A DNA stretch of 63,995 nucleotides, the filler included. It is 5 parts of 5 records of this genome, joined end to end, with 100 filler letters (N's around TTAATTAATTAA, not from the genome) between each part and the next. Parts side by side here need not be neighbours in the genome. Positions count along the whole stretch, not along the records: positions 22,719 to 44,776 come from SRR31156797_11894; 4 more parts are not named here. The stretch is one strand, 5' to 3'. Under the pieces are notes generated by a model that was given only the letters and a program-made list of their open reading frames with translations, ran no database searches and was not told the DNA's origin. Each line of letters starts with the position of its first letter. Positions within the stretch are counted from its first letter, which is position 1. Made by a program: the position numbers and the translations under genes. Positions 1 through 63,995 of the stretch are shown piece by piece.

Positions 1-1
1 C

Positions 2-211
2 GGCAAATTCGTCTTGAATCTCAACCGTGTCCAGGGGACGAATGTGACCCTGATCAAACTGATCATCAGGGTCATTCAAAGCTGTCAGAAAGCGGGTATC
101 CACGTTCGCGTCACGGGGACGGAAGCGATCCGGGATGAGCTTAAGGATTTCCAGGAAACCAGTGAAGTCACCATTGATCTTTCCATGGAAGAAGCAAAGG
201 CGGCCTTTTAG
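2..211 (+). CDS. Partial (5'-truncated) protein with STAS/anti-anti-sigma-like C-terminus
   Basis: Frame is open from the window start (GKFVLNLNRV...IKLIIRVIQSCQKAGIHVRV...LSMEEAKAAF); beta-alpha pattern and EEA C-terminus resemble STAS domains. Confidence 0.4.
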   Translation, partial: GKFVLNLNRVQGTNVTLIKLIIRVIQSCQKAGIHVRVTGTEAIRDELKDFQETSEVTIDLSMEEAKAAF

Positions 212-510
212 CCTTGTACGAAAAAATATTCAGCCGGGGTATGGCCCCGGCAATAACGTGAATGCAGAATCTGCAGGGAAACCCCGCAATGCGGCATTTT
301 TTTCCCATGGCACGCAACATTCCATTTGCCGTGCAAGGCACTTAAACCCCTCTATAATTAAGGAAAACCATTTTTTTCACAAATGGTGCACGGTTTTTGC
401 ATAAAAGAATATTGCAACTGATGGAGGGTATTTTACATCCTCAGAATCATTTTGGACCGCCATCAGCCGGCAAGCTTGAACAATGCGACCTTTCAAAGGA
501 GGGAGAAAAA

Positions 511-969
511 ATGAAAGTAAACGCAAACCCGGAAATCCTCGGGGGTGATTACACTGCCAGAAACAATTCCGAGCCCAAAACCACCGGCTCCGAGTTCAGT
601 GCCATTCTTGAGGAAAGCCTGGAAAGTTTATCCAACACCAAGGCCATTGAAGAACAGGGTTCTAGAATTGAGGGCATTTCAAAGTCACAGTTCGACCTTT
701 TCTCCAAAGTCGAAAGCCCAACAATCGACAGGGTGGAAAACTATCTGAATATGCTTACCGAGTATCAGGAAAAACTGGGCGACCCTGATGTCTCCCTAAA
801 AGAAATTTCGCCGCTGCTTGATCAAATGAATGAAGAAAAAGGACAACTGTCATCGGCACTTGATTCGCTCCCGAACGAAGATGGATTAAAGGAGATTCTG
901 AATGAAACCCTGATCATCTCCTCTCTTGAAACCATCAAATTCAACCGGGGGGATTATAACCCCCAATGA
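511..969 (+). CDS. Hypothetical helical protein (flagellar-cluster associated)
   Basis: ATG at 511 preceded by AAGGAGGGAG RBS; ends KFNRGDY; no recognised family. Confidence 0.6.
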   Translation: MKVNANPEILGGDYTARNNSEPKTTGSEFSAILEESLESLSNTKAIEEQGSRIEGISKSQFDLFSKVESPTIDRVENYLNMLTEYQEKLGDPDVSLKEISPLLDQMNEEKGQLSSALDSLPNEDGLKEILNETLIISSLETIKFNRGDYNPQ

Positions 970-1000
970 ACGGCTTGACAGCTGGATAAGAGGGTGGAAT

Positions 1001-2317
1001 TCATTGGGGAGGCGCACTTTTCTTTTCCACGAAATTCTCCATATTACGGATGTAGACATGGAGTTCTTCCGCAAGTTTTTCATCCAGATCCACAAGGATC
1101 CGGTAATGGGTCAGGGCAGCGTCCCTGTTGCCGGAAGTCAAATAAACCAACCCCAGAATATGGTGTGCTTCCGCATACTCCGGCGCAAGCCGCACCGCTT
1201 GTTTCAATTCTTCTATTGCCACCTCGTAACGGCCGCCTTTGGCATAACTTACGCCGAGACCATACCTTGCCTCCGCCAGATCCGGATTCTCCATGATAAT
1301 GGATCGGTATGCTCTGATGGCCTCATCATAACGGCCCATCAATAGATGAAAATTTGCCCGGGCCAGCGGCGTCTTCTCCGAATCCGGACTCCCGGATTCT
1401 TGATGTTTTTCCCTTTTTCGCGCACCCTTCCGCATTTGATCCGATGGGAACATGGATTCATTCTTTTCCGTTTTCCGCTGTGTTACCTTCCCCGGCATTG
1501 ACCCTGCCTGTTTTTTCTCAAACTGAAAGGACAGCATGAACAGAGCGGCAATACACAGGCCGGCGGTGAGCATCCTTCGGCGTTCGATTTTGCCGTGTAA
1601 CATGCGAAACTTTCCCAATCGATCCCATGGCGCCATGCCGTCACGCCGAAGCCTGATGTATGAAACCGTGAAAGTTGCGGGGGCAATGAGAAAAAAACCC
1701 GTACCGACGCCATTACACCATACGGACAAACTTCGCAGGCAAGCACTCCAATAGCCGGGTTTTTTTAGGGATCGGTCGATGATTTCGATGCCAAAGATCC
1801 ATTTACCAAGTGTTGTTCCAAGCAGGTGAAGCATTATGGTTTCCACGAAAATCCACAGAAATGTCAGGACAACCGGGAAAAAAAATGAAGGGACATGTTC
1901 CCAAATGGACATTTGAAAAAAGCCCGTCCTTATAAGAATAAAAGTGAACAGGAGATAATCGAAGATTCTGGCGGAAAACCTCATCCATGGGTGTATCCGC
2001 AAATGATTCCCACGACCCCCTTGTGACTTTTTTTTGAATACCTGTTTTTGCCCATGGCGGCCAAGGGTAACGCCTTCAGATGGGGGACGGCTTTTTGTGA
2101 AATCCGATGCGTTGGCGGCGAATGAAAAAGAAACAATTTTCCGGTATGCTTCATGAATCTCCTCCAGTTTTTTTTCAGCCTTTTCCCTCAAATGGGGGTT
2201 TTTTGAAAAGGCTTCGGGATCCCATGCCTGGAGCAAATCTTCATAAGCCTGCCGTACCGCTTCCGGTGACGCCTGGGGATCAACTTCCAGAATTTCATAA
2301 TAATGATGGATATTCAT
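1001..2317 (-). CDS. J-like domain + RDD membrane domain + TPR protein
   Basis: YYEILEV...AY J-domain fold (WDPE in place of HPD); RFSARIFD...TLGKWIFG...WDR RDD motifs; C-terminal TPRs (AEARYGLG, AEAHHILG); alternative start 2368. Confidence 0.8.
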   Translation of the reverse strand: MNIHHYYEILEVDPQASPEAVRQAYEDLLQAWDPEAFSKNPHLREKAEKKLEEIHEAYRKIVSFSFAANASDFTKSRPPSEGVTLGRHGQKQVFKKKSQGGRGNHLRIHPWMRFSARIFDYLLFTFILIRTGFFQMSIWEHVPSFFFPVVLTFLWIFVETIMLHLLGTTLGKWIFGIEIIDRSLKKPGYWSACLRSLSVWCNGVGTGFFLIAPATFTVSYIRLRRDGMAPWDRLGKFRMLHGKIERRRMLTAGLCIAALFMLSFQFEKKQAGSMPGKVTQRKTEKNESMFPSDQMRKGARKREKHQESGSPDSEKTPLARANFHLLMGRYDEAIRAYRSIIMENPDLAEARYGLGVSYAKGGRYEVAIEELKQAVRLAPEYAEAHHILGLVYLTSGNRDAALTHYRILVDLDEKLAEELHVYIRNMENFVEKKSAPPQ

Positions 2318-2370
2318 TGAAAAGAACCCTGAAAGTTTTTTCAAATATTCTGCCCGCGTGCCCGGCAAAA

Positions 2371-2386
2371 CGGCATAAAATATGCA
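2371..2386 (+). promoter_or_regulatory. Putative sigma54 -24/-12 promoter
   Basis: CGGCATAAAATATGCA = GG-N10-GC upstream of the 2584/3626 gene pair. Confidence 0.5.
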
Positions 2387-2500
2387 TAGTTACAGTCTAA
2401 ACAAATATCAGCTTGACTCAGGGGATTCAAACAATTTGATGAAAGGTCATAACCGGCCGATGGGGACTACAAAAAAAGTTGTCATATTGAGCCCGTCACT

Positions 2501-2514
2501 GTCAATTATTTGAC
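2501..2514. promoter_or_regulatory. Palindromic FleQ/FlrA-like enhancer box
   Basis: GTCAATTATTTGAC has perfect GTCAA/TTGAC arms and resembles the FleQ consensus GTCaNTAAAtTGAC. Confidence 0.4.
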
Positions 2515-2583
2515 TTCAAATTCCAAAAAACCTCACGATATTTTGTTTTTCTGGAAAATACCAGCGTTGGAGAAGGATATTAG

Positions 2584-3639
2584 ATGAAAAAAAAGCAGAA
2601 TCCAAGGACAAAGTCGGCACTTATCCTTACTTTTTGCCTGCTTTTTTGCTGGGCGTCAGCGGGCATTACAGCTGACCATATTCAGCTGAGAAAGTATCCT
2701 TCACCGGACGGCCCGGTGTCGGATACCATTCCGAAAGGCCAAAAGCTCAAAATCATCGAAACGTTTGGTTCATGGCGGTATATTCTGGTTGAAGGGTCGA
2801 CCCATGGTGGGGGTTGGGTCCATTTTGAAGACCTGGAAAAAGGGCCCGCCACAAGTGAAAAAGCGGAAGCGCCCAAAGGGTCATCGCCCAAAAAAAGAGA
2901 CAAAACCGTTAAAAATTCTTCATGGCAACGCCGGGGGACCAAAAAGGAGAAAAAAAATCCAAAACCGTCCTTTCACAGTAAGGTTTCCGTGGGAACGGTC
3001 AAGATACATCCGGTTGCTGTCCACAAAGAGGCACGGGAAACGAAACCGGATAAGCGTTTAAAGAAAAATCCCGACCCGAAAAATGACCCGCCCGATCATG
3101 CCTTAAATAACGGAAACAAGGCTGCAAAAGAGGATTTACCAACGGCTCAAGCCGCAATTGAAAAAAGGGTTCAGCCCCCTCATAATATTAAACCCACACC
3201 GCCCCGGACGGAACGGACCGAACCCAAGGAAAGTTTTCATGGGCCTGAAGAGAACACACCCATGGCGCTCATCAAAACGGCCTACGCCGATTCTTTGCCG
3301 AAAACGACCGTTCCAGCCGACAGGGTGCCGAATGGTCCCGCGCAAGACCCGGCAATACCTGGGACCTTGGCGAAAGGACCGGAAAGATCCAGAACCTCTA
3401 CCCACGCTGACAATACCCGGGACTTTCCGCACGAAAAGAAGGAAGCGGCGGGCTACCGAGGCTTAATGAGGGACTTCCTGAATTTTGTCTTTAGGCTGCT
3501 CTCCGTAGTGCTTTCCTGCCTTGCCATTATCTTCGCCTACAAGGCAAAAAAAATGGCGACCATGAGCTACCATCTGGTGGTTCAGCTTCAGCAGAGCATT
3601 GAAATCCACCGCCGGAGAGAATTTGATGAGCGTTACTGA
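2584..3639 (+). CDS. Exported SH3b-like domain protein with Lys/Pro-rich linker and C-terminal TM helix
   Basis: Signal peptide; LRKYPS...IPKGQKLKII...W...GWV SH3b-like pattern; low-complexity linker; TM segment FVFRLLSVVLSCLAIIFAY. Confidence 0.65.
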   Translation: MKKKQNPRTKSALILTFCLLFCWASAGITADHIQLRKYPSPDGPVSDTIPKGQKLKIIETFGSWRYILVEGSTHGGGWVHFEDLEKGPATSEKAEAPKGSSPKKRDKTVKNSSWQRRGTKKEKKNPKPSFHSKVSVGTVKIHPVAVHKEARETKPDKRLKKNPDPKNDPPDHALNNGNKAAKEDLPTAQAAIEKRVQPPHNIKPTPPRTERTEPKESFHGPEENTPMALIKTAYADSLPKTTVPADRVPNGPAQDPAIPGTLAKGPERSRTSTHADNTRDFPHEKKEAAGYRGLMRDFLNFVFRLLSVVLSCLAIIFAYKAKKMATMSYHLVVQLQQSIEIHRRREFDERY

Positions 3640-4747
3640 TACGGTAGATTGGACCAGCGAATATACGGATCTTCTGGCTCAACTGAAGAATGCTCAAAAC
3701 ATAATTGAATCAAACGCGGCGACCATGGAAAAAGCCAAAATGATGGTTATCGAAGCCGAGACGGCCAATATGGAGCTTGAACAGATATTTAACCAATCAA
3801 GCTCCGGCATATGGGTCATCGATACGAACTTTGAAATTCTTCGCATAAATGAAACCCTGGCAAAACTTGCGGGCAGAAACAAAGATGAGGTGCGAGGGTT
3901 GAAATGCTATGACGTTTTTCCCATTTCCATATGCGGTACCTATAATTGTCCAATGAAAAAAATTAAAAGGGGACGTCACAATCTGGAATACGACATCGAA
4001 AAGAAGACGAAGAACGGCACACCCGCATCCTATCTTTTGACCGTCAATCCATTTTATGGACTTACCGGAAAAACCATGGGGTTTGTTGCGGAATTCAAAG
4101 ACATCACACCCCGGAGACGCGCCGAAAGGGCGTTACGTCGGGCCAACAAAACCCTTCAGCAGCTTTCCCATATGGACGGACTGACACAGGTGGCCAACCG
4201 GCGACGTTTTGATGAAGTACTGGAAACCGAGTGGAAACGAGCAAATCGATCCAATTCACCACTTTCACTGATATTCTGTGATATTGACTTTTTTAAATTA
4301 TTCAACGATACCTACGGCCACCAGGCCGGCGACGACTGTTTACGGACCGTGGCGCAGGTGATCCGTTCAAGTCTACGTCGACCCGAGGATTTCGTGGCGC
4401 GATATGGCGGCGAAGAGTTCATACTGGTTCTGCCCAATACCGATACGGAAGGTGCCTTTCACCTGGCCGAGACCGTTCGAAAGGCCCTGGTGCATAAAAG
4501 GATCGCCCATAACCCTTCCCCAATAACCCCGTATGTAACCTTGAGTCTTGGCATTTCCTGCATGATCCACGATCAGAACACTGATCCGGAATTATTGGTC
4601 CATACGCCCAATGCACTGGTCAAAATGGCGGACAGGGCGCTTTATGAAGCAAAACAGAGGGGACGGAATCGGACGGTTATAAAAGCTGCGGATGCCTTTG
4701 AAAGTAAGGTGGTAAAGCAAACCAAAACCCATGGAAATCAGGCATAA
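3626..4747 (+). CDS. PAS-GGDEF diguanylate cyclase
   Basis: DGLT.VANRR, DIDFFK.FNDTYGH.AGD, RPED (I-site RxxD)-FVARYGGEEF; N-terminal PAS domain. Confidence 0.93.
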   Translation: MSVTDTVDWTSEYTDLLAQLKNAQNIIESNAATMEKAKMMVIEAETANMELEQIFNQSSSGIWVIDTNFEILRINETLAKLAGRNKDEVRGLKCYDVFPISICGTYNCPMKKIKRGRHNLEYDIEKKTKNGTPASYLLTVNPFYGLTGKTMGFVAEFKDITPRRRAERALRRANKTLQQLSHMDGLTQVANRRRFDEVLETEWKRANRSNSPLSLIFCDIDFFKLFNDTYGHQAGDDCLRTVAQVIRSSLRRPEDFVARYGGEEFILVLPNTDTEGAFHLAETVRKALVHKRIAHNPSPITPYVTLSLGISCMIHDQNTDPELLVHTPNALVKMADRALYEAKQRGRNRTVIKAADAFESKVVKQTKTHGNQA

Positions 4748-4950
4748 GTGCCACGATCGGAAACAACCCGTACGATCCTTTTCGCCTGGTACATCAAACA
4801 GTCCCTTCCGGATGAGCTTTCCCGGACCACCATACTGGGCAATTGGCAACTCTTGAACCGCATCCCCCGGCAGCCATGGGGAAAACGCTTGTCCCAGGTG
4901 ACATAGTAAAATCGGCATTTGTGGCAATCAATGGACATTCCGGTTTTCAT
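4738..4950 (-). CDS. Small Cys-rich (4 Cys) conserved protein
   Basis: CHKC.FYYVTWD..FPHGC..MRFKS..LPS..V..SSG.DC pattern, recalled as a widespread small putative metal-binding family. Confidence 0.6.
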   Translation of the reverse strand: MKTGMSIDCHKCRFYYVTWDKRFPHGCRGMRFKSCQLPSMVVRESSSGRDCLMYQAKRIVRVVSDRGTYA

Positions 4951-4954
4951 CAGG

Positions 4955-5428
4955 CTACCGTCGCAATCCGCCGTCAACAATCAGCCCCATGTTCTCAAGC
5001 ATGTGCCAGGCGCGGCGATGCTCCGGATCATTATTATCATATGAGCCTTTAACAATGGAATCGAGCACCTCATCGCTGATGCCTGCGTTCTTGAGTGCAA
5101 TCAGGTCCTGGGGCGTCAGCGATTTGATGGATTTCGTTTCGGTGCCGTAAATGACGGGTTGAGCATTTTTTGTGAAAGAGCCTTTCCTGATGATGCCGCT
5201 GATGGTTTGATCGCTCAACCCCGCCTTTTTCATTTCAACAATTTCCTTTACGGTGAAGGCGCAGGTTTCAACCGCTTTTTCATCCATGACCGCCTGAATA
5301 ACACCGTCCCCCAAGCCCGCTTTCTTCAGCGCAATAATGTCCGCCGTATCCAGGGATAATGCCGGCCCGGCATACACCCAAACCGTCAGCACCCCGAGCA
5401 AGGCAAAAAGCATCCGTACCGTAAGCAT
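4955..5428 (-). CDS. Exported protein with three 'DII.LKKAG(L/I)SD.VI' repeats
   Basis: Signal peptide; three copies of a ~20-aa helical motif. Confidence 0.65.
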   Translation of the reverse strand: MLTVRMLFALLGVLTVWVYAGPALSLDTADIIALKKAGLGDGVIQAVMDEKAVETCAFTVKEIVEMKKAGLSDQTISGIIRKGSFTKNAQPVIYGTETKSIKSLTPQDLIALKNAGISDEVLDSIVKGSYDNNDPEHRRAWHMLENMGLIVDGGLRR

Positions 5429-5431
5429 CTC

Positions 5432-7000
5432 TCACCTCAGAAAATCAATCAGACTTTGGTTGAAAAGCTTGGCTGAGGCGGCCAGTGCCGCTTCATAGAC
5501 CGTTTCCTGATGTTGAAGTTCGACGATGGCCTGCGCAAGGTCGACGTCTTCACTGTCTGAAAGCATGTTTTGAACCGTCAATTTGAACCGGTCCCAATAA
5601 TTTTCAGTGGATACCAGCCGCGTATGGGCAACCGAAAGATCCACAGCCGATTTTTCCACTTGATCGTACCCTTTGATAAGATCATCCTTTGCGTTCGAAA
5701 TCCAATCCGAATCCCATGTGGGGGCTTCAAGTGCGTCCTTTAATTCTTTCAGAGTATCAAATATATTGATGCCGTCGCCAAGGCTATCGCCGGTAAATAC
5801 ATCATCCCCGGTGGCATTCCCTTTAATCTTCAACGTCTTTGAAACCATAAAATTCAGATCCCCGTCATCACCGTTATACTTCACCGTATGCAGGGTGAAT
5901 GCCGTGTCCGTTTCTTTGGCGATTTCGGGTGCTGTTTCGTTATCCCATATCTGTATTCGGCTCGTGATGTCCCTGGTGACGGACGATTGAAAAGTGCCAT
6001 TAAGGTTTATTGCCTCTACCGTCAAATCCGCAACATCATCGGCACTGGCCGCACCGCTTACGTCCACCCGTATTGCGTTGCTCCTTCCCGAAACCGCAGG
6101 CTCACCGCTGCCGTCCCCGATTTTGTCGTACCATACAAAAGTGTCATCGCCGAGGGTGAAATAATCGCCGTCTACCAAATCGGAAGGGGCGCAGAAGGAA
6201 ATTTCCGCACACGCGGTAAAAGGTGCCGTTTCCTCATATTTCACCGTGCGCAGGGTAAATTCCGTACTGTTATCCGTAATTGCGGGTGAAACGCCGTCAT
6301 CCAATATCTCAATCCGGGTCGGATCGCTGGTGGTGGCAGCGGACGACAAATTACCGACGCCGTCGATGGCGTTGACGGTTTTAGCGGCAACCTCTGAAGC
6401 GGTATCATCCTCGGCAATGGCTACCTCAATCCCCGTCATTCCCGCCGGAGCGGGGTCGGTACCGGCCCCGTCCATATTATACCAGACATAATAACCCGGA
6501 CCGTCACCGATGGTAAAATACTCCCCGCCGCTTAGTTCCGATGCGGCACTGCAGGTCACTTCGGCACAATCGACGGGTTCCGGACCGTTTTGATGACCGG
6601 CAAAAATATACTCGTCCCCGAGTTTTGTGTTTGCGATATCCAGCAGGCGGTCATAAATATCCTGAATGTCATCGGCTGCTTGCCGCCGGGTTTTTTCGTC
6701 GGCGGAATTTTGGTTAATGGCAATATTCTTGGCCGTTCCAAGCTGGGCACAAACCTCTTCCAGCTGCTTTTCTGAAAACTCAATGTTCGTTTTTGCCTGC
6801 CCGATATTCCGATTATATTGATCAATGGAAGCCAGCGTTGTTCGATAATCCAAAATGCGGCCCATGGCCAGCGGATCATCGGACGGTCGGTTCACCGATT
6901 TCCGTGTGGATACCACCTCCTGTGCCCTGTATAGCTTTTCGGCGTTATCCGAAACACTTCGCCGCACAAGGTTTGCCATTTGATTGCTGGTAATCCGCAT
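5432..7000 (-). CDS. flgL: Flagellar hook-associated protein 3 with tandem inserted domains
   Basis: MRIT...RPSDDP N-terminus, YIFAGHQ, C-terminal DVDLAQAI...YEAAL...SLIDFLR; follows flgK. Confidence 0.92.
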   Translation of the reverse strand: MRITSNQMANLVRRSVSDNAEKLYRAQEVVSTRKSVNRPSDDPLAMGRILDYRTTLASIDQYNRNIGQAKTNIEFSEKQLEEVCAQLGTAKNIAINQNSADEKTRRQAADDIQDIYDRLLDIANTKLGDEYIFAGHQNGPEPVDCAEVTCSAASELSGGEYFTIGDGPGYYVWYNMDGAGTDPAPAGMTGIEVAIAEDDTASEVAAKTVNAIDGVGNLSSAATTSDPTRIEILDDGVSPAITDNSTEFTLRTVKYEETAPFTACAEISFCAPSDLVDGDYFTLGDDTFVWYDKIGDGSGEPAVSGRSNAIRVDVSGAASADDVADLTVEAINLNGTFQSSVTRDITSRIQIWDNETAPEIAKETDTAFTLHTVKYNGDDGDLNFMVSKTLKIKGNATGDDVFTGDSLGDGINIFDTLKELKDALEAPTWDSDWISNAKDDLIKGYDQVEKSAVDLSVAHTRLVSTENYWDRFKLTVQNMLSDSEDVDLAQAIVELQHQETVYEAALAASAKLFNQSLIDFLR

Positions 7001-7037
7001 ATTGATGACTCCTCAAATTACAACGGGGATTTTTAGG

Positions 7038-8426
7038 CTAAAGGGTGTTGAGCAAAGTAGCCAACATCTCATCCGCCACACTGATCAATTTAGCGGCGGA
7101 TTCATAGCTTCGCTGGTATTGAATCAGGTTGACCATTTCCTCATCCAGCGATACACCCGATACGGACTCCCGGTAATTGTCCAGATAGGTCAGCATCTCG
7201 GATTGGCTCTCAACGCGGGTGGCGGCATTCTGCACGTCCGCGCCCACGCGGCTGACAATGGAATGATAGTAATCACTGAAGGTCGTATCGGCATCACCGA
7301 TGGCAACCGAATTCGTTTGAAGATCCGCAATGGCCAATGCCATCCGGTTATCCCCCGGAAGACCGTCGGAGGTCTGGGCGGCCGCAATCTTGTCGGTATC
7401 CGAGACGATAGCGGAATTCACGGCAAAGGTCCCGTTCGACAGATTTCCGGTAAAAAAACCGATCCCGGTGGAACCGGCAAGACCGAACCCATCCGCATGG
7501 AGATCGTTGACCTGCGCCTTGATGGTTCCGGCCAACGTTTCGAGGCTGCTCATGTAACCGGGAACAATCTCATCTCTTGTTTCAATCAATCCTTTCAGTG
7601 CACCGCTGGAAATGCTGTCGTTGATGCTTCCAGTCGGAAAATCGGTCCAACAGACGTCCTTATGGCCGGCCCCATTGTCCATGGTGGTGAGTTCCCGTTG
7701 ATGAACACCTTCCACCAGGGTTTTTCCATCGCTCAGTTTGACGGTGATGGATCCGTTTTCCTGCTCAAAGGTGGTAATATCGACGAGCGAAGAAAGTTCT
7801 TTCAACGCCAGATCACGGGAATCCCGATGTTCGTTGGCATTGTGGCCGGATGTTTCCACCTGGGCGATCTGCTGATTGAGATCGGCAATTTTGGCCGCTT
7901 TAAGATTGATCCGGCCAACGGCATCTTCCACCTGGTCATCCCAGGGCGACGGAATGGGAGACAACGTATCATAAACAGACTGGAATTGATGGGCCAGATC
8001 CTCGCCCTTCCCCAGCAGGGTCACCCGCTGAACATAGCCTGAGGGATCATTGGCCAGATCCTGCCAGGCATTCCAGAATTCCCCCAGGGTCTCACTCAAC
8101 CCGCCGCCGGCTGCGTCATTAAACCGAATTTCCGTCATATCCAGCGCATCTCTGCGCGCTTCCCATCTTCCCATTTCCTGTTCTTCCTGGTTGATCTGGG
8201 CGCCCAGGAAGCTATCATAGACGCGCTCAATCCCTTTGGCAATCACCCCCGTTCCGATGGGACCGGCGGAAGTGGGGATGGCGATTCCCTGGGTGAGGTT
8301 CAATCTTCGGCGCGTATAGCCCGGCGTATTGACGTTTAAAATATTCTGTCCGGTAACCTCTATCCCTTTCTGCTGGGCCAGGACAGCACCTTTTCCCGCT
8401 TGTAATACTCCGAAAATGGATGACAT
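7038..8426 (-). CDS. flgK: Flagellar hook-associated protein 1
   Basis: NVNTPGYTR N-terminus; SGVSLDEEMVNLIQYQRSYESAAK C-terminus. Confidence 0.95.
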   Translation of the reverse strand: MSSIFGVLQAGKGAVLAQQKGIEVTGQNILNVNTPGYTRRRLNLTQGIAIPTSAGPIGTGVIAKGIERVYDSFLGAQINQEEQEMGRWEARRDALDMTEIRFNDAAGGGLSETLGEFWNAWQDLANDPSGYVQRVTLLGKGEDLAHQFQSVYDTLSPIPSPWDDQVEDAVGRINLKAAKIADLNQQIAQVETSGHNANEHRDSRDLALKELSSLVDITTFEQENGSITVKLSDGKTLVEGVHQRELTTMDNGAGHKDVCWTDFPTGSINDSISSGALKGLIETRDEIVPGYMSSLETLAGTIKAQVNDLHADGFGLAGSTGIGFFTGNLSNGTFAVNSAIVSDTDKIAAAQTSDGLPGDNRMALAIADLQTNSVAIGDADTTFSDYYHSIVSRVGADVQNAATRVESQSEMLTYLDNYRESVSGVSLDEEMVNLIQYQRSYESAAKLISVADEMLATLLNTL

Positions 8427-8447
8427 GATGGATCTCCCCCCAAACGG

Positions 8448-9512
<1,065 letters not shown>

Positions 9513-9542
9513 CTATCGCCGACCCTCTAAATGAAGAAAATC

Positions 9543-10043
9543 TCAATCCGTCAATTTTATAAAGGTTTCAGGGTTTTGCCCATCGATATAAAGTGACAGA
9601 TGACACGGTTCGTCGTCTATGGAGAGTTTTGCCGCCGACACAAGTTCCCCTTCGGGTATCTTTTCCAAAGACGATGCATCCGCCAGAATTTCCGGTGGCT
9701 GGATATCAAAAACGGCTTCTTTTCCGGCAATGGCGGGGAGCAGATTGCCGCAGATCACATTGATGGTTTCCTTAAGGGCGTCGGCCTGATCATCGGGACT
9801 GATTTCCGCCTCGCCATCATCAAGCCCCAGCATATTCGCCGTTAATTCCTGAACCGTTTGTGGGGTCACCGCCATGATCATCCGCCCGGAAAAAGGTCCT
9901 TGAAACCCAACTTGTGTCACAATCATGGATTCTCCCGAACCCGCATTTTCATCCTCTTCCGGAAATCCGAACATGAAGGCCAGTCCTTCAAATGTTTCCG
10001 TAGCGATTCCCTCCAGAATTTTGTTGATTTTGTCATTCATCAC
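9543..10043 (-). CDS. cheX: CheX/CheC-family phosphatase
   Basis: DALKETINVICGN (ExxN) motif; F.GPFSG; che context. Confidence 0.8.
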   Translation of the reverse strand: MMNDKINKILEGIATETFEGLAFMFGFPEEDENAGSGESMIVTQVGFQGPFSGRMIMAVTPQTVQELTANMLGLDDGEAEISPDDQADALKETINVICGNLLPAIAGKEAVFDIQPPEILADASSLEKIPEGELVSAAKLSIDDEPCHLSLYIDGQNPETFIKLTD

Positions 10044-10422
10044 CGATCTCCAGTTTGAGCATATCTACGATGGTATCGCGGATGGTTTCCGCTTCAAAGG
10101 GTTTATGGATAAAAACGATGCCTTTTTCCTCTAACCGTGCAATGCGGGTCTCGCTCCCTTCAGTGGAGACCACAACCACCGGAAGATCCTTCATCTCAGG
10201 ATTTGCCCGCATGTGGTCTATCATTTCCTCGCCGTTCATCACCGGCATATTAATATCCACAATTGCCAGATCGATCCAGTTCTGCTCCAGGGATTCCAGA
10301 CCTTCCCGACCATTACCGGCCTGAAATATCTCCCCCAGGGAAATTCCGGTCATCTGCAATGTTTTTAGAATCATGGTTCTCATAATTCTACTGTCGTCGA
10401 CGATTAGAACATTAATGGCCAT
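10033..10422 (-). CDS. cheY: Single-domain response regulator, CheY-like
   Basis: VDDS, DINMP, ST, HKPF receiver motifs. Confidence 0.85.
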   Translation of the reverse strand: MAINVLIVDDSRIMRTMILKTLQMTGISLGEIFQAGNGREGLESLEQNWIDLAIVDINMPVMNGEEMIDHMRANPEMKDLPVVVVSTEGSETRIARLEEKGIVFIHKPFEAETIRDTIVDMLKLEIGDE

Positions 10423-10449
10423 AGCTACCTCTCATTAAAAAAAAACAAT

Positions 10450-11295
10450 CTATTCAAAAACATTTGAAAGTTCATCGGCCCATTGCAGCGTCTGACTGGC
10501 CACCACTTCAAGTTGTTCGGGCTTGAGACCCAGTCGATTGGTTGCGGTAACCGAGGGCCGGTAATGGAGGCCTTCAATACCGGCACCGATTCCGAGCATC
10601 AGACAAAGCACATTGGCCACATGGACGATATCGATCAATGTACCGGGGTTTTCCGCCGAATCCGGTTCGTGATGCCACCGGACCGCTTCCACAAGCTTTG
10701 ATGGAAAAGACCACTTTTCCATCAACATCCCACCCATCTCGGCATGATCGGTACCGAGCACCTCCCTTTCGGCCATCTGGAAGGGAACCCCTTTTTCGGC
10801 CGTCAATCGGATGGCATCCAGATCCTCCGCCACGAATTCCCCCATGACCAGTTTTCCCAGGTCATGCAGGAGCGCTGCCGTAAAGATTTCATCGTCCACC
10901 GCCAGATTCAACTCTTTCATCAAACCTTCCGCCGTAACCGATACCGCCACCGAGTGCCGCCACAACTCACCGGCGGGCAGATCATAGCCCGGAATGGATT
11001 TATCCATCACCGCATTGACGCACGTGGCCAATACAATTCTGACAAGTCGCTTCCATCCCAGCATGACAACAGCCTGCCGAACGGAGCCGACCTTGTTGGG
11101 CAGACCGAAATAGGCTGAATTTGTGAGCTTCAGGATATTGGCCGTCAGGCCGGGATCAAGCCGCAAAATTTGCTGAACCTCTTCCGCGGTGGAATCCGGG
11201 TCATCCAGAAGCGTCAGAATCCGGGTTGCAACCCCCGAGATACCGGGGAGGGTCTGAATTTTTGAAATTATTTTGAATTTCCGCTCCTGGCTCAT
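10450..11295 (-). CDS. HDOD domain protein
   Basis: DPGLTANILKLTNSAYFG, LWRHS, LLHDLGK, DHAE.G..L..W.FP...HH. Confidence 0.92.
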   Translation of the reverse strand: MSQERKFKIISKIQTLPGISGVATRILTLLDDPDSTAEEVQQILRLDPGLTANILKLTNSAYFGLPNKVGSVRQAVVMLGWKRLVRIVLATCVNAVMDKSIPGYDLPAGELWRHSVAVSVTAEGLMKELNLAVDDEIFTAALLHDLGKLVMGEFVAEDLDAIRLTAEKGVPFQMAEREVLGTDHAEMGGMLMEKWSFPSKLVEAVRWHHEPDSAENPGTLIDIVHVANVLCLMLGIGAGIEGLHYRPSVTATNRLGLKPEQLEVVASQTLQWADELSNVFE

Positions 11296-11765
11296 AAGTC
11301 CCACTCCCGCTGTCCGTTCTTGATGACCGTTTGTCCCGTTCCCACATTGAAATGAACGGTTCGACTCAGGGTTCCGCCAACATCATCGGCGTCCAGAAGC
11401 ACCCTGTTTTTCCATAGGATTTTTTTCAAAACCGTGTAGTTGCGCTGGCCTATTTTGAAAATTTCGCTGTCTCCCATGGGAGAACCACACCCGGCGGCCT
11501 TAACCGTCATATGCTTCTTTTCACCACCCAGTGCATAGAGTTTCTTGAAGAGAAACGGGACCCCCGTATCCACAAACATGAATGGATTGGCCTTTGCTTT
11601 TTCAGGATTGATTTTGGAAAGGGGCAGCATGGCGTGAAGCAATCCCCCCACCCGGGCTTCCGAATCGTAAACCATGAGCCCGAGACAACTACCCAGGGCA
11701 TGGGTCACGATCATATCTCCCCTTTTGCCGACTTTCATATCACCTACTTGAACAATATGTCTCAT
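11292..11765 (-). CDS. cheD: Chemoreceptor glutamine deamidase
   Basis: LGSC, H.MLP, IGQRN, DVGG motifs. Confidence 0.93.
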   Translation of the reverse strand: MRHIVQVGDMKVGKRGDMIVTHALGSCLGLMVYDSEARVGGLLHAMLPLSKINPEKAKANPFMFVDTGVPFLFKKLYALGGEKKHMTVKAAGCGSPMGDSEIFKIGQRNYTVLKKILWKNRVLLDADDVGGTLSRTVHFNVGTGQTVIKNGQREWDL

Positions 11766-11793
11766 TTAATTTATCCCACCCGAAAATGACGGG

Positions 11794-12630
11794 TCATTTT
11801 TTATAGACAGCCGGTTGCTGATACCGAAATTTGTGCTGAATGGAGGACAACCCTTCCGAATGACCCACGAAAAGATATCCGCCCGGCTCCAGAAGATCCC
11901 AGAACCGATTCACGAGCTTAGCTTGGGTCTGCGTATCAAAGTAAATCATGACATTCCGACAGAAAATGACATCAAAAGGCCCCTTCATGGGCCAGGGGTC
12001 CATCAGGTTCAACCTTGCCGGTCTTACAATTTTTCTAATTGCGGGACTTAACTGATAGGCTCCCGAACCATTGGAACGTATTTTGACGAAATACCGATTG
12101 AGAAGGGATTTGGGAAGCGTCGTGAGTTTTTCCTCTGAAAAAACGGCTGATTGGGTTTGTTTAACCATATCGGTGGAAATATCCGTCGCAAGGATGAGCA
12201 CATCCCTTGAGGTGAAATCGGGGAGTGATTCGGACAGCACCATGGCCAGGGTAAACGGCTCCTCTCCCGATGAACAACCGGCACTCCAACACCTGATTCT
12301 TCGGTGTCTAAGCTTGGGCAGAACCGAATCCCGCAGAAAATGGAAATGATCGATTTCTCTAAAAAAGCTGGTTTTATTGGTGGTCATGACATCGATCATG
12401 GAACTTAATTCCATTTGACCGCCTTCATTTTCCAGGTAATCGATGTACTCCCCGAAACTGCCCATCCTTAGCGCCCGCAGCCGCTTGGTGAGGCGTGCTC
12501 TTACCAGAGCTTCTTTTCCGCTCTTAAGGCAAATCCCGCACTCCCCATAAATCAGATCTTTCACCTTATTGAAGTGAGCGTCCGTCAACTCCGTCGCCAT
12601 ATTAAACATCGGTTGGTGTTTTTTCGCCAT
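11794..12630 (-). CDS. cheR: Chemotaxis methyltransferase
   Basis: TTNKTSFFRE, WSAGCSSGEEP, FDVIFCRNVMIYFD, GHSE. Confidence 0.97.
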   Translation of the reverse strand: MAKKHQPMFNMATELTDAHFNKVKDLIYGECGICLKSGKEALVRARLTKRLRALRMGSFGEYIDYLENEGGQMELSSMIDVMTTNKTSFFREIDHFHFLRDSVLPKLRHRRIRCWSAGCSSGEEPFTLAMVLSESLPDFTSRDVLILATDISTDMVKQTQSAVFSEEKLTTLPKSLLNRYFVKIRSNGSGAYQLSPAIRKIVRPARLNLMDPWPMKGPFDVIFCRNVMIYFDTQTQAKLVNRFWDLLEPGGYLFVGHSEGLSSIQHKFRYQQPAVYKK

Positions 12631-12719
12631 GGGATAAACAAGCTCAAAGTATTTTCAACGTCCTCCATTTAAAAAAACAGAGGCACGATTCAGTGTTCTA
12701 CCGGTATCATTCCCTACTT

Positions 12720-15350
12720 TTACGAATTGGCAAGTTGCATGATGCCACCCACATCCAGGATCAGACCCACTTGACCGTTGGGCATAATAGCCCCCCCCGA
12801 AATGCCGGGGATATCCCGCATTGCATCTCCCAGTGTTTTGATGACAATCTGTTGTCTGCCGATCAATTCGTCAATGATCAGCCCGGCCTGCCGTTTGTTA
12901 TCATCTTCCACCACGACAATCAGCTGCGTGTCCTGCTTTTCTTCATCCGTTTCAAGGGAAAAGAGTTCGTGCAACCGAAAAACGGGAATCAATTCCCCCC
13001 GCAGGGAGACCATCTCACCTTTTTGCAGTACGGTGGAAACGGATTCGGCACCGGGTTTAATGGATCGCACGATTGAACCGGTGGGAATAATATAGGCCTC
13101 CTGATTCACCCGAAGCGCCATTCCGTCAATAATGGCCAACGTCAAGGGAAGACGCATCTTGAAAACACTCCCCCGACCCATTTCCGATTGAATTTCCACC
13201 TGGCCCCGGATGGACTCAATATTCTTTTTCACCACATCCATGCCCACACCGCGGCCGGATACATCCGTAACAGCTTCGGCCGTTGAAAAACCCGGCTCAA
13301 AGATCAGATTGAAAATTTCACGATCATTCAGGGTTGAACCATCGGTGACCAGCCCTCTTTCCCTGGCCTTTTTAAGAATGGCCTCCCTGGAAATCCCTTT
13401 TCCATCATCTTGAATCTCTACCACCACACTGCCGGAGGCATGGTAAGCGGAAAGGGTCACGGTTCCGGCAGCCGGCTTGTCCGTAGCGGCCCTGGCCTCG
13501 GTTGTCTCGATGCCGTGGTCCACGGCATTGCGTACCATGTGCATCAACGGATCATTAATCACATCCACCATGTTCCGGTCTATTTCCGTATCCTCTCCAT
13601 GGGTGACCAGTTTTACGTTTTTACCCACTTTACGGGAAAGATCGCGCACAAGTCTTGTCATCTTCTTGAACGTCCCCTTTAGTGGAATCATACGCATGGA
13701 CATGCTCAAATCCTGCAGCTCTCGAACGATCTTTCCCGCCTGGTTGACCTTTTTGAGGAGTTGGTGCTGCTCACCGCCGACAACAAGCTCATCCTGGGCC
13801 ACCATGGACTGCGCAATCACCAGCTCCCCAACCATATCGATCAACCGATCCAGCCGGCTGGTGCTCACTCTGACCGATGTTTCGAAAACCTGCTTTCCTT
13901 TCATCCGGTCCTGGGTACGAAGGGCCTGTGCCACATCTGAAACTTTGGCCGCATTTTTTTGGACCATCTCAAGGCCGATGGGTTTCCCGGACTTCTCTTC
14001 CGCCAGGGCCTCCACATCTTCCCGTTTCACTTTTCCGCCGGCCACCAGGATATCCCCGATCCTGGGCGTCGCATCCTCTTCCATGCCGGTTTCGTCCGAA
14101 ATGCCCGCACCTTCAGGGTCACGCAACAATTCAACAAGGTCATCATACCCTTCGGGCTGCAAAAGCGGCGCTCCGCCCAGGGCATCTTGTACGAATGTGA
14201 TCATCTGTTTGATCATATCCAATGAACGAAGGGCCAGGTCCGCATAGCCGCCCGCATAACGAATTTCCTTGTCTCGAACGCGGCTCAGGAGGGATTCCGC
14301 AAAGTGCGCCATTTCAGATATGGCATTCAGTTCCAGAAACGCCGAAACACCTTTTACCGTATGGAAGGCTCTGAAAATCATCCCCACCGCATCCCCATCT
14401 TCCGGATCGGTCTCAAGTGTTAACAATGCTTCTTCGGCATCGGAAATCAGATCGCCGCTTTCAGCCACAAACTCCGAAAGCAGATCAAAATCTGCGTCTT
14501 CCGGCAAGCTCTCCGAATGAACGGACTCCCGAGCGGTTCCTTCCTTCCGAACCGAATCAGGCATGGCGGACAATTCTTCACCTTCATCAAACTCTTTGGA
14601 AATAGCGGCCTCGACGCTTTCCGGATGGGTCTCCGTTGCACCATCAGGCGTATCCAATCCTTCCTCATCATCCTTTGTATTTGCCGCTTCATCCAACAAT
14701 GCACCGATCTCCTGAATCGTTTGATCCGGATCAGACACTTTCGATGAAAGGATGGCACCGGTTTTCATGGCAGCCTTCAGAAGCTTTTCATGGGAGACCC
14801 GAGAACAAGCGCCGCCTGCCATGATGGCATCGAGCATGCCTTTCAATCGGGTTAATTCCGCCGTGTCATCGGCTTCCAGAAGAACCAGCAGGGCCGCGGC
14901 ATCATGGATGGTCATGTCCGAAAAGTCTTCGGTTCCGGTAATTTCATCAGCGTCTTTGGAACCAGGTGCCGTCGGGTCATCCTCTGAAAGGCCCTTCAGT
15001 ACCTTTTCCAATTCGTGCCCCGTCTCCACCATCAACTCCGACATACCCGGTTTATCATGAAGGCATTGCTGAAAGGCATAAAGACATTCGGAAATAGCAC
15101 CCACCAGTAACAGCGGGCTGGTGACGGCATTTTCCGAAAGAAGTCTGATACCCTTTAAACAATGGTTTAAAGGGTCCGTGGCCAAAGGCATTTCATTGAC
15201 CGCTTCGGAAACCAGATCTTTCAAGTCCGCCTCAATTCCGTTCCAGGCGTCCCCATCTTTTAAACCGATCGTCTCTATGCTACTTAGTATTTTTTCCAAA
15301 TTTTCAGCGTTTTTTTCTTCCATAAGATCCGTTCGGTACCTTTCCTTCAT
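12720..15350 (-). CDS. cheA: Chemotaxis histidine kinase with long N-terminal extension
   Basis: IFRAFHTVKG (Hpt), LDRLIDMVGELVIA, HMVRNAVDHGIE, SGRGVGMDVV, PLTLAI, C-terminal CheW domain. Confidence 0.96.
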   Translation of the reverse strand: MKERYRTDLMEEKNAENLEKILSSIETIGLKDGDAWNGIEADLKDLVSEAVNEMPLATDPLNHCLKGIRLLSENAVTSPLLLVGAISECLYAFQQCLHDKPGMSELMVETGHELEKVLKGLSEDDPTAPGSKDADEITGTEDFSDMTIHDAAALLVLLEADDTAELTRLKGMLDAIMAGGACSRVSHEKLLKAAMKTGAILSSKVSDPDQTIQEIGALLDEAANTKDDEEGLDTPDGATETHPESVEAAISKEFDEGEELSAMPDSVRKEGTARESVHSESLPEDADFDLLSEFVAESGDLISDAEEALLTLETDPEDGDAVGMIFRAFHTVKGVSAFLELNAISEMAHFAESLLSRVRDKEIRYAGGYADLALRSLDMIKQMITFVQDALGGAPLLQPEGYDDLVELLRDPEGAGISDETGMEEDATPRIGDILVAGGKVKREDVEALAEEKSGKPIGLEMVQKNAAKVSDVAQALRTQDRMKGKQVFETSVRVSTSRLDRLIDMVGELVIAQSMVAQDELVVGGEQHQLLKKVNQAGKIVRELQDLSMSMRMIPLKGTFKKMTRLVRDLSRKVGKNVKLVTHGEDTEIDRNMVDVINDPLMHMVRNAVDHGIETTEARAATDKPAAGTVTLSAYHASGSVVVEIQDDGKGISREAILKKARERGLVTDGSTLNDREIFNLIFEPGFSTAEAVTDVSGRGVGMDVVKKNIESIRGQVEIQSEMGRGSVFKMRLPLTLAIIDGMALRVNQEAYIIPTGSIVRSIKPGAESVSTVLQKGEMVSLRGELIPVFRLHELFSLETDEEKQDTQLIVVVEDDNKRQAGLIIDELIGRQQIVIKTLGDAMRDIPGISGGAIMPNGQVGLILDVGGIMQLANS

Positions 15351-15446
15351 TTGATTGTCCGATTGTCAAGCGCTAAAAAATCCCCTGGGACCTTTTGCAC
15401 TGCCAAAAAATTTAGGTAAAACAATACCACGATTCAATCTTCATCT

Positions 15447-15462
15447 AGCAAAAGTCGTGCCG
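15447..15462 (-). promoter_or_regulatory. sigma54 -24/-12 promoter for the che block
   Basis: Minus strand CGGCACGACTTTTGCT = GG-N10-GC, about 100 bp upstream of cheA. Confidence 0.75.
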
Positions 15463-15663
15463 CTAAAAAAATAAACAGACATGCAACAATGTCCATTATT
15501 TCAATCCGGAATACGGACGATATGGCAAAAAAAGGCTTAAAAAGAGAAAAAAAATAGATCCGTGTGTTTTCGAGAGGGGCAAAGAAGAAAAGCGTCAATT
15601 TGTTGGCGGTAACAAACCAATGTTTTTCCGCGGAAAAATGGGATTGATTGGGAATGTTTTTTT

Positions 15664-16230
15664 TCAAATGCTATCTGAAATAAACTTCCCACTCTGATGT
15701 CTCAACCGCAATCCACCTGAACTGTGGTAAACCGTATCCGGTGCCGCCAAATGACTCAGAAATGCGTAAGAACCCGATATCAACTCCAAGGAATGTCTGA
15801 TGAGCAACTTGTTGAAATGGTTCATTCGCCGTATTTGCCCGGACAGATTCAGAAGCGCCTCACGAGATTTTTGCAAGCGATCTTTGGTGTAACCCCGCGT
15901 GTATGCCATCAATTTGCCGACGGTCAAGTCTTGGGAGGAAATCTTCAGTATCTCCGAAAGATCTTTCATCAAATGGATGCGATCCTGCTCCAACCGTTGA
16001 ATCTTCCGGAACAATATTTCTTTCCCTTGACCTGTTTCAGTAAGGCCATTCAGATCGACCCTGATGATTCGATCCTTCTCATCACGCAATGCACTCCGCA
16101 GTGATTCGTACACCCGGCACTGCTCTTCCATAAGGGCGAGAAGTTCGCCAAGCAACATCTCTTTTCTATCCGGAAGTTCATTTTTTACCGCATAACCGGT
16201 TTCTTCTCTTTCCATACCCCACACCCGCAA
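15664..16230 (-). CDS. flgN: Flagellar export chaperone FlgN
   Basis: Coiled-coil protein directly after flgM with N..LI..SL motif and Y...G C-terminus; start may be 16215. Confidence 0.8.
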   Translation of the reverse strand: MRVWGMEREETGYAVKNELPDRKEMLLGELLALMEEQCRVYESLRSALRDEKDRIIRVDLNGLTETGQGKEILFRKIQRLEQDRIHLMKDLSEILKISSQDLTVGKLMAYTRGYTKDRLQKSREALLNLSGQIRRMNHFNKLLIRHSLELISGSYAFLSHLAAPDTVYHSSGGLRLRHQSGKFISDSI

Positions 16231-16244
16231 CGAAATCAGAAAAT

Positions 16245-16562
16245 TCAGAACAGATCATTTGCAACCGATTCCTTTATCATTTTTTCGGCGATCTTCTTAC
16301 CGTCTATCTGATAGGTGCCTTCCGCAATCCGCTCTTTGATTTGCGCAACTTTTTCCTCCCGCACATCCGGAAGGGTTTCAATGACCTTTATCGCATCTTG
16401 CATCACTTTGGCTTCCGGGGACAATGCAACGCTATCCCCTGATGGTAATATTTTATTGGAACTTTTATTATCCGACACGGCACCGGACTTGGTCTTGTCC
16501 CTATTGACATGCTTTACATAACCGTCCATTTTACCAAAGGAATTGCCGCGTGTGATTTCCAT
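16245..16562 (-). CDS. flgM: Anti-sigma28 factor
   Basis: D.V.LS..A...PDVREEKV..IK..I..GTY.ID...IAEKM; ATG 16562 has AAGGAGG RBS. Confidence 0.92.
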   Translation of the reverse strand: MEITRGNSFGKMDGYVKHVNRDKTKSGAVSDNKSSNKILPSGDSVALSPEAKVMQDAIKVIETLPDVREEKVAQIKERIAEGTYQIDGKKIAEKMIKESVANDLF

Positions 16563-16729
16563 TTTCAAACCCTCCTTTTTGCCTGAACCATCTTGAGGGG
16601 GTTCCACATCGGATCCCCTCATCCTTGCTTTCAGGAGTTGTGATAAAACCGGCCCTGCACACAACTGCGAAAACTTTCAGTGGTCAGGCCAGGCTCAATC
16701 CAGGCAAAGCTAAAATACTCTTAATTTCT

Positions 16730-16756
16730 TTATCGGCAGCAACGGAAAAAAACTTA
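16730..16756 (-). promoter_or_regulatory. sigma28 (FliA) promoter upstream of flgM
   Basis: Minus strand TAAG-N15-GCCGATAA. Confidence 0.8.
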
Positions 16757-16767
16757 AGCTTTTTTCT

Positions 16768-17136
16768 TTATTTTTTTTCAATTGCGCCATCCATATTATT
16801 TTCTTTTCTGAGCAGGCTTTCATGAAGCAGCGGTGAAAGCCCCATACCCCGCTCGGCAGCCAATTCCTTGGCCAGTTGAGAATCGAGCATGGAAGTATAA
16901 ATCTCCTCGCCTTTTCCCCTTCCGACAAAACCGTTCTTGGGAATGGTCGCTCGCATCTCTTTCAGAAGGTAAAATATAAAAAGAGACTCCATATCGGCAC
17001 AGGCCTTATCAATCCCGGAAGGATCTTCGGAAGTGATCTTTTTCGAATTTACCCCATGGGAGAGTGCTTCCATATTTTTCGCCAGGTCCATGGATTGATA
17101 GGGCATGGCCGTTAAATTCATGGCATCCATCATCAC
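16768..17136 (-). CDS. flgJ: Short FlgJ (rod-binding domain only)
   Basis: ESLFI..LLKEMRAT, YTSMLD.QLA..A..GMGL. Confidence 0.85.
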   Translation of the reverse strand: MMMDAMNLTAMPYQSMDLAKNMEALSHGVNSKKITSEDPSGIDKACADMESLFIFYLLKEMRATIPKNGFVGRGKGEEIYTSMLDSQLAKELAAERGMGLSPLLHESLLRKENNMDGAIEKK

Positions 17137-18359
17137 ATTACCTCCAGTTTTGCCTGCAATGCCCCTGCGGCTTTAAGGGCTTGAAATATGGTCATGAGAT
17201 CTCTGGGGGTTACGCCAAGGGCATTCAGAGCCCTGACCACCTGGGCGATGGTGACGCCGGATTTCAAAAGCATGAGTCTGGCATTGTCTTCCTTTACATT
17301 GATGTTCGTATCGTTGGTGACCACGGTGTTGCCCCCCGGCGCAACAATCGTACCGTTATTCCCTATCTCTTGAGGAGGCGGCTGCGGACCTCTGCCGCCA
17401 CCGCCGGGCCATCCCACACTCTGATTATTGGAAAAAGGCATGGGCTGACTTACGTTGGCGGTTTCCTTGATCTCGATACTGAGATTACCATGGGCGATCG
17501 CCACGGTTGAAAGTCTGACGTTCTCACCGATAACAACCGTTCCCGTCCGCTCGTTGATCACCACCTTGCTCGACTGATCAGGGGTGATTTCCAGTTGCTC
17601 GATCATGGCGACCAAACCGACGGTGTCTCCCCGATAAGTTTTTGGAACCGAGACCTCAATTGTACCCGCATCAACGGTTTTTGCAATGTTAACTTTGAAA
17701 GCACTGTTAATCACTTTTGCCACACGGGTCGCATTTGTAAAATCGGGATTGGGTAAAATGAGGGCCAAAGTCCCTTTTTCCATGAAGTCATTGGGGATTT
17801 CCCGTTCGATGGTGGCTCCTGATACAATACGTCCCACCGTGGGGAAATTCTTGGTCACTTTGGCTGCACTGCCCGAGACGGAAAATCCTCCGGTTGTCAC
17901 GGGTCCCTGGGCAGCTGCATAGACCTTTCCGTTGGCGGCCCGGAGAGGTGTCACGAGAAGCACGCCCCCGGTCAAACTTTCCGCGTCCCCGATGGAACTG
18001 ACGGTGACATCCATTTGAGCCCCCACCTTTGCAAAGGCGGGAAGATCCGCCGTTACCATGACAGCCGCCACATTCGCCACCTTTTGAATTTTCTTAGGAT
18101 CAACCGTTACCCCCATCCGCTCAAGCAGACTCGCCAGAGATTGAAACGTAAACTTTGAGTCTTTGCCGTCTCCGGTCCCATCCAAGCCCACAACCAGACC
18201 ATACCCCACCAGCTGATTCTTACGCACCCCCTTGATGTCCGCGAGATCCTTGAGGCGCGTTGCGCCCACGGGATTGCTTAAGAAGTGGAACATGCAGGCA
18301 AACAACAAAGCTGTCACGGCAATTTTACAGACATCGCTGGAAAAGAGGAAACGTCTCAT
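17133..18359 (-). CDS. flgI: Flagellar P-ring protein
   Basis: RLKDLA.I.GVR.NQLVGYGLVVGLDGTGD; LKAAGALQA C-terminus. Confidence 0.96.
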   Translation of the reverse strand: MRRFLFSSDVCKIAVTALLFACMFHFLSNPVGATRLKDLADIKGVRKNQLVGYGLVVGLDGTGDGKDSKFTFQSLASLLERMGVTVDPKKIQKVANVAAVMVTADLPAFAKVGAQMDVTVSSIGDAESLTGGVLLVTPLRAANGKVYAAAQGPVTTGGFSVSGSAAKVTKNFPTVGRIVSGATIEREIPNDFMEKGTLALILPNPDFTNATRVAKVINSAFKVNIAKTVDAGTIEVSVPKTYRGDTVGLVAMIEQLEITPDQSSKVVINERTGTVVIGENVRLSTVAIAHGNLSIEIKETANVSQPMPFSNNQSVGWPGGGGRGPQPPPQEIGNNGTIVAPGGNTVVTNDTNINVKEDNARLMLLKSGVTIAQVVRALNALGVTPRDLMTIFQALKAAGALQAKLEVM

Positions 18360-18376
18360 TTTTCGCTCCCGTTTAC

Positions 18377-19123
18377 CTAAAACGGCCATACCACATTTAG
18401 AAAATTGCTGAGCCACCCCGGGCTTTGACGCTGGGCCACAACGCCTTCACCGCTGTAAACGAATTTTGCGTCGGAAATCCGGGAAGACTTGACTTCGTAC
18501 CCCTGGGTGGCCATGTTGTAGCGGATGTCCCGCGGCTGAATGAGCCCGGCCAGCGTCAGGCACTGGGTTTCATTGTTCACCGTAATCTCTCTGGATCCCG
18601 CAATCACCAGATTGCCGTCCGGCAGCACTTTAAAGACCCTGGCGGTTACACCGTCCAGGTTTTTCAATCGACTCTCCCGGTTGGTATAACCACTACCTTT
18701 AAAAGACGGTTGAAAAGACCCGCTCACCGCGCCTGAATAGGATGGCTGAAGATCCCCGATGTTCGAAAATTCACCCCCGATAGAGGCTTTCACCGATGAA
18801 TTTCTGGAAGTATTGGTGTCGGCCTTGTTGTTTGCAGTGGTATATTCATCCAGGATGACGGTTACCACGTCCCCCACTTTACTGGCCTTGTAGTCTTTAA
18901 ACAGGCTGCTGAGCGCACCGTTGTCCTCCCAGAGAGACCCCTCGTACTTCCTGGGTTTGACCCTGTGATCGTAGCCGACCCCCAAGGACATGAGGCTATC
19001 CGCATCAGCGCCCGGCTTTGTTTCCTTTAAACCGGAGGCGCAACCTGAAAGTGTCGCAAATAGAAATAACGCCATAGGTGCAAACATCCGACTTTTCATT
19101 AACCAAACGTTATTGAGACGCAC
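18377..19123 (-). CDS. flgH: Flagellar L-ring lipoprotein
   Basis: LSGC lipobox; D.KA..VGD.VTV; VLPDGNLVI.G; PGWL...WPF. Confidence 0.92.
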   Translation of the reverse strand: MRLNNVWLMKSRMFAPMALFLFATLSGCASGLKETKPGADADSLMSLGVGYDHRVKPRKYEGSLWEDNGALSSLFKDYKASKVGDVVTVILDEYTTANNKADTNTSRNSSVKASIGGEFSNIGDLQPSYSGAVSGSFQPSFKGSGYTNRESRLKNLDGVTARVFKVLPDGNLVIAGSREITVNNETQCLTLAGLIQPRDIRYNMATQGYEVKSSRISDAKFVYSGEGVVAQRQSPGWLSNFLNVVWPF

Positions 19124-19142
19124 CTTTCCACTCCTCCTTTGC

Positions 19143-20132
19143 TCAAAAATCGACCTCTACGGTTTTAGAATCCAGCACACGAGCGTAAATATTCTTTTTT
19201 GAATCCAGATTTTCGATCCTAATTCTTTCCCCGCGACGGCCTTCACGTTCATTTACCACACCGAGAGCCGTGATCCTGAGGCCCGCCGATTTCGCCACCA
19301 CAAGAACCACGTCCCCGCGTTTAACCATGGGGGGATATTCAATGAGGTCAGGCCTCAGAATGGTACCTGCCGCCATGGACCGTTTGGCCCTTTTCCCCAA
19401 AACCTCTTCCGGATCCGTAATGACATTTGAACGGGTCCGGGACAAATCCTTTTCTCTCAGCTCGATATCATCTTCTTCAATTCGACCATACCGTCTCAAC
19501 GATTTTCTGGCGACGACCACCTTCGTCAAAACACTGATCTCGGCCATGGCCAGAATACGTTTTTGAAACAGCCCATCCACCTTGAAATGAATGGGAAAAG
19601 GAACTCTGCCTTTATAATCGGCGTTTCGAAGCGGCTCAATACGGTATGAAACATTCCCTTTGGGGAGCGTCACATCCGAAGCCACATGAATTTTTCTAAT
19701 TTTCACCCGGTCTTTGTCCCACGGAATATTCGCATGGATGAAATCGGAAACCGCCCGTTTGATCTCTTCGCGGGAAATGGTAACGGATGCCCTCGACACT
19801 TCAATGCTTTCGGGGACCTGAAGGCTAACCCGTTTGAGATCCACCCTTGCCTGTTTCAAACGGAGCCTGATATAATCCGCGCTGATACGGCGGGCATTTC
19901 CCGGCAAAGGCGCCCTTCCAAGAAGAATCCTTTTTATTTCTCCTACCTGTGCAACATTTCCCCCGGTCACCGTACAGATTTTCCCCAGATAAATACCGGC
20001 CTCTGAGATTTCAGCCTTTTTAAAACCTTTTATAATCAGCGCCTCGGAAGACCATGCCAAGGAGAAGGGCTGCGTAAAAGAAAAGACCGTTAACAGCATG
20101 AAAATCAGGGAAAAGAACCTTAAAACGCTCAA
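19143..20132 (-). CDS. flgA: P-ring chaperone FlgA
   Basis: SAF-like C-terminus VKRGDVV...G..GERIRIEN.DSKK; between flgG and flgH. Confidence 0.88.
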   Translation of the reverse strand: MSVLRFFSLIFMLLTVFSFTQPFSLAWSSEALIIKGFKKAEISEAGIYLGKICTVTGGNVAQVGEIKRILLGRAPLPGNARRISADYIRLRLKQARVDLKRVSLQVPESIEVSRASVTISREEIKRAVSDFIHANIPWDKDRVKIRKIHVASDVTLPKGNVSYRIEPLRNADYKGRVPFPIHFKVDGLFQKRILAMAEISVLTKVVVARKSLRRYGRIEEDDIELREKDLSRTRSNVITDPEEVLGKRAKRSMAAGTILRPDLIEYPPMVKRGDVVLVVAKSAGLRITALGVVNEREGRRGERIRIENLDSKKNIYARVLDSKTVEVDF

Positions 20133-20142
20133 AATTTAACCT

Positions 20143-20931
20143 CTAGCGTTGGAGATTGTTGGCCATCTGAAGCATTTCATCCGTCGCCTTAACCGCTTTA
20201 CTGCTCAGTTCATAAGCTCTTTGGGCGGTAATCATATTGACCATTTCTTCCACCACGCTCACATTGCTCATTTCCAGATACCCCTGTGCGATGGTACCGA
20301 AACCATCTTCGCCGGGTGTTCCGGTGATCTCTTCCCCGGATGATTTGGTGGGAAGATAGAGATTTCTACCGATACTCTCCAACCCGGCCGGGTTGATAAA
20401 CCGGACCAGTTCAATGGCGCCCACTTCAGTGGGTTCGCTTTCCCCCGCCTGCCGAACGGATATGGTGCCGTCAGTTCCCACGGATACGGAAAGGGCGTCC
20501 GAAGGAATGGCGAGAGCCGGCTCCATCAAAAAACCGTCGGACGTCACGACCTGGCCCTCACTGTTCAGCTTGAATGACCCGGCGCGGCTATAGGCCACTT
20601 CCCCATTGGGTTGAATAATCTGAAAAAAGCCATCGCCCTCAATGGCGATATCCAGCTCATTCTGGGTTTGCTGGTAGTCCCCCTGGCTGAAAATTTTCTG
20701 GGTCCCCGCCGGCCGGGTACCGTGTCCGATCTGAATACCCGTCGGCACGTCCGCATTTTGCGCCGAGGGCGTTCCGGCTGATTTCATGGTGTGATACAAA
20801 AGATCCTGAAAATCGGCCCGGCTTCGTTTGAAACCGGTGGTATTTACGTTGGCCAGATTGTTTGCGATCACGTCAATATTTAACGTCTGCGCCTGCATTC
20901 CGGTAGATGCGATCCACAATGATCGTTGCAT
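20143..20931 (-). CDS. flgG: Distal rod protein
   Basis: [48 protein letters not shown]. Confidence 0.97.
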
Positions 20932-20969
20932 TTGTCAACCCCCGCCTTTTCTACATCAATCACAATTTT

Positions 20970-21713
20970 TCATGCCAGTTTTCCCACCTCATTAATGCTT
21001 TTTTTACTGACATCATTCAGAAAATGAATGACTTTCTGATAGGATTCGTAGCCCCTGAGGACGTCTATCATTTCGGTCATGGTTCTGACCCCGTTCACGC
21101 CTGAAGTCTCCAAAAACCCCTGCTTTACTTTGATATCCTTTATTTCTTTCTCGTCAACCTGCCCGCCCTGGGACGCGAACAGGGTACCGCTGATCTTTTT
21201 GAGCATATGCGGTTTTCCAATGCCGACGATCTGCAACTTATGAACGGACTTTCCGTCGACACTGATTTCGCCGGCCTCATTCACGGTGATATGTTTCCCC
21301 TTCAAAACAATCTCGCCGCCCTTGCCCAGCACCGGATACCCTTCTTTGGTGATCAGATTACCATTTTTTGTCAAAGAAAAATCGCCCCTTCTCGTGTAAT
21401 TTTTTCCTCCCGGCGTCTGAACACAGAAAAAACCCTCTCCCTCAAGGGCCAGATCCAGCACATTGTTTGTGGGTCGTAATGGAGAGGGCGTAAAATCCGT
21501 CCTGGTTTCATAGGGTTGTGCAGAGGGAGACATGACAAAACCGCCTGCCTTCCGTAACATGCGGGGATCCTCTTCCATATCCGGTAGGTGAAAACACAGC
21601 TTGTCTTCCTTGAACCCGGCCGTGTTCACATTGGCAAGATTATTGGTCAAAATATCCAGCCGCATCTGACTATTGGATGCTCCCGAGACAGCGGCGTACA
21701 ATGCTTGATTCAT
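20970..21713 (-). CDS. flgF: Proximal rod protein
   Basis: [29 protein letters not shown]; start MNQALY after GGGGGAG RBS. Confidence 0.88.
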   Translation of the reverse strand: MNQALYAAVSGASNSQMRLDILTNNLANVNTAGFKEDKLCFHLPDMEEDPRMLRKAGGFVMSPSAQPYETRTDFTPSPLRPTNNVLDLALEGEGFFCVQTPGGKNYTRRGDFSLTKNGNLITKEGYPVLGKGGEIVLKGKHITVNEAGEISVDGKSVHKLQIVGIGKPHMLKKISGTLFASQGGQVDEKEIKDIKVKQGFLETSGVNGVRTMTEMIDVLRGYESYQKVIHFLNDVSKKSINEVGKLA

Positions 21714-21756
21714 TGGAGACTCCCCCTGTTGATTCCAAAACCCACTAAATAAGTTA

Positions 21757-21772
21757 TGCAAAATGTACGCCA
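21757..21772 (-). promoter_or_regulatory. sigma54 promoter upstream of flgF
   Basis: Minus strand TGGCGTACATTTTGCA = GG-N10-GC. Confidence 0.75.
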
Positions 21773-21856
21773 CCCATGGCAGCGTCTAAACTGATCTAAT
21801 TTAAATTCAGTTTAACATATTCAAAAAAAACCATCATGCTATTTCAAGAAAGGCTT

Positions 21857-22369
21857 TCAGTTCCTTCCAGTACCCACACGGGCAAATTTTTCCGACGTAT
21901 TCCGCAAAGATTCCAGCCGCCTGAATCGGCCATCCTCGTAACCGCCCCCTTGGCCCCGCTTCGATTGGGGCGCATTCATTTTTCCAACCTTGACAATCAG
22001 TTCGATTTCATTTCTCGGGAGATCGACCTTTTCTTTGACCCTCTCAACATTCAAACCCTGCTCGGCAAGGCGTCTTGCCGTAGCATAAGCGCCTTTCGAT
22101 CGCTTCTCCCCAACCCTTTTTTTTCTGTCCCCAAGTTTTTTTCCGTTATCCAGGGATCCGTCATTCCCGGAATCCCCACCGTTTAGCGCAAAAGACAGTT
22201 CGTTGTTGAAATTTATCCCATTTTTCCGCACCCATTTTCGAGCCAGTCTCAGGCCATATCGCTTCGTCTTCATGGTGATGATGATCATTGCGCTGATTCC
22301 CAAAAAACAGAAACACAAGGCATCCGACAGCATGAACAGCTGTTCAGTGGTCAAGTATGGCATAATCAA
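21857..22369 (-). CDS. Membrane-anchored protein with DUF2802-like C-terminal HTH-like motif
   Basis: N-terminal TM helix; Y..A.RLA.QG......LPRNEIELI. Confidence 0.55.
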   Translation of the reverse strand: MIMPYLTTEQLFMLSDALCFCFLGISAMIIITMKTKRYGLRLARKWVRKNGINFNNELSFALNGGDSGNDGSLDNGKKLGDRKKRVGEKRSKGAYATARRLAEQGLNVERVKEKVDLPRNEIELIVKVGKMNAPQSKRGQGGGYEDGRFRRLESLRNTSEKFARVGTGRN

Positions 22370-22375
22370 CTCCTC

Positions 22376-22618
22376 TTAGACATGTATATCGATCCGATTT
22401 CCCAGATCTTGATGCAACGATTCCCGCATCTTCTCCCCATCAGAACCGCCTTTTCCGTTCTTGATTCCGGTTTCCCGTTGTAATGTGTTGGTATGGGAGG
22501 TCAAACCGTCCTCGGACTTGTTCTCTTTCTCATCCTCAAAATGTCTCTGAAAATGCTTCTTTCGAGAATCCGGGCTTTCCCGTTTTGTTGCCTTCACCCT
22601 GGAGGCACCGAAAATGGG
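22376..22618 (-). CDS. Partial hypothetical protein (ends G.RIDIHV)
   Basis: Frame runs to the contig edge; C-terminal G..IDI.V motif is typical of flagellar-cluster proteins. Confidence 0.45.
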   Translation of the reverse strand, partial: PIFGASRVKATKRESPDSRKKHFQRHFEDEKENKSEDGLTSHTNTLQRETGIKNGKGGSDGEKMRESLHQDLGNRIDIHV

Positions 22619-22718
22619 NNNNNNNNNNNNNNNNNNNNNNNNNNNNNNNNNNNNNNNNNNNNTTAATTAATTAANNNNNNNNNNNNNNNNNNNNNNNNNN
22701 NNNNNNNNNNNNNNNNNN
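22619..22718. other. Artificial contig spacer
   Basis: N-run + TTAATTAATTAA (stops in all six frames) + N-run. Confidence 0.99.
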
Positions 22719-23230
22719 TCAAAAGGGGCCCCTTCAAAGGGCGTTCCCTTCAGGTTCACGCCAAAGATCCAGATCAATGACCCCAGAATCAAAACCGACA
22801 GCGTACCAAACAGCAGATTTTTGCCTCCGTGGGAGAAAGGAGTCGGATTTATCCCGCTGCAAAACCACCAGGCAGCGCAAAAGAAAAAGATAAGGCCCAT
22901 CCACAGTCCGGCAGGGAAAATGGGGATCGCAGGCCATACGTTCGTTTCCACCCACAGCAGGACCAAGGCGAGCACAATCCATAAAATACTCATGCCCCAG
23001 CCCGGAATTGCCAAAGACATTCCCGGTTTCCAGATACCCATGGGGGGTGCAAAAGGCCATCCCAGACCGACGATCCCCAGCATGGCGACGAATACCAGCA
23101 ACCAGAAAGACCAGGGCAAATAGAAGGTGATAATCCATTTCATGGGCACGAAATAGAGAAAGAGCCAAGTCAATATCAGAAATGCCACCACCTGAATGCT
23201 ACACGCTTGCCATCGCTTGATACCTTCCAT
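22719..23230 (-). CDS. Partial polytopic membrane protein (putative permease)
   Basis: At least five TM segments, Trp/Pro-rich; AGGAGG RBS before ATG 23230; truncated by the contig end. Confidence 0.65.
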
Positions 23231-23368
23231 TTTTTTGATTCCTCCTGAAAAAGATTCGATTCGTTTGGGCCGTGCGGCAAGATGTCGCCGCAAGCCACGC
23301 CTCATCCACTTACCAAAATCAAACTTCTTGTAGCCCCGTTCTTGATTGCCGTGACGACGAGTATGTCA

Positions 23369-25033
23369 CTACATCGATGTTTGCATCTGTTGTTTCAGAA
23401 TCTTCTTGTCCGCTTTTCCGGCAGCGGTGAGCGGGAAGTGGTCCAGTACATCGATCCTTGAAGGTACGAATCGTTTAGGGGTTTCCATCCGTTGTAGTCC
23501 GGATATGATATCGTCCGCGCACAAATTTTCCCCTTCAACCGGCTTGATGAAAGCGCAAATCGCCTCCCCCAGATCGGGATCCGGCATGCCGACTGCCGCC
23601 ACGTATTCAACTTTTGGCAGGGAAGATATGAGATCTTCGATGTCCCGTGCGGCGATGTTTTCTCCGCCTCTGATAATGATATCTTTTATGCGCCCGGTAA
23701 TGCGGACGTGTCCTTTTTCATCTATTACAGCTAAATCTCCGGTTCTGAAAAAACCATCTTCGGTGAATGCGTCCTTGTTCGCTTCCGGGTTATGCAGATA
23801 ACCGGAAAAGATTCCAGGTCCATTAGCCACCAGTTCTCCTTCAACTCCTGCCTCCGTCGGAGATCCCTCGGCATCCAATGTGCGGAATTCATCGTAGGGA
23901 CAGCAGCGCCTGCCGATGGTATTGGTTCGTATCTCGATGGGATCATCGATCCGGCTCTGGCATAAGGGGCCTTCCACCATGCCGAATCCGTTAATGTACA
24001 CACAATTTTTAAATCGGCTTTCAACCTGCCGGACAAGTTCGGGCGGACTGTTGGCCGCACCAACGTATATTTTCTTCACCGAACCCAAATCATAGTCGCC
24101 GATTTTGTCATGGTTGACGATCCTACTGATCAGTGTGGGCACCAATGCGGTGCAGGTGATTTTTTCCCGCTGGACCATATGGCAGAAATCTTCGGGATAG
24201 GTGGAATCGAGCATAACGATTTTTGCGCCCTGAAAAACCGGGCCGGTTATGCCGATGAGCAGTGCCAAATTGTGACCCACGGTGCTGGCAACCAGACAGG
24301 TATCGTCGGGATTCATATGCCAACTCTTCGACGTGAACTCGATGTTGCACATATAGTCGTTGTGAGTCCTCGGAGCCCCCTTGGGCAATCCCGTCGTCCC
24401 CCCGGATGGAAGTATTTGGCAGACCGCTTTCGGGTCCGGCCTGGAAATCATTAGGGTAGACTTGATGGCATCGGAACCATTTTGATCTTTCAACAGAGAC
24501 TCGAATGTTTCATACTCTGTCGGGCTTTCGCTTCGTGTGAGAAACACCTTTTCGAGTGCCGGGTTTTCAGCTTTAACCTGTTCGATAATAGGCAGATAGT
24601 CCATCTTTCTGTATTTATCCGGGACGATCCAGGCCCTGGGATCGGTCAATTTGGCCAGGTGTGAGGTTTCCCGCGCTGTATGGTTTACCGTTAATAGAAC
24701 CATGACGAGCCCCGCTTTTTGAATGGCATAATACGAGATGACGAATTCCGCCCAATTGGGAAGTTGAAGCAGCACGGTATCGCCCGGTCTCAATCCTTTC
24801 CGAAGCAATTGATAAGACATGATATCAACCATTCCTTTCAGCTCGGAATAGGTGTATCTTCTGTTACCGTCCACCAAAGCTTCTTTATCTGGGAAGACAT
24901 CCGCCGTCCGGTCAAGCGTCGCTCCAATAGTGAGATCAAGCCACCATTTCTGCTTGGCATAAAAACGAATATCTTCTTCCGAATACTGCCGTAGTCCGTC
25001 CATTTCGATCGACTTTCCTTTCACTGTAAACAA
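23369..25033 (-). CDS. AMP-binding enzyme, aryl-acid adenylating (DhbE/aryl-CoA ligase-like)
   Basis: PSGGTTGLPKG, FGMVEG, FFRTGDL, GRIKDIIIRGGENI, PLTAAGK; start may be 25003. Confidence 0.9.
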   Translation of the reverse strand: MFTVKGKSIEMDGLRQYSEEDIRFYAKQKWWLDLTIGATLDRTADVFPDKEALVDGNRRYTYSELKGMVDIMSYQLLRKGLRPGDTVLLQLPNWAEFVISYYAIQKAGLVMVLLTVNHTARETSHLAKLTDPRAWIVPDKYRKMDYLPIIEQVKAENPALEKVFLTRSESPTEYETFESLLKDQNGSDAIKSTLMISRPDPKAVCQILPSGGTTGLPKGAPRTHNDYMCNIEFTSKSWHMNPDDTCLVASTVGHNLALLIGITGPVFQGAKIVMLDSTYPEDFCHMVQREKITCTALVPTLISRIVNHDKIGDYDLGSVKKIYVGAANSPPELVRQVESRFKNCVYINGFGMVEGPLCQSRIDDPIEIRTNTIGRRCCPYDEFRTLDAEGSPTEAGVEGELVANGPGIFSGYLHNPEANKDAFTEDGFFRTGDLAVIDEKGHVRITGRIKDIIIRGGENIAARDIEDLISSLPKVEYVAAVGMPDPDLGEAICAFIKPVEGENLCADDIISGLQRMETPKRFVPSRIDVLDHFPLTAAGKADKKILKQQMQTSM

Positions 25034-25046
25034 AATTTTTCCCCGG

Positions 25047-26015
25047 TTACTGGGTTAAGGTTCGGATGTTCCGGCTCTGCAGGATGAACAGTTTTTCGTT
25101 TTGGAATGCCCATTCAACATCCTGCGGAAAATCAAAATGCTTTTCGATCTTGAGTCCGACTTTCCCCAATCTTTGCAGGTGCTCGTATTTGAGACTCGGA
25201 GTTTTGCATTTATCAGGTTCTATTTTCCTGTCGATTCTCCCGAATCCTTTTTCGTCATCAAAACAACACATTATCGTTTTGGGGGATATAACTTGCTGTT
25301 TGACTTCCAGTTCCGGTTTCCCCAACAAGAAAAAGTCGTTCATTGATTTTCCTGAAACAACGGATTCTCCAAGTCCCCAATTTGATTCGATGACTATTTC
25401 ATCTCTTTTACTCGTGATGGGGTTGGCGGTGAATAAAACACCGGCTACTTCCGAATGGACCATTTTCTGAACAACGGGTGCGATTAATCCACAGTCGTGT
25501 TCGATATTCTTGTGGAATCGGGCCATTACGGCCCTCTGGGTCCATAGTGAGGCCCAGCACTTGCGAATATGCTCAATAATTTCATCCTCGCCCTTCAGAT
25601 AATGAAAAGTGTCCATCATCCCCGGGAAGGATGAAATCGAGCTGTTCTTAACGGAAACTGAAGATCGAACCGCGACGAACGGGTCTTCGGATTGACAAAG
25701 ATCGGAAACGCTATCCGATATTTCGCTGTAAAGCTGCTCCGGAATCCGGGCCTCACGGATCAGTTTTCGAATCTGTCGGGTTTTTATTTCCAATTGCGAC
25801 AGATCCTCATAATCAAAGGTGTCGACAATGGCGTAAATATCCGGTTTCAGGCCGTTATTTTCGATCAAATAGTCCAAGGAACGGGCCGTAACACAGAATC
25901 CGTCGGGAACATCGAAGCCGGCCTGGGTCAGTTCTCCCAGGTTTGCAGCCTTGCCGCCGCATTCCTCAAAATCTCTTTTTGTCATTTCACTGAAATGTTT
26001 TATGTATTTCCTCAT
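25047..26015 (-). CDS. Stand-alone PEP-synthase/PPDK N-terminal ATP-grasp domain protein (PpsB/CreI-like subunit)
   Basis: GGKAANLGEL, VPDGF, VAVRSS, SFPG, GLGESVVSG, PQDVEWA...LFILQSR; ends there, no His-swivel or PEP-binding domain. Confidence 0.9.
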   Translation of the reverse strand: MRKYIKHFSEMTKRDFEECGGKAANLGELTQAGFDVPDGFCVTARSLDYLIENNGLKPDIYAIVDTFDYEDLSQLEIKTRQIRKLIREARIPEQLYSEISDSVSDLCQSEDPFVAVRSSVSVKNSSISSFPGMMDTFHYLKGEDEIIEHIRKCWASLWTQRAVMARFHKNIEHDCGLIAPVVQKMVHSEVAGVLFTANPITSKRDEIVIESNWGLGESVVSGKSMNDFFLLGKPELEVKQQVISPKTIMCCFDDEKGFGRIDRKIEPDKCKTPSLKYEHLQRLGKVGLKIEKHFDFPQDVEWAFQNEKLFILQSRNIRTLTQ

Positions 26016-26045
26016 GGCTCTGTCCTCTTCCGGTATTCTCTATTT

Positions 26046-26061
26046 AGCAAAATATATGCCA
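26046..26061 (-). promoter_or_regulatory. sigma54 promoter upstream of the ATP-grasp/ligase/permease genes
   Basis: Minus strand TGGCATATATTTTGCT = GG-N10-GC. Confidence 0.75.
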
Positions 26062-26291
26062 TAATAACGATTGTTCTATAAGTAGTTAAAATAATAGATT
26101 ATGTCGCCAGTTGTCCCGTTCGATCCTAAAGGAATTTTCAAGAAATGAAATTATTTTATTCAGAAATTTTAAAGGCTTAAGTTTTTAGAATGCATTTCTA
26201 GAAGATGAAACGTTTCCCAGGCCGAAAGCTAATACGACCTAGCTATTATAGGCAATTCACAAATGAGTTTTTTGGAGCATGGCCGAAGAAT

Positions 26292-27104
26292 TTAAAGTGG
26301 CGAGTCCGGGTCAAACTCCGGTTTTCTTTTCTCCATCAAAGCGGACAATCCTTCACTGACCTCGGGTCCCCTGAAACCCAGCATTTCAAGCGCCAGAGAA
26401 TTATCGAAGATCGGCCCCGCCATTCGGTACCAATTGTTCAGAGCGAGCTTGGTCCATCGAACGGCATTGGGTGCGGCGAGTGCAAGTTTTTTAGCGACTC
26501 TTATGGATTCTTCCTCCAAATCGGCGTCTTCGACGCATTTGGAGACCAGACCGATCCGTTCGGCCTCCTCGCCGTACACGGGATCGCAAGTGAGCAGATA
26601 GTATTTTGCCTTGGCCATGCCGCAAAGAAGCACCCAATTGATGCATGCGCAATCTCCGGCCGCCACCCCCAGTCTCGTATGCCCGTCGCTGATGCGGGCC
26701 GATTTGGCAATGATGGAGATGTCGGCCAGCAGTGCGGCCACCAGACCTGCCCCAACCGCCACTCCGTTTATTGCGGACACGATCGGTTTTGAACAGTTGA
26801 TCACGTTGTAAACCAGATCGCGGGCTTCCTTGTAGCCGGTGACGGTATTTTTCCAGATCTCGCTATTGTCCCGAATCATCCCGAAGTCGCCCCCGGCCGA
26901 AAAGGCCTTCCCTTTTCCGGCCAGAATTACCGCGTTGATATTGCGGTCCCGGTCAATATCTTGCCAGATATTGGCCAGATGATTGTGTCCGCTGGAGTCG
27001 ATGGAATTGTAGCTTTCCGGTTTGTTGAAGGAAATTCGCAGGACGCGCTCGAAGGGACTATCGTATTCAAAAGACGGATATTTCTCCTGATATAAACTGA
27101 TCAT
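26292..27104 (-). CDS. Enoyl-CoA hydratase/isomerase (crotonase) family
   Basis: AFSAGGD, AINGVAVGAG, DGHTRLGVAAGD, AEERIGLV-like motifs. Confidence 0.92.
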   Translation of the reverse strand: MISLYQEKYPSFEYDSPFERVLRISFNKPESYNSIDSSGHNHLANIWQDIDRDRNINAVILAGKGKAFSAGGDFGMIRDNSEIWKNTVTGYKEARDLVYNVINCSKPIVSAINGVAVGAGLVAALLADISIIAKSARISDGHTRLGVAAGDCACINWVLLCGMAKAKYYLLTCDPVYGEEAERIGLVSKCVEDADLEEESIRVAKKLALAAPNAVRWTKLALNNWYRMAGPIFDNSLALEMLGFRGPEVSEGLSALMEKRKPEFDPDSPL

Positions 27105-27151
27105 AATAAATTTCTCCTCATTTCAATAAAACATCATGCAGGCATTCATTT

Positions 27152-28339
27152 TCAGGCCTGAATGACAAAGCTCTCTCCTTCGGCAATGCCTCCGCAAATT
27201 GTCACCAAGCCGTATTTCGCGTTGCTACGAAGCATTTCATAGATGAGCGTCATGACCAGGCGACCGCCGGTTGCACCTGTTGGATGGCCGATGGCAATGG
27301 CGCCTCCATTCACGTTAGTCTTCTTTCTGATTTGTTCGATTTTTTCCGGATTGTCTCCTCCAAGAATTTTGGTGGAGACCAGGGGCATTGCGGCAAAGGC
27401 CTCGTTAATTTCGATCAAATCCATTTGATCCACGGTCATTTCGGCTTTTTCCAGGGCTTTTTGCGCCGTGTAGGCAGGTATGGAAGCGATGTGTTGAGGA
27501 TGATCCGATCCCTGGGCATGACTGATGATGGTAGCCAGGGGTTTCATGCCCAGTTCATCGGCCTTTTGTTTGGACATAAGGAGTAAAGCGCTCGCTCCGG
27601 TGCTTAATCCCGGTGCATTTCCCGCGGTTACCGTCGGACTTCCGTAAACCGTTGGAAGACTGGCCAATTTTTCCAGCGTGGTATCGGGTCTGGGGCCTTC
27701 GTCTTGTTGGACTATTGTGATTTTTCCCTTTTTGCCTATTACCTCTACCGGGAATATTTCGTCTTTGAATTTATTTTTTTGAAAGGCTTCCGCATAAAGT
27801 TTATGGCTTCTGAGCGCCCATTTGTCCTGTTCTTCCCTGCCGATGCCATGCTCTTCCGCTTCTTTTCCGGCCTGCACCGCCCTTGGTACACCGGTATACG
27901 GGCATTTAACGATAAGCAAATCCTTTAGGACGACGTCCCCCAGTCTCTTTCCCCAGCGGAGATCGCTCAAAAAATAAGGGGTTTGACTCATGTTCTCGAC
28001 ACCGCCGGCCATGATCATATCCGCTTCACCGGCTTTGATGGCGCGATAGCCCATGGCGATTGCGGCAGTGGAGGAACAGCAGGCTCTATCCAGCGTGCTG
28101 GCGTTAATGGTGTCGGGCAGCCCGGCTCTCAAAGCGACCTGTCTGGCAATGGACCGCTCCGAATCAGGCATATTTTTTCCGAGATAGACCTCATCGACAT
28201 CCCCCACATCAACCTTGGATCTCGTTATCAGTTCCTTGAAGGCCGCGGCACCAAGATCAATAATATTGAAATCCCTCAATATTCCGCCAAGCTTCCCAAA
28301 CGGTGTTCTAACGGCGTTAGTGATAACCACTTCGTTCAT
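27152..28339 (-). CDS. Thiolase (acetyl-CoA C-acyltransferase)
   Basis: RACCSS catalytic Cys, NEAFA, GGAIAIGHP, ICGG. Confidence 0.95.
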   Translation of the reverse strand: MNEVVITNAVRTPFGKLGGILRDFNIIDLGAAAFKELITRSKVDVGDVDEVYLGKNMPDSERSIARQVALRAGLPDTINASTLDRACCSSTAAIAMGYRAIKAGEADMIMAGGVENMSQTPYFLSDLRWGKRLGDVVLKDLLIVKCPYTGVPRAVQAGKEAEEHGIGREEQDKWALRSHKLYAEAFQKNKFKDEIFPVEVIGKKGKITIVQQDEGPRPDTTLEKLASLPTVYGSPTVTAGNAPGLSTGASALLLMSKQKADELGMKPLATIISHAQGSDHPQHIASIPAYTAQKALEKAEMTVDQMDLIEINEAFAAMPLVSTKILGGDNPEKIEQIRKKTNVNGGAIAIGHPTGATGGRLVMTLIYEMLRSNAKYGLVTICGGIAEGESFVIQA

Positions 28340-28363
28340 GATTGTCGTTCCTCTCTCTATGTG

Positions 28364-29581
28364 TTATACGACGTTACTTGTTTTCAACGCTTCCATGGTC
28401 GCTTCGTCGATATTTAAAATATTGCTCAACACCTCTTGAGTGTGTTCCCCCAACCTTGGGGCCGGCTGCGCCGTTCTGTCCAGCGGGACATTTTTCATTT
28501 TAATGGGATTGCCAACCAGTTTGACTTTGCCCCCCACTGGATCGTCGACCTCAATCCACATGCCCCTGGCGTCGGCTTGCGGACATTCATAAATATCCTT
28601 GGAAGTTCTGACCTTGCCGATGGGCACCCCGGCTTTCAGCAGAATGTCGCAAACTTCGTCCGAAGTATACTTGATCATCCAGGACTCGATTATCGGCGCC
28701 AATTCGGATTTGTTCTTAGTTCTTTTCATGGCATGGTCAAAACGCGGATCCTCAACAAGCCCAGGCTTTTCAATGACGTTACAGAACCTTTCCCACATTT
28801 TGGCCTCGAAAATAATCAGGGCCACATAACCGTCTTTGGTCTTAAAGGCTCCCCAAGGGTATACCAGGGCTTCCTTTCCCCTGGCCAAAACATTTTTGGT
28901 GAGAGAATAGAAGGTGTTTGCCCTCTCCGTCAGGCTTAGCATGACGTCGTACATGGCAACGTCGATATATTCTCCGAGACCTGAGATATTACGTTTGTAA
29001 AGCGCCAGACTGATAGCGTAGGCTGTTAACATGCCCGGCACAACGTCTCCAAAAGCGATCATGGGATGCAGGGGAGGGCCATTCTCTTCACCAATCAGAT
29101 TCATCAAGCCACCCATGGCCTGGATTACGATATCGTACGCCGGATTTTCAGAATATGGGCCTTTGAGGCCTTCCATTTGTCCGAAACCACTGATTGTGGC
29201 GTAGATTAAACTGGGATTAATCTTATTTAATGCTTCGTAATCCAATCCCATTTTGGCGAATGTTCCGGGCCGCAAGTTTTCAACCAAAACGTCGGCATGT
29301 TTAACAAGCGCCAGGAATATATCTCGTCCTTTTTTACTTTTTATATCCAGCGTGACGCTTTTTTTGTTCCGATTAAAACGCATGAAATAGCCGCTGAATT
29401 TGTCCCCATTTTCATTTTTTACAAAGGGACCTCCCTCTCTGGCGGGATCCCCATAACGTGATTCGATTTTAATGACTTCCGCCCCGGCATCGGCTAACAT
29501 CATAGTACAGAAAGGCGCGGCAACCTGGGTTTCCACGGCAATTACCCGTATATCGTGTAATGGCTTTTGACCATTTAACAT
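28364..29581 (-). CDS. Family III CoA-transferase (CaiB/BaiF)
   Basis: LADAGAEVIKIE, NRNKKS, ENLRPG, ISGFGQ, AYD...QA.GG, APRLGEHT. Confidence 0.95.
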   Translation of the reverse strand: MLNGQKPLHDIRVIAVETQVAAPFCTMMLADAGAEVIKIESRYGDPAREGGPFVKNENGDKFSGYFMRFNRNKKSVTLDIKSKKGRDIFLALVKHADVLVENLRPGTFAKMGLDYEALNKINPSLIYATISGFGQMEGLKGPYSENPAYDIVIQAMGGLMNLIGEENGPPLHPMIAFGDVVPGMLTAYAISLALYKRNISGLGEYIDVAMYDVMLSLTERANTFYSLTKNVLARGKEALVYPWGAFKTKDGYVALIIFEAKMWERFCNVIEKPGLVEDPRFDHAMKRTKNKSELAPIIESWMIKYTSDEVCDILLKAGVPIGKVRTSKDIYECPQADARGMWIEVDDPVGGKVKLVGNPIKMKNVPLDRTAQPAPRLGEHTQEVLSNILNIDEATMEALKTSNVV

Positions 29582-29634
29582 TCTAAATCCTCCCTCCATT
29601 GTGAAATTCGGTTTTGTTTCGAATTAAAAAATAA

Positions 29635-30027
29635 TTAGAAACGAGCCTTTATGAGTTCTATGACGTCCTTTACCTCACTGCCGGGACCAAAAACTGCATC
29701 AACACCGATTGATTTCAGGTACTTCACATCCGCTTGGGGGATAATTCCCCCTACCAGGAGCATGACATCTGTAAAGCGGTTTTCTTTTAACTGTGTTACC
29801 ACCTTTTCCATGAGCTGGTTATGGGCTCCGGACAGAATGCTCAGGCCGATCACGTCGACCCCTTCTTCCATGCCCGTTTTGACGATCGACTCAGCTGTTT
29901 GCCGTAATCCGGTATAGACGATCTCCATTCCGGAATCCCTCAGCATATAGGCGACGACCTTTGCCCCACGATCATGGCCATCCAGGCCCGGCTTTCCGAT
30001 GAGTACCCGAATTTTACGATGGGCCAT
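29635..30027 (-). CDS. Cobalamin-binding small subunit of acyl-CoA mutase
   Basis: KPGLDGHDRG (DxHxxG), GLSILSG, GGII, FGPG. Confidence 0.95.
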   Translation of the reverse strand: MAHRKIRVLIGKPGLDGHDRGAKVVAYMLRDSGMEIVYTGLRQTAESIVKTGMEEGVDVIGLSILSGAHNQLMEKVVTQLKENRFTDVMLLVGGIIPQADVKYLKSIGVDAVFGPGSEVKDVIELIKARF

Positions 30028-30040
30028 TACAATCCTCCGT

Positions 30041-31672
30041 TTACAATATACCCTGGTCCTGATATGTTCCGTATACATCTGTCAGACACGACGTGATCTC
30101 TCCCAGGGTGGCGTAGTGTTTGGCGGCTTTGACGACCGATGGAATAATGTTCTTTCCTTCCTGGGCGTCACTCCGTACCAGATCTAATGCTTTTTTAACC
30201 TTTTCCATGTCCCGATCGGCTTTCATCAACCGCAGCTTTTCGATTTGACTTTTTTCCAAATCAGGATCGACTTGGAAAACAGGGATCTCATCCTCTCCAT
30301 CTTCACGAAAGACATTAACGCCGATGATAAGACGATTTTTTTCTTCAATGGCCTTCTGGAATTGATGGGCCTCATGGGCCAACTCCTTTTGGAAGAAGCC
30401 GTTTTCAATGCATTTCTCCGCACCACCCATTTCAGTGATTTTATGAATGTAATTGTTGATTCTTTCTTCAATATTGCATGTCAACGTTTCAAGCGCGTAA
30501 CTTCCACCTAACGGATCGACGATTTTGGTTAATCCGGCTTCCTGGGCGAGTATTTGCTGGGTTCTCAAAGCCACGGTGCTGGCTTGTTCGGTAGGGAGAG
30601 AAACGGCTTCATCAAATGACGATGTGGCCAAGGTCTGAACGCCTCCCAGCACTGCCGCCATTGCTTCGACTGTCACTCGGACAATATTGTTTAGGGGCTG
30701 CTGTGCGGTAAGGGTCCCTCCGGATGTGTAAGCGATAATGCGCAATTTCATGGATTCGGGTTTTTCGGCGCCAAACCGTTCTTTCATCATCCTGGCCCAG
30801 ACCCGCCTTGCCGCCCGGAACTTGGCAATTTCTTCTATGATTTCAATATGCGATGAAAGAAAGGTGGAGAGTTTCGGTGCAAAATGGTCGATATTTAGGT
30901 TTCTCTTGAGCGACTCTTCAATGTAGCTAATACCATTGGCAAAGCAAAAGGCGATTTCTTGGGGTGCGTTTCCGCCACTTTCTCTTATATGATAACCGCT
31001 CAAGGAAATGGGAACCCAATCGGGCATATGTTTTGCTGCGTATTCGATAACGTCAACGGTAAGTTTTACGGATGCTTTTGGCGGGAAAATATAGGTGCCC
31101 CGCGCAAAATATTCTTTAAGGGGATCGTTTTGCAGAAGGATCTTTATAGCATTTGGTTCAATGTCATTTTTTTCGGTAAAAGCGATAATAAATGCTGTTA
31201 TTATCGGGGCGATGGCATTGGCAGTGGTGCGGATTTGACGGACTTTCTTAAGCGGTATTCCTTCAAATAATTTTTCAATGTCCGCCAGACTGTTAATGGT
31301 CACACCAACCTTACCCACCTCGCCGGATGAGAGTTCATGATCTGAATCGAGCCCTATCTGCGTAGGTAGGTCCAGCGCCACGGAGAAACCCGTCTGCCCC
31401 TGTTCCAGCAGATATCGGAACCTTTTGTTGGCCTCTTCAGCCGAACCGAATCCGGAGTACTGACCCATAATCCATGGATCATTCCTGTACATACCCCGGT
31501 GATTACCGCGTGTGAACGGGTATTCACCGGCTTTATTCAGATCATCACGATATACAAAGTTTATTTTCTCAAGATCCTCCGGTGTATTTTCCTCTTTAAG
31601 GAGAATTCCCGAGTTGGTAACAAACTTCTCCTGCCTTTCATTGTCCTCAAATTTTGAATCACCACTCATCAT
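30041..31672 (-). CDS. Acyl-CoA mutase large (substrate-binding) subunit, MCM family, divergent
   Basis: YPFTRG, GQYSGFG, DLPTQ.G.DSD, QNDPLKEY.ARG, SGYHIRE, DPLGGSY. Confidence 0.92.
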   Translation of the reverse strand: MMSGDSKFEDNERQEKFVTNSGILLKEENTPEDLEKINFVYRDDLNKAGEYPFTRGNHRGMYRNDPWIMGQYSGFGSAEEANKRFRYLLEQGQTGFSVALDLPTQIGLDSDHELSSGEVGKVGVTINSLADIEKLFEGIPLKKVRQIRTTANAIAPIITAFIIAFTEKNDIEPNAIKILLQNDPLKEYFARGTYIFPPKASVKLTVDVIEYAAKHMPDWVPISLSGYHIRESGGNAPQEIAFCFANGISYIEESLKRNLNIDHFAPKLSTFLSSHIEIIEEIAKFRAARRVWARMMKERFGAEKPESMKLRIIAYTSGGTLTAQQPLNNIVRVTVEAMAAVLGGVQTLATSSFDEAVSLPTEQASTVALRTQQILAQEAGLTKIVDPLGGSYALETLTCNIEERINNYIHKITEMGGAEKCIENGFFQKELAHEAHQFQKAIEEKNRLIIGVNVFREDGEDEIPVFQVDPDLEKSQIEKLRLMKADRDMEKVKKALDLVRSDAQEGKNIIPSVVKAAKHYATLGEITSCLTDVYGTYQDQGIL

Positions 31673-31779
31673 ATTACCTCTACCCTGCCTTAAATCCCCC
31701 GCTCATTAGCAGGGGATGGGTGGATTCATAAAGCACAAGTTCCCATCATTAAAAAAGATGATTTACGTTTTTCGAATTC

Positions 31780-32988
31780 TCAATCCCTGGGAGGAAAGCC
31801 TTCCACATGGGGAACGTATATATGACCTTTTCCCGCGTATGATATTTTTTCATACATAATTTGATTCTCAATAAAACAGTGATCCGGGATAGACTCGAAT
31901 TTGAAATTGCTGTCGCCGCCGCGTCCTTTTCCCCACACGGGGCAACTCACCGGCAGGAAATGTCTTTGCGTGTCGATGCAGTTGCAGCAATAGATGCATT
32001 TTGCAATCTCTTTTTCCCGTCCTTCCATTGCCTTGATCGGCCAATCCGGGTCTGCAATCAAGGGACGACAAACCCCGACGATATCGACGCGGCCCTCTTC
32101 AAGGACTTTTTCAGCAATTTCGGGGGTGGGGATGCGACCGACACCCTGGACAGGAATTGTCACCGCTTTTTTAACGGCTTCCATGACATGAAGGTTGCAG
32201 CATTCGGCGTATGACCGGGGTGGAATGCAACGTTGCCCGCTGTACCCCGTATACCAATGACCGTCTTCATATCTGCCGCCAACAGAGACATCCATGTAGA
32301 ATACACCCGCATCTTCCAGCAGCTTGGCGGTTTCGCAAGCAAGCTGGGTGGTTACTCCGCCGGACACAAAATCATCACCGTTAATGCGACAATTCACCAA
32401 AGCCGATGTTCCGCACTCCTCTTTGATCAAAGCGATGCAATCCAGTAATACCTTGGCGCGTTTTTTTACGCTCCCCCCGTATTCATCCGTTCTGCGATTG
32501 GCTGTGGGGGATAACATGGAAGCAAAGGTATAGGCATGAGCGGCATGCAGCTGTACAAAATCAACGCCGCAGTCAAAGCAGCGTTTGGCAGCGGAAACGT
32601 ACTGCTCGTTCATTTCCGCGAATTCCTTCGGCTTCATATCGGTCGGTTCCATTCGATAATTGTGGGAAACGCTGGGCCAATGAACCAGTTGAACCCCGCA
32701 TTTGGCTCCATATTTGTGAATGACGTCCACAATACGTTTAAGCCCCTCTTTGTAACTATCGTCCACCATTCGCATGAGATTGCCGCTCGGACGCTTATGG
32801 ACGCCCACCGCCTCGACAACCACCATGCCCACGCCGCCCGCGGCGATTTGCTCATACCACTTGACATGCTTTTCAGATACATACCCGCCTTCCAAACCGA
32901 ATTGCGTGGAAGCCGGCGGCATGACCAACCGGTTTTTCAATTTCAAAGGCCCCAGATCATATTCACTAAACAGCTTTGGGTAGTTCAT
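31780..32988 (-). CDS. NADH:flavin oxidoreductase (Old Yellow Enzyme family) with C-terminal Cys cluster
   Basis: LKNRLVMPP, HAAHAY, NRRTDEYGGS, RPLIADPDW, CIYCCNC...C. Confidence 0.9.
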   Translation of the reverse strand: MNYPKLFSEYDLGPLKLKNRLVMPPASTQFGLEGGYVSEKHVKWYEQIAAGGVGMVVVEAVGVHKRPSGNLMRMVDDSYKEGLKRIVDVIHKYGAKCGVQLVHWPSVSHNYRMEPTDMKPKEFAEMNEQYVSAAKRCFDCGVDFVQLHAAHAYTFASMLSPTANRRTDEYGGSVKKRAKVLLDCIALIKEECGTSALVNCRINGDDFVSGGVTTQLACETAKLLEDAGVFYMDVSVGGRYEDGHWYTGYSGQRCIPPRSYAECCNLHVMEAVKKAVTIPVQGVGRIPTPEIAEKVLEEGRVDIVGVCRPLIADPDWPIKAMEGREKEIAKCIYCCNCIDTQRHFLPVSCPVWGKGRGGDSNFKFESIPDHCFIENQIMYEKISYAGKGHIYVPHVEGFPPRD

Positions 32989-33061
32989 TTTCTATCTCCA
33001 ATCTTCGCGTTGCTGCTTCATAAAAATTGAAATTTTAGGATGCTAACTTGTGGTTTCATTG

Positions 33062-33077
33062 AGCATGAATCGTGCCA
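33062..33077 (-). promoter_or_regulatory. sigma54 promoter of the OYE-mutase operon
   Basis: Minus strand TGGCACGATTCATGCT = GG-N10-GC. Confidence 0.75.
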
Positions 33078-33462
33078 ATGAACATTAAACAAAATTTACC
33101 AAGTAATTACGGATATATAGATAGCCAGGAAAGAAATTTTCCAATTCGGTGCAACTATTGATTTTTAATTTATTTGATGTGTCTTCTAACTTTTTGAAAA
33201 ATGGCTATGCATTTGACTTCCAAATTCAACCACAGGTGTTCTATAGCGTAGGAGAACCGTCTTCAGAAGAGATGGGAAACATCGTCTGGTAGGATTTCAG
33301 CTTAAGATGACAACATCTATCTCTGAGCCGATTTGAGAGTTTGGGAATCACATTACCCCATTGTTTTCATAGTTTAAATATGAACATCCGGATTATCTTT
33401 GAGTTGATTATGGGAATTTACGCGAACAATATTTTCCTGATTATCAAATATAGGATCATTTC

Positions 33463-33478
33463 TGGCATGCTTATTGCC
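33463..33478 (+). promoter_or_regulatory. sigma54 promoter of the HD gene
   Basis: TGGCATGCTTATTGCC = GG-N10-GC. Confidence 0.75.
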
Positions 33479-33591
33479 GAATACATTTCATGTCCCTTGA
33501 TAATCAGAGGTTAGAAGCAGTATGGTTATACAAATGAGAGTGCACCACAATGAATGAAACAATTATTTAGGTCATAGGAAAAGAGGATAAT

Positions 33592-34218
33592 ATGGTGGAT
33601 CAAAACGAAAAGCCCTTGGATGTTGACTGGCAAATAGAGGACTCGGATCACGCGATCCTCTACAAAAGAGCCGAACCGTTCCTGCAAACACGTTTTAATG
33701 CACTTCATACTCGAATTGCCTATTTTTTTGCCTTGATGCTTCTGAAAAAAAAAGATGGCAACCCGGAAGTGGTCATTCCGGCAATTTTATTACATGATAT
33801 TGGTTGGAGCGTTATCTCGGAAGGCCGTCAAGTTGGGGCATTCGGGCCGGAAATCAGAAAACCTGAACTCAATCGACTCCATGAAATTGAAGGTGCAAGA
33901 ATGGCGAGAAATATTCTTGCGGATTTGGGATGTCCTGAAGACCGTATTGGGGAAATTCAAAATATTATCTCCGGACACGACTCACGTCATAATCCAATAA
34001 ATGTTAATGATGCTATTGTCAAAGATGCCGATAAACTTTGGAGATTTACCCATGAAGGATTTACCATCGATTACCAACGCTTTGGAAAAACAAAAAACGA
34101 ACATTACATATGGCTCTTTGAAAGCATACCCAAATGGTTTTTGATCCAGGGATCTACCACTCTGGCTAAAGACATGTTGCTGCAGCGAAAAAAAGAGTAT
34201 GGCATTGAACATGAGTAG
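33592..34218 (+). CDS. HD-domain phosphohydrolase (CreD-like)
   Basis: H...LLHDIGW...HE..GA...GHD...DADKLWRF. Confidence 0.85.
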   Translation: MVDQNEKPLDVDWQIEDSDHAILYKRAEPFLQTRFNALHTRIAYFFALMLLKKKDGNPEVVIPAILLHDIGWSVISEGRQVGAFGPEIRKPELNRLHEIEGARMARNILADLGCPEDRIGEIQNIISGHDSRHNPINVNDAIVKDADKLWRFTHEGFTIDYQRFGKTKNEHYIWLFESIPKWFLIQGSTTLAKDMLLQRKKEYGIEHE

Positions 34219-34416
34219 ATAAGTGCCGAAACGGCAGCCCTTTCAAGGTGGCCCATAGCTAACAGTCCCCACGTACTGGCAATGGGAATACGGGCCTACT
34301 TATTTTTTAAATTTTTAAAGAATATTCATAAAATTTTGAGAACCCTTCCATAAGTCTCTTGGAGTCCCCATTCCATAACATTCTGAAAAATAAACAAAAA
34401 ATTCTATAACAATTTT

Positions 34417-34432
34417 TGGCATATTTATTGAA
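34417..34432 (+). promoter_or_regulatory. Near-consensus sigma54 promoter upstream of the PPDK-like gene
   Basis: TGGCATATTTATTGAA (GG-N10-GA, one mismatch at -12). Confidence 0.45.
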
Positions 34433-34650
34433 CAAGGGTATCGCAGCTCGTGGTGAGTGTGGCCCATTTTATGGTTTGTCCCAGCCAAAGCACACCGCCG
34501 GGCTCACTTTATATCGACCACTATGGAAAAATTTTAACGGGTGAATGAAACATGCGATGATACCGTTATATCTTGGAAGAGCAGTAATGGAGGAGATGGT
34601 CGAAAACGATAAGAGAGGTAATACCAATAACGCTTTAGACAGAGGTCAAA

Positions 34651-36996
34651 ATGGGAACTATGCATACATCTACTGAAAAGACAATTTGTGACGCCGTTCA
34701 TGCAGCCCAACACGACCAGCGGTCGGATTTGGTATCGGCAGCGGTTAATTCGATTCACCCCGACGCGCTGGATGTGTTCTTTCACGCTGGATTGGAGACC
34801 ACTGCCATAACATCCAAACCGGCCACCACCGGGCTACCTGCTTCACCTGGCGCCGCCGTGGGTGAGGTCGCTTTGGACGCAGCCCAGGCGCTGGCTATGG
34901 CTGAGGCGGGGCGGTCAGTAATTCTGGTGCGATCCGAAACAACCCCAGACGACGTGTTGGGCATGCAGGCCGCCCAAGGGATTCTAACGGCGCGAGGCGG
35001 GTTAGGGTCTCACGCCGCCATTGTTGCCCGCGGCTGGGGAAAGCCCGCGGTGGTGGGGGCCGTCGACGTGCACGTCGTTGCCGGCGGCATAGAAATCGAT
35101 GGTATCTCAGTGAGCGAAGGCGACCCTTTGACCATTGACGGCAGCACCGGTGCTGTCTACATAGGCGAGCTCGAGGTGTCATCACATGAGCCTCCAACCG
35201 AGCTGAACCAACTGCTTCACTGGGCCGACCAAGTTGCGGAGACCGGCAGGGTTCAGGTGCGGGCCAACGCGGACACCCAAGACGATGCGAGTATGGGCCG
35301 CACGTTGGGAGCAAAAGGTATCGGGCTGTGCCGAACTGAGCACATGTTCCTGTCTCCCGATCGACTCCCGATGATGCGCCGCTTCATACTGAGCGAGACG
35401 GTTGCCGAGGAACAAGAGAGTTTACAACAACTTGAAAAAGCCCAGGTTGCTGATTTCGAGTCGGTGCTGGAGGCCATGGACGGGCTGCCGGTAACGGTTC
35501 GCCTGCTCGACCCGCCACTGCATGAGTTTCTGCCCGACTTAGTGGACCTCACCGCCAAAGAGGCCCGAGGCGAGTTGAATAGCGTCGAGGCAAAGGAGCT
35601 GTCGGCGGCGCGGCGGCTACACGAAACTAACCCCATGATCGGCACCCGAGGGGTGCGGATGGGTATGGTGCGTAGCGGTTTGTACGAAATGCAGGTTCGT
35701 GCGTTGTCGGTTGCGGCCGGCAACCTGATTCAGCGGGGAAAGCAACCGCGGATAGAGATCATGATTCCCCTGGTCGTTAATGAACGTGAACTATCCATGG
35801 CCAGACAATGGGTAACCGATACGTTGGACCAGTCGGGCCACCCGGAGTTGGCGGCCGAAGCCATTTCGATCGGGGCGATGATCGAAACACCCCGCGCCGC
35901 CTTGGTGGCCGGTGCGCTATCAGAGCACTCCGACTTCTTCTCCTTCGGCACTAACGATCTAACCCAAATGACATTCGCCTTTAGCCGCGACGACGTTGAA
36001 GCTCGCACGCTTCCCGCCTATCAGGAGAGGGGGATTCTCGAAGAGAACCCGTTCGCGGTGTTAGATCATGACGGGGTTGGCGCCCTGGTAGAAATGGGCT
36101 GCAAGGCCGCCCGCCAGACCAAGCCATCGATCAAACTTGGGGTATGCGGTGAACACGCGGGTCACCCAGACTCGGTGGACTTCTTTGTTCGGGCCGGAGT
36201 GGACTCGGTGAGCTGCTCACCGTTTCGAGTTCCGCTGAGTCGCCTGGCGGTGGCTCAGGCTTTGCTGGCCTCAGGCCGCGTGTCGGCTGAAGCAGTGCCG
36301 TTTACCTTCAACAGCTCTGGAACCTCATCGGCTGATGTTGATGGCAGCTCCTCATCCTCTGAACAGCCCGGAGGACAACCCGTAGACGAGACCGCGCTGG
36401 CGGTGGACGAAGATCTCGTGCTGTATGTTCTGCGGGTTCGAGGCTTCATCACCCCCGAAGGCCTGCTGGAGAGCTTGGGTACGGTTCCCACCGACATGAT
36501 GGCCGACTTTGTGAGCCAGGGCTGGGTGAACCATATGGAAGATAGCGACATGTATTCACTTACTCCCGAAGGGAAAAAAGAACAGCAGCGTCGCTTCGAC
36601 TCGGCCGCCGACCCGGCTCTGGCCCAGGCGTTATCGCCCGGCTACCGGCTTTTTTTGAAGCTCAACACCGAGTTTAAGGAACTGTGCAACCGCTGGCAGT
36701 TGAAAGACGGCGCTGTCAATGATCACTGTGACATCGCCTATGATCAACTGCAGCTTGATGGTCTCGCGTCGCTCGCTGATAGGGCCCAACCCGTTCTCGT
36801 GCAGCTGGCGGAGGTCCTCCCCCGCCTGGCGCGTTACAATAGCCGCCTGCAGGAGGCTTTTCTGCGGGCGGTTGGCGGTGAAACCAAGATGTTTACCGGC
36901 GTGATGTGTGGCTCATTTCACGATATATGGATGGAGCTGCACGAAGACCTCATGCTGCTACAAGGCATCAATAGAGCTGAAGAAGGCAGCTTCTAG
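34651..36996 (+). CDS. PPDK-like PEP-utilising protein lacking the ATP-grasp domain, fused to an Rv1126c-like C-terminal domain
   Basis: GLPASPGAA.G, GGLGSHAA (His121), GIGLCRTEHMF, RLLDPPLHEFLP, ENPM-like NPMIG.RG.R, MIETPRA, SFGTNDLTQ, GVCGEH; Ser-rich linker; extra ~195-aa domain ending SFHDIWMELHEDL. Confidence 0.85.
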   Translation: MGTMHTSTEKTICDAVHAAQHDQRSDLVSAAVNSIHPDALDVFFHAGLETTAITSKPATTGLPASPGAAVGEVALDAAQALAMAEAGRSVILVRSETTPDDVLGMQAAQGILTARGGLGSHAAIVARGWGKPAVVGAVDVHVVAGGIEIDGISVSEGDPLTIDGSTGAVYIGELEVSSHEPPTELNQLLHWADQVAETGRVQVRANADTQDDASMGRTLGAKGIGLCRTEHMFLSPDRLPMMRRFILSETVAEEQESLQQLEKAQVADFESVLEAMDGLPVTVRLLDPPLHEFLPDLVDLTAKEARGELNSVEAKELSAARRLHETNPMIGTRGVRMGMVRSGLYEMQVRALSVAAGNLIQRGKQPRIEIMIPLVVNERELSMARQWVTDTLDQSGHPELAAEAISIGAMIETPRAALVAGALSEHSDFFSFGTNDLTQMTFAFSRDDVEARTLPAYQERGILEENPFAVLDHDGVGALVEMGCKAARQTKPSIKLGVCGEHAGHPDSVDFFVRAGVDSVSCSPFRVPLSRLAVAQALLASGRVSAEAVPFTFNSSGTSSADVDGSSSSSEQPGGQPVDETALAVDEDLVLYVLRVRGFITPEGLLESLGTVPTDMMADFVSQGWVNHMEDSDMYSLTPEGKKEQQRRFDSAADPALAQALSPGYRLFLKLNTEFKELCNRWQLKDGAVNDHCDIAYDQLQLDGLASLADRAQPVLVQLAEVLPRLARYNSRLQEAFLRAVGGETKMFTGVMCGSFHDIWMELHEDLMLLQGINRAEEGSF

Positions 36997-37104
36997 ACAT
37001 GGCTGACTTGGCCCGGTATCGGCGGCGAGCCGACGGGGGCCTAACTGAACTGAATGAATAGTCAATATTCCGCACGGGAACTACCATTGCTAAAGGAGTA
37101 AAGA

Positions 37105-39057
37105 ATGCTTGAACTGAGAAAAGGGGATGAAATTCTTGCCACCATGGGTAGGATCACCACCATGGGTGAGGCAGAAACCCTGATTTCCGAGAAATTGGAT
37201 GATGCTAACCGGAAAAAATTGTCGCTGATAAAAACCGAAGAGGCATTGAACAAAATCGCCAACGCCATCGTCATGTGTCGCCCCGACCATGTATTCGTAA
37301 ATACAGGTTCCCCTGAAGATGTACAGTGGATTCGTGAGTACTCCCTGGAAAAAGGTGAAGAGCGAAAACTTATCAAGGAAGGGCACACGATTCATTACGA
37401 TCTCCCTCAGGATCAGGCAAGACTCGTTAAACAGACATTTTATATCATTAACGAAGGGGAGCAGATGAGTTCCCTGGCAAAATCCGTTTTACGCAGTGAG
37501 GCCATTGATTATATAAAGGAATTCATGCCGGGAATAATGGAAGGAAAAACCATGATTGTCGGTTTTTACAGCCGTGGGCCCGTGGGGGCGGAAGCGGCCA
37601 TTCCCGCAATTGAGATATCTTCATCAGGCTACGTACTGCATTCCGCCGAACTGCTCTATCGCAACTGCTACCGGCACTTTGATTCAGAAGCAAACCGTGC
37701 CGGACTCTTCTTCACCAATGTCCATTCGGAAGGAAACAACACCTCGGAAGACGTACCAAACGCGCGGATTTTCATGGATAGAAGCTGGATGACCACCTTC
37801 TCCACATTCTGCACCTATGCTGGAAACACCCTGCTGCTGAAAAAAGGAAATCACCGTTTCAGTGTCGATTATGCCACCTATTATAAGGTTGAGGAGCAGT
37901 TATCCGAGCATATGTTTATAACCGGCCTGACTGGCCCAAAAGGTCGCAAAACCTTTTTCGCGGGGGCTGCGCCATCTGGCTGTGGCAAAACCACAACTGC
38001 CATGGTCGGCAGCGATTTCATTGGAGATGATCTTGCGCAATTCTGGATAGATTCGGGCGGAGTTCTCAGAGCAATCAACCCGGAAAAAGGTATTTTCGGA
38101 ATTGTAGAGGATGTTAACCGTGAGGGTGACCCCTTCCTGATGGATTGTCTACGAGGAGATGGCACCGAGGTGATCTGGTCCAACGTACTTATCAATGATG
38201 GAGTTCCCCATTGGGTAGGCAATGGGGAGGAATCACCGGAGAAAGGCGAGAACTTTCAAGGGGACTGGTTTACAGGAAAAACCGATATCGACGGTAGTCT
38301 AATCCCCATGTCCCATAAGAATTCCCGCTGCACCCTGCTCGCTTCAACAATTGCCAATCATGCGACCGAGCTCGCTGAAGATCCGCAGGGAGTACCGGTC
38401 AAGATCATTACCTACTCAGGGAGAGACTCCGATACTATGCCGCCGGTCTGGGTGGCAAAGAGTGCCGTTGAAGGTGTTGTTATCGGAGCGTCAATTGTTT
38501 CCAAAGCCACTGCTACAGAGGTGGGCGCGACTGGAGTGAATCGACAGCCGTGGGCCAATGCTCCTTTTATACCCGGAGCACTTGCGGATTATATGGAAGC
38601 CCAGTTTACCTTCTTTAATTCCGACAAATTTACTGAAGAGACCCGACCCATCATGGCCGGCTTAAACTATTTCCTTACTGAGGGAAACCGAGGTGGCACC
38701 GGTCCCAAATTATTGGGTGAAAAAAAGGATGTAAAAGTCTGGCTCGGGTGGTTGGAATTATTCGCCAACGGTGATGTTGATGCAATCAACACCCCAATCG
38801 GCTATCTCCCTAAATATGAAGATCTGGCCACTCTTTTTGCGTCGATCTATAAAGAATACGATAAATCATTATACGAAAAGCAGTTCGCGCTCTATATTGA
38901 CAAAATCGTCGATCGAATTGACCTGCAGCGTGATGCCTACAGCAAAGAAGCTGACATCCCGCAGACACTTTTTTCAGTTTATGAAAAACAGCGAAGTGAA
39001 CTCCTACAATTGAGAGAAAAATTCGGACCGATATTCGTAATCGACAGCTTTAATTAG
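37105..39057 (+). CDS. pckG: Phosphoenolpyruvate carboxykinase (GTP)
   Basis: YAGN, SEHM, AAPSGCGKT, IGDDLA, INPE.G.FG, H.NSR, NYF. Confidence 0.93.
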   Translation: MLELRKGDEILATMGRITTMGEAETLISEKLDDANRKKLSLIKTEEALNKIANAIVMCRPDHVFVNTGSPEDVQWIREYSLEKGEERKLIKEGHTIHYDLPQDQARLVKQTFYIINEGEQMSSLAKSVLRSEAIDYIKEFMPGIMEGKTMIVGFYSRGPVGAEAAIPAIEISSSGYVLHSAELLYRNCYRHFDSEANRAGLFFTNVHSEGNNTSEDVPNARIFMDRSWMTTFSTFCTYAGNTLLLKKGNHRFSVDYATYYKVEEQLSEHMFITGLTGPKGRKTFFAGAAPSGCGKTTTAMVGSDFIGDDLAQFWIDSGGVLRAINPEKGIFGIVEDVNREGDPFLMDCLRGDGTEVIWSNVLINDGVPHWVGNGEESPEKGENFQGDWFTGKTDIDGSLIPMSHKNSRCTLLASTIANHATELAEDPQGVPVKIITYSGRDSDTMPPVWVAKSAVEGVVIGASIVSKATATEVGATGVNRQPWANAPFIPGALADYMEAQFTFFNSDKFTEETRPIMAGLNYFLTEGNRGGTGPKLLGEKKDVKVWLGWLELFANGDVDAINTPIGYLPKYEDLATLFASIYKEYDKSLYEKQFALYIDKIVDRIDLQRDAYSKEADIPQTLFSVYEKQRSELLQLREKFGPIFVIDSFN

Positions 39058-39739
39058 TGTCCGTCCAGGAAAGGATAACAGTCTGAATTTAAAGAAAATA
39101 TCGCATTTTGAGGTAGATAAAATTCCCTATTTTTTGCTTCTGTCAAAGAACGAATACTATGCCCGTGGCGTTTGCGTACACCACATCTGTGCATGAGCGT
39201 GCCGATTTGAAATCGGTTGAAAAAGTCATTGATTTTGCTTTGTACGTGAAAGTTGACTTGTGCCTGACCAACAATTTTGCTATGTTACATTTAAGCCCTT
39301 TCTCTTTGAATATATTTGAAACTTGGTAAATTCCATTTGAATTCAAAAGATTGGGCTATACAACATATTTATTAGTTAAAACAGAATATTATGCGATAAT
39401 TTTTGCTCTAAAAGTTGAACCCCGAAAGTTGAGTTAATAATTCTTCGCATAGCCTTATCTCATAGAGAGGTGTGGGCTTCGATAGTCTGTGGCAGAAGGC
39501 GTATAGCAATTCCGGGAAGTTGAAGTGCTGGAAAAGGGCGGAGAGAACATGATCACGACTATTGAAGTTGAAAGTATTGTTATCATCGTTACGTTTAAGG
39601 AGAGACCCACAGAGCTGTAAAAACCATGAAATTCGGTGTGTTATGGTTAAAGGAGTGCACCTTTTGGTGGGTGGTGGTAAATATCGCTATGAAAATTTCT
39701 GGAAACATCAGAGATTTAATAAAAAAATAGGAGCTTCTT

Positions 39740-41200
39740 TTGAAACCAATATATTATCACAGCACAAACGATTATTCAGAACATGTGAATTTCGAGACGG
39801 CCCTCATGAACGGCCTTGCTTCCAACTACGGCCTTTATATGATTTCCCGAAAAGAGATCCCGAAGCTTTCTGCCAAAACCCTGAAGTCCATGAAGGGCAA
39901 GTCTTATGCTGAGATTGCCTTTGATGTCTTGCACCCGTTTCTGGGCGCCGAGATAAACGAAACAGACCTCAAGGCCATGCTGGACGATGCTTACGACGAC
40001 CGCATTATCCCCACCGCCATGCAGCACCTGACCGGCAAAACCCACATCATGTGGTTGACGCAAGGGCCCACCTATTCCTTCAAGGATTATGCGGCCCGGT
40101 TTTTCGGGAGAATGCTCAATTACTTTTTGAAACAATCCGGGCTCAAACGGGTGGTGGCGGTGGCCACCAGCGGGGACACGGGGGGCGCCGTTGCCGATGC
40201 CCTTCACGGTCTTGACAGCGTGGATAATGTCGTGTTTTTTCCCAAAGGTTCCATTACCGAACGGCAGCGGCGGCAGATGACAACCCTTGGCGACAATGTC
40301 TATGCCTTCGAGGTAAACGGAGATTTCGATGTTTGCCAGGCCCTGGCCAAACGGCTTCTTGGGGACAAAGCCTTTGCGAAAGATCTCTTTGACGATGCGG
40401 ACCGCTTCACCTCCGCCAACAGCATCAGCGTGGGCCGGCTGCTGCCCCAGGCGGTTTATCCGTTTTTTGCCTACTCCCGGGTGGCCCGATACGACGAACC
40501 CATGATTGCCAGCGTTCCTTCGGGCAATTTCGGCGATATGATGGGCACGGTGCTGGCCCGTGAAATGGGACTTCCCATTAAGAAAATCATATGCGGCGTG
40601 AACGAAAATGATGAATTCCCGGAATTTCTCAACACCGATGCTTTCGTTGTGAAACCTTCCCGGAAATCCCCTTCCTCGGCCATGATTGTCTCCAACCCCA
40701 GCAATTTTGCCAGGCTTATCGACCTTTACGGTGGGCATGTTTACGATGAACGGGACAAAACGGGAAAGGTGATTCAGGAAGGGGTCATGGACGTGTTGCC
40801 GGACCTCGGAGCCATGCGTAAAGATTTCTGGTCCATCAGTGTCTCCAATCCGGATCATTACGTGGCCATTCGAGAGGTCTACGAACGGTACGGCATCATG
40901 CTGGAACCCCACGGCGCCGTGGGGTGGCGGGCGCTGGATACGTTTCTGGAAGGCGGACACGACCGCCTGGCGGTAATTTATGAAACCGCCGACCCGGGGA
41001 AATTTCCGGATGAGGTGAAAAAGGCCATCGATGTTATTCCGGATGTTCCGGAAAGGATTGCTAAGCAATCAACACTGCCTGAACGGATTTACACCATTGA
41101 TGATCCGCCATTTGTCAGGGAAGACGGTTCCCTTACGGTGAGTGAATCCCAGTATGCTACCGCCAAAAAGATTATAAAAGAGAGCATCGTAGCTAAATGA
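39740..41200 (+). CDS. thrC: Threonine synthase
   Basis: GPTYSFKD (PLP Lys), ATSGDTG, SANSI, VPSGNFGD, EPHGAV, TADP.KF. Confidence 0.92.
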   Translation: MKPIYYHSTNDYSEHVNFETALMNGLASNYGLYMISRKEIPKLSAKTLKSMKGKSYAEIAFDVLHPFLGAEINETDLKAMLDDAYDDRIIPTAMQHLTGKTHIMWLTQGPTYSFKDYAARFFGRMLNYFLKQSGLKRVVAVATSGDTGGAVADALHGLDSVDNVVFFPKGSITERQRRQMTTLGDNVYAFEVNGDFDVCQALAKRLLGDKAFAKDLFDDADRFTSANSISVGRLLPQAVYPFFAYSRVARYDEPMIASVPSGNFGDMMGTVLAREMGLPIKKIICGVNENDEFPEFLNTDAFVVKPSRKSPSSAMIVSNPSNFARLIDLYGGHVYDERDKTGKVIQEGVMDVLPDLGAMRKDFWSISVSNPDHYVAIREVYERYGIMLEPHGAVGWRALDTFLEGGHDRLAVIYETADPGKFPDEVKKAIDVIPDVPERIAKQSTLPERIYTIDDPPFVREDGSLTVSESQYATAKKIIKESIVAK

Positions 41201-41210
41201 CAGAAATGGG

Positions 41211-41239
41211 TTGACGAAAATCTCGATATGAGATATGCT
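41211..41239 (+). promoter_or_regulatory. sigma70 promoter with overlapping palindromic operator (higBA)
   Basis: TTGACG-N17-TATGCT; inverted repeat ATCTC-gatat-GAGAT at 41220-41234. Confidence 0.7.
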
Positions 41240-41244
41240 CCTTC

Positions 41245-41532
41245 ATGCATATCATCACTCGAAGGCGCTTACTTGAATTTGCCAAAAACCATCCGGATTG
41301 TTCCAATGCAATGGAATCCTGGTATCGTATTGTGAAACACACTGATTTCAATTCTTTTCATGAACTCAGGCAAACTTTCCCGAGTGCTGATAAGGTCGGC
41401 AACTTAACCGTCTTCAACGTCGGGGGCAACAAAGTCCGTCTGATTGCAGCTATACACTATAATCGTCATAAGGTTTACATCCGGCATGTTTTGACGCATG
41501 GGGAATATGATCGAGGATACTGGAGGGAATAG
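41245..41532 (+). CDS. higB: Type II toxin HigB (RelE superfamily)
   Basis: MHII..., FPSAD.VG..TVFNVGGNK.RLI..I.Y....YIR.VLTH.EYD. Confidence 0.92.
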   Translation: MHIITRRRLLEFAKNHPDCSNAMESWYRIVKHTDFNSFHELRQTFPSADKVGNLTVFNVGGNKVRLIAAIHYNRHKVYIRHVLTHGEYDRGYWRE

Positions 41533-41933
41533 TGGGAATCCAACTTAAAGAAATTGCGGAGATATGGCCCGTTATCCAGCCCATACTTTCGGTGCCGCAC
41601 AGTGAATCAGACTATAACAAGCTGATCGTTTTCCTTGATAGCCTTATTGATGAAGTGGGCGATAATGAGAAACATCCACTGGCATCTCTGATGGAAACCG
41701 TTGGGAAACTGGTTGAAACGTATGAAACCCGATATGTTCCCGAGATATCGAGTAATCCGATAGATACATTGAAATCTCTGTTGATGGAGCACGAACTGAA
41801 ACAATCGGATTTGGCTGAAATCGGCAGTCAAGGTGTTGTATCTGAAATTTTGTCAGGTAAACGTCAGTTGAATCTCCGTCAAATCAAAAGGTTGAGCAAA
41901 CGTTTCAAGGTGTCTCCTGCAGTTTTTTTATAG
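41532..41933 (+). CDS. higA: Type II antitoxin HigA (HTH)
   Basis: LKQSDL.EIGSQGVVSEILSGKRQLN; start overlaps the toxin stop (TAGTG). Confidence 0.92.
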   Translation: MGIQLKEIAEIWPVIQPILSVPHSESDYNKLIVFLDSLIDEVGDNEKHPLASLMETVGKLVETYETRYVPEISSNPIDTLKSLLMEHELKQSDLAEIGSQGVVSEILSGKRQLNLRQIKRLSKRFKVSPAVFL

Positions 41934-41955
41934 CTCCGGAATCACCGGCGTTCTG

Positions 41956-42852
41956 CTAACACCAATTGGAATCGTAGTAATTCGCCAGGATGGATCCTTC
42001 CAGTGGTGTATTCAGGAGCTTCACATAGAGATGGCACTTGGAAAGAAAAAGGAAACTGATGTTCTTTCCGAAGACATCCTTGTCTTCCTCAAGGCTGTCA
42101 AAATTCCCGCCCCCTTTTGAAATTACCAGGTCGGCTTCTTTAAACAGGTTTTGAACTTCCGGGGAACATCGGGACACTTGGGTCCCCGGAAACGGGCCAT
42201 CGATGCCATTGGGTAGTACCGGGACAATCTCGTCCATCTTTATATCCCGGGCTTCTTGAAGGGTAACGTCATTAAGGGTGGGCAGGCTCCGCACCACAAA
42301 TACAATTTCAAGATCATACAATTTTTTCAGGGTCGTGATCAACAATTTATCCAGCACAATTTCCCCCGCATTATCACCGAAATAGACCATACGGTGCGTT
42401 TTCATCAGTTGATCTTTGAATGCTTCAAAACTGCTTTCGAGAAGGGGCTGTTCCATCTTTTCTTTCACGATCGTCACAAGCTTCTTAAAATCAAGGGAAA
42501 TCATGATATCAATGGTGTTTCCCATGATGGCCAGTTTGACAGCGGTTTTAAGCGGATCTTTCGCATCACGGACCATCCCTTCAAAGGTCTCATAGCGATC
42601 CAGGAGATACCGGTTTAATTTTGCCTTTTCTTTCTTAAGAGGGTTTTCATTGCCCAGCGCCGCATATGTTTTCTTCATGACTTGTTCAACAACGTCGGCA
42701 CTGGTGGTATCCCAGTTTTTCCCCCCCAGGGAAGGGATCTGCAGGACGTCGTTGAATAGCGCATTGACTTCCGTTTCGCCCATCCCCGTTTTACGAATAA
42801 ATCCCAGGCACATTTTGAGGATGCAGGGGATGCAGTCCGGTCCTATTTTCAA
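41956..42852 (-). CDS. DUF89/ARMT1-like damage-control phosphatase
   Basis: C.PC N-terminus, GN.ID, DNAGE, NDVT, ISKG.GNF. Confidence 0.88.
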   Translation of the reverse strand: MKIGPDCIPCILKMCLGFIRKTGMGETEVNALFNDVLQIPSLGGKNWDTTSADVVEQVMKKTYAALGNENPLKKEKAKLNRYLLDRYETFEGMVRDAKDPLKTAVKLAIMGNTIDIMISLDFKKLVTIVKEKMEQPLLESSFEAFKDQLMKTHRMVYFGDNAGEIVLDKLLITTLKKLYDLEIVFVVRSLPTLNDVTLQEARDIKMDEIVPVLPNGIDGPFPGTQVSRCSPEVQNLFKEADLVISKGGGNFDSLEEDKDVFGKNISFLFLSKCHLYVKLLNTPLEGSILANYYDSNWC

Positions 42853-42934
42853 TTGTGAATCTCCTTGTTGTGTTTGAAAATCATTATACCCGTCTTGGTC
42901 AGCAAACCGAATCTATTCATTCAGGCCCATGGGG

Positions 42935-44434
42935 TCAAAGATGAGGCGGGGATACTTTCCCCTCTGCCAGCAGGCGGGAAATGTTCGAATAAAATGACCC
43001 CACATGAAGAGGCCTCGGTATGACCAGGTCTGCCCCGGGGGGCAGTGAAAGCCCGGTGCCATGGGTGTTTGGTCCATTGAACAGGGCGATGGGCAAGTCC
43101 GGATGGGTATGGCGGGCCTTTTGAATAAGCCATGCGGTGTTTGCAGGGTTTTTGCTCAGATCCACCAGCAACAGATCAAACGGGTTACCCTTCAGGGTTT
43201 TAAAGCATTCACCATGGCTGTCAACGCGGGTGACGTGGAGGTGTTTCCCCTCAAGAAAACGGCAAAGCAAATTGATCAGGATGTTCTGATCTCCAATGAG
43301 CAGGATTCGTGAATCTTTGATGGATTTCTTTTTGGGCGGGTCGTCTGTTTTAAACGGCTCCAGTGGTAACACCATGTGAAAGGTCGTCCCCCCCGCTTCA
43401 TGGCGCAGCACCCTTATTTTTCCACCATGCCTTTCGATGACGGACCGGACCAGACTCAGCCCCAGACCCTTGTGCCCGTTACCCTTGGTGGAGAAAAAGG
43501 GGTCAAAAATTTTGTCTGCCGCATTTTCATGAATACCGCATCCGTTTTCCTGTACATAAATGTTGATTAGCCCAGGCTTTTCCTCGGCCGTCAGGTAGAT
43601 TTCCCCTTTACCTTCCAAAGCCTCCTCAGCGTTAATGATGAGGTTCTGGAAAGCATTGTGTAAATCTTCTTGACACCCCTTTATAAGAGATGTGGCATTG
43701 AGAGAAATTTTGAAGGCGATTTGATCCTCGGAATTTTGAGCGTTTTCAAGATTGATGCCCTTTTCCGAACAGTATCGTGAAACGGATGCTTCGATTATTT
43801 CATTTAAATTCAAGGGGGATATGTCGGATGGGTGATAGGCCTTTTTAGCAAACTTTCTCAAGGTTGCCGAAATGGGGGTCCCGGGTTTCATGGCGGTTTC
43901 CCATTCCTGAACAAAAGTGCCGGCTATTCTTTGAAGCGCTTCAAACTTTTGGGCTTCCAGAACGACTTTTTCCTTTTCTATCTTCCGTTCGATTTCAATC
44001 AAGTTGAGCAGAAATGCATTTCGGCCTTCGTACCGGGTTTTTTTAATGTGTACCGCGCAATAAACCGATCTCCCTTCACTGTTTTTGAATTTTAATGCAT
44101 CCGGCCGCTGGTTGCCGGCGTTGTCCTGTATAAACTCGAGAATGGGTTGCACGTCCCCGGGATCGATGATATCCAACAGACTTTTTCCCACAAGCTGACC
44201 CAGACTGTAGCCAAGCCACTTGGAAGCCGCATCATTGGCATACACAATGGTTTCCTGCTGCAGAAGAAAAAGCCCCCCCGGCACATGGGCCATCAATTCC
44301 CAGGCTCTTTCCAGGTCTTTTTTCAACCGCGTTTTTTCTTTTCTGAGGGTTGCAATCTTCTCTTTCAGCCCACTGTTTTCTTCTCTTAGCCTGTGCCCCC
44401 AGCTGCGCGCTTTCTTTTTTTGTTCAATCTTCAT
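42935..44434 (-). CDS. PAS + degenerate histidine kinase + receiver-like hybrid protein
   Basis: [24 protein letters not shown]-box has no His; C-terminal REC-like domain. Confidence 0.8.
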
Positions 44435-44563
44435 GCCGTTTTTAAATCTCCGGGATTTCTTGAAACACGCTTGATGATTTTCGGCATATACCGTATCATA
44501 TTCCTTTTTGGTCTTACAATAGATTCATCGTTTAAACGGCAACATGGCCTGAGGAGAAAGTAC

Positions 44564-44776
44564 GTGAGCGATTCACCCTTTGTTCACCTTCATGTTCATA
44601 CGGAATACAGCCTGTTGGATGGGGCCATTCGAATTGATCGAATGTTGGACAAATCCAAGGCACAGGGGATGGGTTCAGTGGCCATCACCGATCATGGGAA
44701 TATGTTCGGCGTGGTTGATTTCTTTGGCCGGGCGGCCAAGGCAGGTATCAAGCCCATTATCGGCTGTGAAGTCTAT
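44564..44776 (+). CDS. dnaE: DNA polymerase III alpha subunit, 5' fragment
   Basis: [34 protein letters not shown]; truncated by the contig end. Confidence 0.95.
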
Positions 44777-44876
44777 NNNNNNNNNNNNNNNNNNNNNNNN
44801 NNNNNNNNNNNNNNNNNNNNTTAATTAATTAANNNNNNNNNNNNNNNNNNNNNNNNNNNNNNNNNNNNNNNNNNNN
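44777..44876. other. Artificial contig spacer
   Basis: N-run + TTAATTAATTAA + N-run. Confidence 0.99.
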
Positions 44877-45170
44877 GAAATCGCCATTGTGGAAAAAGGT
44901 AAGAGCCTTTTGCCTTCGGGCATCAAAGGGGTGAGGGGTCGATTCAGCCTTGGCAACTCCGTATTGCTGATCAATGAAGCCGGTGAAGCCGTGGCCGTGG
45001 GCATGGTGAGTTATCACTCCGGAAACATTAAGAAAATTATGGGTTCAAAAAGTACAGAAATCGAATCCATTCTGGGATTTAAACATGATGACGAGGTAAT
45101 CCATCGAAACAATCTTGTGCTGACGGCACACATGGATGAAGGAGATGCGGCATGTCCATTGAAAATATGA
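44877..45170 (+). CDS. proB: Glutamate 5-kinase, 3' fragment (PUA domain)
   Basis: KSLLPSGI..V.G.F..G, EVIHRNNLV; directly upstream of proA. Confidence 0.9.
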   Translation, partial: EIAIVEKGKSLLPSGIKGVRGRFSLGNSVLLINEAGEAVAVGMVSYHSGNIKKIMGSKSTEIESILGFKHDDEVIHRNNLVLTAHMDEGDAACPLKI

Positions 45171-46411
45171 TCGGGGCCATGGCCAGGGATGCCAAAACGG
45201 CATCCAGAGGATTAAGAAGTCTGGAAAGGGCGCAGAAAGATGATGCCCTTCTGAGAATGGCCGAAAAACTTCTAAAACGTAGTGAGATCATTGCGGCCGA
45301 AAACCAAAAAGACCTGTCGGCAGCCAGGGATGCGGGTCTTTCTTCCCCGGCCATGCTGGATCGCCTGACCCTGAACCAGGCGGTTATGGGCGCCATGGCC
45401 GGGGGACTCAGGGAAGTGGCGGCACTGCCCGATCCGGTGGGGGCGTACCCCGGCATGTGGAAACGCCCCAACGGCCTGCTGGTAGGAAGGGTACGGATCC
45501 CTTTGGGCGTTATCGGCTTCATCTTTGAATCCCGTCCCAATGTGACCGTGGACGCCGCGGCCCTGTGCCTGAAAGCCGGCAATGCCGTTATCCTCAAAGG
45601 GGGTTCGGAGGCCATTCATTCCAACATGATTCTGGGTGAATTGATGGCGGAAGCCCTGAGTGAAGCGGGCATTCCCCAAAAGGCTGTCCAGGTGATCCCC
45701 ACCACGGAAAGAGCCGCCGTGAACGCCCTGATCGGCCTGGATGACCATGTTGATGTCATCATCCCCAGGGGAGGAGAGGGGCTGATCCGTTTTGTCACGG
45801 AACACTCGCGGATTCCGGTACTGAAGCACTATAAGGGTGTCTGCCATATTTATGTGGATCAATCCGCATCATTTAAAATGGCCAAAGACATCTGTTTCAA
45901 CGCAAAAGTGCAGAGACCCGGCGTTTGTAATGCCTTGGAGACCCTCTTGGTTCATGAGGATGCGGCTTCCGGTTTCCTGCCTGAAATGGCAAAACAATAT
46001 ATGGAAGCCGGTGTTGAAATCAGGGGATGCCCCAAGACCCTGGCCCTGGTTCCGGGTGCTGTGGCCGCATCCGAATCGGATTGGCCTGCGGAATTCCTTG
46101 ATCTGGTCCTGGCGGTCAAGGTGGTCGCCAGTATGGATGAGGCCATGGACCATATTGAAACCCATGGATCACAACATACGGAAGCCATCATCACCAATGA
46201 TTACGAGCGTTCACAGCGCTTCCTGGCCCAGGTGGATTCTTCCGTGGTACTGGTAAACGCATCCACGCGGTTTAACGACGGCAACCAGTTGGGCCTGGGT
46301 GCGGAAATCGGCATCAACACTTCCAAACTCCATGCTTTCGGCCCCATGGGACTGGAAGAGTTGACCAGCACCAAATTCGTGGTTTACGGGCAGGGACAAA
46401 TCCGGGATTAG
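45152..46411 (+). CDS. proA: Gamma-glutamyl phosphate reductase
   Basis: PLGVIG.IFESRPNVT, IPRGG, CNALET, NASTRF.DG, GAEIGI.T.KLHA.GPMGL. Confidence 0.97.
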   Translation: MSIENMIGAMARDAKTASRGLRSLERAQKDDALLRMAEKLLKRSEIIAAENQKDLSAARDAGLSSPAMLDRLTLNQAVMGAMAGGLREVAALPDPVGAYPGMWKRPNGLLVGRVRIPLGVIGFIFESRPNVTVDAAALCLKAGNAVILKGGSEAIHSNMILGELMAEALSEAGIPQKAVQVIPTTERAAVNALIGLDDHVDVIIPRGGEGLIRFVTEHSRIPVLKHYKGVCHIYVDQSASFKMAKDICFNAKVQRPGVCNALETLLVHEDAASGFLPEMAKQYMEAGVEIRGCPKTLALVPGAVAASESDWPAEFLDLVLAVKVVASMDEAMDHIETHGSQHTEAIITNDYERSQRFLAQVDSSVVLVNASTRFNDGNQLGLGAEIGINTSKLHAFGPMGLEELTSTKFVVYGQGQIRD

Positions 46412-46420
46412 GAGGTTTTT

Positions 46421-47110
46421 TTGAAGCTGGGCATCCTTGGGGGCACCTTTGATCCGATTCATCTGGGGCATCTGCGTTCAGCGGAAGAGATCTGCCAACA
46501 TCTGGCCCTTGAAAAGGTCTATTTGATCCCCTCCGCCCTGCCGCCGCACAAAACCGGAAATCCCGTAACGTCCTTCCATCACAGGCTGGTCATGACGCGT
46601 CTGGGCACAGATTGCTCCCATCTGCTGGAAACCATGGACCTGGAGGGAAACAGGCCCGGGTTTTCCTATTCCATCGAGACCCTTCAAGAGCTCACCCGGG
46701 TTTTCGGCCCCAAAACGGACCTCTTTTTTATTGTGGGCATGGACGCTTTTCTGGAAATCGAAACCTGGCGGAATTACAAAGACCTTTTTGATTACGCTCA
46801 TTTTGTTATTCTTTCCCGGGCCGGCTGCCGAAATCACGGGCTGGCGGAAATTTTCTCCGATCTTGGCATAAAAGGTTCAAAAATGGGAACCGGGAATCTT
46901 TTTGTGGCCCCGTCCGGCAAATCCATTACCCTCATATCATCAACCCTCATGGAAATATCCTCGACAAATATTCGAAACATGGTAAAAGAAGATAAATCCA
47001 TCCATTTCCTTGTTCCTGAAACGGTCAGGGCTTATATTATTGAAAAAGGATTGTATCGAAGTGATGACCCCCATCGAAAAGGCAACATTGTGCCTTACAA
47101 CCATTCTTGA
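46421..47110 (+). CDS. nadD: Nicotinate-nucleotide adenylyltransferase
   Basis: GGTFDPIHLGH, PPHK, ISST.IR. Confidence 0.95.
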   Translation: MKLGILGGTFDPIHLGHLRSAEEICQHLALEKVYLIPSALPPHKTGNPVTSFHHRLVMTRLGTDCSHLLETMDLEGNRPGFSYSIETLQELTRVFGPKTDLFFIVGMDAFLEIETWRNYKDLFDYAHFVILSRAGCRNHGLAEIFSDLGIKGSKMGTGNLFVAPSGKSITLISSTLMEISSTNIRNMVKEDKSIHFLVPETVRAYIIEKGLYRSDDPHRKGNIVPYNHS

Positions 47111-47408
47111 AAGAAAGGCCGTTGATCCCGTTCTTCTGCACGTGGAAAACCTCACTACCATTGCGGACTATTTTTTGATCACGGGAGGAAATTCCACCCG
47201 GCAGGTACAGGCCATTTCGCGACACCTTCAAAGGACTCTGAAGGAGCGGGAGGTTCCCCTATACGGCATTGAAGGTGAACAAGAAGCGCAGTGGGTGCTT
47301 CTGGACTATGGTGAAGTGGTCATACACATTTTCTACCAGCCCATCAGGGAATTCTACGACCTGGAAGGGCTCTGGGTTGATGCCCCGGAGGTAAGTCTCG
47401 AAATGTAA
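47064..47408 (+). CDS. rsfS: Ribosome silencing factor
   Basis: KA.D...DYFLI..G.S.RQV, WVLLDYG.VVIHIF...REFYDLE.LW. Confidence 0.93.
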   Translation: MTPIEKATLCLTTILERKAVDPVLLHVENLTTIADYFLITGGNSTRQVQAISRHLQRTLKEREVPLYGIEGEQEAQWVLLDYGEVVIHIFYQPIREFYDLEGLWVDAPEVSLEM

Positions 47409-47411
47409 CGT

Positions 47412-48851
47412 ATGAGGTTAAGAATGAAAGCCCTTTTACATTACAGGCGAAACATTTCGCTTTTGATCGCTCTCTTGCTCTGCTGGTCACCCCTTCCCTT
47501 TCAGTCAAAAGCCCATGCCCTTTCCATAGAGGATGAATGGAAAATGGGGCAGGCCTTTTTCCTTCAAGTCAGCAACCGGTATAAACTGATTTCGGATCCC
47601 TTTGCCGTTAAATACATCAATGACCTGGGGCATTATCTTCTGGCGCCCCTTGAAACAAGACCTTTCCCTTTCAGGTTCTATATTATCAGCGACAATACCC
47701 TCAATGCATTTGCCGGGCCCGGCGGACATATTTTTTTCTATGCCGGTCTTATTGAAGCCATGGACAGGGTGGACGAACTGGCGGCGGTCATGTGTCATGA
47801 AATCGGCCATATTGCCGCCAGGCACCTGTCCAAACGGATCGACCAGAGCAAGAATATCGGGATCGGTACCATGGCGGGGATCCTGGCCGGCATACTCATC
47901 GGAGGACCCTTGGCCGCAGCGCTCATCACCGGTGCCATGGCCGCCGGGATGCAAGCCCAGTACCATTTCAGCCGAGAGGATGAACGCCAGGCCGACCAGT
48001 TGAGCTATAAATACCTCAGGCCGTCCACCTTTGATTCAAAAGCCATGATCAGTGCCCTTAATAAAATCCAGAAGGGAAGCTGGCTGGGGTCCGGAAGAAC
48101 ACCGGCATACCTGTTGACCCACCCCACCGGACCGGAGCGAATGAGCAATCTTGAATCTCTGTCCGGAGATGATGAACCGTTGCGTTTAAATCAGGAAGCC
48201 CAATACCTGAAAGCCCTTTATCCGGCATTCCGGACCATTGTTATGGCCATCAGTAAAGAGCCCGATGATGCGGAAAAACAATTCATGAACACCCTGAAAA
48301 AAGACCCCGAAGCCTGGTTACCGCAATTGGGGCTGGGAATTGTTTTAATGCGGGAATCCAAATATCCCGAAGCCATCACCGCCCTCAAGAAAGCCCGACA
48401 AAAGCAGCCGGAATTCCCACCCATCCTGAGAACACTGGGAGAGGCTTATTTAATGGACGGTCAGAAGAAAAAAGCCATACGGGTTCTAAAAACGGCCCTT
48501 GAACTGGACCATGGGGACAAAGCGGCTCTTTTCTTAATGGGTACACTTTACGAAGAACAGGGCAAAACCCAAAAAGCCCTTCGCATATTCAAAAAGCTGT
48601 CTTATCTCAAACCCGTCAGGAATGATGTTTATTATCACCTGGGCGTATGTTACGGGAGGGAGAAACAGCTGGCCCTCGCCCATTACAACTTCGGCATCTA
48701 TTTTAAGAATTCAGGTCGATTTCAAAAAGCCATGTTCCATTTTAATAAGGCCAAAAAAATGGCTTCCGGAAATACCGCCCTTGAGGAAAAAATACGCAAG
48801 GAAACCGAGGGTGTTGAAAAGATGCAAGATGAGCATGGGTCTTTTAATTAA
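47412..48851 (+). CDS. M48 family metalloprotease with TPRs (BepA-like)
   Basis: NAFAGPGG, HEIGH, SREDERQAD, LLTHP; C-terminal TPRs. Confidence 0.92.
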   Translation: MRLRMKALLHYRRNISLLIALLLCWSPLPFQSKAHALSIEDEWKMGQAFFLQVSNRYKLISDPFAVKYINDLGHYLLAPLETRPFPFRFYIISDNTLNAFAGPGGHIFFYAGLIEAMDRVDELAAVMCHEIGHIAARHLSKRIDQSKNIGIGTMAGILAGILIGGPLAAALITGAMAAGMQAQYHFSREDERQADQLSYKYLRPSTFDSKAMISALNKIQKGSWLGSGRTPAYLLTHPTGPERMSNLESLSGDDEPLRLNQEAQYLKALYPAFRTIVMAISKEPDDAEKQFMNTLKKDPEAWLPQLGLGIVLMRESKYPEAITALKKARQKQPEFPPILRTLGEAYLMDGQKKKAIRVLKTALELDHGDKAALFLMGTLYEEQGKTQKALRIFKKLSYLKPVRNDVYYHLGVCYGREKQLALAHYNFGIYFKNSGRFQKAMFHFNKAKKMASGNTALEEKIRKETEGVEKMQDEHGSFN

Positions 48852-48856
48852 AGGGT

Positions 48857-49050
48857 CTCACGCAAAGCGGAAAGCATTCCTTGTTATTGAAGTTCGGAGA
48901 ATACGGCATCAAAGCGCCTTTTTGAACTTTTGAAAGTCCTTTTTCGGTTGCTTTGGTTATTGAATTGTAGAATATTGATAGACTTATGTTTGTACAAGAA
49001 GCATGAGAAAACCACTCTTAATACTTTGCGGCTTTGCGCATTTGCGTAAG
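48857..49050. repeat. Degenerate REP/MITE-like element with CGCAAAG/CTTTGCG termini
   Basis: Left CTCACGCAAAGCGGAAAG; right CTTTGCGGCTTTGCGCATTTGCGTAAG (imperfect inverted repeat). Confidence 0.4.
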
Positions 49051-49100
49051 CTCTTTTTAATCCATCTATCTCTGGGCTGAATAGACAAAGGAGGTTTGCC

Positions 49101-50396
49101 ATGTCTTTCAAAAAAGGAACTGTATCCGAAGAATTTGAAAACGCGCTTGAGATCGGTCGTCCCCCCAATATTGTCCAGCTGTTTCCCAATTCCATGGCGC
49201 TCATTGTCAGCGGCAAGGTCATCGATCGCGCCATGATCAAAAAGGGCAAGGCCATGACCATTGCGGCAAACGGCCGTAACCACTTTGTCATTCGCGGCGC
49301 ATTACGGGCGGCTCAGCGGGCCAATGCCGCCATCATCCTGGAGATTGCCAAATCCGAAGGCGGCGGTAATGCCTACTGCCCCGTCAACTACTGGAATCTC
49401 GCCAGGCAGGCCGATGCCGTCATGAACGAACTGGGAATCACTGTTCCCGTCGCCATTCACGCGGACCACTACGGCATTAAAAGTGAGAAGGATGTTGAAG
49501 CGGCCAAGATTGAAATCCCCACCCTGTTTGAAGCGGGCATTACCTCCATTGCCATCGATGCCTCCCACATGCCGGATGCGGATAACCTATCAGCCAACCT
49601 GGCGCTTCATTCATATCTTCCCCAATGGGCCGGCTATGAAACGGAAATTGGAGAGATCAAGGGGAAGCTTGGCCTTTCAACGGCGGAGGAAGCTCTGTTT
49701 CTCATTCAGGGGCTTAATGCAAATGATGCATTTCCCGACTGGATAGCGCTCAACAACGGCACCACCCACGGCATTGAACAGAGCGATGAGGGCATTCAGG
49801 TACCGCTCACGGCGGAGATTCATGAGGTGCTTGCCAAATACAATATATCCGGGGCACAGCACGGTACTTCCGGAAATAATTCGGAACGGCTTCGAAACAT
49901 TGTTCAACAAACCAATACCACCAAAGCCAATGTGGCAACGGCGCTTCAGATGATTTCATGGGGCGTCAAAGTCAATGATTTCGGTAACGCCATACTGGAT
50001 GAAAACGGCGAATTCGTCAAAATGACTTCCGCCGGCATGACCGACCACATGTGGCATGAAATGGTACGCTACGCCGAGGAACGGGATATTAAAGGCGGAA
50101 ACTACAAGAAGCTCAACCTCCCCTTTGAAAACAAACTGCTCGCCCTGCCCCGGGATATACGGGAAAGGATGGTTCAGGGGGTGGAAGATTTTGTCTATAA
50201 CCTGCTGACCCGGGTGTTCAATGCCCAGGATACCGCACCCCTGGCACTGGAAGCCATTTTGGAGGCCGGAAGCCATGACCTGGGTCCAAAGTCCGAGCGC
50301 ATTGAAGACCCAAGCCGCTGGACTCAAGACAAGATCCGGGAACGGGCGGCATCGCTGGATCCCGACAAGGGGCCGGCGGGAGACTTTGATGACTGA
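49101..50396 (+). CDS. fba: Class II fructose-bisphosphate aldolase
   Basis: HADH, SIAIDASH, ETEIG, GTTHG, QHGTSG, KANVAT. Confidence 0.88.
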   Translation: MSFKKGTVSEEFENALEIGRPPNIVQLFPNSMALIVSGKVIDRAMIKKGKAMTIAANGRNHFVIRGALRAAQRANAAIILEIAKSEGGGNAYCPVNYWNLARQADAVMNELGITVPVAIHADHYGIKSEKDVEAAKIEIPTLFEAGITSIAIDASHMPDADNLSANLALHSYLPQWAGYETEIGEIKGKLGLSTAEEALFLIQGLNANDAFPDWIALNNGTTHGIEQSDEGIQVPLTAEIHEVLAKYNISGAQHGTSGNNSERLRNIVQQTNTTKANVATALQMISWGVKVNDFGNAILDENGEFVKMTSAGMTDHMWHEMVRYAEERDIKGGNYKKLNLPFENKLLALPRDIRERMVQGVEDFVYNLLTRVFNAQDTAPLALEAILEAGSHDLGPKSERIEDPSRWTQDKIRERAASLDPDKGPAGDFDD

Positions 50397-51438
50397 GCCA
50401 TCAACGGATTTTCATCCCCATGGGCATATCTGGGTCGAAAAAATAGAAGCTGAGACAAGGATTTCCGGTTGCTATCTGGTCAAACAGAAAAAATTGTCCA
50501 CCACCCGCAACGGAAACCCTTTTTTGAGCCTCGTTCTGGGTGACAAAACGGGGGAAGTGCCGGCAAAAGTCTGGGACAGGGCTGAACCTTTGTCGGATCT
50601 TTTTCGTGAAGGGGAGGTCATTGAAATCGCGGGGCAAACCGCTACCTACCAAGGCCGGATTCAGCTGATCGTGTCTCAACTGCGTCCCTTATCTGATACG
50701 CCGGACCCTGGCATATTCGTGGAAACATCCCCCTTTGATACGAAGGAGATGATGCGATCCCTGAAAACGATTCTGAATCAGATCAAGGATACCCACTTAA
50801 AGCGTTTAATTGATCGATTCTGGAAGGATCGAAAATTTATCGGTCCTTTTAAAAATGCACCCGCGGCCAAGAATTTTCACCATAACTATCTGGGGGGACT
50901 TCTGGAGCACACGCTGTCGGTTTGCCGTCTGGCAACCCAGGCGGGTGACCACTATCCGTCTTTGAACAAAGACCTGCTGGTCACCGCCGCTTTCCTTCAT
51001 GACGTGGGCAAAACCCGGGAGTTCTCATGGAATATGATAATTGACTACACCGATGAAGGGAGGCTGGTGGGGCACCTCGTTCTGGGGGTTACCATGGTGG
51101 ACGAAAAATTAAGGACCTTGAAAGATTTCCCCCACGAACTGGCTATGCGACTGCGACATTTGATTCTCAGTCATCACGGCCAGTACGATTTCGGTTCGCC
51201 CAAAGAACCCAAATTCCTAGAAGCGTTTGCGCTTCATCTGCTGGATGATCTGGATGCAAAAATCAACGGTTTAAGCCGGTTTATGGAACGGGACCGGCAG
51301 GAAGGTGCATGGACCGATTTCAACCGCATGTTCCGCAAATATTTTCTCAAAAGCGCCATACCCACAACGCAGGAAACCGAGGAAAAAAGAGAGGCAAACG
51401 ACGATCGGCAGGGGATGCTTTTCTCACCTGATTTCTGA
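50389..51438 (+). CDS. OB-fold + HD 3'-5' exoribonuclease (YhaM/Cbf1 family)
   Basis: L.DKTG, APAA..FHH.YLGGLLEH, LHDVGK, GHL, SHHG...FGSP. Confidence 0.9.
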   Translation: MTEPSTDFHPHGHIWVEKIEAETRISGCYLVKQKKLSTTRNGNPFLSLVLGDKTGEVPAKVWDRAEPLSDLFREGEVIEIAGQTATYQGRIQLIVSQLRPLSDTPDPGIFVETSPFDTKEMMRSLKTILNQIKDTHLKRLIDRFWKDRKFIGPFKNAPAAKNFHHNYLGGLLEHTLSVCRLATQAGDHYPSLNKDLLVTAAFLHDVGKTREFSWNMIIDYTDEGRLVGHLVLGVTMVDEKLRTLKDFPHELAMRLRHLILSHHGQYDFGSPKEPKFLEAFALHLLDDLDAKINGLSRFMERDRQEGAWTDFNRMFRKYFLKSAIPTTQETEEKREANDDRQGMLFSPDF

Positions 51439-51466
51439 TCAAAACGTAAAAAGAAGGGGTAGACAT

Positions 51467-52756
51467 ATGGATAACGACCAGGTGACAAAGCTGCTCCGGT
51501 ATCGGTGGCTCATATTCTGGGTCCTTGCAACGGCTTACCTGTTTGTCTATTTTCACCGATTGTCCCTTTCCGTTGTGGCAAACGACATTGTGAAGGATTT
51601 CAATACATCAGCCAGCGTCATGGGGCTTCTGGGGTCCATCTATTTCTATTGTTACGCTGCCATGCAGCTACCTGCGGGACTCTTGTCCGATTCCATCGGG
51701 CCTAGAAAAACCGTCACCGTTTTTCTTCTGGTGGCCTCCGCGGGAAGTATTCTGTTTGGCCTGGCGCCGGACATTTACACCGCATTCGGAGGTCGCGTAC
51801 TGGTCGGTTTCGGGGTCTCCATGGTCTTCATTCCCACCATGAAAATTCTGAGTCAGTGGTTCCGCGCAAAAGAGTTTGCTTCCATGGCGGGAATCCTCAA
51901 TGCCGTTGGCGGCGTGGGGGCACTGGCGGCCACTTGGCTCCTGGCGTTCATGACGTCCGGCATAGGCTGGCGTGCCTCTTTTGTAATCATCGGCTGTTGC
52001 ACCCTTTTGCTGCTCATGTTGGTCTGGTTCGTGGTGAGAGATCGTCCCGAGGACCGTGGCTGGCCTTCCATTTTATCCATTGAAAACATGGAAAATAAAA
52101 GCAATGCCAAACCGGAGGGGATCGGTCTCATGGAAGGGGCCAAACGGGTTCTATCCAACAAATATTTCTGGCCGGTGGCCATCTGGTTCTTTTTTGATTG
52201 CGGCATTTTTTTTGGATTCGGCGCCCTGTGGGGGGGGCCCTATCTCATGCATGTATACGGATTAAGCCAGGGAGAAACCGGGGCCGTTCTGAGCATGATC
52301 GCCTACGGCATGATCGTGGGCAGCCCCCTGTTGGGCTTTGTTTCCGATAGGGTTCTAAAAAGCAGGAAAAAACCTTTCATGATCTGCACCAGCATCCTGG
52401 CATGCCTGCTCCTGTGTCTCTACCTGTTCCCTGCCGGACTGCCCAAACCTGCATTATATGGGGTTTTTTTGGTGCTTTCAGTTTGCGCTTCCTCCATCGT
52501 GGTCATCGGTTTTACCACCACCAAGGAACTGTTCCCCGTGGAAATCGCAGGCACTTCCGTCGGCACGGTCAATCTGTTCCCTTTCTTAGGTGGTGCCGTT
52601 TTCATGCCTTTGCTCGGGCGGATTCTGGACATATATCCCAAAACAGACACGGGTGCATATGCCCTTGAAGGCTATTCGGCATTACTCCTGGTGCTGTTCA
52701 TCTCTTCAATCCTGGCACTCATCTGCACCTTTTTCATGAAAGAAACCTGGAAGTAA
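51467..52756 (+). CDS. MFS transporter
   Basis: About 12 TM helices, G.LSD.IG.RK motif A, repeated in the second half. Confidence 0.92.
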   Translation: MDNDQVTKLLRYRWLIFWVLATAYLFVYFHRLSLSVVANDIVKDFNTSASVMGLLGSIYFYCYAAMQLPAGLLSDSIGPRKTVTVFLLVASAGSILFGLAPDIYTAFGGRVLVGFGVSMVFIPTMKILSQWFRAKEFASMAGILNAVGGVGALAATWLLAFMTSGIGWRASFVIIGCCTLLLLMLVWFVVRDRPEDRGWPSILSIENMENKSNAKPEGIGLMEGAKRVLSNKYFWPVAIWFFFDCGIFFGFGALWGGPYLMHVYGLSQGETGAVLSMIAYGMIVGSPLLGFVSDRVLKSRKKPFMICTSILACLLLCLYLFPAGLPKPALYGVFLVLSVCASSIVVIGFTTTKELFPVEIAGTSVGTVNLFPFLGGAVFMPLLGRILDIYPKTDTGAYALEGYSALLLVLFISSILALICTFFMKETWK

Positions 52757-52765
52757 GATAACATC

Positions 52766-53726
52766 ATGGCAATACTGAGCCTTCAGAACATCAGCCTCGC
52801 TTTCGGCGGGCCTTTGATCCTTGACAAAGTCAGTCTTCAAATCGAACCAAGTGAGCGCATATGCCTGGTGGGCCGAAACGGCGCAGGAAAAAGTACGCTC
52901 ATAAACCTGATCAACAATGGGATCCAACCGGACTCAGGGAACATATTCCGTAAACCCGGACTGGCTTTGGGAACCCTTTCCCAGGAAGTACCGCCACAAA
53001 TCCAGGGAAAAATAATTGACGTTGTATCTTCCGGTCTAAAAGACATTCTTTCGGAAAGTTCTCAGCATGCCTGGGGAATTCAAGCCCGGATCGACAAAGT
53101 CATCACCCGGCTTAAACTAGCGCCGGACACAGAATTCAAAACCCTTTCCGCCGGTATGAAGAGAAGAGTCCTTCTGGCAAAGACCATTGCGGAAGGTCCT
53201 GATCTACTGTTGTTGGATGAACCGACCAATCACATGGACATTCCTTCCATCGAATTGATGGAAAATTTTCTGCTTCAGTACCCAAAGGCCCTCCTTTTTG
53301 TCAGTCACGACCGCGTATTCCTGGAAAAGCTTTCCACCCGCATCATTGAAATTGACCGGGGGCGTCTCACCTCCTGGGCATGTGATTACAGAACATACCT
53401 TGAGAGAAAAAGCGCACTCATTGAGTCTGAAGAAGAACATAACCGGCAGTTCGAAAAAAAGATTTCCAAAGAGGAGATCTGGATCCGAAAAGGCATCAAG
53501 GCACGCCGAACCCGTGATGAGGGAAGGGTGCGCGCCTTGATGAAGATGCGTGAGGAAAAACGGGCTCTGCGCGAACAAACCGGCCGGGTGCGGATGCAGG
53601 CCCAGGAGGCGGACCGATCCGGAAAACTCGTCCTTAAAGCGAAAAATGTGACGTACCATTATGATGACCGCCCGATTTTCAAGGCGTTTTCCACCACCAT
53701 TCTGCGGGGAGAGAAGGTAGGTGTCA
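52766..53726 (+). CDS. uup: ABC-F ATPase Uup, 5' fragment
   Basis: GRNGAGKS, LSAG, LLLDEPTNH, EEIWIRKGIKARRTR.EGRVRAL. Confidence 0.9.
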
Positions 53727-53826
53727 NNNNNNNNNNNNNNNNNNNNNNNNNNNNNNNNNNNNNNNNNNNNTTAATTAATTAANNNNNNNNNNNNNNNNNN
53801 NNNNNNNNNNNNNNNNNNNNNNNNNN
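53727..53826. other. Artificial contig spacer
   Basis: N-run + TTAATTAATTAA + N-run. Confidence 0.99.
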
Positions 53827-54068
53827 TCCTGCAGGGCAAACAAGTTGCTTCTTATGTCCGTGTCAAGGGAGCAGGGAATACAAACACTGTTTACTTCTTT
53901 TGTCTTAATACCAAGATTGGAAAGTGTCTTTTCATCATAATCAACATCTCCTGTTTCCTGGATAATAACTCCTATTTTCTCACCCTTAGCATTAAGGTAC
54001 TGTGCAAGACTAAGTATTATTGTTGTTTTACCGCTACCGTTTGCCCCACCAATTATGCTGACTTTCAT
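53827..54068 (-). CDS. CobW/HypB/UreG-like P-loop GTPase, 5' fragment
   Basis: GGANGSGKTT, E.G.V..D, CIPCS. Confidence 0.7.
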
Positions 54069-54140
54069 TTTGCAACTCCAAAATATGTACTTTAATTGAG
54101 AAAGTTTCGTTTTGAATAACAAGCTATTATTTAGCTTCTG

Positions 54141-56795
54141 TCAATATATAGGAATTCGTGCTCTTTCCTGCGGATATACAGGTATTTTGAATGTGAACTT
54201 ACTACCTTTACCCGGTTTACTTTCAACCCAGATTATTCCATTTTGCATTTTCAGATACTCTTTTACAAGTACAAGTCCTAGTCCGGCACCACCATATCTG
54301 CGGGTATTTGAACCATCAACCTGCACAAAAGGATCAAATATTCTCTCTTTGTCCTTGTCTTCGATTCCAATCCCTGTATCTTCCACAGAAACTATGATCT
54401 CATCATTTTCTACACTTGCTTTAATGGTAATTGTACCATTTTCAGGTGTGAACTTCAGTGCATTCTCCATCAGGTTGTAGAGAATTTCCTTGAATTTCTT
54501 AGCATCAGCCGTTACATTGCTGACATTCTCAGCAATGCTGACATTAACAGAAATCTTCTTTTTCTGAGCCATTTTTTTTGTAGCACTAACAACAGTTTCA
54601 ATAGTTTCTGCAGGTTCAAAGGTTGTGAACTTGAGTCCTATTCCTTCGGATTCAACCTGTGCCAGGTCCAGCACATTGTTAATGAGTTCAAGTAATTTGT
54701 GCCCTGCATTGTTTATTATTCCCAGATATCTTCTATGTTCACTACTAAGAGGTTCTTCATTTTGCTCAAGCATTACTTCTGCATACCCTATCACAGAATT
54801 TAGGGGGGTTCTTAATTCATGGTTCATGTTTGCCAGCAGTTCATCTTTGCAGCGGTTAGCTTCCTCTGCAGCAATTCTTGCCAGAAGCATCTGTTCTTCG
54901 GTTTTCTTTCTTTCAGTAATGTCTACAAGAGTGCCAATGGCCCTTATACTTCCTTCCTTGCTGCTAAACGTTGCACCTTTTGCCTGTATCCACCTGTAAT
55001 TGCCAGATTTTGAAATCATCCTTAACTCTAAATTGAATCCCTCTTTTTTTTCAATGGAACCTATAATGTCAGGCAAAATAATGTCTCGATCATCTGGGTG
55101 CATAAGCTCTCCCCATTTTTCAGGCGACATGGAAAATTCTTTATCGTCATAACCAAGCATTGAATAAGATTTTGGACTAAAGTAAAATTCATTATTTTCC
55201 AGGTTCCAGTCCCAGAACCCATGCTCTGATACTGCCATAGCAAGCCTGAGTTGTTCTTCACTTTCTTTAAGGGCTTTTTCGGCAAGTACTCTGCCTGTGA
55301 TATCCCTGGTAGTTCCGTGCAGTACGGAAGGATTGCCATTCTCATCAGTAACTATTTTCCCAATAATCTCTACCGGAACCTGTTCTCCTCTTTTGTTCAA
55401 AACTTCTACCTGGAACACAACTCCCGGGAAATTAACTGGATCATTAATTCCTATTTGTACAAAGCCCATCATCTTCTGATAGTTTTCTTCATCACAGTGA
55501 TCTTCAAGTTTTGATCCCACCCACTCTTCAGGTGTGAATCCAAGTATGGTTGTAATTGCCGGATTAACATAAGTAAAAACCATTTCATTGTTCATGACCC
55601 AGATGCAATCAAGTGTGTTCTCAGCAAGGAGGCGATACAGTTCTTCACTTTCTTTTAACTCCCTTTCAGTTTTCTTCCTTTCTGAAATGTCTACAAAAGA
55701 ACCCATGTATGCAATAGGATTGTCATTTGTGTCTTTAATAACAGTTGCAGAAACCCACACTGGGAACGTAGTCCCATCTTTTTTCAAGGCCAGTAATTCA
55801 TCTTTAATTCCCTGGCTGTCCATATTTTTTAGCAGGTCTGAAGCTTTTTGTTTGTCGTACCAGAAATCCTCAAGTTTTCTTCCGACAACTTCTTCTTTTT
55901 TTGTGTATCCCCACATTTTTAAGGTTGACTGGTTGACATAAGTGACCCTGCCTTCAAGATCCATCATGGAAATGCCGTCAATGTTATATTCAATAGCCTG
56001 TCCTTTGATTCTGAGTTCTTCTTCCGCCTTTTTTTCTTTTGTTATGTCGCGAGTGTATCCGACCATTCCCATTGGCTGTCCGCTCCGGTTCTTCAGGAGC
56101 CACAGGGATAATGCACCAATGAACATTGTTCCATCTTTGTGTTTCAAACGTATTTCCTGATAGTTTTGCCCGTTTTCAATAAGTGGATCAATCACTTTTT
56201 CTTGGAGAATTGAATAGTCTTTTTCAGGGTAGAGAATCGATATATTCTGACCCAGGATTTCTTTTTCAGGGTATTTGTACATTATCTCTGCACCCTTGTT
56301 CCAGCTTGTGATGATGCCATCCATATCAGTCGAGATAATGGTGTAAGGCGATTGCTCAATTATCTGGGAGAGATACTCAAGTGATTCTGTAGCCTTTTTA
56401 GTTTTTATCAGAGCATTCTTTTTTTCCATCGCTTCCTGTATAGCAAAAGGCAACCTGTTTATGCGCTCTTTCAGTATGTAGTCGTTAGCACCAGCTTTCA
56501 TGGCATCGACTATTATTTCCTCATTTGCTGCCCCTGTCAGGATAATAAATGGAATTGTGGCGTCATATGTCAGGGTCATTTCCAGTGCTTTCATACCGTC
56601 AAAGCCCGGAAGTAAATAATCAGATATGATGATATCAGGGTTGAATTCGCACAGTCCTTTCAGGAATTCGTCTTCTGTCTCAGCCAGATATGATTCAAAC
56701 TCGATTCCACTGCTTTTTATTTTTCTCTTAGCCAGCTCCAGGTCTTCTGGCATGTCTTCGATGAACAGTATTTTTAGCACCTGATCTGCTACCAT
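54141..56795 (-). CDS. REC-multi-PAS-HisKA-HATPase sensor kinase (Methanosarcinales-like)
   Basis: N-terminal REC (ISDY.LP), four PAS/PAC domains, NHELRTPLN, DTGIGI, GAGLGL. Confidence 0.93.
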   Translation of the reverse strand: MVADQVLKILFIEDMPEDLELAKRKIKSSGIEFESYLAETEDEFLKGLCEFNPDIIISDYLLPGFDGMKALEMTLTYDATIPFIILTGAANEEIIVDAMKAGANDYILKERINRLPFAIQEAMEKKNALIKTKKATESLEYLSQIIEQSPYTIISTDMDGIITSWNKGAEIMYKYPEKEILGQNISILYPEKDYSILQEKVIDPLIENGQNYQEIRLKHKDGTMFIGALSLWLLKNRSGQPMGMVGYTRDITKEKKAEEELRIKGQAIEYNIDGISMMDLEGRVTYVNQSTLKMWGYTKKEEVVGRKLEDFWYDKQKASDLLKNMDSQGIKDELLALKKDGTTFPVWVSATVIKDTNDNPIAYMGSFVDISERKKTERELKESEELYRLLAENTLDCIWVMNNEMVFTYVNPAITTILGFTPEEWVGSKLEDHCDEENYQKMMGFVQIGINDPVNFPGVVFQVEVLNKRGEQVPVEIIGKIVTDENGNPSVLHGTTRDITGRVLAEKALKESEEQLRLAMAVSEHGFWDWNLENNEFYFSPKSYSMLGYDDKEFSMSPEKWGELMHPDDRDIILPDIIGSIEKKEGFNLELRMISKSGNYRWIQAKGATFSSKEGSIRAIGTLVDITERKKTEEQMLLARIAAEEANRCKDELLANMNHELRTPLNSVIGYAEVMLEQNEEPLSSEHRRYLGIINNAGHKLLELINNVLDLAQVESEGIGLKFTTFEPAETIETVVSATKKMAQKKKISVNVSIAENVSNVTADAKKFKEILYNLMENALKFTPENGTITIKASVENDEIIVSVEDTGIGIEDKDKERIFDPFVQVDGSNTRRYGGAGLGLVLVKEYLKMQNGIIWVESKPGKGSKFTFKIPVYPQERARIPIY

Positions 56796-57075
56796 TGTTC
56801 ATCCCCTTCCAAAAAACCCGGATGGATCTCTATAGTTTCCCATGAACTCACGCTAACATCCCACTTCAGGATAAGTCCAGACTCTAAAGTCATATACACA
56901 GTTTCATTAATTTCTCACTAATTACCCATTAAGTTATGATGTGCTTTTGATTAATAAACTTTCAGTTAATAGTATGAATTAGCCAGTGGTAAATCATTAA
57001 AAATAAAGTTCAGGGATAAATAATCAGTGAACAGAAATAGTAGACAAATTAAAACCAGCAAAGATCAGGACATTC

Positions 57076-58884
57076 TTATGTCCTGACCTCAGTTTCCAGC
57101 TTCTTCATTTCCTTGATTTCCCTGATTCTTCTTAAGATAACTTCTCCCAGGAAAACAATTAATGCGGCTATAAGGAAGTAGATCTTCTGGCTTATACTGT
57201 CACGCACCAGTTTTTCGGAGTTACCCTGGGCTTCAGTAAACAATTTAGATCTTGCTTCAGATACTGAAGTATAAGTAGTTCCTCCGTATGCCTTGATAAG
57301 TACGGGAAGATCATCATTAAGACCTACGTCACGATATTCAAGGGCATAGTTTACAGCAACAGGGTAACCTGAAAGGTCATGTACTCCTATGGGGCTTGGA
57401 TTGATTACCGCTTCGTAGACATTTTTACCGGTAAGGGAAAGGTCAACTTCACTGCCGTCAAGCTTCAGGGTAGGTATTCCTTCGTCGTACATTGTCAATT
57501 CTATAGTCTCAGGTGTACCAAACCACATGTCAGGTGCTTCAACAACAGCTCCGGTCTCTTCCCTGGGGTTACCGATGACCCAGTTTACAGTGGAAGAAAT
57601 TAGCTTTGAATTATTGTCTGAATACAATTGTGTAGCCCATAGATTGTTTCCACCCTGCCCATTGTCGGTCGAAAGAGCAGCAACCCTTCCAAGTCCGTAT
57701 CTCCATGTAGTTAAAACCGGCTTTCCTGTATTGGTAATTATCAGCCTGTCTGCTCCTGCTTTTGGCGTTACATCATTGTAGCCTGTGATGCTGCCGTTAA
57801 CATCTATGTTTTTGGTGATGAAATGCTTTGTATTGAGTTCTACAAGCGTGTATGAACTCAGTTGAGTTTCCTCATCAACCACTTCTACATCTGGTGTTTC
57901 TTCTATATCCTCAAAGTCAAGGTTAATTCTCTCGCCATTAATAACATTTATATATACTGCTCCTACCTCATCAAGGAAGTGCTTAAGCTGAGAATCAGGA
58001 CTAACGTTCCTTTTCTTTTGACTAGTATGTATAAAATAAATATTAGCAATATCTCCTAATAATTTCGCGGCTTCTATAGCTTCCTCACTCGTCCCTAAAA
58101 CCTCTCCATCTGTAATGATTATTACTTCATTAACTGTATTCGTTCCTGAAATCATTTCATATGCTAAAAGTAGTCCCTGATCCAGTGAAGTCTCACTTTC
58201 AAGATCTGGATATAATTTAGTAATATCTTGTTCTAATCTTTCTAGAGTGGATGCTGATCCGAGGTATTCTAATCCATATGAAACTTCTACAGCATCAGTT
58301 CCAAAGGCGATTACTCCTAAATTAGCGTCTCTAAGTTCCTCATCATTTAGCACCGCTAAAGCGTTTGCTATAATTGTTTCATGAATGTTTAGATCAGTCT
58401 GCCTCCTTGCTTCTCTTTCAGATTCATTTGCTAATTTATCTAAAGTCGGTTGTGTACCTCCTAAAGTACTCGGTGACATATCGAGTATCATAACTACGTT
58501 CCTGCCGCCACTCCAGTCTGTTGGTTTTGAAATAACAGGAAGTATCTCCTCAATTGACGAATCAAGGTAGTCACCAAAGTTGTAGGAACCGTCACCACCT
58601 ACAAAAACAATACCTCTTCCTTCGTTGAGATAGTCCTTTAGTTCCTGTACTTCCTCTTCTGTGAATGATCTTGCATGGGTGTTGTCAACAACTATCGCTT
58701 TTTTATTATCGATATTATCAATTCCACTTGAATGAGATACATCATACAAATCCAGCAAAATGCCACCCAGCGGGGAATTAGTATCAAGGTTAATTGCCCT
58801 GATTTTTGATTTTGGTATTGCATACACTGATTTGTAGAATACGTTGTTGATCTTGTCAACATCGGAACCTTCAGGAGTAATAGT
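57076..58884 (-). CDS. vWA-domain / glutamine-amidotransferase-like membrane-anchored protein, 3' fragment
   Basis: LDMSPS (DxSxS MIDAS), IIITDG, W.YGLGRV, C-terminal TM + E...RR; frame open to the contig edge. Confidence 0.75.
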   Translation of the reverse strand, partial: TITPEGSDVDKINNVFYKSVYAIPKSKIRAINLDTNSPLGGILLDLYDVSHSSGIDNIDNKKAIVVDNTHARSFTEEEVQELKDYLNEGRGIVFVGGDGSYNFGDYLDSSIEEILPVISKPTDWSGGRNVVMILDMSPSTLGGTQPTLDKLANESEREARRQTDLNIHETIIANALAVLNDEELRDANLGVIAFGTDAVEVSYGLEYLGSASTLERLEQDITKLYPDLESETSLDQGLLLAYEMISGTNTVNEVIIITDGEVLGTSEEAIEAAKLLGDIANIYFIHTSQKKRNVSPDSQLKHFLDEVGAVYINVINGERINLDFEDIEETPDVEVVDEETQLSSYTLVELNTKHFITKNIDVNGSITGYNDVTPKAGADRLIITNTGKPVLTTWRYGLGRVAALSTDNGQGGNNLWATQLYSDNNSKLISSTVNWVIGNPREETGAVVEAPDMWFGTPETIELTMYDEGIPTLKLDGSEVDLSLTGKNVYEAVINPSPIGVHDLSGYPVAVNYALEYRDVGLNDDLPVLIKAYGGTTYTSVSEARSKLFTEAQGNSEKLVRDSISQKIYFLIAALIVFLGEVILRRIREIKEMKKLETEVRT

Positions 58885-58885
58885 T

Positions 58886-58985
58886 NNNNNNNNNNNNNNN
58901 NNNNNNNNNNNNNNNNNNNNNNNNNNNNNTTAATTAATTAANNNNNNNNNNNNNNNNNNNNNNNNNNNNNNNNNNNNNNNNNNNN
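58886..58985. other. Artificial contig spacer
   Basis: N-run + TTAATTAATTAA + N-run. Confidence 0.99.
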
Positions 58986-58986
58986 T

Positions 58987-59127
58987 GGAATGACTGCCGA
59001 TTGGGTACATTTACCTTATGAGTTTCTAAGCAAAGTTTCAAACAAAATAATCAATAACGTAAAAGGTGTAAACAGAGTTGTTTATGATATCAGTTCTAAA
59101 CCACCTGCTACAATTGAGTGGGAATAA
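58987..59127 (+). CDS. guaA: GMP synthase, 3' fragment
   Basis: GMTADW...[19 protein letters not shown]. Confidence 0.95.
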
Positions 59128-59131
59128 AACT

Positions 59132-59161
59132 AAAGGTCGCCAATCTGGTGACCTTTTTTTT
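59132..59161 (+). terminator. Intrinsic (probably bidirectional) terminator
   Basis: AAAGGTCGCCA-ATC-TGGTGACCTTT stem followed by a T-run, between convergent guaA and hslR. Confidence 0.85.
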
Positions 59162-59543
59162 AACTATCTATAAAATCATCAAGATTGCGACGTTCTTTTT
59201 TTGTAGGTCGGCCGGTTCCCTTTTGCCTGTAACCATCAATATTATATCGCATTAAATGTAATTTATCTAATTCTTCCTGTGGAGTGAGGTCTTCCATAAA
59301 ATCAGGAACAAGTTTAGCTCCCATTCTTTTTTCTGCTAATTGTAATACTTTTACAGTATATATCACAGGAGGCTTTTTAACATCAATAATATTCCCTTCA
59401 CTTATTGTTTTTCCGGGTTTAACTGCTTCTCCATCAATTAGCACTCTTGATTTCTTACAAGCTTCAGTAGCTAAACTACGTGTTTTAAAAACCCTCACTG
59501 CCCACAACCATTTATCAACCCTTACTGATTCTTTTTCACTCAT
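59160..59543 (-). CDS. hslR: S4-domain ribosome-associated heat shock protein Hsp15
   Basis: RVDKWLWAVR.FKTRSLA, GRPTKKERR. Confidence 0.92.
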   Translation of the reverse strand: MSEKESVRVDKWLWAVRVFKTRSLATEACKKSRVLIDGEAVKPGKTISEGNIIDVKKPPVIYTVKVLQLAEKRMGAKLVPDFMEDLTPQEELDKLHLMRYNIDGYRQKGTGRPTKKERRNLDDFIDS

Positions 59544-59561
59544 TTGTTTATATTTTTCACA

Positions 59562-59662
59562 CAAATTTAATATTCATATACAAAAAATCCACTTATTTCG
59601 TTCTCTTAATCGGGAAATCAGTAAAATCACGTGTTACGGTTAAAAATTAATTATTAGATTTG
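59562..59662. promoter_or_regulatory. Divergent Bacteroidota TAnnTTTG (-7) promoter elements
   Basis: TAAATTTG on minus (59562-59569) and TAGATTTG on plus (59655-59662). Confidence 0.6.
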
Positions 59663-59683
59663 TACCGTATTGATAATAAGGAT

Positions 59684-62134
59684 ATGCGAGCAATTTACAG
59701 TCTATTTATAGTTTTTTCGATTTTATCTACAAACTCATTCAGTCAAACTGGCGACAATTATTTGGTTGGTAATAAAGTTTACAATGCCAACTCAACCATT
59801 GATGCTAAGTACTTTCAAGCCGAATTTCTAGAAAAACTAATCCTGAAAAGAATTAATGAAGTACGCACTGAAAGAGGGTTTGAACCTTATGAAAGAAATA
59901 GTATTCTGCATAATGCGAGCAAACTTCAGTCTGAGTATATGGCCTCAATTGAAGAAAGAACAGATGAAAACCATAACAAAAAGCTATCTACTACATCATT
60001 AAGACTTCAACACTTTGGAGGTTCAGGTCTTGGTATTGAATTTGTTGAAAAAGAATCCATTAAAAAAAGAGGCATATATTTTACTTATGCTCAATTAGCT
60101 GATAACATAGCATTTAAATGGTTTAATTCTAAAAGGGACTCAAAATACTTATATTCTGACGATTACACTTTTACCGATATTGGAATAACGTTAGATGATA
60201 ATAAAAGAAAAATATACATATCACTCATTTTAGGAACATTCCTCTCTGAAAATAGCGGTAAAGAATTAGCCTATAAGTTATATCCTGAAATAACAGAACC
60301 TTCTTTTTTCCGATGGAAAAGATTATCAAAATACGATGATCGAATTTGCAGAAAAATTGACAGGCTGGAGAATATAAGTTTATTACAAGATGCATTGGTT
60401 GTCAATGACAATAATGAGATTTACATTGATTTTGATAATGCTAGAAAATTCAAGAAATTCTTAAGAGAAAGAAAAGATGGAATTGCTATTGATATAATTT
60501 CAAGAGATCAATATTTATGTGGAGGCCCAATAAAAGCAGATTACTCACTTGTAAACAGAGGAACTAGACTGGATCCAATATATACTAACGAATTCTGGAG
60601 AAAAAATGAAGTTGCAGGTAAATATGTTAGGTCAGTAAAAGTACCACTTGGGAAACTTCCTGAAGCTTATGCAAATATAGATTATGAACTAAACTTACTA
60701 CTCATTCAAGATAATCATGTTTGCAAGAGCATTCCAGCCTCATACTTATCTTCATGTGAGGGGCAATACAAACAGCCTTTAGAAGTTTTGGCAGACACTG
60801 TTACAATAAACTCCCACTTTAGTTACAAACCAAAAGCAGACAGTACAGATCTTAAATTCCGCATACCATTTGAAAAGAAAAAATTCACCTACAAAGCAGA
60901 AGATATTGAACCCTTCTTAAAACTACTAAATGAGCCAGATTTCATTATCTATGAGCTAAATATCTCAGCTTATTCTTCGATTGAAGGAATTCAGGATGAA
61001 AACCAAATGCTTCAGAAAAAAAGAGCCGAGAGTATCGTTAATGCACTAAGAAAGAGACAAAAGGACAGCATTATTAGTCAAATAAATACTGAACCTGCCT
61101 GGGAACAATTTAAAAGAGATATCAGATCAACACAGCATAATGTTTTAGCTTCAATGAAATTAAGCGAAGCACAAGACTACATTAGAAAATATAATCTTTC
61201 CAGACAACTTGAACCAATTTTAAAAAATCACAGGTACGCTCAAATTGATATGAAAGTTACCTATGACATTTCTGGAAAAAAAGAACAAAATTTCGTTATA
61301 AGCAAGTTTAACAAAGCCATTGAAGACAATAAATTACCATTGGCCTTATCCATTCAAAAGTATATAATGGATAAAGTAATGAATGGCCGATATTCACTTG
61401 CAGCTGTGTATGAACAAAATATTCCTGAGAAGTCGCAATTTGCAGGGCTATTAATGAATAAGCTTTGGTTGGAAATGAAAGGAACTAATACTTCATTACA
61501 AGAACACAAAGAGCGAATAGCTGAATTGCATAAACTAGACAGATATAATGAATATATAGCCTTTAATCACGCTTTGTGCCAAGTTAAATATGAGCCTATC
61601 AAAGACGAAAGGCAAATTAAAGAACTTCAAAGTGATATTGATCGGTTTTATTATAAATCATTCACAAAAGAGACTGTAGACAATTTGAATATGAGGTTTC
61701 AGTTTAAAGTAATTAATGCTGCAGACTCATTGGATAAAAAGGATGACATTATAAAAGAAAGACTTGAAAAAATAAAGGAGATTGTGGATATAAAAGACGA
61801 AAGCATTGAAAACTCCTTAAGATTGGCCGAACTATTTATTCAAAACAAAGACTATAAGTTTGCATTAAAACTATTAGATGCTTTTGTTGAATTCCCAAAT
61901 GCACCTGAAGAACTTGTATTTACCTACTTATCATTATGCAGTAGATTTGAAGAACAAATGTTAAGTAGAAAATTTGCAAGAGTAATGAAAGAAGCCTATC
62001 GAATAAATCCCGATAGATATTGTACCTTATTCGATGGGAATCATTTTTCCTATCGTGTACTTGAAAATCCTTTAATTAAGAACAGTTTTTGTGAAGAATG
62101 TAATGAACCAAGAATAACTAAAACCGGAGAATAG
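59684..62134 (+). CDS. Exported protein: CAP/SCP-like N-terminus + OmpA-like domain + helical C-terminus
   Basis: Signal peptide; INEVR..RG...L..A...QS.YMA (CAP); AYSSIEG...N..L...RA.SI (OmpA-C-like). Confidence 0.6.
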   Translation: MRAIYSLFIVFSILSTNSFSQTGDNYLVGNKVYNANSTIDAKYFQAEFLEKLILKRINEVRTERGFEPYERNSILHNASKLQSEYMASIEERTDENHNKKLSTTSLRLQHFGGSGLGIEFVEKESIKKRGIYFTYAQLADNIAFKWFNSKRDSKYLYSDDYTFTDIGITLDDNKRKIYISLILGTFLSENSGKELAYKLYPEITEPSFFRWKRLSKYDDRICRKIDRLENISLLQDALVVNDNNEIYIDFDNARKFKKFLRERKDGIAIDIISRDQYLCGGPIKADYSLVNRGTRLDPIYTNEFWRKNEVAGKYVRSVKVPLGKLPEAYANIDYELNLLLIQDNHVCKSIPASYLSSCEGQYKQPLEVLADTVTINSHFSYKPKADSTDLKFRIPFEKKKFTYKAEDIEPFLKLLNEPDFIIYELNISAYSSIEGIQDENQMLQKKRAESIVNALRKRQKDSIISQINTEPAWEQFKRDIRSTQHNVLASMKLSEAQDYIRKYNLSRQLEPILKNHRYAQIDMKVTYDISGKKEQNFVISKFNKAIEDNKLPLALSIQKYIMDKVMNGRYSLAAVYEQNIPEKSQFAGLLMNKLWLEMKGTNTSLQEHKERIAELHKLDRYNEYIAFNHALCQVKYEPIKDERQIKELQSDIDRFYYKSFTKETVDNLNMRFQFKVINAADSLDKKDDIIKERLEKIKEIVDIKDESIENSLRLAELFIQNKDYKFALKLLDAFVEFPNAPEELVFTYLSLCSRFEEQMLSRKFARVMKEAYRINPDRYCTLFDGNHFSYRVLENPLIKNSFCEECNEPRITKTGE

Positions 62135-62135
62135 T

Positions 62136-62699
62136 CTATTTATTGTTAAATTGATTCATGGTCATTTGAATACCAACCGTTCCAAAAGCTTTTATAGCTT
62201 CAATACATTTTTCTTTTCTTTCGGTTAACATAGATTGTTCCTCTTCCTGCCATTTTCCAAGCACATAATTTACCTGGTGGCCCCTACTAAATTCATTTCC
62301 TATGCCAAATCTCAACCGTGCATACTTATTACTACCCAGAACTTCGTTGATATTCTTTAAACCATTATGACCTCCATCAGATCCTTTCGCTCTTAGGCGA
62401 ATAGTTCCAAAATCTAATGCTAAATCGTCTGTTAAAACTAGGAGTTCATCTGGAGAAAGCTTTTCTTTTTGAAGCCAATAATTTACCGCCTTGCCACTGA
62501 GGTTCATGTATGTGGAGGGCTTTATTAATATGAATTGTCTTCCTCTGAATTTGACAATTGCTTTATCACCATAACGGGCAGGGCTAAAAGCAATATTGGA
62601 CGCTTCGGCGAAAGCGTCCAATATTTGAAATCCTATATTGTGACGAGTATTTTTGTATTCCTCGCCAATATTACCTAATCCTACTATCAGATATTTCAC
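62136..62699 (-). CDS. pth: Peptidyl-tRNA hydrolase
   Basis: LIVGLGN, TRHNIGF, KPSTYMNLSG, GGHNGL. Confidence 0.97.
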   Translation of the reverse strand: MKYLIVGLGNIGEEYKNTRHNIGFQILDAFAEASNIAFSPARYGDKAIVKFRGRQFILIKPSTYMNLSGKAVNYWLQKEKLSPDELLVLTDDLALDFGTIRLRAKGSDGGHNGLKNINEVLGSNKYARLRFGIGNEFSRGHQVNYVLGKWQEEEQSMLTERKEKCIEAIKAFGTVGIQMTMNQFNNK

Positions 62700-62711
62700 T
62701 GAAAAATGGTT

Positions 62712-63368
62712 TTATTCTTCTTTAGGTTCTTCTGATTCTCCTCCTTCAGCATCTTCAGCACCTTCTTCGCCTTCTTCACCTTCAGCTTCTTCACCAGCTT
62801 CTGCTACTTCCATAGCAGCTGCAGCAGCTCTACCAGAAATAATTCCAAGAATTTGACTTTGATGTGGATCAACAAACGTTAATTTATCCGACTTCATATC
62901 ACCAACTTTAATACCATCGTTAACCTCAAGTTTAGATATATCAATCTCAATTTTTTCAGGCATATCGTTAATTAAACCTTTTACTTTAAGGTAACGTCTT
63001 TTTTGTCTTAGTTTACCTCCAGCCATTACACCTGGTGATGTTCCTACAAGCTGAATTGGCAACTCAACTGTAAATGGTTTGTTATCCTCAATAACTAAAA
63101 AGTCGATATGTAGAATTTCATCTGAAACTGGATGAAATTGAATATCTTGCATAATCGCTTTATATTCTTTTCCTTCTACATCAGCTTTAATTTGGAAAAC
63201 ATCATTTGTGTATACCAAATCTTTAAAATCATTTTTATGTGTGAAAAAATGCACATTCTCACCTGAACCGTACAATACACAAGGAACCATCTCCTGTTTA
63301 CGAAGTTTCTTAGTATCCTTTTTTCCGGTTACTTCTCTTTTCTGTCCTTTTAATTCAAATACTTTCAT
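62712..63368 (-). CDS. rplY: 50S ribosomal protein L25/Ctc
   Basis: VPCVLYG, QFHPV...ILHIDF, GV.AGG; acidic tail; prs-rplY-pth synteny. Confidence 0.96.
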   Translation of the reverse strand: MKVFELKGQKREVTGKKDTKKLRKQEMVPCVLYGSGENVHFFTHKNDFKDLVYTNDVFQIKADVEGKEYKAIMQDIQFHPVSDEILHIDFLVIEDNKPFTVELPIQLVGTSPGVMAGGKLRQKRRYLKVKGLINDMPEKIEIDISKLEVNDGIKVGDMKSDKLTFVDPHQSQILGIISGRAAAAAMEVAEAGEEAEGEEGEEGAEDAEGGESEEPKEE

Positions 63369-63452
63369 TTTTAAACGTTTTTGTGTTACTCAAATCTGCG
63401 ATCAAAGGGTAACAGTTTCCCATCACACTTTAAACGTCATTTTTTCCGGGCG

Positions 63453-63460
63453 CAAAGATA
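63453..63460 (-). promoter_or_regulatory. Bacteroidota -7 promoter element for rplY
   Basis: Minus strand TATCTTTG (TAnnTTTG) about 85 nt upstream of the rplY ATG. Confidence 0.65.
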
Positions 63461-63466
63461 TAAAAA

Positions 63467-63994
63467 TTATACGATAAAATTACCACTAATTGATTCTCTG
63501 TGATAAACTTTTTTAATTGTATCTGCAAATATATTTGCTACAGATAGCACTGTTATTTTATCACAAGGTTTTTCAATTGGAATTGTATTACTTACAATTA
63601 CTTCTTTAATTGCGCTATTATTTATACGGTCAATAGCTGGTCCTGATAAAACAGGGTGTGTTGCAACAACACGAACACTATTGGCGCCTCTTTCCATCAT
63701 AATTTCTGCAGCTTTGGTTATTGTTCCTGCAGTATCAATCATATCATCAACAATCACCACGTCTTTCCCGTTAACTGGTCCAATAACAGTAAGTTTACCA
63801 ACAACATTTGCCTTTTCTCTTGATTTATGACTAACTACTAATGGCGTTTCCAAAAACCTGGCATATGCATTAGCACGTTTTGTTCCACCCATATCAGGCG
63901 CTCCAATTACCAAATTCTCAAGCTTTAATGATTTAATATATGGAACAAACAATGAAGAAGCATACAAATGATCAACAGGAACATTAAAAAATCC
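63467..63994 (-). CDS. prs: Ribose-phosphate pyrophosphokinase, 3' fragment
   Basis: GFFNVPVDHL, PDMGG, VDDMIDTAGT, THPVLSG. Confidence 0.96.
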   Translation of the reverse strand, partial: GFFNVPVDHLYASSLFVPYIKSLKLENLVIGAPDMGGTKRANAYARFLETPLVVSHKSREKANVVGKLTVIGPVNGKDVVIVDDMIDTAGTITKAAEIMMERGANSVRVVATHPVLSGPAIDRINNSAIKEVIVSNTIPIEKPCDKITVLSVANIFADTIKKVYHRESISGNFIV

Positions 63995-63995
63995 C

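Follow-up and report, generated by a model that had tools for sequence, protein, structure and literature searches.

We found that the island at positions 22719..34218 is built as a mosaic of two modules, each conserved on its own, and that its main novelty is a predicted remodelling of the CoA channel of a B12-dependent mutase, which the first-pass annotation of this DNA did not contain. As judged by residue comparison, this mutase represents a separate clade in which a dicarboxylate-type acyl end is conserved: the putative carboxylate-binding residues Y89, R207, and H244 are kept, and five basic CoA-channel positions appear lost or relaxed. Features are listed in Table 1; the window is the whole stretch of DNA that was analysed, 63,995 nucleotides.

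Table 1. Genes and putative promoters of the island and the neighbouring PPDK gene.
Feature	Position	Strand	Basis
Sigma54-type -24/-12 site before HD gene	33463..33478	+	1 mismatch
Sigma54-type site before unit A	33062..33077	-	1 mismatch
Sigma54-type site before unit B	26046..26061	-	no mismatch
HD-domain phosphohydrolase, divergent; candidate aryl-phosphate phosphatase	33592..34218	+	Pfam HD, E 2.5e-10
Old-yellow-enzyme barrel (OYE)	31780..32988	-	Pfam/NCBIfam, Oxidored_FMN
AdoCbl mutase large subunit, undescribed subfamily	30041..31672	-	MM_CoA_mutase; residue comparison
B12-binding small subunit with DxHxxG	29635..30027	-	Pfam/NCBIfam B12-binding
Family III (CaiB) CoA-transferase, catalytic Asp motif present	28364..29599	-	CoA_transf_3
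Thiolase, C87/H352/C382 intact	27152..28339	-	Pfam/NCBIfam thiolase
EchA15-type crotonase (PRK07327), candidate C-C hydrolase	26292..27104	-	ECH_1
Stand-alone ATP-grasp, PpsB/CreI/HpeI-like kinase beta subunit	25047..26015	-	PPDK_N only
DhbE-like aryl-acid ligase	23369..25003	-	AMP-binding; best model DHB_AMP_lig, below cut-off
Membrane protein of ~360 aa, 5' half, cut at contig edge	22719..23230	-	35% homologue in G698
ATP-grasp-less PPDK, probably outside the island	34651..36996	+	His domain, barrel, ~240-aa tail; GC 0.59

The contig spans 22719 to 44776 with N-spacers on either side, so that the cluster is indeed cut at its left edge. The ten ORFs described earlier for 22719..34218 were reproduced in position and orientation, and Pfam/NCBIfam agreed with nine of the gene labels; the tenth, a "permease" fragment, had no Pfam/NCBIfam match and no usable Atlas match. 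The supposed single co-oriented run kept its orientation but falls into two transcription units, separated by a 276-nt gap with its own sigma54 site. Unit A (module A) comprises the OYE, the split B12 mutase, the CaiB transferase, the thiolase, and the EchA15-type crotonase; unit B (module B) comprises the ATP-grasp protein, the ligase, and the permease. Sigma54-type promoters ahead of the units were likewise recovered as three sites with 0–1 mismatch, each intergenic and immediately upstream of a unit; across the window, 11 -24/-12 matches were counted vs. 5.0 expected by chance. Likely start codons are at 30027 (mutB) and 25003 (ligase). A public contig of 29,738 nt contains 22719-40500 unbroken and continues beyond the left edge for 7,680 nt; it is perhaps the source of the same DNA and is thus not independent support. 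The PPDK gene lies just beyond the range covered by the earlier annotation and was absent from it.

The mutase shares split subunits, the DxHxxG motif, and the fold with the methylmalonyl-CoA mutase family (MCM, ICM, HCM, ECM, IaaGH), and Y89/Q197/R207/H244/E370 with MCM. It is 42% identical to HCM 4R3U and about 51% identical to housekeeping MCM-type genes of relatives, and it forms a clade of its own (support 99/95). Y89, T166, Q197, R207, and H244 are kept in all 176 members of the subfamily set. Compared with 69 control mutases, basic residues are depleted at R82 (16% vs. 100%), R283 (32% vs. 99%), K321 (3% vs. 96%), and R326 (78% vs. 100%), and the R87 position is Gly in 120/120 similarity-selected homologues. 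R87, which is R108 in the human enzyme, binds CoA at its ADP-ribosyl moiety (PMC4349194). The S285 position is occupied by F/W/Y in 170/176 members, position 328 by F/L/I/M/V, and position 366 by S; overall, R82, T85, R87, R283, S285, K321, R326, H328, H364, N366, and Q330 are changed or relaxed. We take R82, T85, R283, S285, and R326 to be channel residues and H328, Q330, and N366 to be pocket residues. A basic R82 and R326 are retained in fourteen further mutase genes found at loci of related genomes. The signature of isobutyryl-/2-hydroxyisobutyryl-CoA mutase (F or I at 89, Q at 207) is absent, with Y and R in 176/176, as is what we assume to be the ethylmalonyl-CoA mutase signature (G at 328, P at 366). 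Two arginines, R145 and R148 (=S164R), are new and invariant in the subfamily; against CoA-independent action, they could re-anchor CoA. The AlphaFold model (mean pLDDT 63.5; <50 at 44–75 and 316–390) is poor exactly in those predicted barrel strands that the residue changes concern.

Module A recurs widely, across several phyla. We compared 78 mutase loci, 33 of them long (8 kb or more). The thiolase occurs at 40/78 loci (26/33 long ones), CaiB at 25/33 long loci, and CaiB orthologues (42–61%) adjoin the mutase in 35/78; the smallest recurring core is transferase, mutase, and thiolase. EchA15-type crotonase orthologues were found at 16 loci and aryl-type ligases at 21, and the order DhbE-like ligase, OYE, mutase, CaiB, thiolase was seen in four. 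Clustering of all 78 loci gave acyl-CoA dehydrogenase at just 4, so the substrate seems to be at the keto level already. Biotin-carboxylase subunits or carboxyl-transferase adjoin the module in 6–8 loci, and a PrpR-type activator is present at L104. As a counterpoint, further genes that recur beside the module (AtuA, aminotransferase, 2-oxoacid dehydrogenases, HpcH aldolase, KdgT, TctC) point to other acids. The OYE has a C-terminal CxxCxxC..C motif (likely 4Fe-4S), lacks FAD/NAD domains, and shares only 35–40% identity with module B OYEs and with those at four module A loci. Module A was not found among 209 genomes of the host's order and therefore probably came from outside.

The thiolase keeps its Cys-His-Cys catalytic residues as well as R62, R85, and R153 in 120/120 homologues listed. 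In all 120, Arg stands at the positions of PcaF R65 and M163/M157, which neighbour each other beside the active site, R65 lining the acyl tunnel (PMC7337054). PcaF, a beta-ketoadipyl-CoA thiolase, has the first of these arginines, and the second distinguishes the thiolase studied here; two pocket arginines suggest an anionic acyl group. The known methylmalonyl-CoA mutase family members have no counterpart of such a dedicated Arg-Arg thiolase, which is itself missing from 7/33 long mutase loci. Three of these seven (L056, L066, L096) have an ordinary thiolase without both arginines, yet the mutase R164 is present. The crotonase has His/Asp in place of two Glu, a pair also found in 6-oxocamphor hydrolase (a weak match, E 3e-4), where we take it to be the catalytic dyad. 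The crotonase is 50% or more identical to EchA15 and is a candidate for ring hydrolysis.

Module B is a different conserved unit. The ATP-grasp protein (322 aa, PPDK_N only) has at least 120 near-length homologues at 59–71%, and its orthologues (59–65%) in 15 Desulfobacterota genomes all lie within module B, which occurs in 11/209 genomes of the host's order. Beside these orthologues are an amidohydrolase of a decarboxylase family (15/15 stretches), a HAD phosphatase (14/15), and, downstream, a PpsA/CreH-like partner (9/15 stretches fetched). The earlier assignment to the PpsB/CreI type thereby gains support, and we regard the protein as a probable kinase subunit of this type. Split PEP-synthase-like phenol kinase systems combine a phosphatase, a CoA ligase, and a step that cleaves a C-C bond (PMC9618137). 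PpsAB, CreHI-CreD, and HpeHI-HpeD-HpeE likewise have a stand-alone ATP-grasp beta subunit, and their alpha subunit is matched in the clusters orthologous to unit B. However, the kinase belongs to a separate subfamily (41–43% to PpsB-like genes of UbiD-type clusters), the orthologous clusters carry an ACMSD/LigW-family amidohydrolase instead of a UbiD or biotin carboxylase, and no link of those pathways to a B12 mutase was found. The ligase is 56–65% identical to module B ligases, with near-identical pocket motifs; as no carrier protein is near, it is presumably CoA-forming. A 357-aa homologue of the membrane protein (35%) directly follows the PpsA-like gene in G698. HD homologues lie at ~7 kb distance from the kinase (44%, G924) and adjoin other PpsAB-like pairs (36%, G652); the HD protein had no PDB match. 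In unit B this module is present as a reduced copy: no PpsA-like alpha subunit was found within the readable contig 22719-44776, no amidohydrolase within the window, and HAD, OYE, SDR, and ACAD are missing between kinase and ligase. We propose functional stand-ins for these four among HD and unit A.

As our best guess, held at less than even chances, module A would dispose of a 4-oxo-dicarboxylic acid resistant to beta-oxidation, with 4-oxopimelate as the model substrate. The mutase would hold the terminal -CO-CH2-CH2-COO- as it would succinyl, and a keto-acyl shift would give 2-methyl-3-oxoadipate. The substrate may be the free acid, its two carboxylates held by R207 and the new R164, or a thioester with CoA pushed outward. 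With CoA attached at the beta-keto end by CaiB, the product would be cut by the Arg-Arg thiolase to succinyl-CoA and propionyl-CoA. To our knowledge, few carbon-skeleton reactions of B12 acyl-CoA mutases are known, every one on CoA esters, and we know of no description of keto-acyl migration for this family. The levulinate (lva) pathway and similar phospho-isomerisations of 4-hydroxyacyl-CoA meet the same proposed problem, a C4 oxygen that blocks beta-oxidation, with an APH-type kinase and a dehydrogenase and without B12.

An ordinary acyl-CoA mutase with thioester migration and shifted CoA, acting on substituted succinyl- or malonyl-CoA, is somewhat unlikely; in a variant, the thiolase acts first on a branched 3-oxo-dicarboxylyl-CoA and the mutase second. 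Invariant Y89/R207 are dicarboxylyl-CoA determinants, the two new arginines could stand in for lost CoA contacts, CaiB and carboxyl-transferases are common neighbours, and every characterised family member that we know of acts on CoA esters. Against it are the net loss of 4–5 basic positions, the bulky residues at 285/328, a core without dehydrogenase or decarboxylase, and an acyl pocket that has not been opened, unlike those of the IaaH-like group (F287N, Q330G) and another paralogue group (F287S, Q330G, N366A). The first-pass annotation had likened the cluster to the iaa route via arylsuccinyl/benzylmalonyl-CoA; we rejected this identity as highly improbable. The iaa operon (Aromatoleum aromaticum; Desulfatiglans-like genomes) also has a mutase, a family III CoA-transferase, a ligase, and a thiolase in a gene cluster for anaerobic catabolism, and Y89/R207 are common to both. 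However, in iaa-type clusters of related genomes, a reference picked by gene content and not by authentic IaaH sequence, the first three are not orthologous to the genes described here: the IaaH-like mutases (41%) form another clade with another signature and retain the CoA residues, the IaaL-type CaiB is only 28% identical, and the ligase is of the PaaK-type IaaB family. These clusters also carry hydantoinase (IaaCE), Mo-hydroxylase (IaaIJK), and ACAD/ETF (IaaF/ETF), none of which was found within 22719-44776. The iaa figure legend names no kinase among its genes (PMC8360864).

It is very unlikely that the ATP-grasp protein supplies the N-terminal part which the neighbouring PPDK lacks, the two forming a split pyruvate/PEP enzyme and no aromatic kinase. 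That PPDK keeps the phospho-His and Cys motifs, lacks exactly the ATP-grasp domain, and adjoins PEPCK; however, GC differs (0.59 vs. 0.46), the 770–790-aa form is a natural family in its own right, and the ATP-grasp orthologues consistently occur in module B, nine with a PpsA-like partner. Units A and B may well, at somewhat less than even chances, be unrelated cassettes with their own substrates, unit B feeding a benzoyl-CoA pathway as in relatives; this is compatible with either mutase mechanism. The expected co-occurrence across genomes was found for each module but never for both (0/78 mutase loci, 0/15 kinase stretches), so the evidence that the earlier annotation had named as refuting is half borne out; neither the ATP-grasp nor the HD gene occurs at any of the mutase loci, nor do module A genes near the kinase orthologues. 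The closest mutase and thiolase homologues both lie on 30,847-nt contigs, and none of the best 120 ATP-grasp matches is on such a contig. The promoters are separate, and genes of the benzoyl-CoA ring-cleavage type (labels from sequence starts only) directly adjoin module B in G982 and G855. On the other side stand the co-orientation, the short gap, the same promoter type, the genes missing from unit B, and the frequent aryl ligases at module A loci (21/78).

Returning to the 4-oxo acid reading, it is more speculative that unit B feeds unit A in the host genome. A hydroquinone-type dihydroxy-aromatic would undergo phosphorylation and carboxylation by subunits that are predicted to lie past the contig edge, then dephosphorylation by HD and ligation to a gentisyl-type CoA ester; the OYE would reduce this to a cyclic 2,5-dioxo-CoA ester, which the His/Asp crotonase would open to 4-oxopimel(yl-CoA). 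A point against this scheme is that reducing a para-dihydroxy ring is energetically uphill. Rather unlikely in our estimation, though worth stating, is the full proposal that this widespread clade gave up canonical CoA binding for a B12-dependent 1,2-shift of a ketone acyl on free 4-oxo-dicarboxylic acids and forms, with the phenol-kinase module, an anaerobic hydroquinone/gentisate-type ring cleavage bypassing benzoyl-CoA. In line with the earlier annotation, which knew of no such pathway, no described pathway with this exact gene combination was found in the literature searched.

The 176-member clade, with its apparently rebuilt CoA channel and intact carboxylate end, is a candidate for a new reaction. 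Cultured hosts exist, since Ca. Formimonas warabiya, Neobacillus novalis, Desulfotomaculum copahuensis, and Natranaerofaba carboxydovora are among its named sources. Module B is an undescribed kinase/amidohydrolase/ligase set and a candidate for anaerobic phenol carboxylations that lack assigned genes. If the proposal is true, the mutase, its dedicated CoA-transferase, and the Arg-Arg thiolase would constitute an undescribed route for 4-oxo acids; were the mutase to rearrange such acids, this would account for the way anaerobes cope with a group that stops beta-oxidation, and the enzyme would be of use as a biocatalyst on levulinate-type feedstocks.

The island sits on one of the five contigs that, with N-spacers, make up the window, and ORF and family searches of the window recovered the ten open reading frames and family labels of the first-pass annotation. 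The gaps between the genes for OYE, mutA (mutase large subunit), mutB (B12 subunit), CaiB, thiolase and crotonase were 107, 13, 35, 24 and 47 nt. After the crotonase gene there is a gap of 276 nt, and then come the ATP-grasp gene, the ligase gene and the cut membrane gene. Since this gap carries its own perfect sigma54-type site, the island is made up of a pair of co-oriented units, A and B, plus a divergent HD gene rather than of one run. One -24/-12 site was present before each of the three, as had been proposed from the first reading. Scans for sigma70 promoters and terminators gave matches at no more than chance level. One public contig, 29,738 nt long and possibly assembled from the same reads, carries the island unbroken and reaches 7,680 nt beyond the edge at 22719.

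Coordinates of the features discussed (window positions, or positions on the fetched locus where an L number is given)
Feature	Positions	Strand	Content
Contig with the island	22719-44776		
Unit A	32988 down to 26292	-	OYE, mutA, mutB, CaiB, thiolase, crotonase
Unit B	26015 down to 22719	-	ATP-grasp, DhbE-like ligase, cut membrane gene
HD gene	33592-34218	+	
Part carried by the public contig	22719-40500		
PPDK without ATP-grasp	34651-36996	+	His domain, PEP barrel, ~240-aa tail
HigA-like antitoxin/HTH gene	41532-41933	+	small gene, candidate by sequence start
Low-GC contigs	53827-58885 and 58986-63995		
Sister mutase locus	L011:131-11599		
Sister mutase locus	L227:3944-12884		
Locus of further mutase group	L231:1673-15964		
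Putative CRISPR array (G698)	L185:300-4300		repetitive translations typical of such arrays

The mutase belongs to a subfamily with a rebuilt CoA site. We compared 176 subfamily sequences (120 similarity matches, 55 motif loci and the window mutase) with 69 R87-bearing control mutases, with residue numbers of P. shermanii MCM taken from the 1REQ alignment. Y89, T166, Q197, R207, H244 and E370 were invariant in 176/176, and F287 was kept in 172. Basic residues at positions 82, 283, 321 and 326 occurred in 16%, 32%, 3% and 78% of the subfamily vs. 100%, 99%, 96% and 100% of the controls, respectively. V/I was found at T85 in 169 sequences, F/W/Y at S285 in 170 and F/L at H328 in 172. Apart from R87, the roles of these positions in the CoA channel or pocket are presumed here. 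The subfamily has Gly at R87 and two new near-invariant arginines, an inserted one (window residue 145) and S164R (window residue 148); since positions 87 and 164 served to define the sets, the counts there are circular, except that both changes are present in all 120 similarity-selected matches. According to the accessible part of PMC4349194, R87 binds CoA at its ADP-ribosyl part.

A tree was built from 57 rows, of which 24 were drawn from the 176. In it, the subfamily formed one side of a 99/95 branch and joined L011, L214, L008 and L038 (mutase loci all without R87, three on long branches) at 100/99. There may be a wider CoA-site-degenerate mutase clade beyond the subfamily. The predicted structure confirms the fold only, the AlphaFold model being too weak in the channel. 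A structural study of mutase specificity from 2015 reportedly lists uncharacterised mutase groups, and this clade may be among them.

Other diverged mutases were encountered. The sister mutases of L011, L227, L008 and L038 are without R87 and conserved R82/R283 and have other pocket residues; that of L011 is linked to hydantoinase A/B and an aldehyde oxidoreductase, and that of L227 to OYE, a ligase, an SCP2-type thiolase and a PrpD-family gene. A further undescribed group (L231, L232 in genome G958 and L236 in G980) keeps the CoA residues and carries F287S, H328F/Y, Q330G and N366A. It is accompanied by a DhbE-like ligase (40%), Amidohydro_2, a carboxyl-transferase-like gene and a thiolase with 44-46% identity to the window thiolase and without R62/R153. 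Mutases of L234, L238, L239 and L241 are strongly diverged (H244 to T or N, Q197H, or Y89Q/R207P). G958 and G980 have seven mutase paralogues each.

Resemblance to the indoleacetate (iaa) route, suggested earlier, was not borne out. The iaa genes have been described, and in sulfate reducers a dedicated ETF goes with them (PMC8360864, in the part available). Genomes G924 and G855 have such iaa-type content (ETF, ACAD, mutase, TRAP, PaaK-type ligase, Mo-hydroxylase and hydantoinase A/B, with CaiB in G855). However, their mutase has 41% identity to the window mutase, falls in a different clade and keeps the CoA residues with an opened pocket (F287N, Q330G, N366C), and their CaiB is 28% identical to that of the window.

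A motif from the best 120 mutase homologues (55-78% identity) was used to scan metagenomes. Of 94 stretches, 80 had flanks and 78 were analysed; L085 and L091 (labelled human gut) and 14 flank-less loci were excluded from all counts. Orthologous thiolase was found in 40 of the 78 loci, CaiB in 35 and the small subunit in 18; an AMP-ligase of any kind was present in 21 loci, the EchA15-type crotonase in 16 and a close OYE in 4. Among loci of at least 8 kb, thiolase was present in 26/33 and CaiB in 25/33. The neighbouring ligases were of the benzoate-CoA or DhbE type. Other recurrent neighbours were carboxyl-transferases (8 loci), MaoC (8), cupin (8), TctC (7), HpcH aldolase (6), KdgT (4), AtuA, aminotransferases and 2-oxoacid dehydrogenases. 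Conservation of this gene set, module A, thus does not include the kinase.

The ProA protein, encoded on another contig of the window, was closest to that of G538 (76%) among 151 Desulfobacterota genomes. One ATP-grasp orthologue bears the name Ca. Desulfacyla euxinica, which suggests a Desulfatiglans-like host. In 209 genomes of the order of G538, neither this mutase type (at 1e-195, which would overlook subfamily members under about 55%) nor this thiolase type (1e-125) was found, and the best named thiolase among the 120 homologues listed was from Peptococcaceae BRH_c4b (72%); module A was therefore likely acquired from outside the host lineage. Scans for the mutase motif in sets of 5, 21, 4 and 341 genomes, none with a positive control, were negative. 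Plasmids yielded no subfamily member, all 427 records being under 60% (best listed, 49.5%), and a scan of genome contigs picked up 54 loci, the majority of them generic mutases (37-54%).

Unit B has relatives of its own. Orthologues of its ATP-grasp (59-65%) occurred in 4/401 genomes of the phylum and 11/209 of the order, and none was found at 1e-90 in 401 genomes of one class. Stretches of 6-48 kb from these 15 genomes contained the ligase orthologue (15), Amidohydro_2 (15), HAD (14), a 205-aa unknown protein (14), OYE (13), SDR (12), ACAD (11), a PpsA-like alpha subunit (9), the membrane gene (1) and HD (1). No alpha subunit was seen in the other six stretches, which were short contigs or ended early. 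The amidohydrolase was nearest to ACMSD/LigW decarboxylases, and the pocket motifs of the ligases are common to the window ligase. All scores of the membrane protein against the Atlas were under 0.9. The PpsAB, CreHI and HpeHI kinases, described with a phosphatase and a CoA ligase in the accessible text of PMC9618137, have the same architecture as this module B; a PpsA-like alpha subunit is thus predicted beyond the contig edge. The initial PpsB/CreI-type reading of the ATP-grasp agrees with the architecture of the orthologous clusters, although the protein falls in a subfamily of its own, with 41% identity to a PpsB-like gene that lies beside UbiD-type genes.

Three PpsA/PpsB-like pairs lie on one 97-kb contig (G652:C4, L181-L184; G704:C6, L187), accompanied by phytoene-dehydrogenase-like flavoproteins, an HGD-D dehydratase set, a xanthine-dehydrogenase-type Mo enzyme and homologues of the HD and membrane proteins. 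Near the island, the PPDK gene has a GC content of 0.59 within a 0.48 contig, is followed by PEPCK and looks actinobacterial. Four full-length homologues of 770-790 aa show this ATP-grasp-less PPDK to be a natural form; its misassembly is unsupported, a single public contig (possibly from the same reads) spanning the gene. The last two contigs (GC 0.32-0.40 vs. 0.48-0.50 in the first three) probably come from a different organism that ended up in the same bin.

The catalytic residues C87, H352 and C382 are intact in the thiolase and, like R62, R85 and R153, were present in 120/120 homologues listed. In an alignment read by eye, R62 and R153 match R65 and M163 of PcaF (Q64 and M157 of Z. ramigera thiolase). 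These two positions are 3.75 A apart and R65 lines the acyl tunnel (PMC7337054, part of the text). Two arginines at the acyl pocket suggest an anionic acyl group; three long loci in which the same mutase type is paired with a thiolase without R62/R153 count against it. The crotonase is an EchA15 relative in which His and Asp replace the hydratase glutamates. This pair presumably resembles that of 6-oxocamphor hydrolase, itself a weak match, hence our guess of a candidate C-C hydrolase.

Because the core comprises a transferase, a mutase and a thiolase but no dehydrogenase, its substrate should already be a keto acid, yet one that resists thiolysis, which points to a 4-oxo acid. Its -CO-CH2-CH2-COO- end would mimic succinyl and the ketone acyl group would migrate, which fits the unchanged carboxylate end and the rebuilt channel. 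The mutase could convert 4-oxopimelate to 2-methyl-3-oxoadipate, whose CoA ester would be cleaved to succinyl-CoA and propionyl-CoA, the former of which could be recycled through CaiB. Intramolecular activity is known among family III transferases (PMC11659651, in the portion available), which makes a CoA-bound variant just as plausible. We hold this core chemistry, rearrangement of a 4-oxo acid followed by thiolysis, only tentatively, and strict CoA independence of the mutase is unlikely. Given the doubly basic pocket of the thiolase, levulinyl-CoA ranks lower as a substrate; o-succinylbenzoate and 2-oxoglutarate are possible. On paper, the kinase, HD protein, ortho-hydroxy-aryl ligase, OYE and ring hydrolase could turn a hydroquinone/gentisate-type ring into 4-oxopimelyl-CoA upstream of the 4-oxo acid rearrangement, and a functional link between units A and B could equally well hold or fail.

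A search of mostly openly accessible literature found neither the gene set nor the subfamily described, nor any levulinyl- or oxopimelyl-type mutase, in keeping with the first-pass view that no described pathway has this combination. A single conserved island was not supported: the ATP-grasp, HD and membrane genes were each found in 0/78 mutase loci, and module A genes in 0/15 module B stretches (6-48 kb). The gene set is real and undescribed, but it is not one conserved island, and its value lies in the mutase-thiolase module.

Follow-up and report, generated by a model that had tools for sequence, protein, structure and literature searches.

The window, that is, the whole stretch of DNA analysed (63,995 nucleotides, filler included), carries on the plus strand an intact reading frame of 781 codons plus a stop (34651..36996). 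Translation, Pfam, NCBIfam and PDB alignment divide its product into a half-PPDK and an Rv1126c-like C-terminal module (hereafter CTD). A gene for a GTP-dependent PEP carboxykinase (PEPCK; 37105..39057, +) lies 108 nt downstream.

A half-PPDK core with a complete PEP/pyruvate barrel

The protein begins with helices (residues 8-44; 34672..34782, +) that are defined by the alignment to maize PPDK (1vbg) and by a structure model with a pLDDT of about 95, and from about residue 30 onwards the N-terminal part corresponds to the PPDK linker (maize PPDK from residue 366) that comes after the ATP-grasp domain, which is absent here. The swivel phospho-histidine domain PF00391 follows (residues 89-167; 34915..35151, +; Pfam E 3.1e-22), with the codon for His121 of its GGLGSH motif at 35011..35013 (+), and thereafter the PEP/pyruvate TIM barrel PF02896 (residues 186-537; 35206..36261, +; Pfam E 1.9e-73), containing the motifs RTEHMF, SFGTNDLTQ and GVCGEH. 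A Pfam search with all 781 residues gave no match to the ATP-grasp domain PF01326. The NCBIfam model for PPDK, TIGR01828, aligned its positions 359-864 (of 865) with residues 29-538 at 601 bits, which is below its equivalog cut-off of 843 bits (843.45), and residues 366-875 of 1vbg aligned with residues 30-538 (E 1.5e-134). All these matches of the core to Pfam, NCBIfam and PDB entries are far above chance level. An earlier note on this DNA had placed the swivel domain with His121 essentially at the start of the frame, followed by a full barrel, and had expected PF00391 and PF02896 without PF01326; Pfam, TIGR01828 and 1vbg bear this out.

In the 1vbg alignment GGLGSH lies opposite GGMTSH, and His121 is therefore the catalytic His, while Gly119 takes the place of the regulatory Thr, a replacement that the same note had pointed out. 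His121 is found in all 50 aligned homologues and Thr occupies position 119 in just one of 50 family members. The barrel residues R228, E230, H231, R284, R333, E412, N435, D436 and C499 are likewise invariant (50 of 50).

Compared with PPDK (TIGR01828; 1vbg, 1dik), the window protein lacks none of the PEP/pyruvate-site residues and retains the catalytic His, but it has no nucleotide-binding domain and consequently no ATP/AMP/PPi half-reaction, it has lost the regulatory Thr, and a domain of 195 aa has been added. Since the barrel is kept in place of the ATP-grasp domain, the expected phosphoryl donor for the histidine is PEP, not ATP. A PEP-charged swivel His, a homologous barrel and a protein partner, as proposed here for the window protein, are also features of PTS Enzyme I (EI) and EI-Ntr, and a PDB search matched the barrel and the His domain to EI structures. 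In contrast to Enzyme I, however, the window protein has a PPDK-type core without the HPr-binding N-terminal subdomain, and its presumed partner is a winged helix with a four-helix bundle instead of HPr. It scored 148.1 bits on the Enzyme I model TIGR01417, against a cut-off of 341.7.

Structure and conservation of the C-terminal module

The core is joined to the CTD by a flexible Ser-rich linker (residues ~546-586; 36286..36408, +), recognised in the translation, the homologue alignment and the structure model. Its length ranges from 34 to 89 residues across 50 homologues, and residues 555-580 are predicted to be disordered (pLDDT <50) in the full-length model. A complex prediction for the core (residues 1-545) and the CTD (residues 585-781), in which no alignments were used, gave a score of 0.08 against a mark of 0.34, a result that speaks neither for nor against an interaction.

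The CTD of about 195 aa has no sequence match in Pfam, NCBIfam or the PDB (best PDB hit by sequence E 6.7, not significant); an XPC-binding match at E 0.18 was discarded as noise. When a CTD profile was compared with the PDB, the first ~70 residues matched winged helices of the MarR/DtxR type (best E 2e-4). The AlphaFold2 model of the CTD (pLDDT 93.8) consists of a MarR-like winged helix-turn-helix (residues 587-637; 36409..36561, +) and, separate from it, a four-helix bundle (residues 639-778, delimited by conservation and model; 36565..36984, +). The former superposes on MarR 5h3r with a VIA-align Z of 10.7 and an rmsd of 2.1 Å over 68 residues, and the structural neighbours of the bundle are generic bundles. 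Foldseek found no match of the CTD model in the PDB at E<=1e-3. The Ser-rich linker, the winged-helix-like start of the CTD and its three motifs FKELCNRWQ, NDHCDIAYD and SFHDIWMELHEDL, all of which had been read from the sequence beforehand, were confirmed by translation, profile and structure model.

The bundle carries W682, Q683, N690, H692, D694, D698, R725, Y729, R732, H757, W760, E762, H764 and R775, and F668, G743, H757, W760, H764 and R775 are invariant over 49 CTD-family sequences. Aligned with 48 free-standing members, the window CTD displays every feature that defines the module, namely a length of ~200 aa, WQ, NDHxDxxYD and S(Y/F)HD(V/I)W(M/F)ELHE. With regard to HPt domains, the CTD has a predicted four-helix bundle with an invariant His, and Pfam gave no match to PF01627. 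Kinship of the bundle with DinB/MDMPI_N was rejected (hhalign probability 0.1). A metal or a small ligand is an equally conceivable binding partner of the conserved His, Asp, Asn and Arg residues.

The winged helix raises the question of DNA binding. The protein might be a one-component transcription regulator in which His121 phosphorylation senses the PEP:pyruvate ratio and the winged helix binds DNA, with phosphorylation of the bundle, or a ligand bound in it, modulating this contact. Besides the resemblance to MarR/DtxR winged helices (E 2e-4; Z 10.7), the names of free-standing CTD-family members in the databases ('MarR family transcriptional regulator') and the general layout shared with PadR and GntR-FCD proteins (weak matches), in which a helical domain follows the winged helix on the C-terminal side, speak for such a role. 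However, no Pfam HTH model scored above threshold: PF01047 and PF12802 did not match the window CTD, and MarR_2 matched weakly in 8 of 49 family members (best E 0.0037). The strongest conservation, moreover, lies in the bundle and not in the putative recognition helix. Evidence from M. tuberculosis also points away from transcription. VadK (Rv1127c), a PPDK-derived regulatory kinase needed for virulence of this bacterium, was described in 2026 (PMC13400623, EMBO Rep 2026). According to that paper, co-expression of Rv1126c renders VadK soluble, and the two are separated only by a wash with 2 M NaCl, so that a free-standing module co-purifies tightly with an enzyme; VadK acts through methylcitrate-cycle enzymes and does not regulate this cycle transcriptionally, and Rv1126c is given no role there (PMC13400623). 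We therefore regard a transcription regulator as unlikely, although a winged-helix regulator or adaptor role for the CTD itself stands on an equal footing with that of a phospho-acceptor or substrate.

Free-standing, split and mirror-fused forms of the module

Judged by sequence similarity, the CTD is a member of a large family of mostly free-standing proteins of ~200 aa. We found 1236 representatives at E<=1e-3, and among the best 150 most were ~190-235 aa long. A look-up of the CTD in the ESM Atlas led to Actinomycetota clusters alone, all either unnamed or carrying a 'MarR' label, and ten free-standing representatives fell into metagenome-derived clusters named 'hypothetical protein' or MarR. 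In plasmids of Mycobacterium branderi and M. avium, a CTD-family gene lies directly downstream of a gene for a short PPDK (ATP-grasp + His), which is the rv1127c/rv1126c arrangement. The window CTD aligned end to end and gap-free with the M. branderi partner over 191 residues (BLASTP E 4e-29), and with the M. avium plasmid partner at an hhalign probability of 100. The earlier note's likening of the CTD to Rv1126c is thus supported by these mycobacterial short-PPDK partners, the identity by name resting on positional homologues.

In each of the nine annotated plasmid loci inspected, which stem from Mycobacterium, Rhodococcus, Streptomyces, Diaphorobacter and Methylibium, the CTD gene is fused to, or lies next to, a short PPDK and/or a 'PEP-utilizing enzyme'. 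Some loci form trios, where the free-standing module gene lies between that for a short ATP-charged PPDK of the VadK type and that for a 'PEP-utilizing enzyme', the latter being composed of a large N-terminal domain and a swivel His of its own. In three of four genomes, the barrel fusion also has a second swivel-His ORF at a distance of 5-13 kb; in G005 this ORF shows homology to the trio-type enzymes. At another locus (L037), the ORF after the CTD gene is VadK-like and reaches 447 bits on NF004531, an NCBIfam model that we take to represent the VadK (Rv1127c)-type protein.

A second fusion family has the mirror-image composition, PF01326 + PF00391 + CTD (513-773 aa), and accounts for 41 of the 120 listed matches to the CTD of locus L080, whose own mirror-fusion protein reached 464.9 bits on NF004531 (cut-off 456). 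The module hence accompanies the swivel His whether this is charged from ATP or from PEP. A quick tree places the CTDs of each fusion type in a group of its own, both groups being nested among free-standing CTDs. The window protein scored 105.6 bits on NF004531, far from the cut-off of 456. Like VadK/Rv1126c, it is derived from PPDK and combines a swivel His and just one catalytic domain with an Rv1126c-like module, but it has the barrel instead of the ATP-grasp domain, and its module is fused rather than separate.

Association with PPDK-like genes is not universal. About 48 of 80 CTD genome loci had no His or barrel domain within their flanks (tblastn, E<=1e-5); this number is a maximum, since at least one His domain recognised by Pfam escaped the screen. 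Most of the free-standing CTD genes tested among these loci adjoin dapA and RNase J, and the module is thus not confined to the vicinity of PPDK-like genes. ORFs in GC-rich loci were picked by a greedy longest-ORF rule and may include wrong frames.

The trios resemble phenylphosphate synthase PpsABC and rifampicin phosphotransferase, which are built from modular ATP-grasp, swivel-His and substrate-binding parts on one to three polypeptides and belong to catabolic clusters; the trios likewise comprise a short PPDK, a CTD protein and a 'PEP-utilizing enzyme'. The relatives are matched by NCBIfam models for RPH and PEP synthase. To our knowledge, no multi-part swivel-His kinase has been described that contains an Rv1126c-like module or draws on a PEP barrel as energy module, and the PpsC accessory is presumably a protein of another kind than this module.

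The window protein might be a PEP-dependent small-molecule kinase in which the CTD bundle provides either a third active site or a pocket for the substrate and phospho-His121 phosphorylates a metabolite bound there. The order ATP-grasp, His, CTD in the mirror fusions puts the CTD exactly at the position of the barrel, the invariant polar cluster N690, H692, D694, D698, R725, Y729, R732, H757, E762 and H764 resembles a binding or catalytic site, and oxygenases, AMP-binding ligases and dehydrogenases are encoded at many CTD loci, which are catabolic clusters. A four-helix bundle of ~120 residues with generic structural neighbours would, however, be an unusual substrate domain for a kinase, and the trios already hold a large 'PEP-utilizing enzyme' that resembles the substrate-binding kinase part. 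We consider this explanation quite unlikely.

Genomic setting and family of the fusion gene

The GC content within the fusion gene is 0.56-0.64 against 0.35-0.50 in its surroundings (~60% versus ~45%), and in the quick tree the window CTD belongs to a subclade with 99% SH-aLRT, nested in Acidimicrobiia-rich rows. The gene looks horizontally acquired in this genome, and the donor was probably a GC-rich lineage of Acidimicrobiia-like Actinomycetota. No flanking repeats marking a mobile element were found at the window locus, and a scan for promoters and terminators gave nothing above shuffled expectation. The fusion gene and the downstream PEPCK gene may be co-transcribed. The window neighbours (PEPCK, an HD protein, Thr synthase and a PPDK_N-only gene) are not conserved beside homologues, where a single OYE match was found; PEPCK and the HD protein occurred next to homologues in none of 80 loci. 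Methylmalonyl-CoA mutase recurs in just 6 of 27 loci, and since all six are of the Acidimicrobiia type, this recurrence is possibly shared by descent.

Neither a second swivel-His gene (tblastn) nor a PpsA-like gene was found in the window, and hence no phosphoryl acceptor is in sight there. The PPDK_N-only gene (25047-26015, 322 aa), situated 9 kb away and without a His-domain partner in the window, could suggest that the protein is one half of a split PPDK or PEP synthase that pairs in trans with such an ATP-grasp protein, the CTD being a docking or oligomerisation piece. Split swivel-His kinases do exist, as shown by one locus (L109) where a His-domain gene comes after a PPDK_N-only gene. 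On the other hand, the PPDK_N-only gene in the window is of the PEP-synthase/rifampicin-phosphotransferase type and not of the PPDK type, and it belongs to another operon, which is on the opposite strand and has native GC content. A full PPDK above the TIGR01828 cut-off is, moreover, already present in four of the five fusion-bearing genomes examined (in the fifth it is in pieces), and pairing in trans would leave the fusion of the CTD to ATP-grasp-bearing proteins unexplained. A split enzyme is thus very unlikely; the window protein is instead best explained as a paralogue of PPDK that coexists with normal PPDK in fusion-bearing genomes.

The same architecture is found in at least 210 proteins, which are ~770-800 aa long, the number being that of proteins matching the CTD at E<=1e-3 and the domain make-up being taken from the 120 listed. 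Among these 120, 111 have PF00391 + PF02896 and nine are short fragments with PF02896 only; PF01326 occurs in none. The window gene is for this reason not a pseudogene but belongs to a conserved family, and the earlier note's concern that close homologues might all carry an ATP-grasp domain did not materialise. That the gene is a decaying, functionless remnant of a transferred PPDK gene, as the foreign GC content and the absence of one of three PPDK domains might suggest, is barely conceivable given 781 codons in an intact frame, at least 210 homologues of like length and architecture, catalytic residues invariant in 50 of 50, a highly conserved CTD and a mean column identity of 59% over the whole fusion protein. 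A literature search found no description of a half-PPDK fused to an Rv1126c-like module.

A probable PEP-charged counterpart of VadK

The two mirror fusions have just the swivel-His domain and the module in common, and the module should therefore be a working partner of the phospho-histidine regardless of the charging substrate; we take the fusions as strong comparative evidence for such a partnership. A phospho-acceptor or substrate module that can be charged from ATP or from PEP would fit both. The window protein is probably a PEP-charged mirror image of VadK. We lean slightly towards the reading that it is a half-PPDK which keeps the second half-reaction, with the CTD as a carrier or adaptor for the phosphoryl group on His121; it would then be the PEP-charged version of the VadK/Rv1126c unit, since the module elsewhere accompanies, or is fused to, a VadK-type protein.

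In such a mechanism, PEP would bind to the barrel and phosphorylate His121 of the swivel domain with release of pyruvate, as in PTS Enzyme I, a step that we infer because the catalytic residues are completely conserved. With no ATP-grasp domain to swing to, the phospho-His domain would work with the CTD on its linker of ~40 residues. The CTD would either be next in line to carry the phosphoryl group or act as an adaptor through which this group, or the phosphorylation state, reaches a target. As its likely output, the protein would control or phosphorylate a step in carbon catabolism, and the neighbouring genes give a weak hint of propionyl/methylmalonyl-CoA metabolism as the target area. A bolder proposal, which we put forward with considerable doubt, sees in the Rv1126c-like module a new type of histidine phosphocarrier, made up of a winged helix and a four-helix bundle and functionally analogous to HPr/HPt. 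It would connect swivel-His modules that ATP or PEP has charged with output kinases or with metabolic enzymes. It would in that case be widespread in Actinomycetota and have been passed to Spirochaetota, Desulfobacterota and Proteobacteria.

The fusion makes the role of VadK's partner Rv1126c testable in environmental proteins, and it points to an Enzyme-I-like, PEP-charged family of signalling or kinase proteins outside the PTS. If the module is indeed a phosphocarrier, catabolic and propionate-related pathways would be served by a PTS-like phosphorelay, and the function of the partner of the tuberculosis kinase VadK would be explained.

Domain architecture and conservation of the half-PPDK

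The ORF at 34651–36996 (+) encodes a protein of 781 residues. Pfam placed a PEP-utilising mobile (swivel His) domain at residues 89–167 and a PEP-binding barrel at residues 186–537, and found no PPDK_N ATP-grasp domain in the 781-residue protein, which is exactly the combination expected in the earlier note (PF00391 and PF02896 without PF01326). Residues 29–538 match positions 359–864 of the 865 in the PPDK equivalog model TIGR01828 with 601 bits, below its cut-off of 843 bits, and residues 30–538 align with residues 366–875 of maize PPDK (1vbg, E 1.5e-134). Since GGLGSH of the half-PPDK lies opposite maize GGMTSH in this alignment, His121 is assigned as the catalytic histidine. The Thr of PPDK GGMTSH is phosphorylated by PPDK regulatory protein; judged by the alignment, Gly119 occupies its place here, as had been proposed. 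The barrel is followed by a Ser-rich stretch and a C-terminal domain of ~195 residues (the module), with motifs including FKELCNRWQ and NDHCDIAYD. Translation, Pfam and the 1vbg alignment together bear out the earlier description in all its details, i.e. no ATP-grasp domain, swivel His121, a complete barrel, a Ser-rich linker and the C-terminal motifs.

Searching with the module among proteins of 429–1367 aa gave 210 at E ≤ 1e-3. PF00391 plus PF02896 at about 650–820 aa was found in 111 of the 120 matches listed, short PF02896-only pieces from small contigs in nine, and PF01326 in none of the 120. This conserved architecture argues strongly against the possibility, raised earlier, of a truncated pseudogene. 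Named sources of the barrel fusion include Desulfosarcina, Spirochaetota, Sphaerochaetaceae, Acidimicrobiia/Ilumatobacter and Acidobacteria. All 50 aligned members keep the catalytic His and the barrel residues, the linker spans 34–89 residues, and the regulatory-Thr position holds Val in 24, Gly in 12, Ala in 7 and Thr in one. Full-length PPDK was sought in four genomes that carry the barrel fusion and in one that carries the mirror fusion (ATP-grasp, His domain and module); it scored above the curated cut-off in four of the five and was in pieces in the other. The half-PPDK is thus a dedicated paralogue.

Family and predicted fold of the module

The module had no significant match in Pfam, NCBIfam or PDB sequences. 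Searched alone against 1.84 billion representatives, it gave 1236 matches at E ≤ 1e-3, and 705 of these reached ≤ 1e-10; most of the best 150 are free-standing proteins of about 190–235 aa. When it was aligned with 48 free-standing proteins, F668, G743, H757, W760, H764 and R775 were invariant (numbering of the whole protein), and W682, Q683, N690, H692, D694, D698, R725, Y729, R732, S755 and E762 nearly so.

The AlphaFold2 model built from that alignment is confident (pLDDT 93.8, pTM 0.87) and predicts that a winged helix-turn-helix leads into a helical bundle. Foldseek returned no PDB match to the model at E ≤ 1e-3. With VIA-align the winged helix superposes on MarR (Z 10.7, rmsd 2.1 Å, 68 residues); a profile search of PDB sequences with the family likewise found the winged helix only (best E 2e-4). 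Among generic four-helix bundles, the bundle superposes best on p130Cas FAT (Z 12.7, rmsd 2.2 Å, 111 residues), a score below the level at which helical-bundle matches exceed the common arrangement. With invariant His residues on a predicted four-helix bundle, the module resembles HPt domains, though in shape only. In the full-length model (pLDDT 85.6, pTM 0.67) the linker at residues 555–580 is disordered, so that the module is predicted to be tethered to the core and not confidently packed on it.

Relationship to Rv1126c and VadK

According to the accessible text of the VadK paper (PMC13400623, EMBO Reports), VadK (Rv1127c) uses ATP and Mg to autophosphorylate on His422 and regulates the methylcitrate cycle, vitamin B12 rescuing the mutant. 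Rv1126c is its operonic partner; VadK is more soluble when the two are co-expressed, and taking Rv1126c off VadK requires washing with 2 M NaCl. In that text Rv1126c is mentioned in the methods only.

Among annotated plasmids, tblastn with the module matched 23 records (Rhodococcus 11, Streptomyces 5, Mycobacterium 2, Nonomuraea 1 and Proteobacteria four). On the plasmids of M. branderi and M. avium, a short PPDK (522–542 aa, named 'pyruvate, phosphate dikinase', PF01326 and PF00391 only) is followed directly by a module-family gene of 200–201 aa, the same layout as rv1127c/rv1126c. The M. branderi protein aligns with the module over 191 residues without gaps (30% identity, E 4e-29), and comparison of the M. 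avium protein with the family profile by hhalign returned a probability of 100. The resemblance to Rv1126c claimed earlier is thus supported through these positional homologues, the comparison being with them and not with H37Rv Rv1126c itself.

Mirror fusions, gene trios and free-standing modules

At least 595 genome loci of the module family were confirmed among 600 candidate stretches, and the best 80 were examined. The His and barrel core lies upstream in 27 of these, in the same gene or frame-broken alongside. Another of the 80, L080 from an Acidimicrobiales MAG, encodes a 723-aa protein of ATP-grasp, His domain and module, which scores 464.9 bits on the VadK-type model NF004531 (cut-off 456). 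Since 41 of the 120 matches listed for its module carry PF01326 and PF00391 (513–773 aa), the mirror fusion constitutes a family of its own. The two fusions have only the swivel His domain and the module in common. In a quick tree of 96 modules those fused to ATP-grasp cluster together (SH-aLRT 88), and those fused to the barrel make up one group plus a single fragment; both sets are nested among free-standing proteins.

At locus L037 a free-standing module gene is followed by a VadK-like ORF (447 bits on NF004531). In all nine plasmid loci inspected, a short PPDK and/or a 'PEP-utilizing enzyme' (PF00391 at the C-terminus, preceded by an uncharacterised domain of up to about 450 residues) adjoins the module gene or is fused to it, the fused form being that of R. 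opacus B4; five of the nine, including the betaproteobacterium Diaphorobacter, have all three genes. The layout of Streptomyces fumanus (L066, 2614–8398), in which the module gene lies between two ORFs ending in swivel His domains, differs from the mycobacterial three-part layout; an MDMPI_N/DinB-type protein and a flavin monooxygenase follow.

About 48 of the best 80 loci showed no His or barrel domain within their flanks (tblastn, E ≤ 1e-5), an upper bound because tblastn misses divergent His domains; the upstream His domain of L066 was missed by this screen and found by Pfam. Where such loci are annotated, the module gene lies beside dapA (all 5 ORFs tested) and RNase J (all 9). This is a housekeeping neighbourhood and counts against a tight link between the module and His domains.

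In Ilumatobacteraceae (L036, L048, L073, L056, L040 and others) the genes immediately downstream of free-standing module genes are dapA and RNase J, and a weak AurF-like di-iron protein is often encoded on the upstream side; these flanks contain no PPDK-like gene. Plasmids of Rhodococcus and Methylibium repeatedly have AMP-binding (acyl-CoA ligase-like) genes immediately next to module-family genes, and in Ilumatobacteraceae such genes recur upstream of them (L100, L102, L104 and genome loci L040, L050, L051, L058, L059, L063, L065, L070 and L077).

Genomic surroundings and origin of the window gene

The window neighbours of the half-PPDK are not conserved beside its homologues. A GTP-dependent PEP carboxykinase (37105–39057, +) starts 108 nt after it, placing a PEP-producing enzyme beside a PEP-using one, a pairing not conserved in the other loci. 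Upstream lies a catabolic operon of native GC content (23369–32988, −), which encodes an AMP-binding ligase, a PPDK_N-only protein, an enoyl-CoA hydratase, a thiolase, a family III CoA-transferase, the B12-binding subunit of methylmalonyl-CoA mutase (29635–30078), a methylmalonyl-CoA-mutase-like large subunit (30041–31672, 3 kb upstream of the half-PPDK) and an OYE flavoprotein. This hydratase shares 54.5% identity with one encoded two genes downstream of the L080 mirror fusion. Of the 27 barrel-fusion loci, 6 have a methylmalonyl-CoA mutase gene in their flanks, arranged in at least three different ways. Given the reported tie of VadK to propionate metabolism and B12, this proximity is suggestive; the six loci are all of Acidimicrobiia type and may share the arrangement by descent.

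The PPDK_N-only ATP-grasp protein (25047–26015, −; 322 aa, PEP-synthase/rifampicin-phosphotransferase type) has no swivel-His partner within the window other than the half-PPDK, and is 41% identical to the product of an Oceanispirochaeta gene (L109) preceding a 564-aa His-domain protein. A second swivel-His ORF lies 5–13 kb from the barrel fusion in three of four genomes. In genome G005 it encodes 572 aa, is homologous to the trio-type 'PEP-utilizing enzymes' (24–36% identity) and adjoins a Rieske oxygenase; in G003 a PPDK_N-only gene is followed by a 564-aa His-domain protein. No second His-domain gene was found in the window.

GC content is 0.56–0.64 within the half-PPDK gene vs 0.35–0.50 on either side, whereas in Acidimicrobiia loci it equals that of the surroundings. 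In a quick tree the window module falls in a subclade (support 99) with Spirochaetota-named and other sequences, nested among Acidimicrobiia-rich ones. The simplest reading is that the gene was acquired horizontally from a GC-rich lineage of actinobacteria; a search for flanking repeats, as a mark of a mobile element, found none.

Elsewhere in the window, a HigB-like toxin (95 aa) overlaps an HTH_3 antitoxin-like gene (133 aa) as a toxin-antitoxin pair (41245–41933, +). The ORF at 44393–44824 looks like the beginning of a gene for DNA polymerase III alpha (PHP domain), and its translation ends in an X run over the N stretch at about 44780–44830. Upstream of the catabolic operon, the region 12720–22369 (−) encodes a CheA-type histidine kinase together with a block of flagellar basal-body genes (flgN, flgI, flgH, flgA and two rod genes).

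Proposed mechanism

The half-PPDK belongs, by sequence, to the PEP-utilising enzyme superfamily and is predicted to work like Enzyme I. With the second-half active site of PPDK intact, His121 would be autophosphorylated from PEP, and the phospho-His domain would then engage the tethered module. Such engagement is suggested by the mirror fusions, the gene trios and the tight association of VadK with Rv1126c reported in PMC13400623. We therefore lean slightly towards a relay or adaptor role of the module with the phospho-His domain. Its role may be that of a phosphocarrier or of an adaptor serving a second swivel-His kinase, or the module may hold a ligand or metal site or act as a DNA-binding output.

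A literature search on Rv1126c, VadK and related enzymes found the VadK paper and its preprint; in the literature searched, partly judged by titles and abstracts, neither a barrel-containing VadK counterpart nor a role for the Rv1126c family was described. VadK itself has been described (PMC13400623); a barrel-containing, and hence probably PEP-charged, counterpart of it appears, in the literature searched, to be new.
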